Assembly (NCBI GenBank): GCA_041660305.1 | Contig: JBAZWO010000007.1 | Coordinates: 1 to 63,831, forward strand | From: Patescibacteria group bacterium | GTDB lineage: Bacteria > Patescibacteriota > Patescibacteriia > UBA9570 | Length of the DNA stretch: 63,831 nt | Reading direction: 5' to 3' | Shown here: one piece after another, positions 1-63,831 of the stretch | Numbering within the stretch: position 1 is the stretch's first letter | Layout of the letters: the number at the start of each line of letters is the position of its first letter | Notes under the pieces: model-generated | The model's database searches: none | The model's input: the letters and a program-made list of their open reading frames with translations, nothing else | Told to the model about the DNA's origin: nothing | Program-made: the position numbers and the translations under genes

Positions 1-37
1 ACGAAAGAAGCATACCATTACTGGTATGCTTTCATTA

Positions 38-137
38 TACGAACAGCGCGTATGCGCAATTGCTTTGCTTCGGTTGTGGTGATAAAATCATACCACAACC
101 TCGCGTCGCAACATGCGCCTACGCGCGAACGTTGTAC
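38..137 (+). repeat. attC-like site
   Basis: TATACGAAC-A-GCGCGTATGCGC, central hairpin GGTTGTGGTG/ACCACAACC, then GCGCCTACGCGCGAAC-GTTGTAC followed by GAAAT. Confidence 0.75.
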
Positions 138-178
138 GAAATATCCCCCCATTTATTAACTTTTTAATTCAATTTAAT

Positions 179-796
179 ATGACAACAACACAAAACATTC
201 CTTACATGCCGACTCCTGGATCTATTACAAAAATATTGGAAAAAATAAAACAGGCTGAAACACCTATTAATTTTAATCCGGATTTTCTCGGCACAAAACT
301 CGGTTTTAAAGGGGGTAATAATAGAATGTTTATATCATGGGCAAAAAAAACAGGACTTCTTAATAGTGATGGTACCCCCACCGCACTGTATAAACAATAC
401 AGGAACCCTCAGCATTCTGAAGCAAGCTTGGCCACAGCCCTCAAGAATGGATATTCTGAACTATATTCTAGGAATGAGTACTGCCATGAACTAGATAAAA
501 AAGGTTTCAAGGGGTTAGTAGTGGAGGCCACCGGGGAACCTGAAAACTCAGCAAAAGTAAAAATGATTGTCGCCACATTTTTCAACGCAAAATCTCTGGC
601 TAATTTTGATGCTAATCCAAATTTTGGTAAGCCTGAGGAAGAGGAAAAACCAACTGAGAAGCCTGCTGAAAAGAATACGCAGCAAGTAAAGCTCGGACTT
701 AACTATACTATTAACTTAACCTTGCCAAAAACTGATGACCCTGCAGTATACAATGCCATTTTTAAGTCTCTAAAAGACAATCTGCTACATGACTAA
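179..796 (+). CDS. DUF5343-like protein (first gene of a two-gene cassette)
   Basis: ORF track 113-796. The start was moved to ATG 179 because upstream codons read through the attC. The N-terminal pattern PYMPTPGSITKILEKIK...GLLNSDGTPTALYKQYRNP resembles my recollection of DUF5343. Confidence 0.6.
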   Translation: MTTTQNIPYMPTPGSITKILEKIKQAETPINFNPDFLGTKLGFKGGNNRMFISWAKKTGLLNSDGTPTALYKQYRNPQHSEASLATALKNGYSELYSRNEYCHELDKKGFKGLVVEATGEPENSAKVKMIVATFFNAKSLANFDANPNFGKPEEEEKPTEKPAEKNTQQVKLGLNYTINLTLPKTDDPAVYNAIFKSLKDNLLHD

Positions 797-1376
797 TATA
801 GATATCAATTCAAAAGTCAGGCTATTTACCCTAGCAAACTCTCTAACTGAAAAAGCGCTGGACCAACTAGAAGCAAATTTGGATTTAAATTTATGCCGTG
901 CAGAAGTAACTAAAACGGAAGAAAAAGATTACTATGCTCAGTTTGAAGCAAATTTTCGGAAAGAGGCACAAGCAATGGGTAAACATTATGAAGTTTTTTA
1001 TTGCCTAGAAAAATCCATAAGAAGCCTTATCATTGAACTTATGGTTGAAAAATTTAGTGCTAACTGGTGGAATGAAAAGGTAAGAGAAGACATCAAAAAA
1101 AATGTTAGTGACAATATGGCAAAAGATGCTGATTCTGGATATACACAAAGATCTGAAGAAAAAATTGACTACACCACCTTTGGTGAATTGAGTGAGATCG
1201 TTACTTCCAACTGGGAGGCGTTTGAGGATTTATTTAAAAGCAAAAGAGCATTTCAAAAAATAATGGCGAGTTTGAACCTTCTACGTGGTCCTATAGCTCA
1301 TTGTTGCCCACTTGCAGAAGATGAAATCGTCAGACTAGATATAACTGTTAAAGATTGGTTTCGTTTAATGGATTAA
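789..1376 (+). CDS. Swt1-like HEPN domain protein (putative RNase/toxin)
   Basis: Overlaps the upstream ORF by 8 nt. C-terminal LLRGPIAH fits the HEPN Rx4H motif. Confidence 0.6.
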   Translation: MTNIDINSKVRLFTLANSLTEKALDQLEANLDLNLCRAEVTKTEEKDYYAQFEANFRKEAQAMGKHYEVFYCLEKSIRSLIIELMVEKFSANWWNEKVREDIKKNVSDNMAKDADSGYTQRSEEKIDYTTFGELSEIVTSNWEAFEDLFKSKRAFQKIMASLNLLRGPIAHCCPLAEDEIVRLDITVKDWFRLMD

Positions 1377-1394
1377 TAAATGGGGGGATACATC

Positions 1395-1472
1395 GTACAA
1401 CAGCGTGTATGCGGTTCCGCTACGCTCCACCCATATTGCTAACGCAACATCGCATACACGCAAACGTTGTGC
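1395..1472 (+). repeat. attC-like site
   Basis: GTACAAC-A-GCGTGTATGCG ... CGCATACACGCAAAC-GTTGTGC followed by GAAAG. Confidence 0.7.
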
Positions 1473-1501
1473 GAAAGGCACGGCAATAAAAATAAGGAAA
1501 A

Positions 1502-1942
1502 ATGAAAAAAATTGTTAAAGTAGTTCTAAATTTTGGATTATTCACAAGTACAATATTTGGTATTTGGCATTTTTTTGTTCCTTATATTTATCATTGGTAT
1601 GATTACATTCCAAATGCGCCTCGAGAGATTATCGTATCTATTGATTGGATTAATTTCTTTTTTTCCTTATTTTTAGCTGGCAGTAGTTTTTTATTGATAA
1701 TACATCAACGGGAAATAGAATTGAAAAAAGGTATTTTTAGTTTTTTTATATTTCTTGTGTTTATTTGGTTTTCAAGAGTAATAATTACACTAGTTCATCC
1801 ATGGAATCAGCCGTATCAATTTATTGACATAATACAATTTATAATATTTTTGTTTGTATTTATTTTATTATTTATACCCTTAATGTATTACTTATTAAAT
1901 AAAAAACTTAAAGAGCCGTGCCAATCGCACAACAGCGCGTAA
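1502..1942 (+). CDS. Hypothetical multi-pass membrane protein (cassette ORF)
   Basis: ORF track. Several hydrophobic helices, no recognisable motif. Confidence 0.55.
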   Translation: MKKIVKVVLNFGLFTSTIFGIWHFFVPYIYHWYDYIPNAPREIIVSIDWINFFFSLFLAGSSFLLIIHQREIELKKGIFSFFIFLVFIWFSRVIITLVHPWNQPYQFIDIIQFIIFLFVFILLFIPLMYYLLNKKLKEPCQSHNSA

Positions 1943-2026
1943 GCGCAATTGCTCTGCTTCGATTGTGGTGATAAAATCATACCACAACCTTGCGTCGCAA
2001 CATGCGCCTACGCGCGAACGTTGTGC
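1927..2026 (+). repeat. attC-like site
   Basis: GCACAAC-A-GCGCGTAAGCGC, hairpin GATTGTGGTG/ACCACAACC, GCGCCTACGCGCGAAC-GTTGTGC. The 5' box overlaps the ORF stop, as is common for cassettes. Confidence 0.8.
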
Positions 2027-2050
2027 GTCATAATACTTCAAGAATACAAT

Positions 2051-2350
2051 ATGAAAATTATCAATAAACCGAGAAAGCTTGAGGAAAAATCTTTTATTAT
2101 GAGGTTGCAGAATGATTATACTCTCTACGTTGATTATGAATATACAAAAGATTCTAAAACTTTCTTTTTGGAATATAGAGTATTCCGAATCAAAGGAAAA
2201 GGTTATGTTTTAACAATTGGAGAAGGTGGGCATAAAGCAGATATTTTTCATGATTTTTGTACATTGAGAGATGAAAGATTTGAATTTCAATCAGTAGAAG
2301 AAGTCTTAAATTATCTCAAACAAAAAGAAAGTTTTAGAATACTCGATTAG
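2051..2350 (+). CDS. Hypothetical protein (cassette ORF)
   Basis: ORF track 1949-2350, trimmed to ATG 2051 (MKIINKPRKLEE) because the upstream part is attC sequence. Confidence 0.5.
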   Translation: MKIINKPRKLEEKSFIMRLQNDYTLYVDYEYTKDSKTFFLEYRVFRIKGKGYVLTIGEGGHKADIFHDFCTLRDERFEFQSVEEVLNYLKQKESFRILD

Positions 2351-2385
2351 GCCTATCACAAATAGAGTGCAATTCACATTACGGC

Positions 2386-2488
2386 GCACAACAGCGCGTA
2401 AGCGCAATTGCTCTGCATCGGTTGTGGTGTTATTCTAACTGTACCACAACACTCATTCACAACTGCCGCCTACGCGCGGACGTTAAGC
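2386..2488 (+). repeat. attC-like site
   Basis: GCACAAC-A-GCGCGTAAGCGC, hairpin GGTTGTGGTG...ACCACAAC, GCCGCCTACGCGCGGAC-GTTAAGC followed by GAAAT. Confidence 0.8.
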
Positions 2489-2512
2489 GAAATTGCGCGC
2501 ACAAAAGAAAGT

Positions 2513-3010
2513 ATGAAAAATATTCAGTTTAAAATATTTCCAATTATTGGCCTCATTCTCTATGTGCCTTTTCATGTATTAGAAGAGGCGCTGGGTAATT
2601 TCCCATTATGGATGCATCAGCATTATTACGGTTTACCGCAACCACTTTCTTATTCTCATTGGTTGATTAACAATGGAATTTTTTTGCTCGTGTTGTTGAT
2701 TGGTTTAACTTTTTATTTAAAAAATGAAAAGAAATATTTATATTTAGGTATTGGTATAATAGTGTGGTTATTCACAAATGCAATGGAACATATTGTTTTT
2801 TCCATAAAGGATGTTCAATTATCACCAGGATTTTTTACAGCAATACTATTTTTACTATTGGTCTTCTTTTCATTTTTTAAATTAAACGAGAATAAAGTTT
2901 TACAATGGCCAATAATTGGAAAAAGCATATTAGCCGGATTATCGTATTGGATAATTTCTTTTGTATTTATTATTTTAATTGGCAACACTTTAATAAAGAT
3001 TTTCCCCTAA
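2513..3010 (+). CDS. HXXEE-domain-like membrane protein (cassette ORF)
   Basis: ORF track 2408-3010 trimmed to ATG 2513. HVLEE motif and a second NAMEH motif within a multi-helix membrane protein. Confidence 0.5.
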   Translation: MKNIQFKIFPIIGLILYVPFHVLEEALGNFPLWMHQHYYGLPQPLSYSHWLINNGIFLLVLLIGLTFYLKNEKKYLYLGIGIIVWLFTNAMEHIVFSIKDVQLSPGFFTAILFLLLVFFSFFKLNENKVLQWPIIGKSILAGLSYWIISFVFIILIGNTLIKIFP

Positions 3011-3021
3011 GTGCGCGCAAC

Positions 3022-3179
3022 TTCAACCTAAAAATCGAATAAACAAGCCTGTTTTTGCGTGTGATCTGGAAAAGGATTCAAATCGAAAAATACCAACCCG
3101 GTTGCTTTTTGGCTTAGTTGTGGTATTTTTAAGGTATTAAGTGTTTTCTAACGCAACGGTAGTGGCGCGGACGTTGTGC
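3022..3179 (+). repeat. Long atypical attC-like element, copy 1 (contains IS-end homology)
   Basis: About 90 percent identical to 5057-5209. Bases 3029-3072 are the reverse complement of 62899-62942, the 3' end of the IS4-like fragment. It ends GGCGCGGAC-GTTGTGC followed by GAAAT. Confidence 0.5.
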
Positions 3180-3204
3180 GAAATAATTAAATTTTTTTAA
3201 TACG

Positions 3205-3405
3205 ATGAAAAAATTATTCTATATATCGCTGGCTATTTTCTTGATAGTGATTTTTATTTATTTTTTTATTAAATTGATACTTTCTGGTTATTTTTCTGGT
3301 AAGATTCCCTCCGACCCAAATGTTTGTAATAATTTAAAACCTGATGAATATTGTGTCTGCGAAAAATATCAACCTCCAATTTGTCATGTTGAAAAAAATA
3401 AATAA
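3205..3405 (+). CDS. Small membrane-anchored Cys-containing peptide (cassette ORF)
   Basis: ORF track. N-terminal hydrophobic helix and four Cys in the C-terminal half. Confidence 0.4.
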   Translation: MKKLFYISLAIFLIVIFIYFFIKLILSGYFSGKIPSDPNVCNNLKPDEYCVCEKYQPPICHVEKNK

Positions 3406-3416
3406 AGAAAGAAAAT

Positions 3417-3503
3417 TTTCTCAACCCAAATTTTTGCCATTTTCTTCTTTTAGAATATAATAAGGAAGTGGGCAAAAACATCGCGTACGCGCGGACGTTA
3501 TAT
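3417..3503 (+). repeat. Degenerate attC-like site
   Basis: TTCTCAAC box, hairpin TTTTTGCC/GGCAAAAA, CGCGTACGCGCGGAC-GTTATAT. The left arm pairs poorly. Confidence 0.4.
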
Positions 3504-3538
3504 GCCATTGTGCCGATTTTAATTCTTAATCTAAAAAT

Positions 3539-4075
3539 ATGAAAATCATCATCACTTTATTGAGTTTAGGCCTGTTATTAACAGGCTGTACAAATAATAA
3601 TTCGGGGCAAACTCAAAATAACACCAACGAACAAGTTCCAGAACAATCTGTCTTGGAAACACAAGAAGTCCAATCAACTAATGAAGCTCAAAATATTGAA
3701 GGAGATCTTTATTATATTAAAAATGTCTCCACAAAAGACGGCAAAACTTCTATTGAAATCGACAAAATTGAATGGCTAAGTTTTACCGACAATACATGTA
3801 GCACACCACCAGAAATAAAACCTGACATGCCACAATGCAATCCCAACGGATTTTTAATTAAAAATAGCAGTCCAGATTTAAAAACCTACGAAGTTTTGCC
3901 ATCAGCAAGCCTACGAATAATAGACCCCGTCAAAAATCCAGCTAATAAAAAAATAAGTCTACAAGAATTCGGTGAATATTTTACTTCACAAAAAGAATAT
4001 TTTGAGTTTGCCCCTTTCGTCATTCAAATAGAAAACAGCGTTGTCATAGCAATACAAGAAAAGTATATCCCATAA
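3539..4075 (+). CDS. Putative lipoprotein
   Basis: Signal peptide with lipobox LLTGC, followed by a Q/N/E-rich linker. Confidence 0.6.
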   Translation: MKIIITLLSLGLLLTGCTNNNSGQTQNNTNEQVPEQSVLETQEVQSTNEAQNIEGDLYYIKNVSTKDGKTSIEIDKIEWLSFTDNTCSTPPEIKPDMPQCNPNGFLIKNSSPDLKTYEVLPSASLRIIDPVKNPANKKISLQEFGEYFTSQKEYFEFAPFVIQIENSVVIAIQEKYIP

Positions 4076-4168
4076 AACCAGCCCAGCGGGTAGCCGGTTC
4101 GCTAACTAAATAAAATATTTTTATGAATTACCAATAAACAAATATGTACATCGTCATTTTAATAATAA

Positions 4169-4212
4169 CTTAGAACCTGCGTGAAAAACCATATTTTCAC
4201 GCAGGTTCTAAG
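4169..4212. repeat. Perfect 19-bp inverted repeat (hairpin)
   Basis: CTTAGAACCTGCGTGAAAA, 6-nt loop, TTTTCACGCAGGTTCTAAG. Confidence 0.8.
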
Positions 4213-4247
4213 TAATATATACACCTCTTATTTAGTAAAGAATCAAT

Positions 4248-4550
4248 ATGAAAACAAAAAAAATAGAAATCGCTACGGGCGTAGTTCATGAAGTGCCTAA
4301 TGATTTAAAGACGGTTTTAAGCTCCAATTCAGAGTTGCTTGCCAAATGGAATAGCCTAACACCTCTATCTCGTAATGAGTGGATTTGTTGGGTCACTATT
4401 GTGAAAAAGTCAGAAACACGTAAAGAACATATTGAACGTTTATCTGAAGAGCTCCTAGCAGGGGAAAAAAGGCCTTGTTGTTGGCCTGGTTGCCCTCATC
4501 GCAGAGAAAGTGCTAAAAAGTGGTTTAAAACTTTTAAAGCGGAAAAATAA
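4248..4550 (+). CDS. YdeI/OmpD-associated family-like protein
   Basis: LTPLSRNEWICWV...KKSETRKEHIERL pattern, recalled from the YdeI/OmdA family. Confidence 0.5.
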   Translation: MKTKKIEIATGVVHEVPNDLKTVLSSNSELLAKWNSLTPLSRNEWICWVTIVKKSETRKEHIERLSEELLAGEKRPCCWPGCPHRRESAKKWFKTFKAEK

Positions 4551-4582
4551 TTATGAAAAAAAATCAAATTTTCTTAGTAATA

Positions 4583-4622
4583 AAATAACGGCGCAACTAC
4601 TGCCTACGCGCGAGCGTTATGT
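4583..4622 (+). repeat. Short attC-like site
   Basis: AAATAAC-GGCGC...GCGCGAGC-GTTATGT. An imperfect palindrome, but shorter than typical attC sites. Confidence 0.35.
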
Positions 4623-4648
4623 AAAATTTTATTCGTAATTTAAATACC

Positions 4649-5053
4649 ATGCTAACAAGAAAAAATACCTACTACCTTTTTTCATCTCTGGATCTGATTA
4701 CCTTCATTATTAACTTCAACTTACTGGTTCGATTGGTAGCCGGCCTACCTAAAGATTATAACAATAATACTATCTTTTTTTTGCTTACTATTCTACATGT
4801 TTTATTTTTGCTATCACTACTACTAACTACATACCTGCACTTTAAAAAACAGAAAAAAGCATTACTCCTATATTATCCGCAATTAGTATTGCGTGCTCTT
4901 TTTTTTACTTGGAGTTTTGGATTTATCTTTTTAATAGAAGCATTATTTTTCGCTGCAACTTTGCACTATATACTAATTGCTATCATGATCGTTGCCGAGC
5001 TTGCTAGATTGACCATGAATATCAAGACACAAAGAGAGATGAAAAAAGAATAA
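4649..5053 (+). CDS. Hypothetical membrane protein (cassette ORF)
   Basis: ORF track. Four hydrophobic helices. Confidence 0.5.
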   Translation: MLTRKNTYYLFSSLDLITFIINFNLLVRLVAGLPKDYNNNTIFFLLTILHVLFLLSLLLTTYLHFKKQKKALLLYYPQLVLRALFFTWSFGFIFLIEALFFAATLHYILIAIMIVAELARLTMNIKTQREMKKE

Positions 5054-5056
5054 TCT

Positions 5057-5209
5057 TTCAACAATCGAATAAACAAGCCTGTTTTTGCATGTGCTCTGGA
5101 AAATGATTCAAATCGAAAAATACCAACCAGCTTGCTTTTTGGCTTAGTTGTGGTATTTTTAAGGTATTAAGTGTTTTCTAACGCAACGGTAGTGGCGCGG
5201 ACATTCAAC
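5057..5209 (+). repeat. Long atypical attC-like element, copy 2
   Basis: Homologous to 3022-3179. Its 3' box is ATTCAAC instead of GTTGTGC, repeating the TTCAAC at its own 5' end. Confidence 0.5.
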
Positions 5210-5296
5210 GAAATAGTGAGAAAATCTCTTTATAAAAACATTAATAATTTTGAAATACATTTTTGGCTCGGCTCTTATTATTAAAATTTAATTACT

Positions 5297-5626
5297 ATGC
5301 TACAAAAAATACCAAAAGAATTATTAAGTTCAGAGTATCGAATAGAGATGTGGAAAAACTCACAGAAAATTATCAAGAAGCTTGAAAAAGTTCTGCCGAT
5401 TTCTTCTGCTTATTTATTGGGTAGCTTCACCACTGAAAAAAAGAGACCGGCTGATGTTGATTTTATAATTTTGCTTCAGATGAAAGATAAATCGAAATTT
5501 AATTGGTCAGTTGATTTTGTGGTTGCACCAACTGGAGAACATGGAGAATTTATTTTGGAAGATGCTAAAAAGTGGATGAAGCAAAAATATGGAACGAAGA
5601 AATCGGCAGTAATTAAATTAAAGTAG
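5297..5626 (+). CDS. Minimal nucleotidyltransferase (MNT-like) domain protein
   Basis: GSFTTEKKRPADVDFIIL fits the GS...D.D nucleotidyltransferase motif. Confidence 0.55.
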   Translation: MLQKIPKELLSSEYRIEMWKNSQKIIKKLEKVLPISSAYLLGSFTTEKKRPADVDFIILLQMKDKSKFNWSVDFVVAPTGEHGEFILEDAKKWMKQKYGTKKSAVIKLK

Positions 5627-5645
5627 GAGGCGCCGAGCCGAACAT

Positions 5646-5743
5646 CACACAACACGGAGTAAACGGTTCAAAAATTTTGCGTAGTTATATTTATAGGTAT
5701 ACAAAATTTCCTAACCCAAATTCGTTTACTCCGATACGTTAGG
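5646..5743 (+). repeat. attC-like site (last in the plus-strand array)
   Basis: ACACAAC-AC-GGAGTAAACG ... CGTTTACTCCGATAC-GTTAGGC followed by GAAAT. Confidence 0.75.
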
Positions 5744-5899
5744 CGAAATAAATTTTTTATCTTGGTGGTAATTTTAGGGTTTTGGTGATATAAATAAAGA
5801 CAGAAAATTTGATTTTTAATTTATTTAAAGAGGGGCAAAAAGGTGTTTTTCTGCTCCTGGAATCGTAGAAAAAAAGAATTTATTTATAAGAATATTTAT

Positions 5900-6883
5900 A
5901 TGACAAATATAATCAAAGATTTCAAGCCATTCGTAGGTCAACATTGCGAAACCACTGCAACAGGCTCTCTTCTTAATCAGATTGGGATTGAATTTTCCGA
6001 ACCAATGCTTTTTGGCTTGGGAGAAGGACTGGGTTTTATTTTCTGGAATATGAAGATTATGGGTTTTCCATTTATTGGTGGAAGAATAAAACCGGATGCT
6101 TTGACGCAAAATATTGCACGAAATTTAAACTTGAAATTAGATGTCCAAGAAACATCATCGACAAAAAAAGCCTGGGAAAATGTCAAAAGTAATATTGATA
6201 AAAATATTGCCGTTGGACTCAAGCTCGATTGTTATCATTTGGATTACTTTACAATCAAAATTCATTTTGCGGGTCATTATGTAGCTATGTATGGATATGA
6301 TGATAATTTTGCATATTTGGTTGATACAAAACAGCAAGGAAAAGTAAAAACATCATTGAAAAATCTTGAATTAGCAAGAAATGAAAAAGGGCCAATGTCT
6401 TCAAGAAATTTAAGTTATACAATTCAAGATGTGAAAAAGGGCTATGACCTAAAAAAAGCTATAATTATTGCCATTAAAAACAATGCTAAGGATTATCTGA
6501 ATCCGCCAATCAAGAATATCGGGTACAAAGGCGTGTTGAAGGCAAGCGAGGAAATTAAAAAATGGTTTAAAAACAGCAAGGATATTCAAGGAGATTTTGA
6601 AACCACTGCCATGTTGATGGAAAAGGGTGGAACAGGTGGGGCGCTTTTTAGAAACCTCTACAGAGATTTTTTGAAAGAAAGTTATAATTTTTTAAAAATA
6701 GAAAAATTAAATGAAGCTCACCAGATGTTTATTGAAATAGCAATTTTGTGGACAAAAGTTGCAATTTTATTTAAAAAAACAGCAGAAACCAAAAATATTG
6801 AACATATTAATCAGGCCTCCGAAATTTTGATTGCTTTATCCAAAAAAGAAAAAATAGCCATGGAGTTGTTATTGGAAATATAG
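5900..6883 (+). CDS. BtrH_N/DUF4872-like (papain-fold) protein
   Basis: ORF track 5843-6883 (GTG), with ATG 5900 preferred. FVGQHCETTATGSLL near the N-terminus, as in BtrH N-terminal domain proteins. Confidence 0.55.
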   Translation: MTNIIKDFKPFVGQHCETTATGSLLNQIGIEFSEPMLFGLGEGLGFIFWNMKIMGFPFIGGRIKPDALTQNIARNLNLKLDVQETSSTKKAWENVKSNIDKNIAVGLKLDCYHLDYFTIKIHFAGHYVAMYGYDDNFAYLVDTKQQGKVKTSLKNLELARNEKGPMSSRNLSYTIQDVKKGYDLKKAIIIAIKNNAKDYLNPPIKNIGYKGVLKASEEIKKWFKNSKDIQGDFETTAMLMEKGGTGGALFRNLYRDFLKESYNFLKIEKLNEAHQMFIEIAILWTKVAILFKKTAETKNIEHINQASEILIALSKKEKIAMELLLEI

Positions 6884-6895
6884 TAAAATAAGCCT

Positions 6896-7123
6896 ATGTC
6901 AAAAAATAAAACTATCAATGTAAAAGGAACAAAAATCACAATCATAAAGCAGGGTAATTCTGACTATGATTATATTTCCCTGACTGACATGCTCAAGGCG
7001 AAAGATGGTGATTTTTTTATTTCTGATTGGTTGAGAAATAGAAATACGGTTGAATTTTTGGGTATTTGGGAAAAAATTTATAATCCAAATTTTAATTATG
7101 GCGAATTTGCCGTAATTAAATAA
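6896..7123 (+). pseudogene. KilA-N domain protein, N-terminal fragment
   Basis: ISLTDM...DWLRNRNTVEFLGIWEKIYNPNFN matches the KilA-N pattern. The ORF stops after 75 aa, whereas the family members I recall are several-fold longer. Confidence 0.5.
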
Positions 7124-7230
7124 TACTGCAATAATTCAGATGGAGTCGTTTTTAACAAGTAATGGAGCGAAGAAATTAGAATCATCAAAATAAAATACAA
7201 TAAGGAGCTTTAATTTTAACTCAAAACATT

Positions 7231-7719
7231 ATGGCAATTAAAATTTTTTTAACGGGCGGGACTTTTGATAAGGAATATAACGAACTAGACGGCTCGCTTT
7301 ATTTTAAAGATACACACCTGCCGGAAATGCTCACGCTCGGACGGTCGCGTGTTCCGGTAGATCTACGCACTTTGATGATGATTGATAGTTTAGATATGAC
7401 TAATGCTGACCGAGAAACTATCGCTCAAAATTGTCTTAAAACAGCGGAAGATAAAATTATTATTACCCATGGCACTGATACTATGGTAGAAACTGCCCGA
7501 GTGCTCGCTGAAAAGATAAAAGACAAAACCATTGTTATAGTCGGAGCAATGATTCCGTATAAATTTGGGAGCTCCGATGGTCTTTTCAATCTTGGCTCCG
7601 CTCTTGCCTTTGTTCAAACTTTACCGGCCGGTGTGTATATTGCTATGAATGGTCGCTATTTCAAATGGGATAATGTTCGCAAGAATAAAAAAATTGGAGA
7701 GTTTGAAGAAACAAAGTAA
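7231..7719 (+). CDS. Asparaginase-domain protein (single-domain, short form)
   Basis: TGGT near the N-terminus and an HGTDT motif. Confidence 0.65.
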   Translation: MAIKIFLTGGTFDKEYNELDGSLYFKDTHLPEMLTLGRSRVPVDLRTLMMIDSLDMTNADRETIAQNCLKTAEDKIIITHGTDTMVETARVLAEKIKDKTIVIVGAMIPYKFGSSDGLFNLGSALAFVQTLPAGVYIAMNGRYFKWDNVRKNKKIGEFEETK

Positions 7720-8380
7720 GTGTAATTGCTCCATTGTTTTTAAAAACGCACTTCGCAAACAGAGTAGAGCAGTAGACGCGACTACCCTAATTGAATATAG
7801 TTAATATATCCAATTTATAAATATGCTTAATATTAGTCAAAAACAAATGACTAATGAAAAAAATAAAAAGTGAAAATAATTTACATCCGATAATAGCATA
7901 TATACCGTCCAGTAGGGCGGCGAAAGATAGAACAATGAAATACCCCCTCTCCTCCCTTATATTATTGAAATACTAACTGGTAAAGATAGCACTTGGAAGT
8001 ATTGGACATTGCTTATAATCGTGAAAAACTTGGATAAACAAACAAGTAGAGAATTAATGAATGTTTTAGATAAACTGGCAAAGCACCCGACAAAAGAAGA
8101 TTTGTTAGAGGAAATTCCCGAGTTAGCCAAAGAAATATTAACGGCGCAGGAATAATATTATGTGTTATACATTAGACAAACTGTTTAAAGAACACAGTAC
8201 ATAATTTGTAGCAATTTTTTTCTCATAAATAATTATTACCTTCATATATATTATAGGCTTCACAATAGCGGGCCTTTAATTAAACCCAACTCACCCAAAA
8301 TGAAAAACCATCTCTAAAGTTTATGCTATACTACATACAGGACACTGTTTGTTTATTACCAATTATTAACCATATTCTAT

Positions 8381-9307
8381 ATGTCAAACAAAGTAACCAT
8401 CATCGGCGCTGGCAATGTCGGCTCGGCCACGGCTTTTACACTAGCTTTATCAGGCACGGCCGAAGAAATTGTTTTGCTGGATACTAATTTAGCCAAAGCG
8501 CAAGGAGAAGTAATGGATATTGAACACGGCAGTTCTTTTTTGCCCCATGTGCAATTAACTGCCACCAAGTCTTTTATTGATATCAAACAATCTAATGTGG
8601 TAATTATAACGGCTGGAGCCAAGCAAACGCCCGGCGAAACCAGACTAGATTTACTCAAACATAATGCCGCCGTTACAAAAGACGTGGTTTTAAACATCAA
8701 GCGCTACGCGCCTAATTGCGTAATTTTAGTAGTGGTAAATCCAGTAGATATATTAACTTATTTGGCTTATAAGTATTCTAGCTTTCCAAAACAACGCGTG
8801 TTTGGTTCTGGCACGGTATTAGATACCGCCCGCTTTCGTAGTTATTTAGCCAAACATTTTAATATTAACTCTCATAATGTGCACGCTTATATTATGGGTG
8901 AACATGGCGACAGTTCGTTCCCTATGCTAAGCACCGCCGATATTGGCTCTATTCCTCTTACTAAATTCCCTGGTTACAGCCAAACCATGATTAAACGCTT
9001 ACACCAAAAGGTAGTAAAAGCTGCTTATAATATCATTCAAAAGAAAGGCTACACTAATCATGCTATTGCTATTTGTGTTAATCAGTTAGTGCATGCCATT
9101 CTTAACGACACTCGTGAAATTTTCTGTGTCTCTTCCGTGCAGCAAGGAACGTATCACTTGAAAAACATTGCTCTTAGTACACCAGCAATACTTGGTAAAA
9201 ATGGCATAGAGCAAGAACTGATCTTGCCGCTAAATCGTAGCGAACAAGCTACTCTGCAAAAATCGGCCAAAATTCTTAAAAAAGCACTGGCGTTGATCAA
9301 AAATTAA
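8381..9307 (+). CDS. ldh: L-lactate dehydrogenase
   Basis: GAGNVGS Rossmann motif. AGAKQTPGETRLDL has Gln at the LDH/MDH discriminating position. GEHGDS motif. Confidence 0.85.
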   Translation: MSNKVTIIGAGNVGSATAFTLALSGTAEEIVLLDTNLAKAQGEVMDIEHGSSFLPHVQLTATKSFIDIKQSNVVIITAGAKQTPGETRLDLLKHNAAVTKDVVLNIKRYAPNCVILVVVNPVDILTYLAYKYSSFPKQRVFGSGTVLDTARFRSYLAKHFNINSHNVHAYIMGEHGDSSFPMLSTADIGSIPLTKFPGYSQTMIKRLHQKVVKAAYNIIQKKGYTNHAIAICVNQLVHAILNDTREIFCVSSVQQGTYHLKNIALSTPAILGKNGIEQELILPLNRSEQATLQKSAKILKKALALIKN

Positions 9308-9313
9308 AAATCA

Positions 9314-9583
9314 ATGAACAGCGGAAAATACATTGCCCTAATATTATTGATTATTTATGGCTCATTTATTGGAACTATTACTATTATATCCGTAAATAAA
9401 ATATTCACCGCCATAAAAACAGGCATGGTTTACGCCATGTATAAAAAACCTAATCCGCATCCATATTACAGAACAAAACAACCGATTAGTTTTTGGTTTA
9501 TAATATTGCTAGATATTTTGCTAAATATTTTATTAATCTATATATTAATAAAATTAATTGTCTTTATATACACTAATTTATAA
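9314..9583 (+). CDS. Hypothetical small membrane protein
   Basis: ORF track. Two hydrophobic helices. Confidence 0.45.
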   Translation: MNSGKYIALILLIIYGSFIGTITIISVNKIFTAIKTGMVYAMYKKPNPHPYYRTKQPISFWFIILLDILLNILLIYILIKLIVFIYTNL

Positions 9584-9604
9584 ACATATTAAACTTTTTA
9601 TAAT

Positions 9605-10006
9605 ATGGATACTTTTCAAACTAATATATTTATACTAATTGTTTTTTTGATTGATTGTATTTCGGCACTTATATTGACTCTGGTAATCTATAGCGCTTTA
9701 TTTAAAAAACATAAAACCTCTCGAAAAATTTTCATACGCTCAGCTATTCTTACAAGCATTGCCATTTTTACAATAAGCTGTGCTTTTATAGTTTTATCAT
9801 CTATTCCAATGCTTAATTTTATTGATCGTTGTAAACCAGCTGGAGAAGAAATGTGTACAGACAAACGAGCTTATTCCGAAGTTTACGCAGATATTCATTT
9901 AGATTTAATTAAACTCTCAATGCTTTATATTGTTATTCCAAACTTACTCGGACCCACTGTTTTATTGCTAATATATTTTGCTAGAAAACACCAAACAGCC
10001 GCCTAA
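9605..10006 (+). CDS. Hypothetical membrane protein
   Basis: ORF track. Four hydrophobic helices. Confidence 0.45.
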   Translation: MDTFQTNIFILIVFLIDCISALILTLVIYSALFKKHKTSRKIFIRSAILTSIAIFTISCAFIVLSSIPMLNFIDRCKPAGEEMCTDKRAYSEVYADIHLDLIKLSMLYIVIPNLLGPTVLLLIYFARKHQTAA

Positions 10007-10026
10007 ATTCAGGCGGCTGTTTTTTT
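9995..10026. terminator. Rho-independent terminator (potentially bidirectional)
   Basis: ACAGCCGCCT, 6-nt loop, AGGCGGCTGT, then a T6 run. It lies between convergent genes. Confidence 0.8.
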
Positions 10027-10050
10027 GAAAACTATTTTTTAAAACGAGAT

Positions 10051-11343
10051 TTATTTTTTAGTATCACCGGCCGCGTATTTTTTTAACGCTTCCATCACTT
10101 TATCATTGCGTTTTACTGTACGAACATAGGAACGGAATTCTAAACTGTTAATTTTATCAGCATAATCAGCGGCGTCTTTGTACATGGTCTGATACTGTTT
10201 TACTTGCTCATCAATTTCGGCTTCACTAACTTCTACTTTTTCTAATTCGCCAACTAATTTTAGAATTAACGCTCCTTTAATTCGTTGCTCGGCTTTAGTT
10301 TTCCAGGCGGTACGTAATTCGGCTTCGGTTTTTTTAATGTGCTTGAGATAATCCTCGTATTTGGCGCCTTGTTGCTCTATTTCTTGTTTTAACTCTTGAA
10401 GCATTCTATCTAATTCGGATTGTAACATGGGCTCTGGAATAGGATCGAACTCACCTTGTTTGATTAAGTCTTCAATAATGGCCGTTTCAAATACACGATT
10501 AGCTTCTTGTTCTAGTTCTTTGGCAATGTTTTCTCGAATGGCTTTTTCTAAATCGGTTAACGAATTAAATTTTAACGTTTTGGCTAACGCGTCATTCAAT
10601 TCCGGTAAGGTTACTTCTTGCACGGCTTCTACGGTAGCCGTTACATCGCATTCGCGACCAGCTAAATGTTTAGTACCGTATTCTTTTGGAAAGGTTACTT
10701 TAAAATTTTTGGTGTCTTTGGCTTTCATGCCGACCAGTTGCTCTTCAAAACCGGGAATAAACGTGTGCTCGCCTAAGGTAACTGGCACGTGTTTGCCTTG
10801 ACCACCTTCTACGGCTACTCCGGCTAACGTGATGGCAAACTCAATTACCGCTTTGTCGCCCGTTTTGGCAGCACGCTCTACTGGTTTGGACACGGCTTGC
10901 ATTTTGCGTAACTGTTCTAAGGTTTGCTTATATTTCTTTTCATCTACAGTAACTGGTTTTTTCTTAGCAGATATTTTTTTATAATCTTTTAACGTTACGG
11001 TAGGCATTAAGGCAAATTCGGCCGTATAAATTAAGGCATTGCCTGGCGCCACTTGTTCAATAGCAATATTCGGCTGACCAACAAAATCTATTTTTTCTTT
11101 TTGCACGGCTTGCGGTAAGGTAGCATCAATTACCAAGCGAGCGGCTTCTTGATAAATATCCATTTCGCCAATTTTATTTTTCAAGATTTCATATGTAACG
11201 TGCCCTGGTCTAAATCCTGGAATTTTTACTTCTTGAGAAATACGCTTGACCGCTTTGTCTAAAAACGGTTTTAAATCAACTACTGGAATTTCAATTTTTA
11301 ATTTAACCGTTGTTTTAGCGGGTTGCTCACGAACTATATTCAT
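10051..11343 (-). CDS. tig: Trigger factor
   Basis: 430 aa. N-terminal ribosome-binding motif GFRPGH, central PPIase-like region and a C-terminal helical domain. Confidence 0.9.
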   Translation of the reverse strand: MNIVREQPAKTTVKLKIEIPVVDLKPFLDKAVKRISQEVKIPGFRPGHVTYEILKNKIGEMDIYQEAARLVIDATLPQAVQKEKIDFVGQPNIAIEQVAPGNALIYTAEFALMPTVTLKDYKKISAKKKPVTVDEKKYKQTLEQLRKMQAVSKPVERAAKTGDKAVIEFAITLAGVAVEGGQGKHVPVTLGEHTFIPGFEEQLVGMKAKDTKNFKVTFPKEYGTKHLAGRECDVTATVEAVQEVTLPELNDALAKTLKFNSLTDLEKAIRENIAKELEQEANRVFETAIIEDLIKQGEFDPIPEPMLQSELDRMLQELKQEIEQQGAKYEDYLKHIKKTEAELRTAWKTKAEQRIKGALILKLVGELEKVEVSEAEIDEQVKQYQTMYKDAADYADKINSLEFRSYVRTVKRNDKVMEALKKYAAGDTKK

Positions 11344-11370
11344 ATATCAATTACATTTATTATTTAGAGA

Positions 11371-11401
11371 CACAACCCCCGGGTTTAACCCGGGGGTTGT
11401 G
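11371..11401 (-). terminator. 13-bp perfect GC-rich hairpin downstream of hppA
   Basis: CACAACCCCCGGG, 5-nt loop, CCCGGGGGTTGTG. No clear U-tract follows. Confidence 0.5.
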
Positions 11402-11409
11402 GATTAGAA

Positions 11410-13422
11410 TTATGCCAATAACGCCACTAACAATAACGCTACTACGTTCAACACTTTTATCATAGGATTAATGGCTGGACCGGCTGTGTCTTTATAAGGA
11501 TCACCGACTGTGTCTCCAGTTACAGCGGCGGCATGGGCTTTGGAGCCTTTGCCACCATAATGACCGCCTTCAATATATTTTTTAGCGTTATCCCAAGCAC
11601 CACCGCCGGTAGTCATAGAAATCGCTAAAAATATACCCGTCACAATAGAGCCCATTAATAATCCGCCAACGGCAATTCTGCCAAATACATACCACACAAA
11701 TACTGGGGCTAATACTACAATTAATACCGGCAAGATCATTTGGCGTAGAGCAGCTTTGGTAACAATGTCTACACACGCGGCGTAATCTGGCTTAGCCGTT
11801 CCTTCCATAATACCGGGAATTTCTTTAAATTGTCGCCGCACTTCTGTTACTACCGAGCCGGCCGTTTTACCAACCGCTTGCATACACAGTGCTCCAAAAT
11901 AATAAGTAATCATGCCGCCAATAAATAATCCCACTACTACTTTTGGATCATCTAATAAAAATAATACTGGCTCTTTAGTAACTCTGGCTAAATCTTGACC
12001 ATAAGCACTAAACAATACTAACGCGGCTAAGCCAGCTGAACCAATAGCATAACCTTTAGTAACAGCTTTAGTGGTATTGCCTACCGCGTCTAACGCATCA
12101 GTAACTTTACGTACATCTTCCGATAAACCGGCCATTTCTGCGATACCACCGGCATTATCCGTAATTGGTCCAAAGGCATCAATGGTTACAATAATACCCG
12201 TCATGGATAACATGGCCATGGCCGCAATCGCTATGCCGTATAAACCGGCTAATGAGTACGCGGCTAAAATAGCCAACACAATTACAATTACCGGAGCGGC
12301 TGTAGATTTTAACGAAATCGCTAAACCTTGAATAACATTGGTACCGTGTCCTGATTCCGCTGCCGCCGCAATGGATTTTACCGGTTCATAACGCGTAGCT
12401 GTGTAATATTCAGTAATTACAATTAACGCGGCTGTAACACCTAAACCTACCAAAGCTGATAAATATAGTTGCCAAGTGGTGTATAAGCTACCAGTCATTA
12501 ATTGTTTCGTAATCGGGTAAAACGCTACCGCCGCTAATACGCCCGCTACCGCCAAACCTTTATATAGCGCGCCCATAATATTATTATTGTGCCCTAATTT
12601 AATAAACCAGGTACCAATAATGGAAGTAATAATAGATACGCCGCCAATTAATAATGGAAACAACACGAAGTTATTGCTTAAATTATCTGTAGCCGCTCCC
12701 GTTAATAACGATCCTATTATCATAGCCGCTACAGAAGTTACCGCGTATGTTTCAAATAAATCAGCTGCCATACCAGCACAGTCACCTACGTTATCGCCTA
12801 CGTTATCGGCAATCACGGCTGGATTACGCGGATCATCTTCTGGAATACCGGCTTCCACTTTACCAACTAAATCGGCACCTACATCGGCCGCTTTGGTAAA
12901 AATACCACCGCCTAGCCGGGCAAAAATGGAAATTAAACTACCACCAAAGCCTAAACCTACTAAAGCTGGAACGTTACCACCGGATAACCAGAAAAAACTC
13001 GTTACTCCTAATAAGCCTAAACCTACTACTAATAAACCAGTTACCGCACCACCTTGCGTAGCCACGCGCATACTAGCACTCATGCCTTCCGTAGCCGCTT
13101 GCGCTGTGCGCACATTCGCTCTAACCGATACGTTCATGCCGATATAACCAGCTAACGCTGAAAAAATAGCGCCTACAGCAAAGCCTAATGCCAATGGTAA
13201 ATCAAGCACTAACCACAATAACACAAATAACACCGTAGCGATTACGGCTACTGTGCGATACTGCCGATTTAAATAAGCCGCCGCTCCTTGTTGAATGGCT
13301 TTAGCAATTGTCTGCATTTTTTCGTTACCGGCTGGGTATTGATTTACTTTCCAAGCTAATAGCATGCCGTAGCTAATAGCTAATATAGAAGCGAGAAGAG
13401 AAAATAATATTACTCCGTTCAT
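11410..13422 (-). CDS. hppA: Membrane-bound proton/sodium-translocating pyrophosphatase
   Basis: 670 aa polytopic protein. [15 protein letters not shown] and DNVGDNVGD motifs. Confidence 0.93.
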
Positions 13423-13430
13423 AACTTTAA

Positions 13431-14759
13431 TTAATTGTTAATTTCATTAATTGTTGTTTTATCTGTACTTTTTGAATTTTCTTCAGCATTTTTGACTTTC
13501 TTATCAGTGCCATCAGCTGTTTTATCAGAATTTTCAGTGTTTCCATCGCTATTAGCCTCTGGTGTAGCAGATTTGTTAATATCAATCGACCAACCAGTTA
13601 AATGAGAAGCTAGGCGAACATTTTGTCCACTGCGGCCGATGGCTAACGAGAATTGATCTTCGTTCACTTCAGCTATCGCTACTTTTTCCGCTTCTTTTAA
13701 AGTAACGTTAAATATTTTAGCTGGACTTAAGGCATGAATAATGAATTGAACCTGGTCTTCATTATATTGAATAATATCAATTTTCTCGCCGCCTAGTTCA
13801 TTAATAATAGTTTGCACACGAGTACCACGTTGTCCTACGCAAGAACCAATTGGATCAATTGAAGCATCAGTAGCCGCTACAGCAATTTTAGTACGAGAGC
13901 CGGCTTCACGCGCTACGCCTTTAATTTCTACTAAACCAGCTCCAATTTCTGGAACTTCCGCTTTAAACATCGCTGAAACTAAATTAGCACTGGAACGTGA
14001 TGCCACGATTTCTGGTCCACGATTTGTTTTTTCAATCGAGAGCAATAATACTTTAATTCGTTGCCCTGGTTTATACACTTCATTACGCACTTGTTCCGAT
14101 GGCGGCATTACCGCAATGGCCTGGCCTAAATCTACAAACACAATTTTACCCTCTACTCGTTGAATCATGGCGTTAATAATTTCACCGCTACGATCTTTGT
14201 ATAAATTGAACAACGTTTCACGTTCAGCTTCACGCAATTTTTGAATAATTACTTGTTTAGCTGTTTGTGCAGCCATTCGGCCAAATTCTTCCGGCACTTC
14301 TAATTCATCCCGAATTTCATCACCCAATTCAATACTGTCATCTTCTTTTTTAGCCTCGCTTAAAGCAATGTCGGTTTTTGGATTGAAGCGTGGTTTGACT
14401 TCTTCTATTATTTCATTAGTTGTATTTGGTTTTTTTCTGTCTTTAAAATCCTGTGTAGTCCCAAAACTTGGGGACGAAGCAGATTCAGCTAGTAAACCCT
14501 GCTCTTTTTCTTCTTTTTCTTTTAGATACTCATTATACAATTCATCTTCTACTACCGTACTTACCTCAAAAATACGCATTGTACCGGTATGTGGATTAAA
14601 TTCTGCTCGAATATCTTTACCCTTCTTGCTCATCTCTTTACGATAAGCCACCGCCAAAGCGGCCTCAATGGTCGTTACCACCGATTCAAAAGGAATACCT
14701 TTTTCCTCACAAATCTGCTTAATGGCAGCACCAATTTCTTTCACATCAATGTTTGGCAT
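13431..14759 (-). CDS. nusA: Transcription termination/antitermination factor NusA
   Basis: N-terminal domain, S1 domain, and KH domains ([12 protein letters not shown]). An extra acidic/polar insertion of roughly 50 aa sits in the N-terminal domain, and there is a polar C-terminal tail. Confidence 0.9.
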
Positions 14760-14777
14760 AATAAATAAATTAACTAA

Positions 14778-14808
14778 TAAAAAAAGTAGTATCGTTTAAA
14801 ATACTACT
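14778..14808 (-). terminator. Rho-independent terminator after yraN
   Basis: On the minus strand: AGTAGTAT, 8-nt loop, ATACTACT, then a T-run. Confidence 0.6.
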
Positions 14809-14849
14809 ATAAACAGAGTATAGCGATGAATAGGCATGGTTGTCAAATT

Positions 14850-15206
14850 TTATATTACCTGTGGCAAACACTCAATTGTAACCGGCTTATTCGGTAACAT
14901 GATAATACCAATCACGCCTACGGCTAAAGCTTGATACGATAACGAATGGCGGCTTAAATAAACACTGGCCACGCCTTTTATTTTTTGAATTTTGCGGCGC
15001 GATATCGCATGAAATGGATGCCCATAACGTAAGGTTTTTCTGGTTTTTACTTCAAAGAAATAAATCGTATTATTTTTTTGGGCAATAATATCTATTTCTC
15101 CCCAACGCACAAAAAAATTGGTATCTAAAATATTATAGCCTTTTTCTTTTAAATAATTTGTGGCTAAATGCTCCCCATCATGACCAGTTTGATGTTGTTG
15201 ATACAT
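14850..15206 (-). CDS. yraN: YraN-family (UPF0102) endonuclease-like protein
   Basis: GEIDIIA and FFEVKTR motifs. Confidence 0.8.
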   Translation of the reverse strand: MYQQHQTGHDGEHLATNYLKEKGYNILDTNFFVRWGEIDIIAQKNNTIYFFEVKTRKTLRYGHPFHAISRRKIQKIKGVASVYLSRHSLSYQALAVGVIGIIMLPNKPVTIECLPQVI

Positions 15207-15298
15207 AAAATATTAAATTAATAATAAATTAAACCAAAAACAAACATCCAGTGGTTGGATATTTGTTTAATTTGTTAAATAGCTATTTAATTTTAGTA

Positions 15299-15847
15299 TT
15301 ATTTCACTAACACAAGACCCCAATGATATTGACCAGCCTCAAATTCATTTTCAATCCGTAAGCCTAGTTCATTGGCATATTGTTTTATCTCTTCAATCTG
15401 CACGCGTAATTGTTCGCCGGGTCCTAAGGCCATTTTTATGCCCGGCTTCCAATCGGCCACAATTAATTTTCCACCCGGCCGAATCATGCGCATACTTTCC
15501 TGTAAAATTGCTTTGCGTTGTTTGGATTGAAATAACACGGTTACTAAAAATGCGGCAGCTAATATGTTATCACGAATAGCTCGTGTGGCATTATAAATCT
15601 CTAAATTACTCCACACCGTTTGAATATTATTTAATCCCTGCATGCGCGCTTTGGTAGCTACGGCCGGTAAAATATCTTTTACCACATCTACCGCATACAC
15701 TATTCCGCTATCGCCCACTAAACGGCTAACTAACACGGCCATTTTACCTTCACGCCCCGTACCTAAATCGGCCACTTTATCACCTGGTTTTAATTCGGCA
15801 TATTTAATTAACGCCGGTAAATCGATAATCACTGTTGATGAAATCAT
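15299..15847 (-). CDS. Class I SAM-dependent methyltransferase
   Basis: VADLGTG motif I. PGGKLIV post-motif. Confidence 0.75.
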   Translation of the reverse strand: MISSTVIIDLPALIKYAELKPGDKVADLGTGREGKMAVLVSRLVGDSGIVYAVDVVKDILPAVATKARMQGLNNIQTVWSNLEIYNATRAIRDNILAAAFLVTVLFQSKQRKAILQESMRMIRPGGKLIVADWKPGIKMALGPGEQLRVQIEEIKQYANELGLRIENEFEAGQYHWGLVLVK

Positions 15848-15850
15848 AAC

Positions 15851-16447
15851 TTATTTAGTATACTCCAGCCGTTTAATCGGAGCAAACGAACACCGGTGCC
15901 AAATGCTCACACCAAATTTTTTTAAATTTTTCTGATGCAATGCCGTGCCATAGCCTTTATGCTGAGCAAAGCCATAATACCCAGATTGATTATGCAACAT
16001 GCATAATAAACGATCCCTAGTAACTTTGGCTAAAATAGATGCTGCGGCAATATTATAGCTTAACGCATCGCCGTGAATAATTTGTTGTGTATTTTCAATT
16101 TTAAAACCATCTACTAACACTACGTCTGGTTGGGCTGGTAAGTTTGTTATTGCTTTAATTAACGCTAATTTATTTGCCTGATGTAAACCGATTTTATCAA
16201 TTTCTGCCGGCGTAATACAAACTATCGACCAGTTAATGACCGTTTGCATAATAACATGGTAAAGCGTTAATCGTTTTTTAGCGGTTATTTTTTTTGAATC
16301 ATCAATGCTAAGAATAATCGGCTGCTGTGGCATAATTACCGCCGCCGCTACCAACGGCCCTGCCCACGCCCCTCGCCCCGCTTCATCAACTCCAGCAATT
16401 AACTTGTAGCCTTGTTTATAATATTGTTTATCAATATTTTTGCGCAT
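15851..16447 (-). CDS. rnhB: Ribonuclease HII
   Basis: GVDEAGRGAWAGPLV catalytic motif. Confidence 0.9.
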   Translation of the reverse strand: MRKNIDKQYYKQGYKLIAGVDEAGRGAWAGPLVAAAVIMPQQPIILSIDDSKKITAKKRLTLYHVIMQTVINWSIVCITPAEIDKIGLHQANKLALIKAITNLPAQPDVVLVDGFKIENTQQIIHGDALSYNIAAASILAKVTRDRLLCMLHNQSGYYGFAQHKGYGTALHQKNLKKFGVSIWHRCSFAPIKRLEYTK

Positions 16448-16468
16448 TCATTTTCATTGTAACATAAA

Positions 16469-16572
16469 CTACCTCTCCCCCTAGCCCCCTCTCCTATTAG
16501 GAGAGGGGGAAATAATCTAATTGCATTGTCCCCTTTCTCCTGGTTAGGAGAAAGGGCTGGGGATAGAGGTAG
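16469..16572. other. G/C-rich nested-hairpin element (three-way junction)
   Basis: Outer stem CTACCTCT-CCCC / GGGG-AT-AGAGGTAG encloses two 10-bp perfect hairpins (16485-16509 and 16531-16556) with related arms. Confidence 0.6.
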
Positions 16573-16608
16573 GTAGTATTGTATGATGAAATATGATATA
16601 TTGTTGAC

Positions 16609-17433
16609 ATGATAAAAAAAGTCGGAAAAGATCGTTTAACAATAACCATGAGCGAGGACGTGCTGTCTAAATTAGATAAATATATTGACGGTGATAAAAT
16701 ACGTAATCGTTCACACGCTATTGAGTATATTGTTAGTCACCATTTAGGCACTGACGTGTCCACTTGCGTTATTTTAGCCGGTGGCAGTCCAGATCAAAGC
16801 ATCAAGCCATTATTACGCATTAAAAACCGACCAATTATTGCTTACACCATAGAATTATTACGTCAGGCTAATATTAGAAATATTATTATGGTAATTAATA
16901 GTGATAACCAAGACATTAAAAAATATCTTGGCGATGGGTCGCAATGGAAAGTGGCTATTACTTACATTGAAGATAAATCCGGTCAAGGCACGGCAGTTGC
17001 TCTAAAATTAGCTCAACAATACATAACCGGATCGTTTTTGTTACTATATGGTGATGTATTGGTAAATATTGATTTACAAGAGTTTATTCAATATCACAAA
17101 GCATTGGATCGTGTTGCAGCTACATTAGCCGTTACGGCTTGTACTAACCCATCACATTATGGAGTAACTGAACTACAAGGGCATTATATTTTACGTTTAA
17201 TTGAAAAACCCGCTTCTTACAATAAATCTAATTTAGTATTTGCCGGTTTAGCCATTTGTGAGCCACAATTATTTGATTATTTATTACAACCAGAAAAACG
17301 TTCCGATTTAACCCGTGATATACTACCAGATTTAGCTCATCGCGGCCAAATTGCGGGCTATCCGTTTTCTGGCAAATGGTTCGATGTGTCTTACCCCGAA
17401 GAATACGAGCGTGCCAGACAAGAATGGATTTAA
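16609..17433 (+). CDS. Ribbon-helix-helix (CopG/NikR-like) domain fused to a sugar-phosphate nucleotidyltransferase
   Basis: N-terminal RLTITMSEDVLSKLDKYI...RSHAIEYIV, then VILAGGS...RPII and LYGDVL nucleotidyltransferase motifs. Confidence 0.7.
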   Translation: MIKKVGKDRLTITMSEDVLSKLDKYIDGDKIRNRSHAIEYIVSHHLGTDVSTCVILAGGSPDQSIKPLLRIKNRPIIAYTIELLRQANIRNIIMVINSDNQDIKKYLGDGSQWKVAITYIEDKSGQGTAVALKLAQQYITGSFLLLYGDVLVNIDLQEFIQYHKALDRVAATLAVTACTNPSHYGVTELQGHYILRLIEKPASYNKSNLVFAGLAICEPQLFDYLLQPEKRSDLTRDILPDLAHRGQIAGYPFSGKWFDVSYPEEYERARQEWI

Positions 17434-18690
17434 TTATCCGTTCGCTATGCCCTTGGCTAACATAGCCTGTTCAATTCTGCGCGCTGAGTGAATGTAGGCG
17501 GCAGTACGCATATCACAGTTATATTTTACTTTAGCTGCCCAAACCGCGTTAAACGAATCAATCATAATTGGTTCTAATTTTGCCAGCACTTCTTTTTCTG
17601 TCCAATAATAATTATAAGCATTTTGTACTTGTTCAAAGTAAGACACTGTTACGCCACCGGCATTGGATAAAATATCTGGTACTACTACAATATTACGTTT
17701 GATTAAAATTTCATCGGCTTCTGGTGTGGTTGGACCATTCGCTAATTCAACAACCGCTTTAGCATTAATATTACGAGCATTGTCTTTAGTAATTACATTT
17801 TCTAACGCGGCTGGTACTAAAATATCGCATTCTAAGGCTAACACTTGTTCATTAGTAATGGTTTTGGCTTTGGCGTAATTTATTACCGAACCAGTAGCGG
17901 CTTTATGTTTTTCTACAGCCGCTAAATCTAAGCCCTGTTCATTCAAAATTCCACCTTTGGAATCAGATACAGCAATAATTTTATAGCCTTTTTTAGCTAA
18001 AATTTTACCCATGTATGAACCGGCATTACCAAATCCTTGAATAGCTACTTTAGCGCCTTTTTTTAATTTAAGCTTCTTAGCTAATTCTAATACTACATAT
18101 ACACCACCTTGCGCCGTGGAATAACCGCGCCCCTCTGAACCACCTACAGCCAATGGTTTTCCTGTAATCATGCCAGGTAATTGCCGGCCACCATGCAACG
18201 TATTGTATTCGTCAGACATCCAGGCCATAATTTTTGGATTGGTATACACATCTGGAGCTGGTACATCTTTATCTGGACCAACGTCATTGCTGAGTGCTCG
18301 CATAAAAGCACGAGATAACCGTTCTAATTCGCGTTCTGATAATTTTTTAGGATTTACTGTAACGCCACCTTTGCCACCACCTAATGGGATACCAACTGTA
18401 GCGCATTTAAAGGTCATCCAGAATGACAATGCTTTTACTTCATTAATATCAGTATCAGGATGAAAACGAATGCCGCCTTTATTAGGGCCGCGGGAATTAT
18501 CATATTGCACGCGATATCCGGAAAACACTTTTACAGCCCCATTGTCCATACGAATGGGTAATGAAAAATGAATTTCGCGCTTTGGTTGTTTTAAGCGTTC
18601 ATGAACGGTTTTATCTAACCCCATTAGCTTAGCCGCCTTATCTAATTGTTGTAAGGCCGATTGAAACGGATTTACTTTAGTCATAGACAT
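17434..18690 (-). CDS. gdhA: Glutamate dehydrogenase
   Basis: GGGKGG active-site Lys motif. GFGNAGS dinucleotide fold. Confidence 0.92.
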   Translation of the reverse strand: MSMTKVNPFQSALQQLDKAAKLMGLDKTVHERLKQPKREIHFSLPIRMDNGAVKVFSGYRVQYDNSRGPNKGGIRFHPDTDINEVKALSFWMTFKCATVGIPLGGGKGGVTVNPKKLSERELERLSRAFMRALSNDVGPDKDVPAPDVYTNPKIMAWMSDEYNTLHGGRQLPGMITGKPLAVGGSEGRGYSTAQGGVYVVLELAKKLKLKKGAKVAIQGFGNAGSYMGKILAKKGYKIIAVSDSKGGILNEQGLDLAAVEKHKAATGSVINYAKAKTITNEQVLALECDILVPAALENVITKDNARNINAKAVVELANGPTTPEADEILIKRNIVVVPDILSNAGGVTVSYFEQVQNAYNYYWTEKEVLAKLEPIMIDSFNAVWAAKVKYNCDMRTAAYIHSARRIEQAMLAKGIANG

Positions 18691-18748
18691 AAAAAATTAA
18701 TTAATAATTTGTTCTAATAAAATTGAAATTATTATAACTTATTTACGA

Positions 18749-19951
18749 TTATTTACAATATGCTTCCAGGGCTATGCGCAGAATTGTTAAAGCTTTACGT
18801 AAATCGGCACAATTTAACATGAATGCCAAACGCACTTCGCTAACACCTTTACCAGGAGTAGCATAAAAACCAGCGGCCGGTGCTAATAATACTGTTTCGT
18901 TATGATACTCAAATTCTTCAATTAACCACCGCGCAAATTCATCTGCATCTTTCACCGGCAAACCAATTACAATGTAAAACGCCCCTTCTGGTTTTGAAAA
19001 AGTAATATTTGGAATCTTATTTAATTCACGAATAACTACTTCGCGCCGTTTTCTAAATTCTGTCACAATTGGTTTGGTATACTTAGCGGCCTGTTTTAAC
19101 AACGGTATAATTGCTAATTGTTCTATGGTAGCCACAGATAATCTAGCCATGGCCATTTTTACCGTGGCAGTAATTACCGCTTTATTTTTGCTACCTAAAA
19201 TACCAATTCTTGCCCCACACACGTTAAATCGTTTCGAAGCGCTATCTAACAAAATAGCTTGTTGTCTAATTTCCGGAAATTCCATAATGGAATACGCTTT
19301 GCGTTCAAAGGCAAATTCACGATACGCTTCATCCGATAAAATAAACAAGCCGTATTGTTTGGCAAGGTTTACTAAACGCTGTAATTCTGGTTTTGAAAAA
19401 ATCGTGCCAGTGGGATTAGATGGATTACAAATTAAAATGGCTTTGGTTCGTTTAGAAATTGCCTGTTTAATTTGTTTATCTGTTGGTAAATGAAAACCAG
19501 CTTTAATATCTAGTGTTACTGGCACTAATTTAACATTCGCTTCGGCCGCAAAGGTGTTGTAGTTGGTGTAAAATGGCTCAAACACAAGCACTTCATCATT
19601 AGGATCACACACGGTTTCTAACGCAAAAATAATTGCCTCTGACCCACCGGTAGTAATCACTAATTCGTTGGCCGCTAATTTAATATTTTGGCTTTTATAA
19701 TACGTAGACCAAGCTTCCAATGCTTCGTTAATTCCATTTGATGGTGCATAAGCCAAGGTACTTTCTTTAAAAGACCGCAAGGCTTTAAACACGGCTGGAT
19801 TGGTTGGTAAATCCGGCTGACCAATATTTAAATGATAAACTTTTACACCGGCTTTCTTTCTGGTTTCCGCACTGGCCGCTAATTTCCGTAAAGGTGAGGC
19901 TTGAAATTTTTGTGCTCGTTTAGCAATAGTTGGTAATGATAATGTAGTCAT
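18749..19951 (-). CDS. Class I/II pyridoxal-phosphate aminotransferase (aspartate aminotransferase-like)
   Basis: SASKRFNVCGARIG PLP-lysine motif. NPSNPTG motif. Confidence 0.85.
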   Translation of the reverse strand: MTTLSLPTIAKRAQKFQASPLRKLAASAETRKKAGVKVYHLNIGQPDLPTNPAVFKALRSFKESTLAYAPSNGINEALEAWSTYYKSQNIKLAANELVITTGGSEAIIFALETVCDPNDEVLVFEPFYTNYNTFAAEANVKLVPVTLDIKAGFHLPTDKQIKQAISKRTKAILICNPSNPTGTIFSKPELQRLVNLAKQYGLFILSDEAYREFAFERKAYSIMEFPEIRQQAILLDSASKRFNVCGARIGILGSKNKAVITATVKMAMARLSVATIEQLAIIPLLKQAAKYTKPIVTEFRKRREVVIRELNKIPNITFSKPEGAFYIVIGLPVKDADEFARWLIEEFEYHNETVLLAPAAGFYATPGKGVSEVRLAFMLNCADLRKALTILRIALEAYCK

Positions 19952-19955
19952 GAAA

Positions 19956-20276
19956 TTACATGAATTTATTTAATACGGCCGTCAGATGCTCTTTGCTCTG
20001 CACACCAACCATTTGTTCAGCTGGTTTCCCATCTTTAAACACAATAATTGTTGGCACGCTCATAATTTGGTATTGCGCTGGTACCGTTTGATTGGCATCT
20101 ACTTCCAATTTACCAATTACCACATTTTTACCCTCAAAATCTTTAGCTAATTCTTCTACAATTGGCCCAAGCATTTTACATGGTCCACACCAGCTTGCCC
20201 AAAAATCCACTAATACTGGTTTTGAAGCGTTTAGTACTTCTTGTTGAAAATTCTGATCGTTTAGTTCTTTAAGCAT
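19956..20276 (-). CDS. trxA: Thioredoxin
   Basis: WCGPCK active site, 106 aa. Confidence 0.93.
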   Translation of the reverse strand: MLKELNDQNFQQEVLNASKPVLVDFWASWCGPCKMLGPIVEELAKDFEGKNVVIGKLEVDANQTVPAQYQIMSVPTIIVFKDGKPAEQMVGVQSKEHLTAVLNKFM

Positions 20277-20396
20277 ATAATTAATGTTATAACTATTTAA
20301 TCTTTAGGCTTTTTATACTATCATACTTTGTAATATCTTGAACAGAAAAAAATATGATAAATATAATTATTTTACGACTCTTATAATTGTTTTTAA

Positions 20397-21020
20397 TTAG
20401 TAATTATTAAATAATTTATTTCCTATTCTAATAATCGTAGCTCCTTCTTCCACAGCCAAATCCCAATCAGCACTCATGCCCATTGATAATTCTTTTAAGC
20501 AATGTTTTATTTGTAACTGTTTCATTTTTTTAAAATCTTGTTTAACTGCTTCTTTAGTTTGCTTGGCGGTAATAGTCATTAAGCCTAAAAGTTCCACGTG
20601 GAACATTTTATGACAATGTTCTATCGCTTTATTTAATTCAGACACCATAAAACCATGTTTATTTGGATCATTACTGATATTTACCTGTAAAAATATTGGA
20701 TATTTTTGATATCGTAGAGACATTGCATGCAATGTCTCTACAGACTTATCAATAATATTAATCAATTTTAATGAATCAACACTTTCAATACAATCAAACG
20801 CTTCAATAATCTCCTTAGCTTTATTAGTTTGTACATGTCCAATAAAATGTTTTGGTATATTTTTAGGATAATAATCAATTTTTTGTTTAGCTTCTTGCCA
20901 ACGGCTTTCGCCAATTAATTTGACTGAGTGTTGTTTAATAACATTATTAATAGCTAAAACTGACTGGTTTTTGGTAACAACCATTAATTTAACGTGTTCT
21001 GGCAAGTGAAGTAAATCCAT
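20397..21020 (-). CDS. yggS: YggS-family PLP-binding protein
   Basis: VVTK PLP-lysine and MGMSADW motifs. The ORF track starts at TTG 21026, with ATG 21020 preferred. The N-terminus is short for the family. Confidence 0.75.
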   Translation of the reverse strand: MDLLHLPEHVKLMVVTKNQSVLAINNVIKQHSVKLIGESRWQEAKQKIDYYPKNIPKHFIGHVQTNKAKEIIEAFDCIESVDSLKLINIIDKSVETLHAMSLRYQKYPIFLQVNISNDPNKHGFMVSELNKAIEHCHKMFHVELLGLMTITAKQTKEAVKQDFKKMKQLQIKHCLKELSMGMSADWDLAVEEGATIIRIGNKLFNNY

Positions 21021-21050
21021 GAGCAAAAGCGATGATTTATAAATATGAAA

Positions 21051-21126
21051 TGGTGGACCCTAGGAGTCTCGAACTCCTGACCTCATCCATGCCATGGATG
21101 CGCTCTACCAACTGAGCTAAGAGCCC
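21051..21126 (-). tRNA. tRNA-Ala (anticodon GGC), CCA encoded
   Basis: Manual cloverleaf: acceptor GGGCTCT with G3:U70, anticodon loop ATGGCAT, T-loop TTCGAGA. Confidence 0.9.
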
Positions 21127-21185
21127 TCAAAACACAACCTATTTTACTAGCAATACCTTCCTGTGTCAAAAACAGGGGATGAATT

Positions 21186-21203
21186 TTGTTCCACGTGGAA
21201 CAA
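21186..21203. repeat. 18-bp perfect palindrome TTGTTCCACGTGGAACAA
   Basis: Lies between the two tRNA genes. Its 14-nt core GTTCCACGTGGAAC recurs at 20591-20604. Confidence 0.8.
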
Positions 21204-21221
21204 TTATAACAAGTCAATTCG

Positions 21222-21293
21222 TGCCCCTAGTATGAATCGAACATACATCTATCCCTTAGGACGGGACTGTTCTATCCATTGAACTATAGGGGC
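21222..21293 (-). tRNA. tRNA-Arg (anticodon CCU)
   Basis: Manual cloverleaf: acceptor GCCCCTA/TAGGGGC, anticodon loop GTCCTAA, T-arm GTATG-TTCGATT-CATAC. No encoded CCA. Confidence 0.85.
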
Positions 21294-21327
21294 TTATTAT
21301 CTATTATTAGATTATTTTTAGTGTCGT

Positions 21328-21540
21328 TTAATTATTTAATAGAAAATGATAAAAGCGTTCAGCCGATATTCCCACCCAATTATTGGTTCTATCAAAATAA
21401 TATAAAATAAATAACCCGCTGATTAACACTGTTAGTAAAATAAAAAACCAAATTAAATCCTGTTTAACATATTTTTGCAAATTAACTGTTGGCTGATGAT
21501 TCATAATTATTAATAATATATTTCTTAATGTAACTAACAT
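21328..21540 (-). CDS. Hypothetical small membrane protein
   Basis: ORF track. One clear hydrophobic helix. Confidence 0.35.
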   Translation of the reverse strand: MLVTLRNILLIIMNHQPTVNLQKYVKQDLIWFFILLTVLISGLFILYYFDRTNNWVGISAERFYHFLLNN

Positions 21541-21631
21541 ATCCTATCCAACAAAATAAAACAATGCATTCGCCGCCAACATATGCTAAAATAGGTTTAG
21601 TTAAATTAAATAAAGAATAATTTTTTTCATT

Positions 21632-22021
21632 ATGGCAAAAATGTTCGCTTCAACTAAGGAGGAAGGCACTAACGAAATTAATCAAACAATTTTCGGTGAA
21701 TCAATTAAAATTGAAGGCACTGTATCTGGTACTAATAATATCGTGATACATGGTGATGTGATTGGCACTTTAAAAACCACCGGTGATTTGTTTATTAAAG
21801 ATACTTCAACTATTAAAGCTAATGTTGAAGCTAATGATATTGTGTTAGCTGGCACCATACATGGCAATGTCAATAGCACAGGAAAATTACACATTCATGC
21901 CAGTGGAAAAATTTACGGCGACGTGACCGCTGCTAATATTGCCGTAGAAACTGGTGCCTTAATTAAAGGGCAATGTAATGTAGGGCCAGATACTATCACG
22001 GCTAACGATTCGGCTGTATAA
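21632..22021 (+). CDS. Bactofilin-family cytoskeletal protein
   Basis: Repetitive beta-helix pattern (I.G.V.G...I.G.V) typical of bactofilins. Confidence 0.8.
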   Translation: MAKMFASTKEEGTNEINQTIFGESIKIEGTVSGTNNIVIHGDVIGTLKTTGDLFIKDTSTIKANVEANDIVLAGTIHGNVNSTGKLHIHASGKIYGDVTAANIAVETGALIKGQCNVGPDTITANDSAV

Positions 22022-22039
22022 TAGTTTACTTAGGTTGTT

Positions 22040-22777
22040 ATGTTTTTTTATTTTTACGATACTTTTGTTACGCAAAACAAACACGCTGCTTTATTAAATC
22101 AAATAGAAAGTAGAATTATTGAGCTTGGTATTAATGGCCGCGTAGAAAAACTCACGGCTTTACGTAACATGAAAGAATTATTAGAAAGTGGTTTAAAACA
22201 AGGGGCTCATACTGTAGTAGTGTTAGGTAACGACAGCACGATGTTCCGTACAATTAATGTATTAGCTCAACACAGCCAGATTGCTTTAGGTTATATTCCT
22301 TTTCCTGATCCCACACCACTAGGACAATGGTTAGGTATTACTTCCGCTTTGGATGGTTGCAATGTTTTATCACGCCGCATTACTACAGTAACCAATTTAG
22401 CCAAAGCGAATCAAACGTTTTTCTTAGGTACCCTGACATTAAACGAGGCTCGCGATACCAAAATTAGATGTGATGACAAATTTGACGTAACTTGCCACGC
22501 TGATATTAATTCTGTGATCATTAGTAATTCTCACAGCAAATCACAAAAGCTGTTACTGGAAATTAAGCCAAGAAAAATTAAAACTGCTTTTTTATCTAAA
22601 CAAAATATTCCACAAACTGCCACAAAAATTTTAACTAATAAAATTATTATTAATCATTTAGAACAGCCCTTAGCCGTATTATTAGATAATGAAATTACTT
22701 TAAAAACACCTATAACCATCACGCTTAAGCCTAAGCAACTTAAATTAATCGTTGGAAAAAACCGCTTAATACGTTAA
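22040..22777 (+). CDS. Diacylglycerol/lipid kinase catalytic-domain-like protein with a degenerate glycine loop
   Basis: VVVLGNDSTMFRTINVL aligns with the GGDGT loop of DAGK_cat proteins, but reads GNDST. Confidence 0.5.
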   Translation: MFFYFYDTFVTQNKHAALLNQIESRIIELGINGRVEKLTALRNMKELLESGLKQGAHTVVVLGNDSTMFRTINVLAQHSQIALGYIPFPDPTPLGQWLGITSALDGCNVLSRRITTVTNLAKANQTFFLGTLTLNEARDTKIRCDDKFDVTCHADINSVIISNSHSKSQKLLLEIKPRKIKTAFLSKQNIPQTATKILTNKIIINHLEQPLAVLLDNEITLKTPITITLKPKQLKLIVGKNRLIR

Positions 22778-22822
22778 GCCTTAATTGACAGATCGTAAAA
22801 AAATCGCTACGGTAACCAGGTT

Positions 22823-24805
22823 ATGAATGTTTCTGAAATTATTCGCGAACTAAAAATGACCAAGGACGAGTTTTTCCCGCTAGTGGCTAAGCTTGGTTTT
22901 GCCGTAGGTGAACACGCTATTAAAGTAGATGATCGCATTGCCGTTAAATTAATTACTGCCATCAAACAACAACGTAAGCAGCAACAACATCAAAGCTTGT
23001 TTCGTCATGAAAAACAACCGGAAACTGCTAAGCTTGTTAGCATAAAAAAACGCGCCATAGAAGTAACCAATCCTATTACCACTAAATATTTTGCCGAATT
23101 GCTTGGCAAGCCCGTTACAGATGTAATTTCTCTATTGGTGAAAAATGGCATCATGGCCACCATCAACCAAAATTTGGATTTTGAAACAGTATCGATTGTA
23201 GCAGAAGATATGGGTTACACCGTTACGTTATCTGATACAAAAATTACCGAGGCCAAAGCCACTGTAGAACGTGAACAAAAACTACAAACCGCGTTACATG
23301 CCGACGCTGAAAAAAATTTAAAACCTCGTCCACCTGTAGTAGTAGTAATGGGTCACGTAGATCATGGTAAAACTAAATTATTAGATGCTATTCGTAATAC
23401 CGATGTAGTTAGCGAAGAAGCCGGTGGCATTACCCAAAGTATCGGCGCCTATACCATTGAACACAAAAATCAGGCCATTACTTTTATTGATACTCCTGGT
23501 CATGAGGCGTTTACCGCCATGCGTTCTCGTGGCGCCAACATTGCTGATTTAGCCGTGTTAGTGATTGCTGCCGACGATGGTATTAAACCACAAACTATTG
23601 AAGCCATTGAAATATTAGAAAAAGCTCAGTTGCCGTTTATTGTAGCCATTAATAAAATCGACAAACCAGAAGCCGATATTGAACACGTAAAAAAACAATT
23701 GTCTGAGCTTAATTTAACGCCTGAGGATTGGGGCGGAAAAACTATTTGTGTGCCGTTATCAGCCAAATCAAATTTGCATATCAATGATTTATTAGACATG
23801 ATTTTATTACTAACCGAAGTCAATCAAGACGCCATTAAAGCTAATGTTAATCGTTTGGCCGTTGGCACTATTATTGAAGCTCGGGTAGATAAAGACGCTG
23901 GCCCAGTAGCTACGGTATTAATTCAAACCGGCACATTAAAAATTAGCGACATTGTTGAAGTAGGTAATGTAGTTGGTAAAATACGCACCTTAAAATCTTG
24001 GAAAGGCATGCCGTTAACTAAGGCTACTCCTTCTATTCCAGTGCAGTTTTTGGGCTTAAAAGGCACTCCAACGGTCGGAGACATTTTATTAGCCACTACT
24101 GATAAACAAGTGTTAAAGCGCAAAAAAAATAAATCTTACCAAACGTTTTCTTATTTAAAACAAGCTTCCGAAAAAAACAGCGGTAAAACTCGGTTAAATA
24201 TAGTATTAAAAGCCGATACTTTTGGTTCGTTGGAAGCTTTAGTAGAATCATTACAAAAAATTACTCATTCTGAAATTGAAATTAACATTGTCAAACGTGG
24301 TTTAGGTAACTTTACGGAAAAAGATATTGATCAAGCCGTGGCTTCTAAAGCTAAACTTATCGGTTTTAATGTTACAGCTACTGCCGCGGCGGCTGATTAC
24401 GCATTAGGCACACAAACTACGGTATTAACCTTTTCTATTATTTATAAATTATTAGAACAAGTAGAGGTGTTTGCTGAAGAATTACTTACTCCGGAAATTG
24501 TTTATAATAAATTAGGCGAATTAAAAGTATTGGCTATTTTCCGCGCCAAAGCTAAAACTACTGTAGCCGGTGGTAAAGTATTGTCTGGCGTGATACAAAA
24601 TAAAGCCATTGCTAAAATTGTTCGCAACGGCAGTAAAATTGGTGAAGCCACTATTGTTCAACTACAAAGCAATAAACAAGATGTATCGGAAGTTACCACG
24701 AATAATGAATGTGGTTTTAAACTTGAAACCAACACCGAAATTAAAGTAAGTGACATATTAGAAATTTACAAAACCGAGGCACGCAAACGTAAATTACACG
24801 ATTAA
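22823..24805 (+). CDS. infB: Translation initiation factor IF-2
   Basis: [13 protein letters not shown] and NKID GTPase motifs. Confidence 0.93.
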
Positions 24806-24811
24806 TAATGT

Positions 24812-25147
24812 ATGCCGGTAGATCGTCTGCGTCAAATTAACGAATTATTGCGCACAGAACTAGCTCGTGAGTTTAGGGCTGTACTAGAACTACCAACCAA
24901 TGTTGTAGTTAGTATAACCAAAGTTCGTACAGCTAAAGATTTGCATACTGCTACTATTTATTTATCAATTTTACCAGATAATTATACAGGCACCGCTTTA
25001 GCCTTGATTCATAAAAATTTCAGCAGAATCATAGAACAGGCTATTCCGCGCATAAAAATTCGCTGTGTACCTAAATTTAGAATATTACTAGACGAAACCG
25101 AACGTAAAGCAGCGCATATTGAAAAACTGCTTGACAGCTTAAAGTAA
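24812..25147 (+). CDS. rbfA: Ribosome-binding factor A
   Basis: Size, position directly after infB, and an N-terminal R..R....L basic pattern. Confidence 0.8.
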   Translation: MPVDRLRQINELLRTELAREFRAVLELPTNVVVSITKVRTAKDLHTATIYLSILPDNYTGTALALIHKNFSRIIEQAIPRIKIRCVPKFRILLDETERKAAHIEKLLDSLK

Positions 25148-25167
25148 AATCGCTACGCTTGTTCGTT

Positions 25168-26139
25168 ATGTCTATAACTTTACATAACGAAATTTTACGT
25201 ATTTTAACCAACGCTAAACATATAGCGTTGGTTTCTCATATAAAACCAGATGGTGATGCCTTAGGTTCTGTGTTAGCATTAGCGCATTACCTTGAAGCTA
25301 AACAGATTCCTGCTACTCTGTATAATCATGATGCTGTAGGAGATAATTTTAATTTTTTACCAAAAGCTCATTTAGTTGGATCGCATGCTCAATTATGGGA
25401 ACGAGCCGATTTAGACGTAATTGTTCTATTAGACTGCAGTTCACTTGGGCATAGTGGTGTGGCCGAACAAATTAAGCAACAACGTACTCGTACTACTATC
25501 ATTAACATCGATCATCATGCTAGTAATGATTATTACGGCCATATTAATTATGTATCTAGTCGCGCCTCGTCTACCTGTGAATTAGTATTTCAGTTATTGA
25601 GTACCGCCAAGTATTTTAACAAAATTATTGCCCAGTGTTTGTTAACTGGTTTAATTACTGATACCGGCGGTTTTTCTAATTTAGCCACCACACCCCAATC
25701 CATCAAAATTGCTGGTCAGTTACTAAATTATGGCATTAATTTACCAGCATTATCTAAAACTGTCCTGCAAAAACGTTCGTTTAATACTTTAAAATTATGG
25801 GGGCGGGCTTTAGAACGCCTGTACGAAGATCCAAAAACACACTTTATTACCACAGTAATTACTTTAGCCGATACGCAAGAATTAAATGTTACTGACGAGG
25901 CTATATCCGGCATTGCTAATTTTTTAAATAGTCTAGAAGACGCCTCTAATAAAGCGGTATTAGTTCTTAGTCAAACCAAAGTTAATGTTATAAAAGGTAG
26001 TTTGCGCACCACCAGCCCTTTGCTGGATGTAACAACGTTTGCTAAGCTATATGGAGGCGGTGGTCACAAAAAAGCCGCCGGCTTCACACTAACTGGAACA
26101 TTAACTTACACTAACCATGACTACACCATCACCCATTAA
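25168..26139 (+). CDS. nrnA: DHH/DHHA1 phosphoesterase (NrnA-like nanoRNase/pAp phosphatase)
   Basis: [12 protein letters not shown] and GGGH motifs. ATG 25168 is preferred over TTG 25159. Confidence 0.8.
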
Positions 26140-26719
26140 AGCCTTTAACTTAGTACCTACTGTAATAGAAAAAACCTCGTTCGGCGAACGCGTTTATGAT
26201 ATTTACTCTCGTTTATTAAAAGATCGAATTATCTTTTTAGGCACCGCCATTGATGATGCCGTAGCTAATTCAATTATCGCCCAAATGTTGTTTTTAGAAT
26301 CAGATAATCAGGCAGAAGATATTAAGCTATACATTCATTGTCCAGGTGGTTATGTTACCGCCGGTTTAGCTGTGTACGATACTATGCAATATGTTAAATG
26401 TGCTGTGTCTACCACCGTAGTAGGCAGCGCTTCGTCTATGGCCGCATTACTATTAGCTGGTGGCGCTCCCGGCAAGCGGTTTGCTTTGCCTAATGCCGAA
26501 ATTATGATTCATCAACCGCTTGGTGGCGCCGAAGGCCAGGCTTCTGATATCAAAATTAGAGCCGAACATATTCTATATAGCCGATCCGTTTTAAATAAAC
26601 TATTAGCCAAACATACTAAACAACCAATTAAACGCATTGAACAAGATACCGACCGCGATAAATTCATGACTCCTGCAGAAGCCAAAAAATACGGCATTAT
26701 CGATAAGATTATTGGGTAA
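26117..26719 (+). CDS. clpP: ATP-dependent Clp protease proteolytic subunit
   Basis: GSASSMAA (Ser), MIHQP (His) and a catalytic Asp context. Confidence 0.93.
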
Positions 26720-26944
26720 AAACCGGTCTTTACATAAACACCGCTTTGTTGCTATAATTAATTTACCATTGAATATGGTAAATTTAATCAGAATTAAGTG
26801 TGCTTTTGGTAGATACACTGCAGAATAACCAGCATTTTCACTTTAAATAATACGTTTTTGGGCCAGTTTACAGGACAATTCAATTCAACTTGCCAACCGC
26901 AATAAAGTAATTTGCCTAGGTTTTTGCAATCTACCCATTATTAT

Positions 26945-28480
26945 ATGGAAATTATTTTAATTGTATTAGTATTTGTTTTTTTAGTCGCTGGTTTAGGTGG
27001 CGGTATTGCGCTTGGTTATTGGTATCGTAAGCAAGTGGCTTTGCGCACTCAAGATTCGGCCGAAGCTAAGGCTGAACATATCATTACCGAAGCCAAAAGT
27101 AAGCAGCAAGAATATTTATTAGCCGCCAAAGACAAGGCTATAAAAATCATGGAAGAAGCCAAGCGTGATGAAACCGAGCGCCGTCAGGAATTAATCCAAA
27201 GTCAACGCCGGTTAGAAAAACGCGAAAACATGTTCGATCAAAAGCTACTGGATTTAGAAAATAAACAACAACGTTTACAAGATAAGGCCAAAGAAATTGA
27301 ACAGATAAAAATCGAGATTCATAATATTAAAACTGAACAGCTAAAACAACTAGAACAAGTAGCTGGTATGGATAAAGCGGCGGCTCTGCAATTACTGGAA
27401 CAACGCGTCGAAGAACAATCCAAAGACGCTTTGTTTAGCCGGTTAAAAAAATTACAAGACCAAGGCAGTGAAGAAATTGAGCGCCAAGCTAAAGATTTAT
27501 TAACTGTTATTATTCAACGTTGTTCAACAAATCACACAGCCGAAACCACTACTACTGTAGTAGATTTACCGAACGATGAAATGAAAGGCAGAATTATTGG
27601 CAAAGAAGGCCGTAATATTAAACGCATTGAGGAATTAACCGGCGTTGAGGTATTAATTGATGATACTCCTCAAGCCATTGTTTTATCAGGCTTTTCACCA
27701 ATTCGCCGGCATTTAGCCAAGCGTGCCTTAGATGCTTTAATTGCTGACGGTAGAATTCATCCCGCTCGAATTGAAGAAGCGGTAGAACGCGCCAAAAAAG
27801 ATTTGGCACTAGATATTAAAAAGGCCGGCGAAGAAGCTTTGTATGAAGTAGGCGTAACTGGTTTTGAACCAAAATTAGTAGCTATTTTAGGTCGGTTAAA
27901 ATATCGCACCTCTTATGGCCAGAATGTTTTGCGCCATTCCATTGAAGTGGCCTTTTTATCTGCTATGCTAGCCGAACACTTGGGCGCTGACGTAGCTATT
28001 GCCAAAAAAGGTGGTTTATTGCACGATATTGGCAAAGCGGTAGATCAAGAAGTGCAGGGTACTCATCCAGAAATTGGCCGCGATATTCTTAAAAAATTTG
28101 GCATGTCTGATGCTATTATCGCTCCTGTCTTAAATCATCATGATGATTACCCACCTACCCTAGAAGCGATTATTGTAAAAGTAGCCGATGCTATTTCTGG
28201 TTCACGTACCGGTGCCCGCAAAGATTCTTATGAAAATTATATTCAGCGTCTTGAAGAACTAGAAGAAGTAGCCGCTTCATTTGCCGGCATTGAAAAAGTC
28301 TACGCTATTCAAGCCGGTAGAGAAGTACGCATATTCGTACGCCCAGAACAACTTGATGATTATGCCGCGGCTCAACTAGCTAAAAATATTGCTATAAAAA
28401 TTGAACAGGAATTAAAATACCCCGGAGAAATTAGAGTAAATGTAATTCGAGAAACTAGAGTAATAGAATATGCCCGCTAA
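26945..28480 (+). CDS. rny: Ribonuclease Y
   Basis: N-terminal TM helix, coiled coil, KH domain (GKEGRNIK) and HD domain (LHDIGK). ATG 26945 is preferred over TTG 26912. Confidence 0.9.
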   Translation: MEIILIVLVFVFLVAGLGGGIALGYWYRKQVALRTQDSAEAKAEHIITEAKSKQQEYLLAAKDKAIKIMEEAKRDETERRQELIQSQRRLEKRENMFDQKLLDLENKQQRLQDKAKEIEQIKIEIHNIKTEQLKQLEQVAGMDKAAALQLLEQRVEEQSKDALFSRLKKLQDQGSEEIERQAKDLLTVIIQRCSTNHTAETTTTVVDLPNDEMKGRIIGKEGRNIKRIEELTGVEVLIDDTPQAIVLSGFSPIRRHLAKRALDALIADGRIHPARIEEAVERAKKDLALDIKKAGEEALYEVGVTGFEPKLVAILGRLKYRTSYGQNVLRHSIEVAFLSAMLAEHLGADVAIAKKGGLLHDIGKAVDQEVQGTHPEIGRDILKKFGMSDAIIAPVLNHHDDYPPTLEAIIVKVADAISGSRTGARKDSYENYIQRLEELEEVAASFAGIEKVYAIQAGREVRIFVRPEQLDDYAAAQLAKNIAIKIEQELKYPGEIRVNVIRETRVIEYAR

Positions 28481-29279
28481 TTCATTGCATTTCCTATTAA
28501 TTGGTGATGTGGTAGGTAAAGCTGGCCGAGCAGCTGTAACCAAAATATTACCAGAATTACGCCAAAAATACCGGCCTGACGCTGTAATAATGAATGTGGA
28601 AAACTTAGCTCACGGTAACGGTATTACACCTGATACTATTACTGAAATGGAAAAAGCTGGCGCTGATTATTTTACCTCTGGCAATCATATTTGGGACAAT
28701 AAAGATGGCCTAGCTTATCTACAACAACAACACGCCAAAGTCATTCGACCAGCTAATCTGCCACTCAATAATCCAGGCAAAGGTTATTTAGAATTTTCTA
28801 TTGGCACCAGAAAAATACTGCTCATTAATTTAACTGGTCAAGTATTTATGCCACAGCAAGCCAATAATCCATTTCATTGTTTAGATGAAATTCTAAAACA
28901 ACATTCCGCTGAACAATATAGCGCCATTATTGTAGATTTACACGCCGAGGCTACTAGTGAAAAGCAGGCCTTGGCCGCTTATGCTGACGGTAGAATTTCT
29001 TTATTAATTGGTACACACACCCATGTTCCCACAGCTGATCTGCGTACGCTACCTAAGGGCACCGGCCTGGTATGTGATGTAGGTAGTGTTGTATCGGCTA
29101 ATTCCATTATTGGTGCCGAAGCTGATAAGGTATTATATCGCTTTTTAACCCAAATGCCTCAAAGCTTAACACCGGCTGAAAGTAGCCCTGTACTATTCAA
29201 TTCAGTATTGTGTGAAATAGACCCGGCTACTAAAAAAACCTTATCTTTAAAACGCATTGACCAACAAATCAACCTATAA
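28470..29279 (+). CDS. ymdB: YmdB-like metallophosphoesterase
   Basis: IGDVVGKAGR and NVENLAHG motifs. The conserved position after rny supports the call. Confidence 0.85.
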   Translation: MPANSLHFLLIGDVVGKAGRAAVTKILPELRQKYRPDAVIMNVENLAHGNGITPDTITEMEKAGADYFTSGNHIWDNKDGLAYLQQQHAKVIRPANLPLNNPGKGYLEFSIGTRKILLINLTGQVFMPQQANNPFHCLDEILKQHSAEQYSAIIVDLHAEATSEKQALAAYADGRISLLIGTHTHVPTADLRTLPKGTGLVCDVGSVVSANSIIGAEADKVLYRFLTQMPQSLTPAESSPVLFNSVLCEIDPATKKTLSLKRIDQQINL

Positions 29280-29293
29280 TATACTTATCATAT

Positions 29294-29599
29294 ATGAACA
29301 AAGCATCACTCATTGAAGCGATTTCCGAACGCGTTCGCCTAAATAAAAAAGCCGTTGAAAGTGTTTTAGACACCTTTGAGTTTGTCACTATTCAATGTCT
29401 ACAAGCTGGCGAAAGCGTTAATTTAACTGGTTTTGGTAAATTTTTGCCTCGGGTACGCACGGCTCGTGCCGCCGCTGATCCACAAAACCCTACGCAAAAA
29501 ATTCAAGTACCAACAGTTGTTGTGCCAAAATTTAAGGCCGGCAAAACACTGAAAGACGCTCTAAAACAAGCTAAATTAGCGAAACCCCAAGCGGAGTAA
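29294..29599 (+). CDS. hup: HU-family DNA-binding protein
   Basis: MNKASLIEAIS..., GFGKF and R.ARAA.DPQNP arm motif. Confidence 0.9.
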   Translation: MNKASLIEAISERVRLNKKAVESVLDTFEFVTIQCLQAGESVNLTGFGKFLPRVRTARAAADPQNPTQKIQVPTVVVPKFKAGKTLKDALKQAKLAKPQAE

Positions 29600-30922
29600 A
29601 TGGATACTGTAGCCATCGTTGGTTTTGGCAGGTTCGGAAAAACACTATACCAATTGTTAAAATACGATTTTAAAATTGTTTTATTTGATACAAACAAAGC
29701 TGTTTTTTATAATTACAAAACCGAATTAAATACTATAATAGCCAAAACCCTCAAAGAGATTTATACTGCTCCTACCATATTTTATGCTGTACCAATTTCT
29801 TCATTTGAACCAATCATCAAGGCACATAAACCATATTTTGCTAATCATTTATTAATTGACGTATTATCGGTAAAACTGCATCCTAAACAAGTTTTCTCAC
29901 GATATTTAAATAATACCCAAACCCAAGCCTTGTTAACTCACCCCTTATTTGGACCCGATAGCAGCCAAGCCGGATTTGCTGGCTTACCACTGGTAATTGA
30001 TAAATTCATGGCCTCTCAACAAAATTATTTATTCTGGAAAAATTATTTTAAAAGTAAACACTTGTGCGTTATTAAACTATCTGCCAAACAACACGATCAA
30101 TTAGCCGCTCAATCGCAAGGCATGGCTCATTTTATTGGCCGCCTCTTAGAACAATATGGCTATCAAACCACGCTTATTGATACATTAGGCGCCACTAAGC
30201 TACATGAAGTAACTAAACAAACTTGTAACGATACCTGGGAATTGTTTCTTAACTTACAAAACTACAACCCTTATACCAAAACCATGCGCCTACGTTTAGG
30301 CCAATCATACGATAAGCTCTATAACAAATTATTACCAAAACGTATTAATCAAAATTATTTGGTATTTGGCATTCAAGGTGGCAAAGGCAGTTTTAATGAG
30401 GAGGCTATTTTGCATTATGCCGCTAAACAGCACATTCACCACCTAAAAATAAAATATCTATACACTTCAGAAAAAGTATTGCGTAATTTACATGCTGGTA
30501 ATATTGATTATGGCGTTTTTGCTATTCAAAATGCTATTGGCGGAGTAGTACAAGAATCTACTTATGCTATGGCCAAATATAAATTCAAAATTATTCATGA
30601 ATTTGCTATTCCAATTAAGCATTTTTTAATGAAAAAAAAGACTAGTAAAAAAGTTACTACTATTATTGCTCATCCTCAAGTATTAAAACAGTGCCAGTCT
30701 ACCTTAAAAAAACATTATGGTTCTTATAAATTGGTTAGCGGTAAAGGCGATTTGGTAGACACCGCTCGTGCCGCTTTGGTATTGGCTAAAAATAAATTAC
30801 CAGGTAATTATGCTATTCTTGGCCCAAAAGGCTTAGCAGACAGGTATAATTTTGAGATTATTGGTAAAAATCTTCAAGACGACAAAACAAACAATACTAC
30901 TTTTTTTGTAGTGAAACGCTAA
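29600..30922 (+). CDS. Fusion of prephenate/arogenate dehydrogenase and prephenate dehydratase domains (no ACT domain)
   Basis: N-terminal VAIVGFGRFGKT Rossmann motif. The C-terminal half has PDT-like motifs IQGGKGSFNEEA, AIQNAIGGVV, AHPQVLKQC and NNTTFFVV. Confidence 0.7.
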   Translation: MDTVAIVGFGRFGKTLYQLLKYDFKIVLFDTNKAVFYNYKTELNTIIAKTLKEIYTAPTIFYAVPISSFEPIIKAHKPYFANHLLIDVLSVKLHPKQVFSRYLNNTQTQALLTHPLFGPDSSQAGFAGLPLVIDKFMASQQNYLFWKNYFKSKHLCVIKLSAKQHDQLAAQSQGMAHFIGRLLEQYGYQTTLIDTLGATKLHEVTKQTCNDTWELFLNLQNYNPYTKTMRLRLGQSYDKLYNKLLPKRINQNYLVFGIQGGKGSFNEEAILHYAAKQHIHHLKIKYLYTSEKVLRNLHAGNIDYGVFAIQNAIGGVVQESTYAMAKYKFKIIHEFAIPIKHFLMKKKTSKKVTTIIAHPQVLKQCQSTLKKHYGSYKLVSGKGDLVDTARAALVLAKNKLPGNYAILGPKGLADRYNFEIIGKNLQDDKTNNTTFFVVKR

Positions 30923-30939
30923 GTGAAAATTATTATTTG

Positions 30940-31013
30940 TGCCCCCAACTGGATTCGAACCAGTGACCGTTCGCTTAAGAGGCGACTGCTCTAACCAACT
31001 GAGCTATGAGGGC
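30940..31013 (-). tRNA. tRNA-Lys (anticodon CUU)
   Basis: Manual cloverleaf: acceptor GCCCTCA/TGGGGGC, anticodon loop CTCTTAA, T-arm ACTGG-TTCGAAT-CCAGT. Confidence 0.88.
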
Positions 31014-31022
31014 CTGCCAGTG

Positions 31023-31094
31023 TGCCCCCGTCAGGAATTGAACCAGAATTTTCAGTTCCGAAGACTGACGTGTTATCCATTACACCACGGGGGC
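31023..31094 (-). tRNA. tRNA-Arg (anticodon UCG)
   Basis: Manual cloverleaf: acceptor GCCCCCG/CGGGGGC, anticodon stem TCAGT/ACTGA, loop CTTCGGA. Confidence 0.85.
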
Positions 31095-31119
31095 AGTTGG
31101 TATAGTCTAGCAAATATAG

Positions 31120-32178
31120 CTATTCTAGCAACTCTTTATGTTCTACGTAGGCTAGCGCCGTTTCTCGATTAATTTCACGCTCTTCATATAAACGCTTTAA
31201 ATCTTGATCTAGTGTATTCATGTGGCTGGCCGATGATGTTTGCATGACTGTTTGAATTTGTGTGATTTTATTTTCTCGAATTAAGTTCGCTACGGCCGGT
31301 GTATTAATTAACACTTCTCGGACAGCTACTCGTCCACCGCCAATCCGTGGTATTAATCGTTGCGACATAACCGCTCGTAATTCAGTAGATAGCTGCAAAC
31401 GAATTTGCTCTTGTTGATACGGTGGAAACACGTCAATAATACGATCAATGGTTTGAGACGAACCTAGTGTGTGCAATGTAGCCAATACTAAATGTCCTGT
31501 TTCAGCTACCGTTAAAGCAGCGGAAATAGTTTCTAAATCGCGCATTTCTCCCACCATAATTATATCCGGATCTTGCCGAACCACATGTTTTAAAGCAGTC
31601 CCGAAAGACAAAAAATCTTTATATAATTCTCGCTGTCGAATAATGCATTGATTCGAAAAAAACACATATTCAATTGGGTCTTCCAGCGTTACAATATGTG
31701 CCCGCCGCGTTTGATTAATATGGTTAATCATAGCCGCTAATGTAGAAGATTTTCCACAACCAGTTGGTCCGGTTACTAAAATCAACCCCTGATGTAAATT
31801 TAATAAATCGTACATTACTTCTGGCACATCTAATTGTTGCATAGTTGGTAAAGTTACTGGAATTACCCGCGCTACCATGCCAATATTGTTACGTGCCCAA
31901 TGAATATTTACACGAAAACGAGCATCGCGTTTTACTTGATACGCAAAATCCAATTCACGCTGCTCTAAAAAGCGCTCTTTTTGTTCTGGCGTAATAACAG
32001 AATACACTAATTCCTCCATGCTAGCCGGGGTTAACGCCGTTTCTTGTTCTACATCTACTAAATTTCCATCTATACGAAATACCGGCTGCCGACCAACAAT
32101 AAAATGTGCATCAGAAGCACCACTAGAAGCGGCTAAAGCCAAAATACTATCGATATGTTCTGTGTTACCTAATGACAT
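31120..32178 (-). CDS. pilT: Type IV pilus retraction ATPase PilT
   Basis: GPTGCGKSST Walker A, MVGEMRD and GHLVLATLHT motifs. Confidence 0.9.
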   Translation of the reverse strand: MSLGNTEHIDSILALAASSGASDAHFIVGRQPVFRIDGNLVDVEQETALTPASMEELVYSVITPEQKERFLEQRELDFAYQVKRDARFRVNIHWARNNIGMVARVIPVTLPTMQQLDVPEVMYDLLNLHQGLILVTGPTGCGKSSTLAAMINHINQTRRAHIVTLEDPIEYVFFSNQCIIRQRELYKDFLSFGTALKHVVRQDPDIIMVGEMRDLETISAALTVAETGHLVLATLHTLGSSQTIDRIIDVFPPYQQEQIRLQLSTELRAVMSQRLIPRIGGGRVAVREVLINTPAVANLIRENKITQIQTVMQTSSASHMNTLDQDLKRLYEEREINRETALAYVEHKELLE

Positions 32179-32228
32179 GGTTTTCTTACTTTCTTTTCTT
32201 TTTGTTTAAAGTGTAGTAATATTTTAGC

Positions 32229-32690
32229 ATGAAAACGATGGTCTGTCAATCTAGTTCTACTGGTATTACTATGGCTTTCGGCAGAAAATTAGGCGAACGT
32301 ATTGATCGTGGTGGTTGTATTTTATTAGAAGGCGAACTAGGCGCTGGCAAAACCACCTTTGTACAGGGACTAGCTCAAGGCTTAGGCATTAATACTCCAA
32401 TTACCAGTCCTACATTTGTATTACTCAATGTTTATCCATTACCACAGTCCAGTCTACTAAAACAGCTAATTCATATCGATCTTTATCGTATCACCGAAGA
32501 AGCTAGCTTGGCTCAACTAGACCTAGAATCATTACAAGCAGACCCAAATAATTTATTAATCATAGAATGGCCGGAACGCAGTATTCAGCCTTGGAAAAAT
32601 GTATTAGGCACGTTAACCTTCACAACAGGCGATTTTAACCATCGTTATATTAAATATGATGGTTTGTTATTACAGTGGTTGGGCGCTTAA
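32229..32690 (+). CDS. tsaE: tRNA t6A37 biosynthesis ATPase TsaE
   Basis: GELGAGKTTFVQG and PTF.L motifs. The exact start is uncertain. Confidence 0.85.
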   Translation: MKTMVCQSSSTGITMAFGRKLGERIDRGGCILLEGELGAGKTTFVQGLAQGLGINTPITSPTFVLLNVYPLPQSSLLKQLIHIDLYRITEEASLAQLDLESLQADPNNLLIIEWPERSIQPWKNVLGTLTFTTGDFNHRYIKYDGLLLQWLGA

Positions 32691-32963
32691 TGCTGGCACC
32701 ACCATGGCTTTCACCCTGGTAAACGTATCCTGCACGATCATTTTATCAGTATTTATAGAAATAATTTGACTTGGTGCCACTTCATACACACTTACACCAA
32801 CCAATGAACGTAGTACCTCTGGTACTAATTTATGTTTGGCTATAAAATATTTAGTAATGGTTTGATGATCAATGTCAATCTCCAGACTTACCACATAACC
32901 TAATAATACATCTATTTCCGTATAAACCGGCAAATTAATGAGTTGTTTGTCCGTTAAGCGCAT
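32670..32963 (-). CDS. Small PRC-barrel-like protein (tentative)
   Basis: ORF track. Overlaps yidC by 29 nt. Weak PRC-barrel-like pattern only. Confidence 0.4.
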   Translation of the reverse strand: MRLTDKQLINLPVYTEIDVLLGYVVSLEIDIDHQTITKYFIAKHKLVPEVLRSLVGVSVYEVAPSQIISINTDKMIVQDTFTRVKAMVVPALSAQPL

Positions 32964-33741
32964 TGGTTTGATTGGTTAATGATTTTTTAACCCGCAAAAA
33001 ATAAAGTTGTTGTCCCAAACTAAATAACGTAGACACCAACCAATACAAAGTTACTCCGGCCGGAAATTGATAACCAAAAACTAGCGTCATAATCGGTAAT
33101 AAATACATCATCTGCTTGTTCATTAAAGTGGCCACGTCTTCATCTTTAGATCCGGCGCTTTTTACTACTGGCCGTTGACTCTGCATGGTTTTGGCTTGAA
33201 AAAAAGCAGCCGCACCAGACAAAATAGCTAACACAATATTATGTTTGGCGGCTAAATCCAAAAAGCCAAACATAGTAATATTAATCGGCTGAACTGAATA
33301 AATTTGCGCTAAATAACCATACAAATGTTGTACTTGGCCAGCTGCCAACAAATGCGTAGTGGGATCTACTTGTAAACCCTGAAAAAAAGCTCGGTATAAC
33401 GCAATTAAAATAGGCAGCTGGATAATCAGCGGCAAACAGGAAGAAAATGGATTAACTTTGTTTTCTTTATAAAATTCCATTAGCTTGCGGCCTTGTTCTT
33501 CTTTGTTGTCTTTATATTTTTTACGAATTTCTTCAATTTTAGGCTGTGTATCCTGTAGTTTTTTTTGTGACTTAAGCGCTGACAATGACGGCCAAAACAA
33601 CAATAACTTAATAAAAATAGTTAACACAATAATAGCTACACCTAAATCATGGCCAGGTAGCACATGATATAAGTAAATCAACCCATTAAAAATAGGTTGG
33701 TAGATGACGATATTATAGAATTGTCCTAATAATGCAAACAT
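32935..33741 (-). CDS. yidC: Membrane protein insertase YidC (short form)
   Basis: Position in the rnpA-yidD-yidC cluster. NPFSSCLP..IQLPI and GVTLYW motifs. Confidence 0.9.
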   Translation of the reverse strand: MFALLGQFYNIVIYQPIFNGLIYLYHVLPGHDLGVAIIVLTIFIKLLLFWPSLSALKSQKKLQDTQPKIEEIRKKYKDNKEEQGRKLMEFYKENKVNPFSSCLPLIIQLPILIALYRAFFQGLQVDPTTHLLAAGQVQHLYGYLAQIYSVQPINITMFGFLDLAAKHNIVLAILSGAAAFFQAKTMQSQRPVVKSAGSKDEDVATLMNKQMMYLLPIMTLVFGYQFPAGVTLYWLVSTLFSLGQQLYFLRVKKSLTNQTNALNGQTTH

Positions 33742-33744
33742 AAA

Positions 33745-33999
33745 TTATTGTTTTGGAATAGGATCGTAGCCGCCTTTGGATAAAGGATTGCAGCGCAAGA
33801 TGCGCCAACTACCTAACCACATCCCCTTAATTAAGCCCAAGCGTTCAATGGCTTGGTAAGTATATTCTGAACAAGTTGGCTGATATTTGCAACCATATCC
33901 AGTAAACGACGCCAACCAACTGTGATCTGGTGATAACCACCGCTGATAACTTTTAATCATTTTTAACGCGATCGTTTGTAAAACTGCTTGTATCCACAT
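33745..33999 (-). CDS. yidD: Membrane protein insertion efficiency factor YidD
   Basis: C.Y.PTCSEY and GGYDP motifs. Confidence 0.9.
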   Translation of the reverse strand: MWIQAVLQTIALKMIKSYQRWLSPDHSWLASFTGYGCKYQPTCSEYTYQAIERLGLIKGMWLGSWRILRCNPLSKGGYDPIPKQ

Positions 34000-34325
34000 A
34001 TGTTCTGTACTGTTAATTGCCAGGCTCTAGCTATAGCTTGGCTCGTGGCCTTAACACAACTAACTTTGGCGATTATTGCTAAATCGAGCGGTGGTACAAA
34101 TTGACTAAGTGTTTTTTTTAATTGTACTCGTAATTGTCGTTTAATACGATTTCTAATCACCGCCTTAACAGAAACGCGCTTGGAAACAATCACTGTAGCT
34201 CTACTAAAACTCTGCTTGGCCGGTGCATACACCACTCGAAATAGGGGTTGATTAACACTTCGCCCCTGTTGATAAAGAGCTTTAATTTCCGCACTGGCTC
34301 TTAGCCGGTGGGCGCGCACTAACAT
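33963..34325 (-). CDS. rnpA: Ribonuclease P protein component
   Basis: Position after rpmH, basic composition, R.KR motif. Confidence 0.85.
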   Translation of the reverse strand: MLVRAHRLRASAEIKALYQQGRSVNQPLFRVVYAPAKQSFSRATVIVSKRVSVKAVIRNRIKRQLRVQLKKTLSQFVPPLDLAIIAKVSCVKATSQAIARAWQLTVQNICGYKQFYKRSR

Positions 34326-34327
34326 GG

Positions 34328-34465
34328 TTAAGCGGTTAAGCGTTTTCGACCTTTAGTGCGCCGGGCTTTAATAACCTTGCGACCAGCTGGTCGAAGCGAT
34401 CGTTTACGAAACCCGTGTATTTTAGACCGAGTTCTTTTTTTTGGTTGATAAGTTCTTTTTGGCAT
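34328..34465 (-). CDS. rpmH: 50S ribosomal protein L34
   Basis: Hand translation gives [45 protein letters not shown]. The listed ORF 34336-34527 is in a different frame. Confidence 0.9.
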
Positions 34466-34570
34466 AGCTGGTAGTATAACTTATTTTCCACATCTCGTCC
34501 ACAGCTTGTTAACATTTTTATACACATATAAATTCTGTGTTTAGTTAGGGTGTGATACTATATAGGTTCT
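34466..34570. promoter_or_regulatory. rpmH-dnaA intergenic region with DnaA-box-like 9-mers
   Basis: TTATACACA at 34518-34526, plus TTTTCCACA and TCGTCCACA variants. Confidence 0.55.
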
Positions 34571-35962
34571 ATGGATTCAAAACAACTATGGGAAGCTTGC
34601 TTAGGTGAATTAGAACTAAATTTAACCAAGGCTAATTTTACTACTTGGTTTAAAAATACTTTCGTTTTAGAACATAATGATTCTTCTGTTACTATTGGCA
34701 CACCCAATGCTTTTACCAAGGCCTGGATGGAAAATAAATATCATCAAAAAATTCTTAAATCACTCCAAACCATAACTGAAGGAAAATTAAAACAAGTTTT
34801 TTTCAAAGTGGCGCCTCTCAGTAAAAAAGAAACGTTTGAAATTAAAGCTATTTCCACTAAACCAAATCAATTCACTGGACCGGAAAAACCCATGCCCATT
34901 TCAACACCAGCGCCAATAGCTAAAAAAGCTGATTTACCTCGTTCAGAATTAAACGTCCGCTATGATTTTGAACGTTTTGTCGTAGGCAAAAAAACTGAAT
35001 TAGCCTATGCTGCCTGTAAAGCTGTGAGTGAAAACCCGGCAACGATTTATAATCCTTTGTTTATTTACGGTGGAGTCGGTCTAGGCAAAACTCATTTAAT
35101 GCAAGCCGTTGGCAATGCTTTACTTAAACAAGCTAGCAATAAACGTGTTTTATATACTCCTTGTGAAACTTTCACTAATGAATATATTAAAGCCGTTACA
35201 CTCGGTCAAGCTGATCAGTTTAAAAATAAATATCGTTCAGTTGATATATTATTAATTGATGATATTCAGTTTTTAGCTGGCAAAGAGGGCACACAAGAAG
35301 CTTTTTTTCACACGTTTAATTTTTTACACCAAAACGACAAACAAATAGTCATTACTTCTGATCGCCCACCCAAAGCTATCCCTACTTTAGAGGATCGTCT
35401 AGTATCACGCTTTGAATGGGGTATGATTGTAGATGTAGGAGCGCCAGATTTAGAAACTAGGATTGCTATATTAAAAATTAAATGCAAAGAAAAAAATATT
35501 ACTCTGGCTGATGATATACTTAATTATATTGCCGTATCTGTGCATAATAATATTAGAGAGCTAGAAGGCGCTCTAAATCGAGTAATTGCTGCCACCCAGC
35601 TAACTAATACACCGCCCACTGTGGAAAGCGTTCGTAGTTTATTATCTACTATTATCCAGCCCCCTAAACATAGCGCTTTAACTGGTAAACAAGTTTTATT
35701 GGCTGTGTCTGAGTATTATAGTATTCGGTTTGAAGATTTAATTGGTAGCTCTCGTAAAAAAGAACTGGTAGTGCCTAGACAAATTGCTATGTTTATTATG
35801 CGCGAAGAAGTTGGTTATTCCTATCCAGCCATTGGCAATGAATTGGGTGGCCGTGATCATACTACAGCGATTCATGCTTTTACTAAAATTCAAAAAGCCT
35901 TATCCACTGATGATAAATTATCTCAGGATATCTTGTTAATAAAACAAAAATTATATAATTAA
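34571..35962 (+). CDS. dnaA: Chromosomal replication initiator DnaA
   Basis: GGVGLGKTHL Walker A, LLIDDIQF, and a C-terminal DNA-binding domain (RDHTT). Confidence 0.95.
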   Translation: MDSKQLWEACLGELELNLTKANFTTWFKNTFVLEHNDSSVTIGTPNAFTKAWMENKYHQKILKSLQTITEGKLKQVFFKVAPLSKKETFEIKAISTKPNQFTGPEKPMPISTPAPIAKKADLPRSELNVRYDFERFVVGKKTELAYAACKAVSENPATIYNPLFIYGGVGLGKTHLMQAVGNALLKQASNKRVLYTPCETFTNEYIKAVTLGQADQFKNKYRSVDILLIDDIQFLAGKEGTQEAFFHTFNFLHQNDKQIVITSDRPPKAIPTLEDRLVSRFEWGMIVDVGAPDLETRIAILKIKCKEKNITLADDILNYIAVSVHNNIRELEGALNRVIAATQLTNTPPTVESVRSLLSTIIQPPKHSALTGKQVLLAVSEYYSIRFEDLIGSSRKKELVVPRQIAMFIMREEVGYSYPAIGNELGGRDHTTAIHAFTKIQKALSTDDKLSQDILLIKQKLYN

Positions 35963-36170
35963 TTTTGTGCACAATTTATTAGTGCGCTTTGTGTATAACT
36001 TTTTATCCACTTTTCTTTCCAACTTTACTCACTTATTATTCACCCTAGTTTATATGTTTAACCCTATAACTATTAAGCAAAATAACTTATCCGGATATTA
36101 ACAGGCCTTATTAGTATTATTAGTATATTTTTTATATATATAATAAATTAATTAATCTAGTAGCTATTTT
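35963..36170. promoter_or_regulatory. Candidate oriC (dnaA-dnaN intergenic)
   Basis: TTATCCACT at 36003-36011 and an inverted TTATACACA at 35990-35998. A nearly pure A/T stretch at about 36108-36160 is a possible unwinding element. Confidence 0.6.
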
Positions 36171-37277
36171 ATGAAATTCTCTTGCACAAAAGATAATTTA
36201 AACCAAAGTTTACAAATTGTTAGTCATGTAGCTACTAAACAAACTAATTTACCAATTCTACAAAATGTATTATTACAAGTAGCTGATGGAATTATAAAAT
36301 TATTTACTACTAATTTAGAAATTGGTATTAGAGTAATTGTGCGTGGCAAAGTGGAAACCGCTGGGAATTTTACATTACCAGCGCAGCTGTTTGCTAATTA
36401 TATAAATTTATTAACTACTGAAAGAGTAGATTGCGTTTTGAATGGTAATGAGTTGGCAATTACTTCTGAACAACAACAAACTATCATGAAAGGGCTAGAA
36501 GCTACTGATTTTCCAGTGTTTCCAGAAATTGATCGTAGTTGTAAATATATTATTAATAAACAACGGTTACAGCGCAATTTACAACAAGTAATCATTGCTT
36601 CTGCCTTAGATGAAACTAGGCCAGAAATTGCTGGAGTTTTGTTTTGGTTTAAAGAACGGCAGCTAATTTTAGCTGCCACAGATAGTTATCGGTTAGCAGA
36701 AAAAAAGGGCTTATTAGAAGTAGAAGGTGATCAAGAGTATAAGGTGATTTTACCGTACGCAGCGGCTCAAGAATTATTACGTATTTTAGAAGCCATTGAA
36801 ATAGAACAAGTTGACTTATTTGTTACGGAACATCAATTAGCCTGTGTAATTAAAGATATTGAATTTGTTTCACGTTTGGTAGAAGGAAATTTTCCGGAAT
36901 ATCAACAGATTATTTCTTTACAAGGCAACACGGTGGCTAGATTATTAGTAAAACAGCTAATCAAAGCCATTAAAGGAGCGGCTTTATTTTCACGCCAAGG
37001 CATTAATGATGTTACCCTCACGGTTAACCCAGATAACAATACTATTGAGATTAAAGCAGCTAATATGCAATTAGGTGATAATACTATTATGTTGGCGGCT
37101 AATATCAAGGGACAAGCCGCGTCAATTACTTTTAATTATCGATATATGTTAGAAGGCTTGCAACAAATAGACAGCGCTAATGTTAATATTATTATTATTG
37201 ATGAGATTAGTCCGGTTGTGTTGCAAGCTGAACAACAAACGGACTATGCTTATGTAATTATGCCAATAAAACAATAA
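36171..37277 (+). CDS. dnaN: DNA polymerase III beta sliding clamp
   Basis: 368 aa, position after dnaA, three-domain clamp pattern. Confidence 0.92.
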   Translation: MKFSCTKDNLNQSLQIVSHVATKQTNLPILQNVLLQVADGIIKLFTTNLEIGIRVIVRGKVETAGNFTLPAQLFANYINLLTTERVDCVLNGNELAITSEQQQTIMKGLEATDFPVFPEIDRSCKYIINKQRLQRNLQQVIIASALDETRPEIAGVLFWFKERQLILAATDSYRLAEKKGLLEVEGDQEYKVILPYAAAQELLRILEAIEIEQVDLFVTEHQLACVIKDIEFVSRLVEGNFPEYQQIISLQGNTVARLLVKQLIKAIKGAALFSRQGINDVTLTVNPDNNTIEIKAANMQLGDNTIMLAANIKGQAASITFNYRYMLEGLQQIDSANVNIIIIDEISPVVLQAEQQTDYAYVIMPIKQ

Positions 37278-37281
37278 TCAC

Positions 37282-37575
37282 ATGGCATTATTAGCATTAC
37301 AGCAGCACGATATTATTAAACGCTTAAATCGAGCTGGCGTTACAGAAACCGTACGCGCGGCACAAGTAATAGAAGCCACTAAATTATTTATTAGTAGTGA
37401 ATTGCCAGATTATCATAATGAATTGATCCCACAATATGTTCGACAGCAGGTTTTAGTGATTCAATCAGCCAACTCTATTGCGGCACATTTATTGAAACAA
37501 CAAGAAACCTTGTTGTTTCAATATATTAAACAAGCTTGTTCGGTTACTATTCAACGTCTTCAATTTAAAATATAA
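37282..37575 (+). CDS. DUF721/DciA-like protein
   Basis: 97 aa directly after dnaN. The pattern ...QVLVIQSANSIAAHLL... resembles DUF721 (the DciA helicase-operator family). Confidence 0.6.
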   Translation: MALLALQQHDIIKRLNRAGVTETVRAAQVIEATKLFISSELPDYHNELIPQYVRQQVLVIQSANSIAAHLLKQQETLLFQYIKQACSVTIQRLQFKI

Positions 37576-40215
37576 CTAATTGCCATTTACTTTGTTTTTG
37601 GTGTTAGTATTTTTGTTTGTATTAGTGTTGGATTTATTATTGTTAGTAGATTCAGTAATAATAGTGAATTTAATCGTAGCTGTGCCAATATTATTACGAT
37701 CATTAGTAGCTTTAACAGTTAGAGTATGGGTACCGGCAGTAAGGCTGTGACCGGTATAAGTTGAATCGAATGGAGCTGTGGTTTTTATATCAACGCGAGC
37801 ATTATCGATTAAATATTCCACTTGTTTAATAGTGCGACCAGTGGCGCCGGCATTAATTTGAGCGCCAATACTAAATACAGCTTTAGTAATAGAAGTATTG
37901 CTAGCAGGATAGACAATGGTTATAGTTGGTGTTTGATTAGCGGCGTGTAAATTACAATCCTCATATTCTGTTTTACTAGTTAAGTAGGCAGCTTGTCCAC
38001 TAGCCCAACCTAATACGCCGGTTTCCCAACTTTTGAACATAGTATCTTTTTCTGGATGAGTGGGAGCCGGACCAAGCGGATCTTCTTTGGTAAGATAATA
38101 CAAAATAGTGTGCACTTCTTTGAAGTCTTGTTGGATTTTATATTCAGCTGGATACGCAGCTAAGCACTCGTCTTTAATTAATTTTTTGGTATTTTTATCC
38201 ACATATTTTTGTGTAGTAGTGCCAACGGCTCCTTGTAAAACAGGTTTATTAGCTTTTATAGTTTGCATGGGGGAGAATTTTTCATCTGACAAGCCCTCTA
38301 AAATGCGCTTCATGTAACTAATCATAATTGGAGCGGCCACAAAAGAACCGTCGGCTCCCTTATCCATTGCTACAGAGCCTTGATTATTACCAGCCCATAC
38401 ACCGGTAGCAAAGCTTGGAGTATAACCCATGGCCCAAGCATCTTTAAAATCATTGGTTGTGCCTGTTTTGGCGGCCAATGTTTTACCAGGAATAACCAAA
38501 CCAGGGAATATGCCGCCACGGTTAGCCGGATCTGATAATATGGCATTTAACATTTGAGTGGCGGTTTTGTCTACAGCTTGGCTGGAATTGTTTTGCCATT
38601 CATAAAGGATTTTATTTTGGCGATCTTCTACTTTAAGAATAGTAGTAGTAGGATGGCGTTCGCCTTCACGAGCTAAAGTGGCAAAAGCAGCGGCATGTTC
38701 CAATAATTTAACATCATTACTACCTAATGCGGCGGCCAAACCAATTTGTGAACGATCATAAAAAGTGCCGTAACCTAGACTTTCAGCCGTATCTATTACC
38801 TTGTCTTTGCCGGCCAAATAAAACGTTTTTACCGCAGGAATATTTAGCGACATAGCTAACGTACGGCGCATTGGTAAAGGACCGTGTGTGCTTAGGTCGT
38901 AATTATGAGGATGATATACACCACTTTCTATAGGAAAGTCCGTTTCTACATCGAATATCATTGTATTGGAATTATAGCCATTAGCAAAAGCGGTTAAATA
39001 AACAATTGGTTTAAATGATGAACCTGGTTGATTAAGACTGGTAGTTACATTATATTCTCCTTCGTAATCAGTGGCGTAATAATTTTTCGAACCAACCATG
39101 GTTAATACTTGGCCAGTTTTAGCATCAATAGTTACTAGCGCGGCATTGCTACCGCCATATTTTTCTACAATAGTCATGCCCTTAGTAATTTCTTCTTGAG
39201 CGATAACTTGCTTATTATAATCTAATGTAGTAGTTACCTTTAGGCCTTGATCAATAAAATTTCCACCAAAATCATCTTCTAATTGTTGCATTACATAATC
39301 TACAAAATGCGGTGCATCTTTTTGCACTAATACTTTATTTAATTTTAATTCGGTTTGTTTGGCCGTTTCTACTTCTGCGGCAGTGGCATAATTTTCTTCA
39401 ACCAGGCGATCTAATGTATAATTTCGTCGCTTTAATAAGTCGGCGGCATTGGTTGTGTCGGTGTAATAAGACGGAGCTTGTGGAATAGCTGCTAATGTAG
39501 CTGCTTCGGCCAGCGAAATATCTTTAGCTGATTTATTAAAATAAGCTTGAGCCGCGGCTTCTACGCCAAGATTAATACCTCCGTAAGGATTTTCGTTAAG
39601 ATAGTACTCTAAAATCTGTTGTTTACTATAACGACGCTCTAGTTCTATAGATAAAATCAACTCTTTTATCTTGCGATCAAATTTTTTTTCATTAGTTAAT
39701 ACCGCTTGCTTAACAAATTGTTGTGTAATAGTTGATCCGCCATATTTTTTTCCGGTTTTTATGTCGGTCCAGATAGTTCTAATGATGGCCACTGGATCAA
39801 AACCACGATGTTGATAAAAATTTTTATCTTCTAATGCTACAGTGGCGTTAATTAAAAAAGGCGAAATCTGATCTAAGGTTACGTAAGTACGACGAACATT
39901 TTTTCCAGTCTCATATAATAAATGTTCACCAGAGCGATCAAAAATTTTAGTGCTTTCGGCCAAGGTGCGGTGTTCTATTTGGCTTGGACTAGGCAAATCT
40001 TTGGCATACCAGGCAAATACACCAACGCCCAAAGCACTGCAAGTGATAAAGCCGATTAATATTATTAAAGCACCACGTTTCAACCAACGTTTCCAACGAG
40101 GAGTAGCTTTCTTTTTAGCGGATTTAAGCTCGGTTTTTCTTACTCCATGCGGAACATGAACGGAATCGACCCGTGGTGAGCGAGAGTGGGTTGGATTGGT
40201 GTGACGACTCTCCAT
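37576..40215 (-). CDS. Class A penicillin-binding protein (PBP1A-type transglycosylase/transpeptidase)
   Basis: EDKNFYQHRGFD and GGSTITQQ (GT51). SSFKP, SLN and KTGTT (transpeptidase). C-terminal Ig-like domain and an N/T-rich tail. Confidence 0.92.
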   Translation of the reverse strand: MESRHTNPTHSRSPRVDSVHVPHGVRKTELKSAKKKATPRWKRWLKRGALIILIGFITCSALGVGVFAWYAKDLPSPSQIEHRTLAESTKIFDRSGEHLLYETGKNVRRTYVTLDQISPFLINATVALEDKNFYQHRGFDPVAIIRTIWTDIKTGKKYGGSTITQQFVKQAVLTNEKKFDRKIKELILSIELERRYSKQQILEYYLNENPYGGINLGVEAAAQAYFNKSAKDISLAEAATLAAIPQAPSYYTDTTNAADLLKRRNYTLDRLVEENYATAAEVETAKQTELKLNKVLVQKDAPHFVDYVMQQLEDDFGGNFIDQGLKVTTTLDYNKQVIAQEEITKGMTIVEKYGGSNAALVTIDAKTGQVLTMVGSKNYYATDYEGEYNVTTSLNQPGSSFKPIVYLTAFANGYNSNTMIFDVETDFPIESGVYHPHNYDLSTHGPLPMRRTLAMSLNIPAVKTFYLAGKDKVIDTAESLGYGTFYDRSQIGLAAALGSNDVKLLEHAAAFATLAREGERHPTTTILKVEDRQNKILYEWQNNSSQAVDKTATQMLNAILSDPANRGGIFPGLVIPGKTLAAKTGTTNDFKDAWAMGYTPSFATGVWAGNNQGSVAMDKGADGSFVAAPIMISYMKRILEGLSDEKFSPMQTIKANKPVLQGAVGTTTQKYVDKNTKKLIKDECLAAYPAEYKIQQDFKEVHTILYYLTKEDPLGPAPTHPEKDTMFKSWETGVLGWASGQAAYLTSKTEYEDCNLHAANQTPTITIVYPASNTSITKAVFSIGAQINAGATGRTIKQVEYLIDNARVDIKTTAPFDSTYTGHSLTAGTHTLTVKATNDRNNIGTATIKFTIITESTNNNKSNTNTNKNTNTKNKVNGN

Positions 40216-40266
40216 AAAACAAACTCACTATACCAAAAAAGGCCTAGTCTGTCCATAAATTGTTAT

Positions 40267-40315
40267 TTTCCACTACCCAGCTTTTTATTTAAAGCTGAAC
40301 ACTGGGAAATGCTAG
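40267..40315 (-). repeat. Structured site A of the TCCCAGTGTT family
   Basis: The minus strand reads AGCATTTCCCAGTGTT-CAGCTTT-loop-AAGCTG-GGTAGTGGAAAA, downstream of the G+C-rich lipoprotein gene. Confidence 0.55.
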
Positions 40316-40337
40316 CTTGGCGGGAACGCTGGCTAGC

Positions 40338-40667
40338 TCAGCATGGGGGGTGTTTTTTTAGCGGCGGGGGGGGGGCAAGCCGTTTCGCACACCCCAGCGT
40401 GTACGGTGGGGGAGTCCCCGCCGTACAGTCCCCTTCGTCGATCTCTTCGTCGCAGTCGTTGTCCACACCGTCGCAGTACTCATCTGCGCCGGGGTAGACG
40501 GCGGGGTCATAGTCGTTACAGTCGTTGTCACTCCAGTCCGGGGTTTCCCCCGGATCGAGAAACTCCTCAGGGCAATAGTTATCGCAGTCGTAATCGCAGA
40601 GGGCTCTCGTTGAGCACCCTGCGATCATTGCGACTGCCACGACTACGACAACAACAACTTTCATCAT
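40338..40667 (-). CDS. G+C-rich small lipoprotein with a MopE-type Asp/Cys metal-binding motif
   Basis: Start MMKVVVVVVVAVAMIAGC (lipobox IAGC). DNDCNDYDPAVYPGADEYCDGVDNDCDEEIDEG motif. The ORF-track start at 40715 is a TTG extension. Confidence 0.65.
   Translation of the reverse strand: MMKVVVVVVVAVAMIAGCSTRALCDYDCDNYCPEEFLDPGETPDWSDNDCNDYDPAVYPGADEYCDGVDNDCDEEIDEGDCTAGTPPPYTLGCAKRLAPPPPLKKHPPC
40366..40375. repeat. G10/C10 homopolymer inside the lipoprotein coding sequence
   Basis: Counted directly. It encodes the PPPP run near the C-terminus. Confidence 0.9.
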
Positions 40668-40987
40668 ACTGTTCTCGAACGGAAGGATTAGGGGAAAGGT
40701 TTGAACCTGAAACAACTCAAGTTCAGCCTATAGACACGCCCTTCCTACATGCCTGCAATCTAAACATAAACAAACGTTAAAATTCTATTAGTAATAAAAT
40801 TTTAAGATTCTGTTCAAATTGCAGGTATGTAAAAACCTCCACCATGTAAAAGAACTTTATTGAATTGTCTTTGTTTAGATTCCTCCAAAAAAGACGTACC
40901 ATGATAGCTCATTTTGTTTTATTGTCAATGGTAGGTGTGGATATTTGATAATTTGTTCATTATAATGGAGTGTGGTAAAGTTTTAGC

Positions 40988-42172
40988 ATGACAACACAAG
41001 AATTATTAACCAGAGGCGTGGACAGTATCTATCCAAATAAAGAAAGTTTAGCGGTAATTTTACAAAATAATAAAAAATTAACAGTTTATTTAGGAGTGGA
41101 TCCAACCGGATCTTTATTGCATATTGGACACACCGTAGTGTTGCGCAAATTAGCGCAATTTCAAAAATTAGGCCACAAAGTAATTTTGTTAATTGGCGAT
41201 TTTACCGGCAGAATTGGCGATCCTACCGGTAAAGATAAAACTCGCGTACCGTTAACTGATGCGCAAGTACTGGCTAATGCTAAAACATATCAAGATCAAG
41301 CCGCAAAAATCTTGGATTTTAATCATCCAACTAATCCGGTAGAAATAAAATATAATAGCACTTGGTTAAGTAAATTAACCTTTGAACAAATTATTAAATT
41401 AGCTTCCGAATTTACCGTGCAGCAAATGTTGGAGCGCGATATGTTCGAAAAACGTTTAAAAGAACACAAGCCCATCTCTATGCACGAGTTTTTTTACCCG
41501 CTGATGCAAGGATACGATTCGGTAGCTATGAACGTAGATTTAGAAATTGGTGGCACCGACCAAACATTTAACATGTTAGCTGGCCGTACGCTACAACGCA
41601 GTTTAAATAATAAAGAAAAATACGTGCTAACTGTGCCGCTATTAATCGATTCTAACGGTGTAAAAATTGGTAAATCCGAAGGCAATGTAATTGCCATTAC
41701 GGCCGAGCCGGCGGATTTGTATGGTAAAATCATGGCTTTGGGTGACGATGTAATTATTCAAACGCTAGAGCTATGTACTGATATGCCAGCGGAAAAAATC
41801 AAGCAATTACAGCAACAATTAATGTCTGGCGCCAATCCACGTGATATTAAAATGATTTTAGCTCGCGAAATTGTAGCGCTTTATAATAATGCGGCGGCGG
41901 CAGAACAAGCCGAAGCCGAATTTAAACGAGTATTTACCGAACATGTAATGCCTAGTAATATCTCTACTGTACCAGTTCCAGTTACTACTGAAGCACTCAC
42001 TATTTTAGTAGAGCTACAATTAGTTGAATCAAAAACCAAAGCCAAACAACTATTTGAACAAGGTGGCGTAAAAATAAATCAAAAACCAGTCACCGACTGG
42101 AAACAACCGCTTATATTAAAAGCCGGAGATGTGTTGCAAGTGGGAAAACGGAAGTTTGTGAGGTTAGCCTAG
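40988..42172 (+). CDS. tyrS: Tyrosine--tRNA ligase
   Basis: LHIGH (HIGH), KIGKS (KMSKS) and a C-terminal S4-like domain. Confidence 0.93.
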   Translation: MTTQELLTRGVDSIYPNKESLAVILQNNKKLTVYLGVDPTGSLLHIGHTVVLRKLAQFQKLGHKVILLIGDFTGRIGDPTGKDKTRVPLTDAQVLANAKTYQDQAAKILDFNHPTNPVEIKYNSTWLSKLTFEQIIKLASEFTVQQMLERDMFEKRLKEHKPISMHEFFYPLMQGYDSVAMNVDLEIGGTDQTFNMLAGRTLQRSLNNKEKYVLTVPLLIDSNGVKIGKSEGNVIAITAEPADLYGKIMALGDDVIIQTLELCTDMPAEKIKQLQQQLMSGANPRDIKMILAREIVALYNNAAAAEQAEAEFKRVFTEHVMPSNISTVPVPVTTEALTILVELQLVESKTKAKQLFEQGGVKINQKPVTDWKQPLILKAGDVLQVGKRKFVRLA

Positions 42173-42648
42173 GCCGTTCTATATACGTTCTTTGTTGGAT
42201 CAATCAAAAAGCCGGTCATGTCGCGCTTGCCGACTAAAACTGGATAAAGCAAAATTTTTCTATCAACGATACTAGCAATAGTATTAAGGCGTTTGTTGCG
42301 TAAACGGTAACTAAATTTTACATATGGTCTAATACTTACGCCGTTAGTTGCTGGAGTAATTTGCACATCATACAAATTTGGTATTTGTTTTTTTAGTTGT
42401 GGTTTTATTTCTTGATTTATTAATTTTCTAATTTTTTTAAAATTGTTATGAGTAACAGTTAACTTGGGAAGTAGCGCATGAAATTGTTCATAAACGTGAT
42501 ATAATCCAATTTTTTTAGCAATACTTATATCAATAGCGGTAGTGCGCGCTCCAGTATCGATTTTGGCTTTACGTCGAATAAATTTTTTATTAGGTAAGAA
42601 TATTTTTATTTCTTCTTCTAGGCCCAAGATTATTTTTTGATGACTCAT
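42169..42648 (-). CDS. Retropepsin-like (DTGA) aspartic protease domain protein associated with RimK-like ligases
   Basis: KIDTGARTTAI active-site-like motif. C-terminal GKRDMTGFLIDP. Homologous to the C-terminal domain of the upstream ATP-grasp protein. Confidence 0.7.
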   Translation of the reverse strand: MSHQKIILGLEEEIKIFLPNKKFIRRKAKIDTGARTTAIDISIAKKIGLYHVYEQFHALLPKLTVTHNNFKKIRKLINQEIKPQLKKQIPNLYDVQITPATNGVSIRPYVKFSYRLRNKRLNTIASIVDRKILLYPVLVGKRDMTGFLIDPTKNVYRTA

Positions 42649-42653
42649 AATTA

Positions 42654-44024
42654 TTATTTAGTTTTTCCAGGATTAATTAAAAAACCAGTTAAATTTTTTC
42701 GACCAATTACTAAAGGGTGAGATAATTTATTATCTAAGGCAATTGCGGCTTCGGTAGTAATCAGCTGTTGACCCAGCTTAAAGGTAAGGGGTATTTTAGG
42801 TCGAATTACATAACGGTTATCAATACGTACAGCCACAATATCTACTAAATCCTTATGCAGGCCTTTAATGATTTCGCGAAAACCAGCTTCGGCTTGTTGA
42901 GCATCGGCAGCTTGAATGGTGCTAGGAATAGCAACGGTAGCTAACGCGGTTAATGCGGACTGAAACCCTAATTTAATAGCAAAATCTTTGGTAAGAGTAG
43001 TAGAGGCTAAGCTAGTATCTAAGATAGCCCGTACAATTTGTGGTTCGTTGGCGGCGGTAAACACTTGTACCGTTTCAAATACTCCCAAAATGGGGGTGGC
43101 ACGTTCTGGTAAATCATGTGTACCAAATAATTCTTTACTAATGGCCAAACCTTTAGCGGTGCTAGTAATGCTCAAATCTTTTACGCGTTCCAAACGATCG
43201 CGTAATGAAGCGTGATTTACATTTTGTATTTCTAATCCAGGGTGACCATTTACTTCTAACACTACTGGCCCAAGTTTTTTATCCAGCACAATATCAATTC
43301 CACCAAAACCTAAGCCTACAGCGCGCTGGGCTTCAATGGCAATGCGCAAGACTTCGTTCCAGTGTGGAATTTTAATGCCTGATAAGGCTGTTTGGTAATC
43401 CGGGTGCAAGGTAATTTCTCCTAAATGCTTAGCATGAGCGAATGTGGTAGTGCCGGTAGTTAAATCGACGCCGACGCCGACGCCACCAATGGCTAAATTA
43501 GCCTTACCCTCCGATTGTTTAGTGGGTAAACGTAACTCAGCCATCACTGGCACGGAATTAAATATAATTACGCGAATATCGGGAATGCCTTTATAGCTAA
43601 TGGCTTTAAATTCCTCACACAAAGTTAAGCGTTCTTCAAAATAAGCCGTGTCTGGCACGTTAGAAATAGAAAAATTACCATCTAAAATATTGCTTACATG
43701 AGTAATAAGTTGTTTAGTAGTGTAGGTTTTTTCACCGCTACCAATCCAATCACCTTGTTTGTTTTTTCCGTAAATAATTACAATACCATTACCGCCTAAA
43801 CCAGAATTTGGTTTTAAAGCGAAGCCATTGGGTAGTGTTGACCAATCGAAACTAAATAATTCGCGTCGGCTGCTAATAGAACCGTATAATTTTGCCGTAG
43901 GTAAATTAAATTTTAATAAACGCCGTTTAGTAGCTAATTTGTTACGCGCTAATTTAACTGAGCGGCCGGTATTATATGGTCGTACGAATAATAAATTACG
44001 AGCATTCATGCCCAAGATGCGCAT
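42654..44024 (-). CDS. RimK-related ATP-grasp ligase (alpha-L-glutamate ligase-like) fused to a degenerate retropepsin-like domain
   Basis: N-terminal ILGMNARN...KLATKRRL and EVNGHPGL ATP-grasp pattern. The C-terminal roughly 160 aa carry ILDTSLAS and GRKNLTGFLINP, paralogous to 42169-42648. Confidence 0.75.
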   Translation of the reverse strand: MRILGMNARNLLFVRPYNTGRSVKLARNKLATKRRLLKFNLPTAKLYGSISSRRELFSFDWSTLPNGFALKPNSGLGGNGIVIIYGKNKQGDWIGSGEKTYTTKQLITHVSNILDGNFSISNVPDTAYFEERLTLCEEFKAISYKGIPDIRVIIFNSVPVMAELRLPTKQSEGKANLAIGGVGVGVDLTTGTTTFAHAKHLGEITLHPDYQTALSGIKIPHWNEVLRIAIEAQRAVGLGFGGIDIVLDKKLGPVVLEVNGHPGLEIQNVNHASLRDRLERVKDLSITSTAKGLAISKELFGTHDLPERATPILGVFETVQVFTAANEPQIVRAILDTSLASTTLTKDFAIKLGFQSALTALATVAIPSTIQAADAQQAEAGFREIIKGLHKDLVDIVAVRIDNRYVIRPKIPLTFKLGQQLITTEAAIALDNKLSHPLVIGRKNLTGFLINPGKTK

Positions 44025-44028
44025 ACAA

Positions 44029-45630
44029 TTATTGTTTTAATAACTTACGGAAACGGAAGTATTCTAGCACACGCAAACCACTAAAACGACCTAATAATAC
44101 GTTCAATAATAAACAGCTGCCTATAATAATTTCTGGATAAGCTAGCATTAACGTTTCAAAGGTGCTCCAGGTAATAATAAAATAACTAATTACCGAAAGA
44201 GCAAATGTTTCTAACGTTAAAATAATAGCGCTTTTATTACCTTGTTCAATTTGGGCTTCGACAAACTTTTCTGTTAGAATAATCATTACTAAAATTGGGA
44301 AAACTGAAATAGCCAAAAAACCAGTTTGTTTAAAATAACCAGCCATAATGAACATAATAAAAATAGTAAACGCCACCAAAGACATAACCAAGGCCATGCG
44401 TGGTAAATACAGTAACTTTAAGTAACGTAAACCAATTCTAGCCATAGTAGCGGCCGCTAATAGTACCGCAAAAATAACCAAACCATATTTTAACTGGGTA
44501 ACAACAAATGTTAGAGTAATAATGGAAGGTACATAAATACCAAAGGCTTTAACACCCACCACCTGACGAGCGAAAGCAATTAACGTAGCTACTACCGGCA
44601 ATACTAACAACAAGAATAATGTATCTTGGCTAACACCCTGATTAATTAAATAATTAATGCCATAAGAAGTAAAATTAAAAAAAGTAATACTATCTAAAGC
44701 GCGCTGGCTATGACTACTAATAATTTGATAAGGAATGTTTTGGTTTTGTAAAATTTCAAACCAACTTAAATCGGAAGAGTTGGCCAGCAAAGTATCTAAA
44801 GCAGCGCTGGTGGTGAGTAAAATATAATTAGGTTGTAAGGTATTGTAGGTGCTTTGCACCAATCGGCCAGAAGCAACGCTAGTGGGATGCTCGTCTACTC
44901 GGACAATAGTTTTTTGTTTAAACGATATAGTAGAAGCTTTTTTTTCATCATTACTGCTAGATAAAATACGTTCGGTTTCTGTTAGGGCTGTTAGACCAAC
45001 GTTAGCATTGGTCCATATCAAAATAGTTTTAGCTTGATTTAAATCATCGGAGGCGGCTACTAATTGTTCGGCAATGCTTTGTGATAATGTGTAATTGGTA
45101 GTGGCGGTATTAGTGGGCTTTACGGACACTAATAAAATACCATTATTTTTCGCGGTTTGTTTTAATTGTTTAATGTCGGTTTTAGCTACTGAATCATCGG
45201 TGACTAACAACATTACTTCTCTAGCTACAGTTACTAAAGTGTAATCACGAGAAATGTTTATGCCATCAGAAACGGTTAATTTAGCTTTATAGACTCCGGG
45301 CTGCTTATAAATATGAGAAGCATCAATCCCTTGAAATGATTGGCCGTCACCAAAGTCCCACACATAGTTTAAAGCTTGTTCGCTAGGGCCAGTAGAAGCC
45401 GAGGCATCAAATAATACGTTACGGCCTATAGCTACATTTTTATCTGGCCCAGCCTCGGCATGTAGTGGTTTGGCTTCAATGGTAGTAATTACTTCGGCCG
45501 GTGTAGCTGGCGTAACGGTTGGGTTGGTGTCGGCGTTTATATTTGCAGTATCTTCGGCGTAGGCAGGCAGAATACAAAAACTAAATAGGCTTAGTAAGCT
45601 AGTGATAATAAAAGTTGTTAAATATTTCAT
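44029..45630 (-). CDS. Signal peptide + PKD domain + C-terminal 7TM membrane protein
   Basis: WDFGDGQS...PGVYKAKLTVSDG PKD motif. The C-terminal third consists of about seven hydrophobic helices. A 4-nt gap separates it from the ATP-grasp gene. Confidence 0.7.
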   Translation of the reverse strand: MKYLTTFIITSLLSLFSFCILPAYAEDTANINADTNPTVTPATPAEVITTIEAKPLHAEAGPDKNVAIGRNVLFDASASTGPSEQALNYVWDFGDGQSFQGIDASHIYKQPGVYKAKLTVSDGINISRDYTLVTVAREVMLLVTDDSVAKTDIKQLKQTAKNNGILLVSVKPTNTATTNYTLSQSIAEQLVAASDDLNQAKTILIWTNANVGLTALTETERILSSSNDEKKASTISFKQKTIVRVDEHPTSVASGRLVQSTYNTLQPNYILLTTSAALDTLLANSSDLSWFEILQNQNIPYQIISSHSQRALDSITFFNFTSYGINYLINQGVSQDTLFLLLVLPVVATLIAFARQVVGVKAFGIYVPSIITLTFVVTQLKYGLVIFAVLLAAATMARIGLRYLKLLYLPRMALVMSLVAFTIFIMFIMAGYFKQTGFLAISVFPILVMIILTEKFVEAQIEQGNKSAIILTLETFALSVISYFIITWSTFETLMLAYPEIIIGSCLLLNVLLGRFSGLRVLEYFRFRKLLKQ

Positions 45631-45637
45631 AAAAAAA

Positions 45638-46144
45638 TTAAGCTAAACGGGCAAATTGTTGAGTAGCTAGCGCAATGGCTAAAGCATCAGCTGCATCGTC
45701 TGGCTTAGGTAAGTTAGTTAGTTTTAAAATACGCTGGGTCATTTGTTGTACTTGTAGTTTAGTAGCGGCGCCATAACCAGTAATGCTTTGTTTTACTTGG
45801 GGTGGGGTTAATTCTAATAATTTAGTATTAAATTGAGCCAAGGCTAGCAAAGTCACGCCGCGAGCTTGACCAACATCTAGGGCAGTTTTTACATTTTTTG
45901 AAAAGAACAATCGTTCGCAACCAGCATAAGCCGGATGATATTGTCCTAACAACTTAGTTAGTTGAGCGTAGAGTAAAACCAGGCGTTGAGCCAACACGGT
46001 TTTGCTAGGAGTGCGAATTACTCCATATTCTAGAACTTTGGTTGTACGATTCTCTATTTCCAAAATGCCATAACCAGTAATAGCTGTGCCAGGATCTATG
46101 CCAATTACTACATTTGAAATTACATTAACTTTAGAGGGCGGCAT
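45638..46144 (-). CDS. ruvC: Holliday junction resolvase RuvC
   Basis: IGIDPG and DAADALAIA motifs. ATG 46144 is preferred. Confidence 0.88.
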   Translation of the reverse strand: MPPSKVNVISNVVIGIDPGTAITGYGILEIENRTTKVLEYGVIRTPSKTVLAQRLVLLYAQLTKLLGQYHPAYAGCERLFFSKNVKTALDVGQARGVTLLALAQFNTKLLELTPPQVKQSITGYGAATKLQVQQMTQRILKLTNLPKPDDAADALAIALATQQFARLA

Positions 46145-46829
46145 TGTGGTACAAATCCATAATATCATCGTTATCCTCTAGCTCTTCTAATAATTTACCT
46201 AGCGAGGCTTGTGCGTCATCGTTTAATGATATCATGGTAAGAGGGCGATTGGTTAATTCAGCTACCGCCACTACGTTGCCTAAAGTAGTTTTTACAGTTT
46301 CGAACAATTCTGGTGGGGTAAATATGGTAATGCCACCAGCTTCTTCAATAATGTCTTCGGCACCAGCATCCATAGCGGCCAGTTGCAGGGCATCGCTATT
46401 TTGTTCAACTCTAATTATACCCGCTGGCTTAAAAAGAAAGCTCACTGAACCAGGGCCGCCTAGATTACCGCCGTGTTTACTTAGAGTGCTTTTTAAATTA
46501 GAACTAGTCCGATTAGTATTATCGGTAGCACAGCGAATTAACATGGCTACGCCATTTGGCCCGTAACCTTCATAGGTAATTTCTTCAATTTTTTGGCCAG
46601 GTAATTCACCGGCTCCACGTGAAATAGCTCGTTCTATATTATCTTTAGGCATACTAACGGCCTTAGCGGCTTCAATGGCCGTGCGTAACGAAGCGTTAAA
46701 TTCCGGATCCTTACCTTTGCGCGCCGCTAAACTAATATTTTTAGAAAGCTTAGTAAACAGCGCTCCTTTTTTAGCATCGGTAACGCCCTTCGCTCTTTTA
46801 ATTGTGGCCCATTTGGAGTGCCCAGACAT
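46131..46829 (-). CDS. yebC: YebC/PmpR-family transcriptional regulator
   Basis: MSGHSKWATIKR N-terminus. Confidence 0.92.
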   Translation of the reverse strand: MSGHSKWATIKRAKGVTDAKKGALFTKLSKNISLAARKGKDPEFNASLRTAIEAAKAVSMPKDNIERAISRGAGELPGQKIEEITYEGYGPNGVAMLIRCATDNTNRTSSNLKSTLSKHGGNLGGPGSVSFLFKPAGIIRVEQNSDALQLAAMDAGAEDIIEEAGGITIFTPPELFETVKTTLGNVVAVAELTNRPLTMISLNDDAQASLGKLLEELEDNDDIMDLYHNAAL

Positions 46830-46961
46830 AAAATTTACCTAACTATTATAGCAGAAATATGTAAATAAATCAAATATGAAATTAAAAATTGTAGTATGAA
46901 ATTATAGTATCTTTTTTTAAAAAAATATTCTATAGTGTCTTTAATAACAAAATAATGAAAT

Positions 46962-47240
46962 ATGCTATCAGCTGTTTATAAAATTCCCAATGGTAAATTA
47001 CTCAAGATTTTTTTAGAGTTAGATAATAATATTATAAAAAACATCAAAATTACCGGTGATTTTTTTATTTATCCAGAAGAAGCTATCATGAGTATTGAAC
47101 AAGCGTTACTGCAGATACCAATTATTCAAGAGCGGTTAAAACAAAAAATTCAAGCAGTAATTTCTGCGCAGCAGCTAGAATTATTTGGCGTAGATATCGA
47201 GAGTATAGTTAAAACTATTTTATTAGCGGCTAATTCTTAA
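46962..47240 (+). CDS. Lipoate-protein ligase accessory (C-terminal domain) protein, LplB-like
   Basis: 92 aa. KITGDFF motif typical of the LplA C-terminal domain. Sits directly upstream of the catalytic-domain gene. Confidence 0.6.
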   Translation: MLSAVYKIPNGKLLKIFLELDNNIIKNIKITGDFFIYPEEAIMSIEQALLQIPIIQERLKQKIQAVISAQQLELFGVDIESIVKTILLAANS

Positions 47241-47248
47241 TATATGTT

Positions 47249-48013
47249 ATGATTACTTTTCGCTTATTAAAAACCAATCATAATTCAGCCGCTTTTAACA
47301 TGGCTTTAGATGAAATATTGCTAGAGCGCATTAATCAAGGTTTAGCGCAGCCGTGTTTGCGTTTTTATGGTTGGCAACCAGCCGCGATATCGATTGGATA
47401 TTTCCAATCTTTAACAGCTGAAGTTAATGTGCAACGGTGTCAGGAACTAGGTATTGATATCGTGCGTCGGCAAACTGGCGGCGGAGCAGTTTTTCACGAT
47501 CAAGAAGTAACCTATAGCATTCATCTACCATTGGCATTAAATTTGGTGCCGGTTAAAATATTAGATTCCTATCAACGAATTTGTCAGGCTATTATTATTG
47601 GTTTGGCAGAGTTTAATTTAACTGCGCAGTTTGTGCCGCTCAATGATATTGTGGTGCATGGCAAGAAAATATCTGGTAATGCCCAAACTCGTAAAAAAGG
47701 AATTATATTGCAACATGGCACTATTTTACGGGAAGTGGATGTTGATAAAATGTTTGAATTACTCAAAGTGCCAAATGAAAAATTAAAAGATAAATTAATT
47801 TCTGATGTAAAACAACGAGTGATTGGCATTAATCAAATCACTGCTAAGCCATATACTTATGCTGAAGTTGTCGCCGCTTTAATTAAAGGATTTAAACAAG
47901 AATTTTCTGAGATAGAATTTAAAGCCGATACGCTCACTACAGCCGAAATTGAGCTGGCACAGCAATTAGCCGTTGAAAAATATAGTAACAATAATTGGAC
48001 TAACCAAAGATAA
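47249..48013 (+). CDS. lplA: Lipoate/octanoate-protein ligase catalytic domain
   Basis: RRQTGGGAVFHD and KISGNAQ motifs. 254 aa, with no C-terminal domain. Confidence 0.85.
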   Translation: MITFRLLKTNHNSAAFNMALDEILLERINQGLAQPCLRFYGWQPAAISIGYFQSLTAEVNVQRCQELGIDIVRRQTGGGAVFHDQEVTYSIHLPLALNLVPVKILDSYQRICQAIIIGLAEFNLTAQFVPLNDIVVHGKKISGNAQTRKKGIILQHGTILREVDVDKMFELLKVPNEKLKDKLISDVKQRVIGINQITAKPYTYAEVVAALIKGFKQEFSEIEFKADTLTTAEIELAQQLAVEKYSNNNWTNQR

Positions 48014-48016
48014 ATT

Positions 48017-49102
48017 ATGTTAAAAAAAACATCTTTAAATGCTAAACATCATACACTAGGCGCTAGAATGGTTGATTTTGGCGGTTGGGAAATGCCGGTA
48101 ATGTATACAAACCAAATTCAAGAGCACCAAGCGGTTCGGCAACGAGCCGGCCTGTTTGATGTTTCTCATATGGGAGAATTTATTATCACCGGTAGTGATG
48201 CCGTTACATTATTGCAAAAAGTAACCTCACGTGATATTAGCAAAATGACTAATCAACAAGTAGCCTTGGGTGTAATTTGCAATGAACAAGGCGGTATAAT
48301 TGATGATATTACCATTTATAAATACAGTGATCAGAAATATATGCTGGTAGTAAACGCCGGTACTACTCCCGGTGATTACGACTGGATAAAAAAACAAGCC
48401 GTTGGCTTAACGGTACAAGTAGACAATATTAGCGACACGATGACGAAATTGGACACGCAAGGTCCGCAAGCTGAAACTATTTTGCAAAAATTAACCGCGG
48501 CTGATCTAAAATTAATAAAACGTTATAATTTTATAGACACAGCTATTGCCGGCATACCAATGACTATTTCTCGCTCTGGCTACACCGGTGAAGATGGTTT
48601 TGAATTATATTTTACTAACACAGCGGCCGAACAAATTTGGGATAAATTATTAGCCATTGGTCAGGACTACGGTTTATTGCCTTGCGGTTTGGGGGCGCGC
48701 GATACTTTACGCACAGAATGCGGCATGATGTTGTATGGTCATGACATTGATATTAATCATACACCGCTAGAAGCAGTGTATGGTTGGGCGGTATCTTTTA
48801 CTAAGGATTTTATTGGCAAGGCCGCTCTGGAACAGCAAAAACAGGCCGGCTTAACCAGAAAGTTAGTTGGTTTTGAGATGCTGGATCGAGGCATTGCTAG
48901 AGACGGATATTTAATTTATTATAATGGTGAAACAGTGGGTGCAGTAACCAGCGGTGTGCCGTCGCCAACGCTAGGTAAAAATATTGGCCTGGGATATGTT
49001 AAATATGGTTTACACAAATTAGATACAATAATTCAGATACAGATTAGAACTAAGTTAGTGGCGGCAAAAATTGTCAAATTGCCATTTTATAAAAAAAGCT
49101 AA
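48017..49102 (+). CDS. gcvT: Glycine cleavage system T protein (aminomethyltransferase)
   Basis: FGGWEMPV, FDVSHMG and SRSGYTGEDGFE motifs. Confidence 0.93.
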   Translation: MLKKTSLNAKHHTLGARMVDFGGWEMPVMYTNQIQEHQAVRQRAGLFDVSHMGEFIITGSDAVTLLQKVTSRDISKMTNQQVALGVICNEQGGIIDDITIYKYSDQKYMLVVNAGTTPGDYDWIKKQAVGLTVQVDNISDTMTKLDTQGPQAETILQKLTAADLKLIKRYNFIDTAIAGIPMTISRSGYTGEDGFELYFTNTAAEQIWDKLLAIGQDYGLLPCGLGARDTLRTECGMMLYGHDIDINHTPLEAVYGWAVSFTKDFIGKAALEQQKQAGLTRKLVGFEMLDRGIARDGYLIYYNGETVGAVTSGVPSPTLGKNIGLGYVKYGLHKLDTIIQIQIRTKLVAAKIVKLPFYKKS

Positions 49103-49113
49103 TAAATATACAT

Positions 49114-49515
49114 ATGAGCGAACATAAAATTCAAAATGATTTATATTATAACAAAGACCATGAGTGGGTGAAAATAGTAGGCAACGAAGCTACCGTAGGA
49201 ATTTCCGATTATGCCCAGCAATTATTAACTGATGTCGTATTTGTGGAGTTGCCAGATATCGGCAAAATAGTAAAACAATTTGAACGAGCTTGCGTAGTAG
49301 AATCGGTTAAATCAGTATCCGATGTTTATGCGCCGGTAGGTGGTATTGTAGCGGCAGTAAATAAGGCTTTGGAAACCACGCCAGAAGCAGTTAATACCGA
49401 TCCGTATGGAGCCGGCTGGATTTATAAATTATCCGGCGTGAACGCCGCTGAAACTAGTAATTTAATGGATGCCCCTGCTTATAAAACGTTTCTTGACCAA
49501 GACAAAGCGAAATAA
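49114..49515 (+). CDS. gcvH: Glycine cleavage system H protein
   Basis: VESVKSVSDVYAP lipoyl-lysine motif. Confidence 0.93.
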   Translation: MSEHKIQNDLYYNKDHEWVKIVGNEATVGISDYAQQLLTDVVFVELPDIGKIVKQFERACVVESVKSVSDVYAPVGGIVAAVNKALETTPEAVNTDPYGAGWIYKLSGVNAAETSNLMDAPAYKTFLDQDKAK

Positions 49516-49535
49516 TTATTACTAAAATTATTGCT

Positions 49536-50858
49536 ATGCCATATATTCCCCATACGCAAACAGATACGGCTGACATGCTTAAAACCATTGGCGTTAATGC
49601 CATAGAAGATTTATTTTCAGCTGTACCCGATAGTATTTTTTTGAAAAATGATTTTAAGTTGCCCCCTGGTTTATCTGAACAAGATGTTAAACGAGTTGTT
49701 ACAACCATGGCTAATAAAAACAAAACCTACCAAGCTTCTTTTTTAGGTGGCGGTATGTATCATCATCATATTCCAGCCCAGGTGCATCATTTAGCTATGC
49801 GCAGTGAATTTTATACCGCTTATACTCCTTATCAACCGGAAATCAGCCAAGGGATTTTGCAATCGATTTTTGAATATCAAACCATGATGACGCGCTTAAC
49901 CGCTTTAGACGCTACCAACGCTTCGATGTATGATGGAGCCACGGCAACAGCTGAAGCGGCTTTTATGCTGGCCGATATTACTCAGAAAAACATTATTTTA
50001 GTGGCTAGCAATGTAAATCCGCAATATCGAGCAGTGTTGCAGACGTACTGTATAGCCAAAGGCTTAACCTTACAAACGGTGCCGTTTGATCAAGCTAGTG
50101 GCCGAGTGGACATTAATCAATTAGAAGTCTTATTAACCGATGCTGTAGCCGGATTATTTATCCAAAGCCCTAATTTTTTTGGAGTGGTTGAAGATGTAAA
50201 ATATTTGTCTGGAAAATTGCACGCTAAAAATAAATTAATCGGGCAAATAATAACTGAAGCCTTATCTTTAGGCATTTTAACGCCACCGGGCGATAACGGC
50301 GTGGATCTAGCTGTAGGCGAAGGCCAAAGTTTTGGCTTGCCGGTATCGGCTGGTGGTCCGGGTTTTGGCTTTTTGGCCACTACGCAAAAATACTTACGTA
50401 AACTACCCGGCAGGATTGTTGGCCAAACAGAAGATAATCAAGGTCGCCGAGCATATGTGCTTACTTTACAAGCCCGTGAACAACACATTAGGCGAGAAAA
50501 AGCCAGTTCTAATATTTGTTCCAATCAAGCTTTGTGCGCCTTGCACAGCGTGATTTATTTAGCCAGTTTGGGCAAAAAGTTACGCGAGCTGGCTTTGTTG
50601 AATCATCAGCACAGTTTGTATTTTCAAAAAGCCCTAATCGCAAAAAAATGGCCACGCACTTTTAGCGCCCCATTTTTTAATGAATTTGTGGTAAAAACAT
50701 CTAACAATGCCGCTGTTATACAAAAACTAGCTGAACATAATATTGCGGCTGGGATAGATTTAGGTAGATTGTATCCAGAATTAAAAGATCATTTATTAAT
50801 TTGCGTGACAGAATTAATTAGCCAAGATGATATGGAAAACTATGAAAACAATATTTGA
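49536..50858 (+). CDS. gcvPA: Glycine dehydrogenase (decarboxylating) subunit 1
   Basis: YTPYQPEISQG motif, 440 aa. Confidence 0.92.
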   Translation: MPYIPHTQTDTADMLKTIGVNAIEDLFSAVPDSIFLKNDFKLPPGLSEQDVKRVVTTMANKNKTYQASFLGGGMYHHHIPAQVHHLAMRSEFYTAYTPYQPEISQGILQSIFEYQTMMTRLTALDATNASMYDGATATAEAAFMLADITQKNIILVASNVNPQYRAVLQTYCIAKGLTLQTVPFDQASGRVDINQLEVLLTDAVAGLFIQSPNFFGVVEDVKYLSGKLHAKNKLIGQIITEALSLGILTPPGDNGVDLAVGEGQSFGLPVSAGGPGFGFLATTQKYLRKLPGRIVGQTEDNQGRRAYVLTLQAREQHIRREKASSNICSNQALCALHSVIYLASLGKKLRELALLNHQHSLYFQKALIAKKWPRTFSAPFFNEFVVKTSNNAAVIQKLAEHNIAAGIDLGRLYPELKDHLLICVTELISQDDMENYENNI

Positions 50859-52269
50859 AAAAACCGTTCCCGGTAGAAGTGCTGTGCAATTACCATCATT
50901 AATAGCTAACGATATAGAAATTGAAAATAGTCAGCAACGGGGTGAGTTAAATTTACCGGAAGTTTCTGAATTAGACATTGTGCGGCATTATACAGCATTA
51001 TCAAAAAGAGCTTTCGGCGTTGATGATGGTTTTTACCCCTTAGGTTCCTGCACCATGAAATATAATCCGAAAATTAATGAAGACATGTCTGGTTTATCCG
51101 GTTTTAGTAACGCTCATCCATGGGATCAAACCAAAAACATCCAAGGTGTTTTAGAAGTTATTTATCGTACGCAAGAGTACTTAAAAGAAGTAACTGGTTT
51201 TACCGGCGTAACATTACAACCAACGGCCGGTGCTCATGGCGAACTTACGGCCGTGATGATGATGCAAGCTTATTATCGAAGCCATGGCGATGCTAAAAGA
51301 AACGTTATATTAATACCCGATTCAGCGCACGGTACTAATCCGGCCACTGCTAACATGTGCGGATTTAAAACCGTTACCGTGCCGTCAGATAAAGATGGTT
51401 ATGTGGATTTAGCCAAGCTAGACGAAGCGTTAAACGACAGCGTAGTTGGTTTGATGCTCACCATTCCTAATACCGTTGGCCTATTTGATAAAAACATTTT
51501 AGACATAGCCAAAAAATTACATGATAACGGTTCCTTGCTTTATATGGATGGAGCTAATCTTAATGCTATTTTAGGTTTGGTGAAGCCGGCTGATATGGGC
51601 GTAGATTTAATGCATATTAATTTGCACAAAACATTTTCTACGCCGCATGGCGGCGGCGGGCCAGGCGGCGGGTTTGTTGGTTGTGTTTCTGCTCTAACGC
51701 CATATTTGCCAGCCGACCAAGTAATGAAAAACGGTGCAGACTACCAATTAACCGCCGATACTGCTAATAGTATTGGCCGAGTACGCTCTTTTTACAGTAA
51801 TTTTGGCGTCATAGTGCGAGCTTTAACTTACATGTTAAGGTTAGGCAAAACCGGTACCGAGCGGGTGGGTAGATATGCGGTGTTAAATGCTAATTATGTA
51901 AAAGCACGTTTGCACGAACATTTTGACGTGCCATTTCAAGCACACTGTATGCATGAAGTTGTATTTAATGATACCAAACAACAAGCTTACCACGTTACTA
52001 CTATGGATATTGCCAAGCGCTTGCTTGATTTTGGTTATCATCCACCCACAATTTATTTTCCATTAATTGTACCGGGCGCTTTAATGATTGAACCAACCGA
52101 AACCGAAAGCAAAGAAACGTTAGATGAGTTTTGTGACGTGATGATAAATATAGCAAAAGAGGCTCAGGAAAATCCTAGTCTGTTACAATCTGCTCCACAG
52201 CTTACACCGGTTGGTCGGGTTGATTCGGTAAAAGCGGCTCGTCAACCGATTATTAAATATGGCGCATAA
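50842..52269 (+). CDS. gcvPB: Glycine dehydrogenase (decarboxylating) subunit 2
   Basis: NLHKTFSTPHGGGGPG PLP-lysine motif. ATG 50842 is preferred over 50827. Confidence 0.92.
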   Translation: MKTIFEKTVPGRSAVQLPSLIANDIEIENSQQRGELNLPEVSELDIVRHYTALSKRAFGVDDGFYPLGSCTMKYNPKINEDMSGLSGFSNAHPWDQTKNIQGVLEVIYRTQEYLKEVTGFTGVTLQPTAGAHGELTAVMMMQAYYRSHGDAKRNVILIPDSAHGTNPATANMCGFKTVTVPSDKDGYVDLAKLDEALNDSVVGLMLTIPNTVGLFDKNILDIAKKLHDNGSLLYMDGANLNAILGLVKPADMGVDLMHINLHKTFSTPHGGGGPGGGFVGCVSALTPYLPADQVMKNGADYQLTADTANSIGRVRSFYSNFGVIVRALTYMLRLGKTGTERVGRYAVLNANYVKARLHEHFDVPFQAHCMHEVVFNDTKQQAYHVTTMDIAKRLLDFGYHPPTIYFPLIVPGALMIEPTETESKETLDEFCDVMINIAKEAQENPSLLQSAPQLTPVGRVDSVKAARQPIIKYGA

Positions 52270-53065
52270 AATTAAATTTGTTTATTTATTCAACACCAAA
52301 GCCATCAGCCTGTCTGGCACAGGCTGTTGCTTTAATTGTGCGCACTGTAACAAACATTATTTAAAGCACATGGCCAAGTTGTCTGATCCAATCGCTGATA
52401 ATGTTACTAGTTTATTAATTAGTGGCGGTTTAAAACAAACTGGTCAATCTTTTATTTTAGACAGAAAAAAGGCTTTGCTAGATTTAAAGAAAACCAGACA
52501 TTTGCGTTTTAATGCTCATGTTGGTTTTGTTAAATCTGAAGAAATCGAGCAAATAATAAAAATTATTGATTGTGTCAGTTTTGATTTTGTAACTGATCCA
52601 AAAGTCATTCAGCGGGTGTATAAAATTAAAAAAACCAAACAGGATTATATAAAACTTTATAAACTATTAGCCAAAAAAATTAAAGTTTATCCGCACATTA
52701 CGATTGGCTTAGATGGCGGCAAAATTCATTGGGAATACGCGGCGATTGATGAATTGTATAAATTAGGAGTAAAATGCTTAGTTTTAAATGTATTAATTCC
52801 TACTCGCCAAACTGAATTTAGTAATATCAAACCGCCGGATTTAGCCGCAGTGCGCGCGGTGATTAAATATTGCCGTCAGGTTTTTAAACCAGGCATTGTC
52901 ATATTAGGTTGCATGCGGCCAGCCGGCCGGTATCGTGAAGAATTAGATAAAATAGCGATCACAGAATTGGTAGATAGGATTGTACAGCCCACGCCGCCGG
53001 CTAGACAACTGGCGGAAAAATTAGGCCTGGTAATTAGTAAATCTTATGAATGCTGTGTTATGTAA
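52259..53065 (+). CDS. Radical SAM protein (LipS1/LipS2-type lipoyl synthase component candidate)
   Basis: CCFNCAHC contains CX3CX2C near the N-terminus. Overlaps gcvPB by 11 nt and the next radical SAM gene by 20 nt. Confidence 0.65.
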   Translation: MAHKIKFVYLFNTKAISLSGTGCCFNCAHCNKHYLKHMAKLSDPIADNVTSLLISGGLKQTGQSFILDRKKALLDLKKTRHLRFNAHVGFVKSEEIEQIIKIIDCVSFDFVTDPKVIQRVYKIKKTKQDYIKLYKLLAKKIKVYPHITIGLDGGKIHWEYAAIDELYKLGVKCLVLNVLIPTRQTEFSNIKPPDLAAVRAVIKYCRQVFKPGIVILGCMRPAGRYREELDKIAITELVDRIVQPTPPARQLAEKLGLVISKSYECCVM

Positions 53066-54014
53066 GATTAGAATATCGATTGGTTCGGCGGCTGTGCTGG
53101 GTTTAACAAAACTAAAACAGCAAGCTTTACCGCGCACTATTTATTTAATGAATTCAGGCGGTTGCCAGTACAATTGTAGTTTTTGTACTCAAGCTAAACA
53201 GGCTACAGCCCGGGCGGATAAGTTAGCTAGAGTGTCGTGGCCAGAATTTACTACGGCGGCTATTCTACAAGCCCTCAAACAAAAACACACTAAATACCGC
53301 AGAATCTGTTTACAGGTTGTTAATACGCCAAATATATTACCAGTCTTGCCTGATTTTATCAAACAAATTAAATTAGCCAATCCAGCGGTTAAGTTAGCAG
53401 TAAATATTAGAACGCTAGATATTAAAGTGATTGATAATTTGATAACAGCCGGAGCCGATGAGATAGGCTTAAGCATTGATGCGATTGATGCCCAGATATT
53501 TAAAAAAATCAGACACGGTCAACTGGACAGCTTATTAAAATTTATTATTATACTAGCCAAAAAATATCCCAACAAAATCGCCACCCATTTAATAGTTGGT
53601 TTAGGCGAATCAGAAAAAGACATGGTACAAATAATTAAACAATTAAGTAAATATAAAGTTATTATTGCTCTATTTGCTTTTACACCGGTAGTAGGCGCGC
53701 AACTACCAACCCAACCATCGCCAAATTTATCCAGTTATCGGCGCATTCAAACGGCTTTGTATCTGATTAGAAATAATTATCCTGTTAAATGTAGTTATAA
53801 TAGTAAAAAACAAATTATCAGCTTTGGCGTAACTAAATCTAAATTAAAGAAAATATTAGAACAGTCCAATGCTTTTGAAACATCTGGTTGCACCGATTGT
53901 AATCGGCCATATTATAATGATCGAGCCGGACAGAAACAATTGTACAATTATCCAGATAAAATTAAAACCAGCGCTTTGGCAAATATTGTACAATCAATCT
54001 TTAATTATAATTAA
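53046..54014 (+). CDS. Radical SAM protein (second LipS-type component candidate)
   Basis: GGCQYNCSFC is a CX3CX2C motif. C-terminal GCTDCNRPYYN Cys pair. Confidence 0.65.
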   Translation: MNAVLCKIRISIGSAAVLGLTKLKQQALPRTIYLMNSGGCQYNCSFCTQAKQATARADKLARVSWPEFTTAAILQALKQKHTKYRRICLQVVNTPNILPVLPDFIKQIKLANPAVKLAVNIRTLDIKVIDNLITAGADEIGLSIDAIDAQIFKKIRHGQLDSLLKFIIILAKKYPNKIATHLIVGLGESEKDMVQIIKQLSKYKVIIALFAFTPVVGAQLPTQPSPNLSSYRRIQTALYLIRNNYPVKCSYNSKKQIISFGVTKSKLKKILEQSNAFETSGCTDCNRPYYNDRAGQKQLYNYPDKIKTSALANIVQSIFNYN

Positions 54015-54024
54015 ATAAAATAAT

Positions 54025-55317
54025 ATGTACGATTACGACGTAATAATTCTTGGCGGCGGACCAGCCGGCTGTGCTTGTGCAATTGAGTTGGCTAAACAGC
54101 AAAAAAAAGTGGCCATTGTAGAGCAACAAGCCATTGGTGGCACGTGCTTAAATCATGGCTGTATACCAACTAAATCATATTTATATACCGTTGAGTTGCT
54201 CAACAACATAAAAAAAGCGCAACGTTTTGGGCTAAAAATAGCTGAACCGGAAATTATTTGGGAAGATATTAAAAAGAAAAAAGACTTAAATGTGAAAGTA
54301 TTGGGTTTGGGCTTAAAAAATACTTTACAGCAGGCCGGAGTAACCATTATAAATGGCTTTGGTAAATTAGTAGATGATCATATTGTTGAGGTATCTGATA
54401 AAAAGTTATCAGCTGAATACATGGTACTGGCCACTGGCACTAAACCATTATTTATACCAGGCATTATACCTGGCGAACATGTAATTTCTAGCACCGAAAT
54501 TTTAAATTTAGATAAAATTCCGGCCAGCTTAACCATTATTGGCGGCGGTGTTATAGGCGTAGAAATAGCCTCAGTATTTTGTGCTTTAGGCACGCCAGTA
54601 ACCATTATTGAAAAAGCCGCCGCTTTGTTAGGTAATATGGATCAGCAAATCAGCGAGCAATTAAAAAATATATTGCAAAAAAAAGGCTGTAAAATCCTAC
54701 TAAATACTACAGTAGCTTCTTGCACCGATAAAAATAATCAAGCTGAAATAATTTATGATAATGATAAAGTATTAAGCACAGATAAAGCCTTGGTGGTAAT
54801 TGGCAGAAAAGCTAACACAGATTTAAAGGTAGTGAATAACAATTTACAAACTAATAAGCCCAATATTTATATCATCGGCGATGCGGCTGGCAAAACCTTA
54901 ACTGCTTATGGCGGTGAAAAAGAAGGTGAGTGCGTAGCTAAACATATTATTAATCAGCAAGATATGAATATTGATTACGCTAACATGCCGATTACGGTTT
55001 TTTCTCAGCCGGAAGTGGCCGCAGTTGGTTTAACCGAAGCTCAGGCTATAAAATTAGGGTTGAATATTGTAGTAAAAACCAGCACTTATGCCGCTAATGC
55101 TAAAGCCATGATTATGGGAGAGCGGGAAGGTCTGGTGAAAATCATTGTTGAACAAACTAATCAAAAAATATTAGGGGTACATATTATTGGCAGCCAAGCC
55201 GTAGATTTAATTCATCAAGCTATCATACCGGTCACAAAAGGCATGACCATTGCTGACTGGAAAGAAGTTACCTGGTCGCATCCGGTCTTATCAGAAGTTA
55301 TTAAAGCGGCTTTATAA
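54025..55317 (+). CDS. lpdA: Dihydrolipoyl dehydrogenase (short form)
   Basis: GGGPAG FAD motif. GGTCLNHGCIPTK redox disulfide. C-terminal HP.L.E motif. Confidence 0.88.
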   Translation: MYDYDVIILGGGPAGCACAIELAKQQKKVAIVEQQAIGGTCLNHGCIPTKSYLYTVELLNNIKKAQRFGLKIAEPEIIWEDIKKKKDLNVKVLGLGLKNTLQQAGVTIINGFGKLVDDHIVEVSDKKLSAEYMVLATGTKPLFIPGIIPGEHVISSTEILNLDKIPASLTIIGGGVIGVEIASVFCALGTPVTIIEKAAALLGNMDQQISEQLKNILQKKGCKILLNTTVASCTDKNNQAEIIYDNDKVLSTDKALVVIGRKANTDLKVVNNNLQTNKPNIYIIGDAAGKTLTAYGGEKEGECVAKHIINQQDMNIDYANMPITVFSQPEVAAVGLTEAQAIKLGLNIVVKTSTYAANAKAMIMGEREGLVKIIVEQTNQKILGVHIIGSQAVDLIHQAIIPVTKGMTIADWKEVTWSHPVLSEVIKAAL

Positions 55318-55725
55318 AACCAGTTTTTTTGTAACAAGTTTTAAACCAAAACCTTGATATTGTTTTATCTTCTGGTCTCGACTCATAAAATAATAATTAT
55401 TACAAATGGCCTGCCAGCACAGCATACGATCAAATGGATCGGTATTTAGTGAAGGTGATAATTTATGAAAATCAACAGCTTCATTAGGGGATATGGTAAT
55501 AATAGTGTAATTACTGGTATTAACATCATTCAATAAAGACGGTAAATCCAACTCATGAAGGGCAAGTTTTCCTAATGAATATTTTAGAGATATTTCCCAT
55601 AAACTAACTACGCTGACAAAAATATTTATATGTGGAGACAGCAACAATGTTTGTTCGTATGGTCGTAATTTTTTTGTATTAGCTAACGACCAAATCAAAA
55701 TATGAGTGTCTAGTAAAATATTCAT
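55312..55725 (-). CDS. vapC: PIN-domain toxin (VapC-like)
   Basis: MNILLDTHILIW N-terminal acidic motif. Overlaps the antitoxin gene by 4 nt. Confidence 0.8.
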   Translation of the reverse strand: MNILLDTHILIWSLANTKKLRPYEQTLLLSPHINIFVSVVSLWEISLKYSLGKLALHELDLPSLLNDVNTSNYTIITISPNEAVDFHKLSPSLNTDPFDRMLCWQAICNNYYFMSRDQKIKQYQGFGLKLVTKKLVL

Positions 55726-55961
55726 GAGCGCAAAAATTCTTCATCGGTCATTTTAAAATTTTTCTTTATGATAATTTTAGCACCACGTTGCTCCGATACG
55801 CCAAGTTTTTTTTGACGCACCACATAGCGTTCAATTGGTACAATTACCGCCACAGGCTCCTTTTTTTTACCAAAAGAAATACCACAGTCCTCACCTTGGC
55901 GTACTTTGGTGAGCACTTCCGAAAAATGAGTTTTTAAATTTCCTACGGTTAGTGTTTGCAT
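55722..55961 (-). CDS. Phd/YefM-type antitoxin
   Basis: LKTHFSEVLTKVRQGE...PVAVIVPIERY pattern. Confidence 0.75.
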   Translation of the reverse strand: MQTLTVGNLKTHFSEVLTKVRQGEDCGISFGKKKEPVAVIVPIERYVVRQKKLGVSEQRGAKIIIKKNFKMTDEEFLRS

Positions 55962-55986
55962 GAATACAGCCTAGCTAATAATTAGA

Positions 55987-56007
55987 TACTTGTCAAGTTG
56001 ACAAGTA
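55987..56007. promoter_or_regulatory. 21-nt palindrome upstream of the antitoxin-PIN operon (putative operator)
   Basis: TACTTGTCAA-G-TTGACAAGTA, 26 nt upstream of the antitoxin start. Confidence 0.6.
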
Positions 56008-56015
56008 AATTAAAA

Positions 56016-56070
56016 AAATTTGCATATATATATATATTGTGATAGCTTGTTACCCTGTTCTTTTTTATTA
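56016..56070. repeat. Island boundary repeat R1, copy a
   Basis: AAATTTGCATATATAT(ATATAT)TGTGATAGCTTGTTACCCTGTTCTTTTTTATTA. Matches 59094-59141 apart from an (AT)3 expansion, four substitutions and a 1-nt indel. Confidence 0.75.
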
Positions 56071-56232
56071 GGAGGCTCTTTTAAAATTTACCAGTAAATG
56101 ATGTGCCTAGCGTTTAGGCGAAAATAACCAATTTCTCACTTAAACGCTAGGTGTGTCATTTGCCGATTTTGGCAGACAACATACTCAGCCGTCGGTCCCG
56201 ACGAATAGGGCGTTGTATGAAGGGAGAGGGCT

Positions 56233-56973
56233 ATGAAGCTTTCTCATGCGCTCATGATCGTGGTGTCTTTTTTGTTCGCGGTAATTTTTGGTGGATGTAC
56301 GGAAGACCCCTGCGCTAGGAAGGTGCAGATGTTGCGACTGCAGGCGGCCATAGAGGGGAGGATTCCGACTCCCCAAGAATTGTTGGCGGCCGAAGAAGAC
56401 TGTGCTACCGATCTGTACACGGAGGCGGATGAGATTATGGGAGTGCCTATTTTGGATGATCTTTCCGTGTTTTTTTATTGGGATGAACCGGGTACGCCAC
56501 GACCGGATGTGGGATCTGGGCAAGTAGTTGAAATGGACGAGTATAACAGTTATTTCGAGTATTCAGGATTATTGTATTGTTCGGAAAACCCAACATCGTT
56601 GAGAGTGTACGTGGAGGCCCCAACGCTGTATGTGAACTTTTGGACAGGCGGGTGGGATGAGGAAGTGGCGGTGTATTCAGAAAATGCGGCAATGTATTCG
56701 GAAATGGAAGGGTGGTACACGGTGGAGTGGGAGTGGAGTGATGAATACATTAAGGAACACGAGGGGGAACGCATTTATGTTACGGTGGAGTTTGTGAATT
56801 ACGTAAATGACGGGCTTTTGGCAACAGGCGTAACTCAAATAGATGCTTTCCCGTTTATGGATGGAAGCACCTATAAGGTGGCTTTTGCTAATGAATACAC
56901 TCTGGTTGGCTGGTATGATGAGGCCCCGTTGATAACGGGGGATTGCGAGTCATACTTAAAAAGTAACTACTGA
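56233..56973 (+). CDS. G+C-enriched acidic probable lipoprotein, unknown function
   Basis: MKLSHALMIVVSFLFAVIFGGC signal/lipobox-like. Rich in W/Y/E. Three overlapping alternate-frame ORFs are typical of locally high GC. Confidence 0.6.
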   Translation: MKLSHALMIVVSFLFAVIFGGCTEDPCARKVQMLRLQAAIEGRIPTPQELLAAEEDCATDLYTEADEIMGVPILDDLSVFFYWDEPGTPRPDVGSGQVVEMDEYNSYFEYSGLLYCSENPTSLRVYVEAPTLYVNFWTGGWDEEVAVYSENAAMYSEMEGWYTVEWEWSDEYIKEHEGERIYVTVEFVNYVNDGLLATGVTQIDAFPFMDGSTYKVAFANEYTLVGWYDEAPLITGDCESYLKSNY

Positions 56974-57030
56974 TTGTTTCTCGCTTGATTTGACCCACCG
57001 ATAGTTTCTCCTGAAACGATCTGCGTGCGG

Positions 57031-57100
57031 CTATGAATCAAGCAACTCCCAGTGTTTATTTCTGCTTCATGTAAAACTACGCAGAAAGTAAATAGTGGAA
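57031..57100 (+). repeat. Structured site B of the TCCCAGTGTT family
   Basis: CTATGAATCAAGCAACTCCCAGTGTT, then the imperfect hairpin TATTTCTGC-loop-GCAGAAAGTAAA, then TAGTGGAA. Confidence 0.6.
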
Positions 57101-57160
57101 GTTATAAAATTAAAAATTTATTCAACGTAGAGTAAGTAAAAAACATTGAATATATGCGTA

Positions 57161-57189
57161 TTGACATTGTCACTACAGCATGATAGTAT
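57161..57189 (+). promoter_or_regulatory. Sigma70-like promoter for relBE
   Basis: TTGACA, 17-nt spacer, TAGTAT. The -10 ends 6 nt before the relB ATG, so the transcript may be leaderless. Confidence 0.5.
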
Positions 57190-57195
57190 ATAAAC

Positions 57196-63831: not shown

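Follow-up and report, generated by a model that had tools for sequence, protein, structure and literature searches.

Cassette-bearing ends of the window

The window, that is, the whole 63,831-nt stretch of DNA analysed here (64 kb), carries at its left end a plus-strand array of small open reading frames (ORFs; positions 1-5744) and at its right end a shorter array on the minus strand (63831-62951), whose genes are followed by related palindromic sites (Table 1). Matches to the covariance model R1 were confined to these two terminal arrays and were located at ORF ends only, and no R1 site was detected within 5745-62950, a 57-kb backbone with many gene ends. Very probably, both are integron-type cassette arrays from the chromosome of a CPR host resembling Kerfeldbacteria; they point inward, and each is truncated by a repeated segment, X, at its end of the contig. 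The CPR-type host assumed in the original prediction was supported by IF-2, which shares 63-65% identity with proteins of Candidatus Kerfeldbacteria, as well as by LDH, whose best match was a Patescibacteria MAG. Neither a tyrosine recombinase or integrase, which the original prediction had also failed to see, nor an attI was found anywhere in the 63.8-kb window.

The 5' and 3' boxes common to the sites were recovered by the repeat families D2, D3, D4 and D7. The 3' motif CGCGNRCGTTRNRY occurred 8 times compared to 2.6 expected, a number that was reached in 0 of 100 shuffles, and a sequence-agnostic scan for geometry (AAC, 1 nt, a 10-nt arm, its complement, 4 nt, GTT) retrieved 6 sites where 0.53 were expected, and none of 100 shuffles yielded more than 4. 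R1 gave 63.8-100.8 bits for five plus-strand sites; since this model was trained on sites of the same CPR family, alignments of its matches lean towards its own structure. The architecture originally described was found again to within 1-2 nt, and ORFs start 25-82 nt past the 3' box, in line with the spacing proposed. From the seven plus-strand sites listed at that time, five were full sites and the two "weaker" ones were 3' halves only (3473-3503, 14.7 bits; 4583-4622, 14.1 bits). The left array was thus real, but two sites disrupted by the repeat D1 and the minus-strand right array had been overlooked.

Table 1. Features of the two arrays and their borders, with R1 scores, bottom-strand fold z-scores and inferred crossover points.
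Feature	Position	Strand	Description
End of segment X	1..37	+	Inverted copy 63756-63720; holds hairpin AAGCATACC...GGTATGCTT
attC a0	37..137	+	R1 91.1 bits; z = -4.7; G131|T132
Cassette 1	132..1466	+	Two overlapping genes, DUF5343 (179-796) and HEPN_Swt1 (789-1376); Pfam
attC a1	1395..1472	+	R1 66.7 bits; z = -4.8; G1466|T1467
Cassette 2	1467..2020	+	146-aa membrane-like ORF (1502-1942), stop codon inside attC
attC a2	1927..2026	+	R1 100.8 bits; z = -5.5; G2020|T2021
Cassette 3	2021..2482	+	99-aa ORF (2051-2350)
attC a3	2386..2488	+	R1 90.5 bits; z = -3.3; G2482|T2483; R' = GTTAAGC
Cassette 4	2483..3173	+	HXXEE membrane protein (2513-3010), Pfam; attC disrupted
Cassette 5	3174..3497	+	66-aa Cys-rich small protein, hydrophobic N-terminus (3205-3405); degenerate attC 3417-3503
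Cassette 6	3498..4616	+	Lipoprotein-like ORF (3539-4075); perfect hairpin (4165-4216); OmdA/YdeI ORF (4248-4550); truncated 40-nt attC (4583-4622)
Cassette 7	4617..5203	+	134-aa membrane ORF (4649-5053), then second D1 copy (5060-5215)
Cassette 8	5204..5738	+	DUF6932 / minimal nucleotidyltransferase-like ORF (5297-5626); Pfam
attC a8 (final left-array site)	5647..5744	+	R1 63.8 bits; z = -3.6; G5738|T5739; R' = GTTAGGC
Truncated IS4-family element	62560..62956	+	DDE_Tnp_1 C-terminal fragment; translation, Pfam
attC b1 (right-array cassette's own)	about 63066-62951	-	R1 24.6 bits; z = -6.7
Right-array cassette	62957..63622	-	DUF6714 protein (63633/63597..63085), Pfam
attC b0	63617..63720	-	R1 89.2 bits; z = -6.2; G63623|T63622; R' = GTTATAT
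Segment X before right array	63721..63831	-	Identical to left extension in L003, and to L235 and L238

The cargo is rich in toxin/defence-type genes (HEPN, nucleotidyltransferase) and genes of unknown function. The gene pair of cassette 1 matched A and B of the PADLOC candidate defence system PDC-M34 (E = 3e-46 and 1.6e-40); this cassette starts with TTGTAC, in agreement with its own R'' box GTACAAC, and contains a 29-nt inverted repeat (131-159 with 1373-1401). In cassette 2, an outer helix is formed by pairing of 1473-1490 with 1905-1926 (-14.1 kcal/mol), and the ORF of cassette 3 gave no family match in the Pfam search. Of the nine sites in the left array, two are degenerate and two are disrupted by D1, an IS-derived repeat of 156 nt whose copies at 3030-3185 and 5060-5215 are 94% identical and each substitute for the 5' half of an attC. 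Only L'-R' (3165-3179) is left of the cassette 4 site, which scored 12 bits with R1 (3090-3179) and folded no better than shuffles (z = -0.57). Cassette 7 carries a mutated R' box, ATTCAAC (11.1 bits at 5115-5209), and in cassette 5 the 3' half alone scores, with a fold z of -1.7. Cassette 6 probably consists of two fused cassettes; its hairpin, which had not been listed originally, scored 15.3 bits (4170-4211) and may be an attC relic. The arm sequence of a8 is unlike the arms of the other sites, with the same geometry, and from there up to 9000 no additional site was found with the R1 filters switched off.

At the right end, R'' of the cassette (ATATAAC) agrees with its start TTATAT, and its outer helix has -15.1 kcal/mol. 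Window positions 1-144 match the reverse complement of 63756-63610, and X is prolonged by contigs L003, L235 and L238, the last of which encodes an IS110-family transposase immediately upstream of X; overall, X stands ahead of three different attC contexts. The IS4-family element abuts a UDG gene (61875-62537) and is fused through its terminus, CACTACCGTTGCGTT, precisely to the G of the b1 R' box; the same junction recurs at another attC in contig L237. To our knowledge, joining at one attC position in different attCs is not known from IS4 elements.

Fold and crossover point of the sites

In an alignment of 13 sites, the L helix was 93.8% paired, with compensatory changes in 7 of 10 pairs. At 32 other CPR loci, which supplied 57 independent sites, these values were 95.8% and 9 of 10 pairs, and the covariation score was 0.508 compared to 0.153 in shuffles, none of 500 shuffles equalling it. 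The shared AAC/GTT boxes with conserved foldability that had been proposed were hence borne out as a covarying L stem, and the maintenance of the arms as pairing rather than as sequence favours recognition of the sites in folded form. Sites range from 52 to 195 nt with variable loops. The bottom strand was more stable than the top strand in 62 of 73 sites (mean of 2.6 kcal/mol, p = 3.6e-11). The extrahelical bases that the original prediction proposed looking for in bottom-strand folds, which according to the attC literature are common to all known attC sites, were absent from the L stem of these CPR sites. The asymmetric spacers of 1 and 4 nt (A versus GAAC), originally counted as part of the attC signature, replace these bases and do not accompany them. 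An additional outer helix spans the crossover and is able to form in the excised cassette only. The full layout of a cassette is TTRRRY, GAAATA, arm, ORF(s), complementary arm, TACATC, RYYYAAC, A, L'', variable loop, L', RAAC, G.

The four distal nucleotides of R' (after GTT) agreed with the R'' (AAC) box of the next cassette in 13 of 14 cases and with that of their own cassette in 2 of 16 (Fisher p = 2e-5); at other CPR loci, the respective values were 14 of 28 and 4 of 61. Together with the position of the sites at ORF ends and the empty backbone, this next-cassette rule upheld the integron-like array originally proposed. Moreover, a methyltransferase cassette with 99.8-100% identity is common to contigs L127 (Kerfeldbacteria) and L237, where it sits in different arrays among different neighbours; homology begins at ACG|TT in the R' box upstream and stops at the G of its own R'. 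This comparative evidence shows that the crossover lies at G|TT and that cassettes have moved between arrays as discrete units. By blastn, b0 was 94% identical to an attC of L127, which, together with the cassette that L127 shares at 99.8-100% identity with a metagenomic contig, suggests recent exchange. The metagenome of that partner contig also holds the right-array cassette of the window.

Recombinase and attI in related CPR genomes

A conserved tyrosine recombinase of 270 aa was found at 80 CPR loci (1.03 Mb); its gene is immediately preceded by divergent attC arrays together with a conserved attI. All R1 matches across these loci (61/61) were upstream of the gene on the divergent strand, and a structure-only scan gave 40 matches in this compartment against 3 in the other three combined; of the 45 loci that offered 1.5 kb or more of upstream sequence, 11 showed no array in either scan. 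In L128/L155/L240, GTTGTAC lies 62 nt upstream of the recombinase gene, and there are three cassettes, each obeying the next-cassette rule. The predicted attI 7-mer was present in 22 of 33 loci, in 18 of them 76-148 nt from the gene start within the conserved motif ATARAAACSA|GTT. Arrays are therefore linked exclusively to the recombinase gene and a conserved attI.

GC-rich imperfect palindromes at gene 3' ends in an AT-rich genome could also be REP/BIME-like extragenic palindromes or transcription terminators. This identity is contradicted by the empty backbone (the original prediction had named REP/BIME-like scatter as evidence against integrons, and none was seen in the window), by the next-cassette rule and by the exclusive recombinase linkage; neither that rule nor exact cassette-sized homology between arrays would be expected from such elements, the sites have a strict strand orientation, and no T-run follows the 3' boxes. 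We consider it extremely improbable.

The best matches of the recombinase were the integron integrase NCBIfam TIGR02249 and VchIntIA (PDB 2A3V). It is closest to IntI, yet lacks the I2 "additional domain" (about 30-40 residues), which is considered necessary for IntI activity, and with 226 bits it fails the curated IntI cut-off of 265. Its Xer-like size, the lack of I2, a score with archaeal XerA (213 bits) close to that with IntI and the label XerD in source databases would also fit a Xer-type chromosome-dimer recombinase moving cassettes via double-stranded dif-like sites, as in Acinetobacter plasmid pdif modules, which depend on XerC/D and likewise have genes bracketed by recombinase sites. 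However, dif-like cores have 28 bp, whereas the CPR sites are long structured palindromes with variable loops, covarying arms and a systematically more stable bottom strand, and the G|TT crossover in AAC/GTT boxes and a dedicated gene-adjacent attI are features of integrons, which makes the Xer-type reading improbable.

Somewhat less unlikely, though still doubtful, is that the arrays of the window are relics in a genome without cognate integrase, with formerly mobile cassettes now fixed and eroded by IS110 and IS4 elements. The lack of recombinase and attI on the contig, the two degenerate and two D1-disrupted sites, the IS4 remnant joined to b1 and the IS110 element upstream of X are consistent with this. 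Nevertheless, b0 and five sites of the left array are intact, with scores on par with those of integrase-adjacent sites, and the similarity of b0 and the shared cassette point to recent exchange. Furthermore, assemblies break just upstream of the recombinase gene in 26 of 80 loci, so a contig lacking the integrase, as here, is expected. As the window has no integrase or attI, we infer, rather than observe, that the arrays are still active in this genome.

Integron system proposed and its relatives

Collectively, related genomes place the arrays of the window in an integron system spread across the CPR, with an integrase devoid of the additional domain by which integron integrases are defined; no such system was found in the literature searched. 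In the mechanism proposed, an IntI-like recombinase of the I2-less family described above, encoded outside the window, would recognise the folded bottom strand of each attC (R-box helix, asymmetric 1-versus-4-nt spacer and 10-12-bp L helix) and exchange strands at G|TT; cassettes would leave as circles and enter attI beside the recombinase's own gene. The single-stranded substrate, the choice of the bottom strand and the activity of this recombinase on the sites are thus putative. "Integron-like" is the right wording, because the spacer asymmetry replaces the extrahelical bases and the cognate integrase lacks the IntI-specific domain.

The arrays of the window resemble CALIN, the IntegronFinder category for attC clusters without integron integrase, in having no integrase within reach. 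They differ in that the missing integrase is probably an assembly effect, since the contig ends in a repeat. The integrase criterion of IntegronFinder probably misses the I2-less enzyme, so that even complete CPR integrons would be labelled CALIN. The IS1111-attC group comprises IS110-family insertion sequences that target attC sites, and the IS110-family transposase directly upstream of X, with X ahead of its three attC contexts, is a possible parallel to this group.

Archaeal integrons, which were found in MAGs and include complete platforms bearing putative attI sites (Ghaly et al. 2022, PMC9668308), likewise extended integrons to a deep, mostly uncultivated lineage; the CPR system differs in integrase domain and site structure. 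Like sedentary chromosomal integrons, such as the Vibrio cholerae superintegron with its VCR attC sites, it has co-oriented chromosomal cassettes with one or two small ORFs each, related attC sites with RYYYAAC/GTTRRRY boxes, L''/L' arms, a variable loop and a G|TT crossover, toxin/defence-type and unknown cargo and, in related CPR genomes, a divergent integrase gene with attI. Unlike them, it is hosted by CPR bacteria, its integrase family has no IntI-specific I2 domain, its attC sites substitute the 1-versus-4-nt spacer for the canonical unpaired central one and have no L-stem extrahelical bases, and its cassettes carry an extra outer helix across the crossover.

attC sites in the window and their bottom-strand folds

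Repeat sites at the places named in the original prediction were recovered by direct-repeat families, by an excess of the 3' motif and by the scores of R1, an attC covariance model of our own trained on 13 sites, of which six lie in the window and seven in two Kerfeldbacteria contigs. The direct-repeat families returned the common 5' box with its arm (ACAACAGCGYGTA...) as well as the common 3' arm with its box (...CGCCTACGCGCGRACGTTRRRY GAAAT), and the 3' motif was present in the window in eight copies versus 2.6 expected, a number reached in no shuffle. A scan blind to the arm sequence (AAC, 1 nt, a 10-nt arm, the complement of the arm, 4 nt and GTT) found six sites in the window versus 0.53 expected and a maximum of four in 100 dinucleotide shuffles, all six with the same 1/4 spacing. 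The two sites previously described as weaker proved to be 3' halves (3473-3503, 14.7 bits; 4583-4622, 14.1 bits) and not whole sites when scored with R1. An array at the right end on the minus strand (62951-63831), which had been overlooked, consists in this order of attC b0, a DUF6714 cassette and attC b1. R1 gave no match in the 57-kb backbone between the arrays (5745-62950), and a scan of the whole window at Rfam gathering thresholds returned four tRNAs only and no attC match.

Features of the two arrays, with R1 scores of the attC sites
Feature	Position	Strand	Remark
attC, left array	37-137	+	91.1 bits
attC, left array	1395-1472	+	66.7 bits
attC, left array	1927-2026	+	100.8 bits
attC, left array	2386-2488	+	90.5 bits
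attC, left array	5647-5744	+	63.8 bits
attC b0, right array	63720-63617	-	89.2 bits
attC b1, right array	63066-62957	-	24.6 bits
Outer helix pair	138-159 with 1373-1394		also in many related loci
Outer helix pair	1473-1490 with 1905-1926		also in many related loci
Outer helix pair	63616-63590 with 63095-63067		also in many related loci
Left-array cargo, DUF5343 + HEPN_Swt1 pair	179-1376		two-gene cassette
Left-array cargo, three membrane-like proteins			146 aa; HXXEE; 134 aa
Left-array cargo, 99-aa ORF			no family match
Left-array cargo, 66-aa Cys-rich protein			
Left-array cargo, lipoprotein-like protein			
Left-array cargo, OmdA/YdeI protein			
Left-array cargo, DUF6932/nucleotidyltransferase-like protein			
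Right-array cargo, DUF6714 protein			
IS110-family transposase (DEDD_Tnp_IS110 + Transposase_20)	44-1006 of metagenome contig L238 (JGI Ga0172379_10226762)		upstream of segment X, immediately left of window position 1

Genome contigs scanned with GCCTACGCGCGRRCGTT gave only random high-GC genomes, with one match each; a two-box gapped pattern led to members of this attC family in two contigs of Candidatus Kerfeldbacteria, L127 and L128, the former with eight co-oriented attC sites, each following an ORF or ORF group. In the closest GTDB relative by LDH (62% identity), no attC-like sites were found in the 10 kb upstream.

Neither AAC nor GTT varied among the 13 training sites. An independent set of 57 sites, taken from 32 further CPR loci, likewise showed no variation in AAC or in the TT of GTT and kept the G in 54, with RYAT flanking the AAC side and ATRY the GTT side; its consensus is RYAT-AAC-A-[NNGNNTATNN]...[NNATANNCNN]-RAAC-GTT-ATRY. 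The bottom-strand folds share one shape, that is, an R helix (AAC:GTT), a one-sided bulge of 3 nt, an L helix of 10-13 bp and a variable top, and intact sites had fold z-scores from -3.3 to -6.9. The L helix was paired at 93.8% in the training sites, with compensatory changes at seven of ten pairs, and at 95.8% in the independent sites, with compensatory changes at nine of ten; the covariation score of the latter (0.508 versus 0.153 for shuffles) was reached by no shuffle. Hence, the L'' and L' arms are conserved as structure, not as sequence. The bottom strand was more stable than the top strand in 62 of 73 sites (p = 3.6e-11), and greater stability of the bottom strand is the known polarity of integrons.

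Extrahelical bases, which had been suggested as a feature to look for in the bottom-strand folds, were absent, the 10-bp L helix being free of bulges in 56 of the 57 sites. Canonical attC sites carry two or three such bases on the R''-L'' arm, with a G conserved in L'' and a T at a distance of 6-8 nt, and their spacer is two-sided and unpaired (PMC2727003). The central spacer of the CPR sites is instead a one-sided bulge of 3-4 nt, and a variable loop is present, the sites being 52-195 nt long. The 5' spacer is always a single A and the 3' spacer measures 4 nt (RAAC) in 46 of 57 sites; this spacer is the only asymmetry of the CPR sites.

A further helix, which we call the outer helix, is formed by the 30 nt that follow R' at the start of a cassette and the 30 nt that precede the R'' of the same cassette. 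Its strands consist of GAAATA plus 10-16 variable nt at the cassette start and of variable nt plus TACATC before R'', as in the 29-nt inverted repeat 131-159/1373-1401 of the window. Its mean duplex energy in 25 cassettes was -12.0 kcal/mol versus -5.8 kcal/mol for the control flank (p = 8e-5), and its arms covary between cassettes. Such a helix can only form in the excised circle or with the cassette looped out.

Two irregular places were also observed. A perfect 23-bp hairpin flanked by ATAAC and GTAAT lies at 4165-4216 of the window, between the lipoprotein-like and OmdA genes, and may be either a symmetrised attC relic marking the fusion of two cassettes or simply a terminator. At 4303-4890 of L128 (8116-8553 of contig L240), the arms GGGTTCAAAAATTTTCAC and GTGAAAATTTTTGAACCCC stand on either side of a gene for a 145-aa DpnI-like protein, in what appears to be one attC split by an ORF nested between its L'' and L' halves.

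Cassette junctions, recombinase loci and attI

A crossover that splits R' into G and TT would leave the four bases behind GTT on the following cassette, and these would be expected to pair with the R'' of that cassette. In the window, L127 and L128, these bases matched the R'' of the next cassette at 13 of 14 junctions and that of their own site in two of 16 cases (Fisher p = 2e-5). The corresponding values in the other CPR loci were 14 of 28 and four of 61 (p = 7e-6), with failures mostly over gaps longer than 1.2 kb, in which sites have probably escaped detection. L127 and the metagenome contig L237 share a methyltransferase cassette at 99.8-100% identity, and the homology runs from ACG|TT of the upstream R' exactly to the G of the cassette's own R', with different neighbours in the two contigs; this is a whole cassette that was transferred with its boundaries at G|TT.

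An integrase is absent from the window, as had been noted: the best E value in tblastn searches was 0.026, the queries being IntI1 and P0001, a 270-aa tyrosine recombinase of related CPR genomes. A complete platform is present in L128, which was independently assembled within the 390-kb chromosomal contig L240. It comprises the gene of the 270-aa recombinase on one strand, with a GTTGTAC 62 nt upstream, and on the other strand a set of three cassettes that all obey the cassette rule.

A survey of 80 GTDB loci carrying the recombinase gene (1.03 Mb, both strands) placed all 61 R1 matches upstream of that gene on the divergent strand, with none in the 607 kb downstream of the recombinase genes. 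A structure-only scan gave 40 matches in the upstream, divergent compartment versus three in the other three compartments combined. An array was detected by either scan in 34 of the 45 loci whose upstream sequence reached 1.5 kb or more. The contig ended less than 500 nt upstream of the gene in 26 of the 80 loci, and breaks so close are expected beside a repetitive or variable array.

The attI 7-mer was predicted as GTT plus the complement of the distal R'' bases of the first attC. Of 33 loci, 22 contained it, and 18 of these had it at 76-148 nt from the gene start and within the conserved motif ATARAAACSA|GTTnnnn. The G|TT rule is also obeyed by these sites. We identify this motif as a conserved attI; it is absent from the window.

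According to Pfam, the CPR recombinase consists of Phage_integrase and a SAM-like N-terminal domain. The best family match of P0001 was the integron integrase TIGR02249, with 226 bits versus a cut-off of 265 and in two stretches, and its best solved relative was VchIntIA (2A3V). The alignment with 2A3V is split as well (13-206 with 12-210 and 197-271 with 242-316), about 30-40 residues, roughly 211-241 of the 2A3V chain, being missing from P0001; in the alignment with IntI1, most of the 53 gap positions lie opposite residues 194-250 approximately. As judged from these alignments, the missing segment is I2, the additional domain specific to IntI, a helix region near patch III. In the 2A3V structure, extrahelical bases are reportedly read by residues of the I2 region, which would make it coherent that I2 and extrahelical bases are missing together.

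At E < 1e-30, P0001 has over 6,000 homologues. The 120 best matches listed come from a wide range of CPR lineages, have 259-281 aa and are 81-88% identical to P0001, apart from four at 100%, and their source databases name them XerD or generic integrase. The recombinase is conserved to an unusual degree; across many CPR lineages, identity was 57-88%. Two paralogues, with 83% and 57% identity to P0001, occur together in one Roizmanbacteria MAG. A few P0001-type loci bear the labels of non-CPR MAGs (Altiarchaeales, Gammaproteobacteria and Bdellovibrionales), which may reflect mis-binning or mislabelling.

Contig ends, insertion sequences and cargo

Positions 1-144 of the window are the reverse complement of 63756-63610, the first 37 nt being identical, and both ends of the contig, which the window covers in full, stop within the same segment, X. 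Leftward extension, suggested originally as a way to find intI, was achieved through exact-protein look-ups and added only 85-90 nt of X (one look-up with an alternative start codon gave no match). In one metagenome scan, X was preceded by an IS110-family transposase (in the related contig L238), not by intI. The attC contexts that follow X are of at least three kinds, so that the contig ends in a multicopy repeat. This arrangement recalls the IS1111-attC elements, which target attC sites. Since the second array is inverted and preceded by the same X, a 57-kb chromosomal segment is bracketed by inverted arrays, and it might be invertible.

The left array also contains two copies (3030-3185 and 5060-5215; 94% identical) of a 156-nt repeat, D1, at the places where the 5' half of an attC would be expected (3011-3179 and 5054-5215), with only the L'-R' end of an attC left there. 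D1 was considered as a long attC and rejected, as it folded no better than shuffles, reached only 11-12 bits with R1 and has as its 5' part the subterminal sequence of an IS4-family end in inverted orientation. D1 derives from the end of such an element (3030-3185, 5060-5215 and 62898-62956 of the window; 1-124 of L237), the outer 15 nt of the left IS end being missing from both copies. The IS4-family terminus CACTACCGTTGCGTT abuts the G of R' exactly in two different attC sites, b1 of the window and one of L237. These junctions are consistent with a 9-bp target duplication (GCGCGRACG) and thereby with attC-targeted insertion of an IS4-family element.

Among the cargo, the DUF5343 and HEPN_Swt1 proteins match components A and B of the PADLOC candidate anti-phage system PDC-M34 (3e-46 and 1.6e-40). 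The backbone is that of an ordinary small-genome chromosome (IF-2, PBP1, H+-PPase, trigger factor, LDH, tRNAs), its IF-2 being 63-65% identical to Candidatus Kerfeldbacteria proteins and its LDH having a Patescibacteria MAG as best match in GTDB. The stretch just past the last attC of the left array (5900-7123) contains a BtrH_N/DUF4872 gene and a KilA-N fragment of 75 aa. In L237, a BtrH_N/DUF4872 gene 34% identical to that of the window is a true cassette, and the window gene may once have been a cassette too and have lost its attC. Two type II toxin-antitoxin pairs, PIN with Phd/YefM and RelB with a YafQ/ParE-like toxin, are located in the backbone (55312-55961 and 57196-57747), where neither is flanked by attC.

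Relationship to known integrons

The next-cassette rule, the cassette-sized homology, the covarying arms and the linkage to a divergent recombinase support the integron-cassette interpretation advanced originally, and we consider it very probable that these are integron-type cassettes. Repeats of the REP/BIME kind, which would be spread genome-wide and unlinked to cassettes, were not seen: the backbone from 5745 to 62950 is empty of sites, and both the cassette rule and the recombinase linkage hold. With somewhat less confidence, we take the I2-less family to be the cognate integrase. The system may be active in this genome, by what would be a single-strand mechanism.

The additional I2 domain defines integron integrases, and in the literature its gain is treated as the innovation that enabled recombination of folded single-stranded attC (PMC7790495, PMC9668308). 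The IntegronFinder 2.0 survey makes no mention of CPR, and the literature searched contained no account of integrons in CPR or of integron integrases that lack I2. Current integron finders probably label CPR platforms as CALINs (attC clusters without integrase) only, or miss them. On balance, we favor the view that CPR bacteria widely carry a distinct class of integron, with a conserved IntI-like recombinase of 270 aa in which I2 was either lacking from the start or later lost, attC sites without extrahelical bases, polarity given by the 1- versus 4-nt spacer, and an outer helix that spans the crossover in the excised cassette only. It would have the full integron architecture (divergent integrase, conserved attI and G|TT-rule cassettes) without I2 and without extrahelical bases. 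If the CPR enzyme truly recombines folded attC, I2 is not required for integron-type recombination, and the system would represent a surviving intermediate between Xer and IntI or else a simplification that arose independently; found across CPR, it would contradict the view of I2 as the innovation or show a second route to the same mechanism. It would also mean that a platform dedicated to gene capture, with defence and toxin-type cargo, is retained in the streamlined genomes of symbiotic CPR bacteria, and the small recombinase and short sites would make an experimentally tractable pair for strand and site choice without I2.

With five strong sites in the left array, two in the right array and no integrase on the contig, the window itself qualifies as a CALIN. 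The arrangement typical of IntI, a tyrosine recombinase divergent from attI and a cassette array, is found in the related CPR loci, whereas the I2 domain of IntI is absent from the CPR family. This absence, together with that of extrahelical bases, sets the system apart from canonical integrons; archaeal integrons, for their part, are reported to retain the additional domain as well as the folding structure of bacterial attC sites (PMC9668308). In the way it works, the CPR system resembles a sedentary chromosomal integron.

Follow-up and report, generated by a model that had tools for sequence, protein, structure and literature searches.

We found that an ultra-small, Kerfeldbacteria-like CPR (Patescibacteria) bacterium with a genome of about 1.4 Mb carries nine tightly packed plus-strand genes, lplB, lplA, gcvT, gcvH, gcvPA, gcvPB, lipS1, lipS2 and lpd (positions 46962-55317 of the window, i.e., of the whole 63,831-nucleotide stretch of DNA that was analysed), and that these very probably form one operon for a complete glycine cleavage system together with the machinery that would assemble the lipoyl cofactor on its own H protein. 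Our best explanation, in which we place high confidence as a whole, is a gcv operon whose GcvH would be lipoylated by its own LplAB ligase and LipS1/LipS2 pair in a CPR host. The analysis established the identities of the genes, their conserved ligands, the structure of the operon, its distribution and its phylogenetic placement. The LipS1/LipS2 pathway itself is already known, and what is specific here is the CPR host, in which it is very rare.

Organization of the operon and the glycine cleavage proteins

Pfam and NCBIfam profile matches agreed with the gene order from lplB to lpd (Table 1) and bore out the original prediction, which had placed a 92-aa LplB-like protein, LplA, gcvT, gcvH, gcvPA and gcvPB ahead of two overlapping radical-SAM genes and lpdA. 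The overlaps that it had described, of lipS1 with gcvPB (11 nt; gcvPB ends at 52269) and with lipS2 (20 nt), were also present, and they suggest that lipS1 and lipS2 are cotranslated with their neighbours. An Rfam scan of the window returned four tRNAs only, with no glycine riboswitch ahead of the operon, and promoter and terminator scans gave nothing better than shuffles.

GcvT, GcvH, GcvPA and GcvPB all scored above their curated cut-offs, and the H protein carries the lipoyl-lysine motif ESVK at residues 63-66. Lpd scored just under the cut-off of its model, and its alignment has gaps of about 17 and 15 residues; it keeps the CLNHGC redox disulfide, both dinucleotide-binding motifs and the C-terminal HP..SE (His-Glu) motif. 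Given the sub-cut-off score and the two deletions, the L protein could be impaired.

Table 1. Genes of the operon and its flanks, with positions in the window
Feature	Coordinates	Strand	Evidence
lplB, small (accessory) subunit of a bipartite lipoate/octanoate-protein ligase	46962..47240	+	NCBIfam LplB equivalog NF053749, 68.8 bits (cut-off 65); Pfam Lip_prot_lig_C
lplA, ligase catalytic subunit, 8 nt after lplB	47249..48013	+	Pfam LplA-B_cat, 183.6 bits; TIGR00545, 179.6 bits
gcvT, aminomethyltransferase	48017..49102	+	TIGR00528, 409 bits (cut-off 236)
gcvH, lipoyl carrier, acceptor lysine K66 in ESVK motif	49114..49515	+	TIGR00527, 139 bits (cut-off 116)
gcvPA, glycine dehydrogenase subunit 1	49536..50858	+	NF001696, 575.6 bits (cut-off 364)
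gcvPB, glycine dehydrogenase subunit 2, 32-nt overlap with gcvPA	50827..52269	+	NF003346, 701 bits (cut-off 441)
lipS1 (ORF7), radical-SAM sulfur insertase (C6 step by analogy), 268 aa	52259..53065	+	NF053742, 283.7 bits (cut-off 230)
lipS2 (ORF8), radical-SAM sulfur insertase (C8 step by analogy), 322 aa	53046..54014	+	NF053743, 319.7 bits (cut-off 270)
lpd, dihydrolipoyl dehydrogenase (L protein), two short deletions	54025..55317	+	TIGR01350, 396.3 bits (cut-off 408.8)
Left flank, ruvC and yebC housekeeping genes	45638..46829	-	Pfam; synteny with 16 relatives
Right flank, PIN/Phd toxin-antitoxin pair, convergent with lpd	55312..55961	-	Pfam

The radical-SAM pair

ORF7 covers the LipS1 model NF053742 over positions 1-268 of 268 and ORF8 covers the LipS2 model NF053743 over positions 1-292 of 292, each above the curated equivalog cut-off. 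Both predicted CX3CX2C motifs were found in the translations: CCFNCAHC lies near the N terminus of LipS1 (C23-x3-C27-x2-C30, the counterpart of C27/C31/C34 in Thermococcus kodakarensis LipS1) and was kept in 80/80 homologues, and CQYNCSFC of LipS2 (C40-x3-C44-x2-C47) was kept in 57/57. Substitution of C230, C276, C277 or H159 of T. kodakarensis LipS1, or of C85, C276 or C279 of its LipS2, abolishes or strongly reduces activity (PMC9585515). The T. kodakarensis LipS1 residues are matched, by position and motif since that sequence was not in our alignment, by C218 (in GCMRP), C265-C266 (in the C-terminal ECC) and H146, each kept in all 80 homologues, and those of LipS2 correspond by position to C88 and C282-x2-C285, each kept in all 57. 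One further cysteine, at position 58 and kept in at least 90% of other LipS1 homologues, is missing from the CPR clade (SGGC to SGGL); it is probably the equivalent of C54 or C65 of T. kodakarensis LipS1, whose substitution has little or moderate effect.

In the public annotation of this contig, LipS1 (P0003) is a 231-aa protein that starts at Met38 and has lost the CX3CX2C motif. The correct reading is the longer ORF that starts at 52259, since its residues 1-37 line up with positions that are invariant in 21 homologues. Public LipS1 calls in several homologues likewise begin at an internal Met, which removes the radical-SAM motif, and this is a lesson for annotation.

Two other identities were considered and rejected. 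As had been predicted, neither protein is a canonical LipA: the best TIGR00510 score was 26.3 bits against a cut-off of 310.25, and the CX4CX5C and RSSY motifs were absent from both translations. Against BioB (TIGR00433, cut-off 225), ORF8 scored 42.9 bits and ORF7, which matched no NCBIfam family other than LipS1, gave no hit; the fold alone is BioB-like. The AF2 model of LipS1 (pLDDT 94.2) had biotin synthase BioB as its best solved fold (TMq 0.65), with HydE also among its best solved matches, and LipA/LIAS structures matched it less well (TMq 0.52 to 0.56). A PDB sequence search with LipS1 and LipS2 as queries found nothing at an E value of <0.01. On these profile and ligand matches, the two genes appear to encode a genuine LipS1/LipS2 two-protein lipoyl synthase, as the original prediction had proposed, and our confidence here is that placed in the explanation as a whole.

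The split lipoate ligase

The predicted division of the ligase into LplB and LplA was also recovered, with LplB above its equivalog cut-off and the LplA catalytic domain encoded separately. As expected for a split enzyme, LplA (254 aa) covers TIGR00545 at positions 3-239 only and has no C-terminal domain of its own. It is 50% identical to Thermoplasmata LplA and 29 to 40% identical to the single-domain enzyme of Bacillota and Chloroflexota. Its score against the narrow "LplA_large" exception model NF053750 was 183.4 bits, below the cut-off of 480, but Thermoplasmata LplA is also below this cut-off (220.7 bits), and the model is therefore too narrow to decide. The bacterial sLpl(AB) ligases characterised to date act preferentially on LbpA proteins and for the most part do not modify GcvH (bioRxiv 10.64898/2026.10.01.755906); gene context and archaeal precedent suggest that the present ligase would be specific for GcvH.

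The host genome

The assembly was scored as only 73.6% complete, so that genes missing from it are to be read as "not found." With this limit, the check for lipA and lipB elsewhere in the genome that the original prediction had called for found neither gene, and the assembly also contained no LipM, ACP or E2. The operon's own copy was the only LplA/LipB/LipM-family catalytic domain, and GcvH was the only lipoyl acceptor found, the one other Biotin_lipoyl match being an HlyD-type protein. SufB, SHMT and FolD were present.

We concluded that the operon belongs to the CPR host genome, because its composition is typical, its flanking YebC is Kerfeldbacteria-like and its flanks are syntenic with a same-genus genome. 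The tetranucleotide correlation between the operon contig and the other large contigs was 0.98 to 0.99, and the operon itself scored 0.969, where random 8.3-kb pieces of the genome averaged 0.960. The best named relatives of the YebC at the left flank were from Candidatus Kerfeldbacteria and Patescibacteria, and the same-genus relative has the PIN/Phd pair of the right flank some 4 kb away from yebC and a transposase island where the present genome has the operon. Elsewhere in the assembly, one contig (C10) was a compositional outlier without an Rfam match.

Distribution and phylogeny

LipS1/LipS2 is very rare in CPR bacteria: LipS1 was found in 0/400 sampled genomes of the phylum, and LipS1, GcvH and the LplA catalytic domain, indeed the whole operon, were absent from all 40 nearest relatives. 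Five other CPR genomes have these nine genes in an identical order, at 43 to 76% identity to the present copy, and no LipA above the cut-off was found in any of these five. The nearest homologues of all nine genes were in other small-genome CPR bins, of 1.1 to 1.6 Mb. The lipS pair was kept in all six CPR copies at only 51 to 63% identity to the present one, which indicates long-term purifying selection. Among the loci fetched, 62 of 80 linked the pair to gcvH and/or a lipoate-ligase-family gene, the rest being mostly short contigs. The original expectation that the genes would be conserved next to gcvH in relatives held for every fuller homologous locus fetched and for distant CPR carriers but not for the 40 nearest relatives.

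The CPR proteins formed a separate clade (SH-aLRT 100) that, in quick unrooted trees, was nearest to Thermoplasmata archaea, which also have the split ligase; the two groups were on the same side of the starred branch of the LipS1+LipS2 tree (97). The GcvPA+PB tree, with one Thermoplasmata row and no outgroup, does not decide whether the gcv half is archaeal in origin. A public "Patescibacteria" contig with the module (L072, GC 0.57) clustered inside the Negativicutes and looks mis-binned. Literature searches gave nothing relevant on glycine cleavage in Patescibacteria or Peregrinibacteria or on a CPR lipoyl synthase.

Proposed mechanism and alternative explanations

The enzyme activities, the order of sulfur insertion and the source of the substrate are, like the translational coupling, what we infer for this module, the activities and the C8-then-C6 order being taken from a single archaeal system. 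By analogy with T. kodakarensis, LplB plus LplA would load Lys66 of GcvH with free octanoate, or with scavenged lipoate, at the expense of ATP. With a radical generated from SAM, and with its auxiliary [4Fe-4S] cluster, LipS2 would place sulfur on C8 of the octanoyl group, converting octanoyl-lysine to 8-mercaptooctanoyl-lysine, and LipS1 would add the second sulfur at C6 to give lipoyl-lysine and so lipoyl-GcvH. Lpd would reoxidise the dihydrolipoyl arm in glycine cleavage, and the methylene-THF released would feed the cell's SHMT/FolD one-carbon pool. Since the assembly yielded neither ACP, LipA nor LipB/LipM and no lipoyl protein besides GcvH, the module would be self-sufficient and dependent on external octanoate or lipoate. 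A formate-linked reductive-glycine or ATP-yielding route was dropped because formate-THF ligase was not found in the assembly.

The absence of the genes from the nearest relatives and of LipS1 from the sampled phylum genomes, together with at least one public contig that looks mis-binned (L072), might suggest that the contig or operon came in by mis-binning or misassembly from an archaeon or a member of the Bacillota or Chloroflexota, groups in which operons of this kind are common. We consider this very improbable, since the contig and the operon have the composition of the rest of the genome, both the yebC-ruvC and the PIN/Phd flanks are syntenic with a same-genus genome and all nine genes have their nearest homologues in other CPR bins. 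It is also highly unlikely that the radical-SAM pair does some other sulfur-insertion or maturation job (biotin synthase, HydE/PylB-like or thiamine-related) and lies in a gcv operon by chance. Many homologues are labelled "biotin synthase" in public sources, the LipS1 model is closest among solved structures to BioB and HydE, and Pfam does not recognise LipS1 as Radical_SAM at an E value of <0.01, but the label is a known mis-annotation, addressed in PMC9585515, the BioB score of ORF8 is far below its cut-off and both proteins exceed the curated LipS cut-offs, with LipS-specific auxiliary ligands that are invariant and with linkage to gcvH and/or a lipoate-ligase-family gene in most loci.

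Slightly less unlikely, but still improbable, is the suggestion that the module works as lipoate salvage, with LplAB attaching host-derived lipoate and LipS1/LipS2 rarely needed or being lost. Free lipoate may be available to CPR bacteria living off other cells, the T. kodakarensis ligase also salvages lipoate, and the Lpd of the present copy already has two deletions. Against this, both lipS genes are intact and overlap their neighbours with every ligand kept, the pair persists in all six diverged CPR copies, and lipoate salvage and synthesis are not mutually exclusive. We favour the explanation in which LplAB and LipS1/LipS2 would together lipoylate GcvH. A joint reading, which is possible but put forward tentatively, is that the operon is a CPR-specific, self-contained island of split LplAB, the whole glycine cleavage system, LipS1/LipS2 and Lpd, that its lipoylation half came from Thermoplasmata-like archaea, that it moves or persists patchily among very different CPR classes (Kerfeldbacteria/Magasanikbacteria, Gracilibacteria and Peregrinibacteria), and that, with octanoate taken from a host, it supplies ultra-small bacteria lacking ACP with the one lipoate-dependent enzyme they have, the same outcome being reached in a second CPR family by a LipA-based module.

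Implications

CPR/Patescibacteria are regarded as metabolically minimal. For CPR biology, the point of interest is a complete lipoate-dependent enzyme system with its own cofactor assembly in one 8.4-kb operon, in an assembly that yielded no ACP and no other lipoyl protein; this implies that the cell takes up free octanoate or lipoate supplied by a host or community. The nine-gene cassette also offers a compact means to test the specificity of LipS1/LipS2 for GcvH. For lipoate biology, the operon is another confirmed case of a published pathway and adds little: the proposal that a bacterium uses the same LipS1/LipS2 solution is supported here but is not new, having been shown in bacteria in 2023 (PMC10332631), and curated models exist.

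Comparison with known systems

The closest system is that of T. kodakarensis, with LipS1 (TK2109), LipS2 (TK2248) and the ligase TK1908/TK1234 (Jin et al. 2020; Neti et al. 2022, PMC9585515; review, PMC13692748). In this ACP-less archaeon, the heterodimeric ligase and LipS1/S2 act on free octanoate, and the ligase also salvages lipoate (PMC13692748). Shared with the CPR operon are two radical-SAM proteins, each with CX3CX2C and an auxiliary cluster at the same Cys (and His) positions, a split LplA+LplB, a GcvH target and the lack of a detected ACP, whereas the CPR genes are all in one operon with the glycine cleavage genes, and the host is a bacterium with a small genome. Thermoplasmata/Methanomassiliicoccales clusters, arranged (gcvH-gcvPA-gcvPB)-lipS1-lipS2-lplB-lplA, have the split lplB+lplA and the highest out-of-clade identity for LplA and for LipS2 (40 to 43% in 4/5 loci and 33% in L088), but they are in archaeal hosts, their ligase follows lipS2, and gcvT and lpd were not seen in the cluster.

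LipS1/LipS2 with sLpl(AB) was shown experimentally in the sulfur oxidisers Hyphomicrobium denitrificans and Thioalkalivibrio (Tanabe et al., PMC10332631), which share with the CPR operon a bacterial host and the combination of ligase and LipS1/LipS2 on a GcvH-fold carrier. Their pathway serves LbpA of the sHdr pathway with a fused Lpl(AB) and often LipT, LipA coexists and GcvH is mostly unmodified; the CPR operon, in contrast, has a split ligase, GcvH as sole carrier and no lipT-like gene seen in the operon, and LipA was not found. In anaerobic Bacillota (Sporomusa, Pelosinus, Desulfosporosinus and Halanaerobiales) and Chloroflexota, the operons read gcvT-gcvH-gcvPA-gcvPB-lipS1-lipS2-lpl/lipM-lpd and, like the CPR operon, have LipS1/LipS2 directly after gcvPB, often overlapping, and lpd last. 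They differ in having a single-domain LplA/LipM-family gene after lipS2 (no NCBIfam LipM model matched this third gene in Bacillota) and no lplB detectable by tblastn, whereas the CPR clade has split lplB-lplA ahead of gcvT and LipS1/LipS2 only 32 to 47% identical to theirs. LipA/LIAS carries out the same overall reaction as LipS1/LipS2, the insertion of two sulfurs into octanoyl-lysine by radical-SAM chemistry with a sacrificial auxiliary cluster, but it does so as a single protein that carries CX4CX5C and RSSY motifs, with sulfur inserted at C6 and then at C8.

Two radical-SAM genes of the glycine cleavage operon are predicted to encode LipS1 and LipS2

Nine plus-strand genes lie within positions 46962 to 55317 of the window, and in the ORF list they are separated by gaps of 3 to 20 nt or overlap. 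By inspection of the sequence gcvPA and gcvPB overlap by 32 nt, and the overlaps claimed for gcvPB with ORF7 (11 nt) and ORF7 with ORF8 (20 nt) could likewise be read there. The original description of the gene block was accurate, as the ORF list, the overlaps, the CX3CX2C motifs and the Pfam and NCBIfam matches agree. The acceptor lysine of the translated GcvH sits in an ESVK motif, a core also found in the peptide substrate of the Thermococcus kodakarensis LipS work (PMC9585515). Two segments of Lpd (about 17 and 15 residues) are missing relative to all nine aligned homologues, with the catalytic motifs retained, and the lpd stop runs 6 nt into a convergent PIN toxin gene.

Features of the operon and of related loci
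Feature	Coordinates	Strand	Remarks
LplB		+	equivalog NF053749, 68.8 bits (cut-off 65)
LplA catalytic subunit		+	LplA-B_cat, 183.6 bits
GcvT, GcvH, GcvPA, GcvPB		+	each far over curated cut-off (NCBIfam)
ORF7 (lipS1)	52259-53065	+	268 aa, CX3CX2C motif in translation
ORF8 (lipS2)	53046-54014	+	322 aa, CX3CX2C motif in translation
Dihydrolipoyl dehydrogenase (lpd)	54025-55317	+	396.3 bits, slightly below TIGR01350 cut-off (408.8)
Extra DNA between operon genes, other loci	L016 4372-6836; L017 8017-9232; L019 8308-10001; L020 6934-12903		
gcvH, lipA and LplA/LipM-family gene within a few kb, other genomes	G087:C12 5371-11299; G158:C49 7072-12773; G059:C48 54995-61257		
Island replacing the operon in same-genus relative G001	L117 (G001:C19) 3973-7744		

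The claim that ORF7 and ORF8 form a two-protein lipoyl synthase was borne out by curated equivalog models and by invariant cluster ligands. ORF7 scored 283.7 bits against the LipS1 model NF053742 (cut-off 230), covering the whole model and matching no other NCBIfam family, and ORF8 scored 319.7 bits against the LipS2 model NF053743 (cut-off 270). For ORF8 we rejected a tungsten-cofactor maturase (the next-best match, 49 bits versus a cut-off of 380), BioB (43 versus 225) and LipA (26 versus 310).

In T. kodakarensis LipS1, mutagenesis identified C27/C31/C34 as the radical-SAM cluster ligands, and the auxiliary cluster involves C230, C276 and C277, with a conserved H159; the corresponding LipS2 residues are C39/C43/C46 and C85, C276 and C279 (PMC9585515). 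Matched to these by position and motif, since the alignments hold no T. kodakarensis sequence, C23/C27/C30, C218, C265, C266 and H146 of the window LipS1 were invariant among 80 homologues from the fetched loci, as were C40/C44/C47, C88, C282 and C285 of LipS2 among 57. LipS1 Leu58 is Cys in at least 90% of the other homologues; among 22 aligned sequences, all those of the type found in the ultra-small Patescibacteria-type bacteria (CPR) carry Leu and the three others carry Cys. This position probably corresponds to T. kodakarensis C54 or C65, substitution of which has little or only moderate effect (PMC9585515).

Among solved structures, the AlphaFold2 model of LipS1 (pLDDT 94.2) was closest to biotin synthase and to HydE (TMq about 0.65) and less similar to LipA/LIAS (0.52 to 0.56), consistent with the remark in the literature that LipS proteins were once annotated as biotin synthases. 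A PDB sequence search returned no relative of LipS1 or LipS2. The original observation and its interpretation are both judged right. A database protein of 552 aa (P0254, from an ENA contig of 4479 bp) that is 50% identical to LipS2 across 98% of its own sequence may be a fused single-chain LipS1-LipS2, in or near the CPR-type clade.

The public call of the window's LipS1 (P0003, 231 aa) starts at Met38 and so loses the CX3CX2C motif (window 52259-52369); four homologues (P0022-P0025) share this N-terminal truncation. Because nine columns within residues 1 to 37 are invariant among 22 aligned sequences, we take the ATG at 52259, inside the end of gcvPB, as the real start. The internal-Met calls probably stem from gene callers avoiding the gcvPB overlap.

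Lipoylation machinery in the rest of the genome

The assembly (1.36 Mb, 10 contigs, one of them the entire window) was scored as 73.6% complete, and absences are therefore given as "not found." Canonical lipA was not found, the sole weak match being LipS2 itself, nor was lipB. Also not found in the assembly were a second LplA/LipB/LipM-family catalytic domain, acyl carrier protein (ACP), a 2-oxoacid dehydrogenase E2 and formate-THF ligase; SufB/SufD, serine hydroxymethyltransferase and FolD were detected. The absence of LipA is strengthened by the fact that none of five other module-carrying CPR genomes (1.1 to 1.6 Mb) had LipA above cut-off. Their weak matches scored far short of the cut-off; one was checked by coordinates and proved to be the lipS2 gene.

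The only further Biotin_lipoyl match in the assembly was an HlyD-type membrane-fusion protein adjoining an ABC ATPase. As far as the assembly shows, the genome has no lipoyl protein other than GcvH, and the operon provides everything for making lipoyl-GcvH. Octanoate would be supplied free rather than ACP-bound, as in T. kodakarensis, which lacks ACP and in which a heterodimeric ligase loads free octanoate for conversion by LipS2 and then LipS1 (PMC13692748). One contig (C10 of the window's assembly G000; L015, 5811 bp) is possibly foreign to the genome, with a GC content of 0.47 versus 0.35 to 0.39, tetranucleotide correlations of 0.13 to 0.18 with every other contig and no Rfam match.

The module is rare in CPR and lies at a variable site

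Among relatives of its host the module is close to unique: none of the 40 nearest had LipS1, GcvH or the LplA domain, and LipS1 was also absent from 400 genomes sampled evenly across the phylum. When one genome per species was scanned, all nine genes turned up in identical order in five other CPR bins (labeled Patescibacteria, Gracilibacteria, Magasanikbacteria, Peribacteria and Peregrinibacteria) at 43 to 76% identity; a sixth contig had no more than a fragment of the operon. None of these copies has a flanking gene in common with the window, and their GC content spans 0.32 to 0.45; in several, insertions of 1.2 to 6 kb separate genes that directly adjoin or overlap in the window. GcvH was detected in only 5 of the other 400 genomes sampled from the phylum. 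Four of these come from one family with larger genomes (1.4 to 2.0 Mb) and have canonical LipA plus an LplA/LipM-family gene, which lie near gcvH in the three where the genes are on one contig. Given this LipA-based family and the LipS1/LipS2 clade, a self-contained glycine cleavage module was therefore reached at least twice in CPR.

Two database entries have doubtful labels. L072 (DATMYQ010000185.1, "Patescibacteria group bacterium") has a GC content of 0.57 and a Negativicutes gene order, is nested in Negativicutes in all three trees and is probably mis-binned rather than CPR sequence. P0269, a partial LipS2 of 281 aa belonging to the CPR-type clade (51% identity), is labeled Candidatus Diapherotrites archaeon (DPANN); it may have been mis-binned, or else ultra-small archaea may have the module too.

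That the operon itself is a binning artefact was ruled out by composition: the tetranucleotide profile of the contig correlates at 0.98 to 0.99 with the other large contigs, and the operon scores 0.969 (mean for random 8.3-kb chunks, 0.960). For YebC, encoded immediately to the left, the closest named relatives belong to Candidatus Kerfeldbacteria and Patescibacteria (61 to 63% identity), and every relative sampled at order, class or phylum level has a genome of 0.7 to 2.0 Mb, in keeping with a Kerfeldbacteria-like CPR host. The same-genus relative has both flanking pairs, Phd-PIN at one end and yebC-ruvC at the other, with about 4 kb in place of the 8.4-kb operon. This DNA encodes an IS30-like transposase (HTH_38 plus rve) along with an ECF sigma factor and a pair of proteins that lack a Pfam match. 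The site is therefore a variable (hot) spot, and the operon is accessory at the genus level, whether gained in the window genome or replaced in its relative. Two further ECF sigma genes lie farther left of this island.

Phylogeny and relation to known systems

In quick maximum-likelihood trees, unrooted and thinly sampled, the CPR sequences formed one clade (SH-aLRT 100) for LipS1 plus LipS2, for LplA and for GcvPA plus GcvPB. Grouping in the GcvP tree roughly follows taxonomy, with the window among Magasanikbacteria and Patescibacteria (98) and two Peregrinibacteria paired (94). In the LipS1 plus LipS2 tree a branch (97) joins the CPR clade to five Thermoplasmata archaea, away from Bacillota and Chloroflexota, and in the LplA tree the clade adjoins one Thermoplasmata sequence (87). 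Identities are consistent with this placement. For LplA they are 50% with Thermoplasmata and 29 to 40% with Bacillota and Chloroflexota; for LipS2 they are 40 to 43% with four Thermoplasmata loci, 33% with the fifth (L088) and 30 to 39% with Bacillota and Chloroflexota. A Thermoplasmata archaeon was also the first named LipS2 match outside the CPR clade in a large protein database, and the Thermoplasmata loci have the same split lplB-lplA as the window. A derivation of the lipoylation half from archaea is a reasonable, though not demonstrated, reading of these sequences.

LipS1/LipS2 was first discovered in T. kodakarensis, and Tanabe et al. (2023) demonstrated the pathway in bacteria. In their survey 0.9% of bacterial genomes had Lpl together with LipS1/S2, Sporomusa being one of the mesophilic carriers, and they inferred that the pathway arose in archaea and was transferred many times (PMC10332631). 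The bacterial sLpl(AB) ligases studied to date favor LbpA and mostly leave GcvH unmodified (bioRxiv 10.64898/2026.10.01.755906); we found no direct biochemical study of the GcvH-dedicated bacterial form seen in the window and in Bacillota. No paper in the literature covered mentions LipS1/LipS2, or operons for glycine cleavage, in CPR bacteria; Patescibacteria may already be listed in the supplement of PMC10332631. The window system is the LipS1/LipS2 pathway already known, of which the CPR case is a further example. It is of modest interest, for its CPR host, its rarity there, the archaeal-type ligase and the self-sufficiency of the module. The order gcvT-H-PA-PB-lipS1-lipS2-ligase-lpd is common in the fetched loci of Bacillota and Chloroflexota, from which the window operon differs in its host phylum, its split ligase placed before gcvT and its distinct CPR clade.
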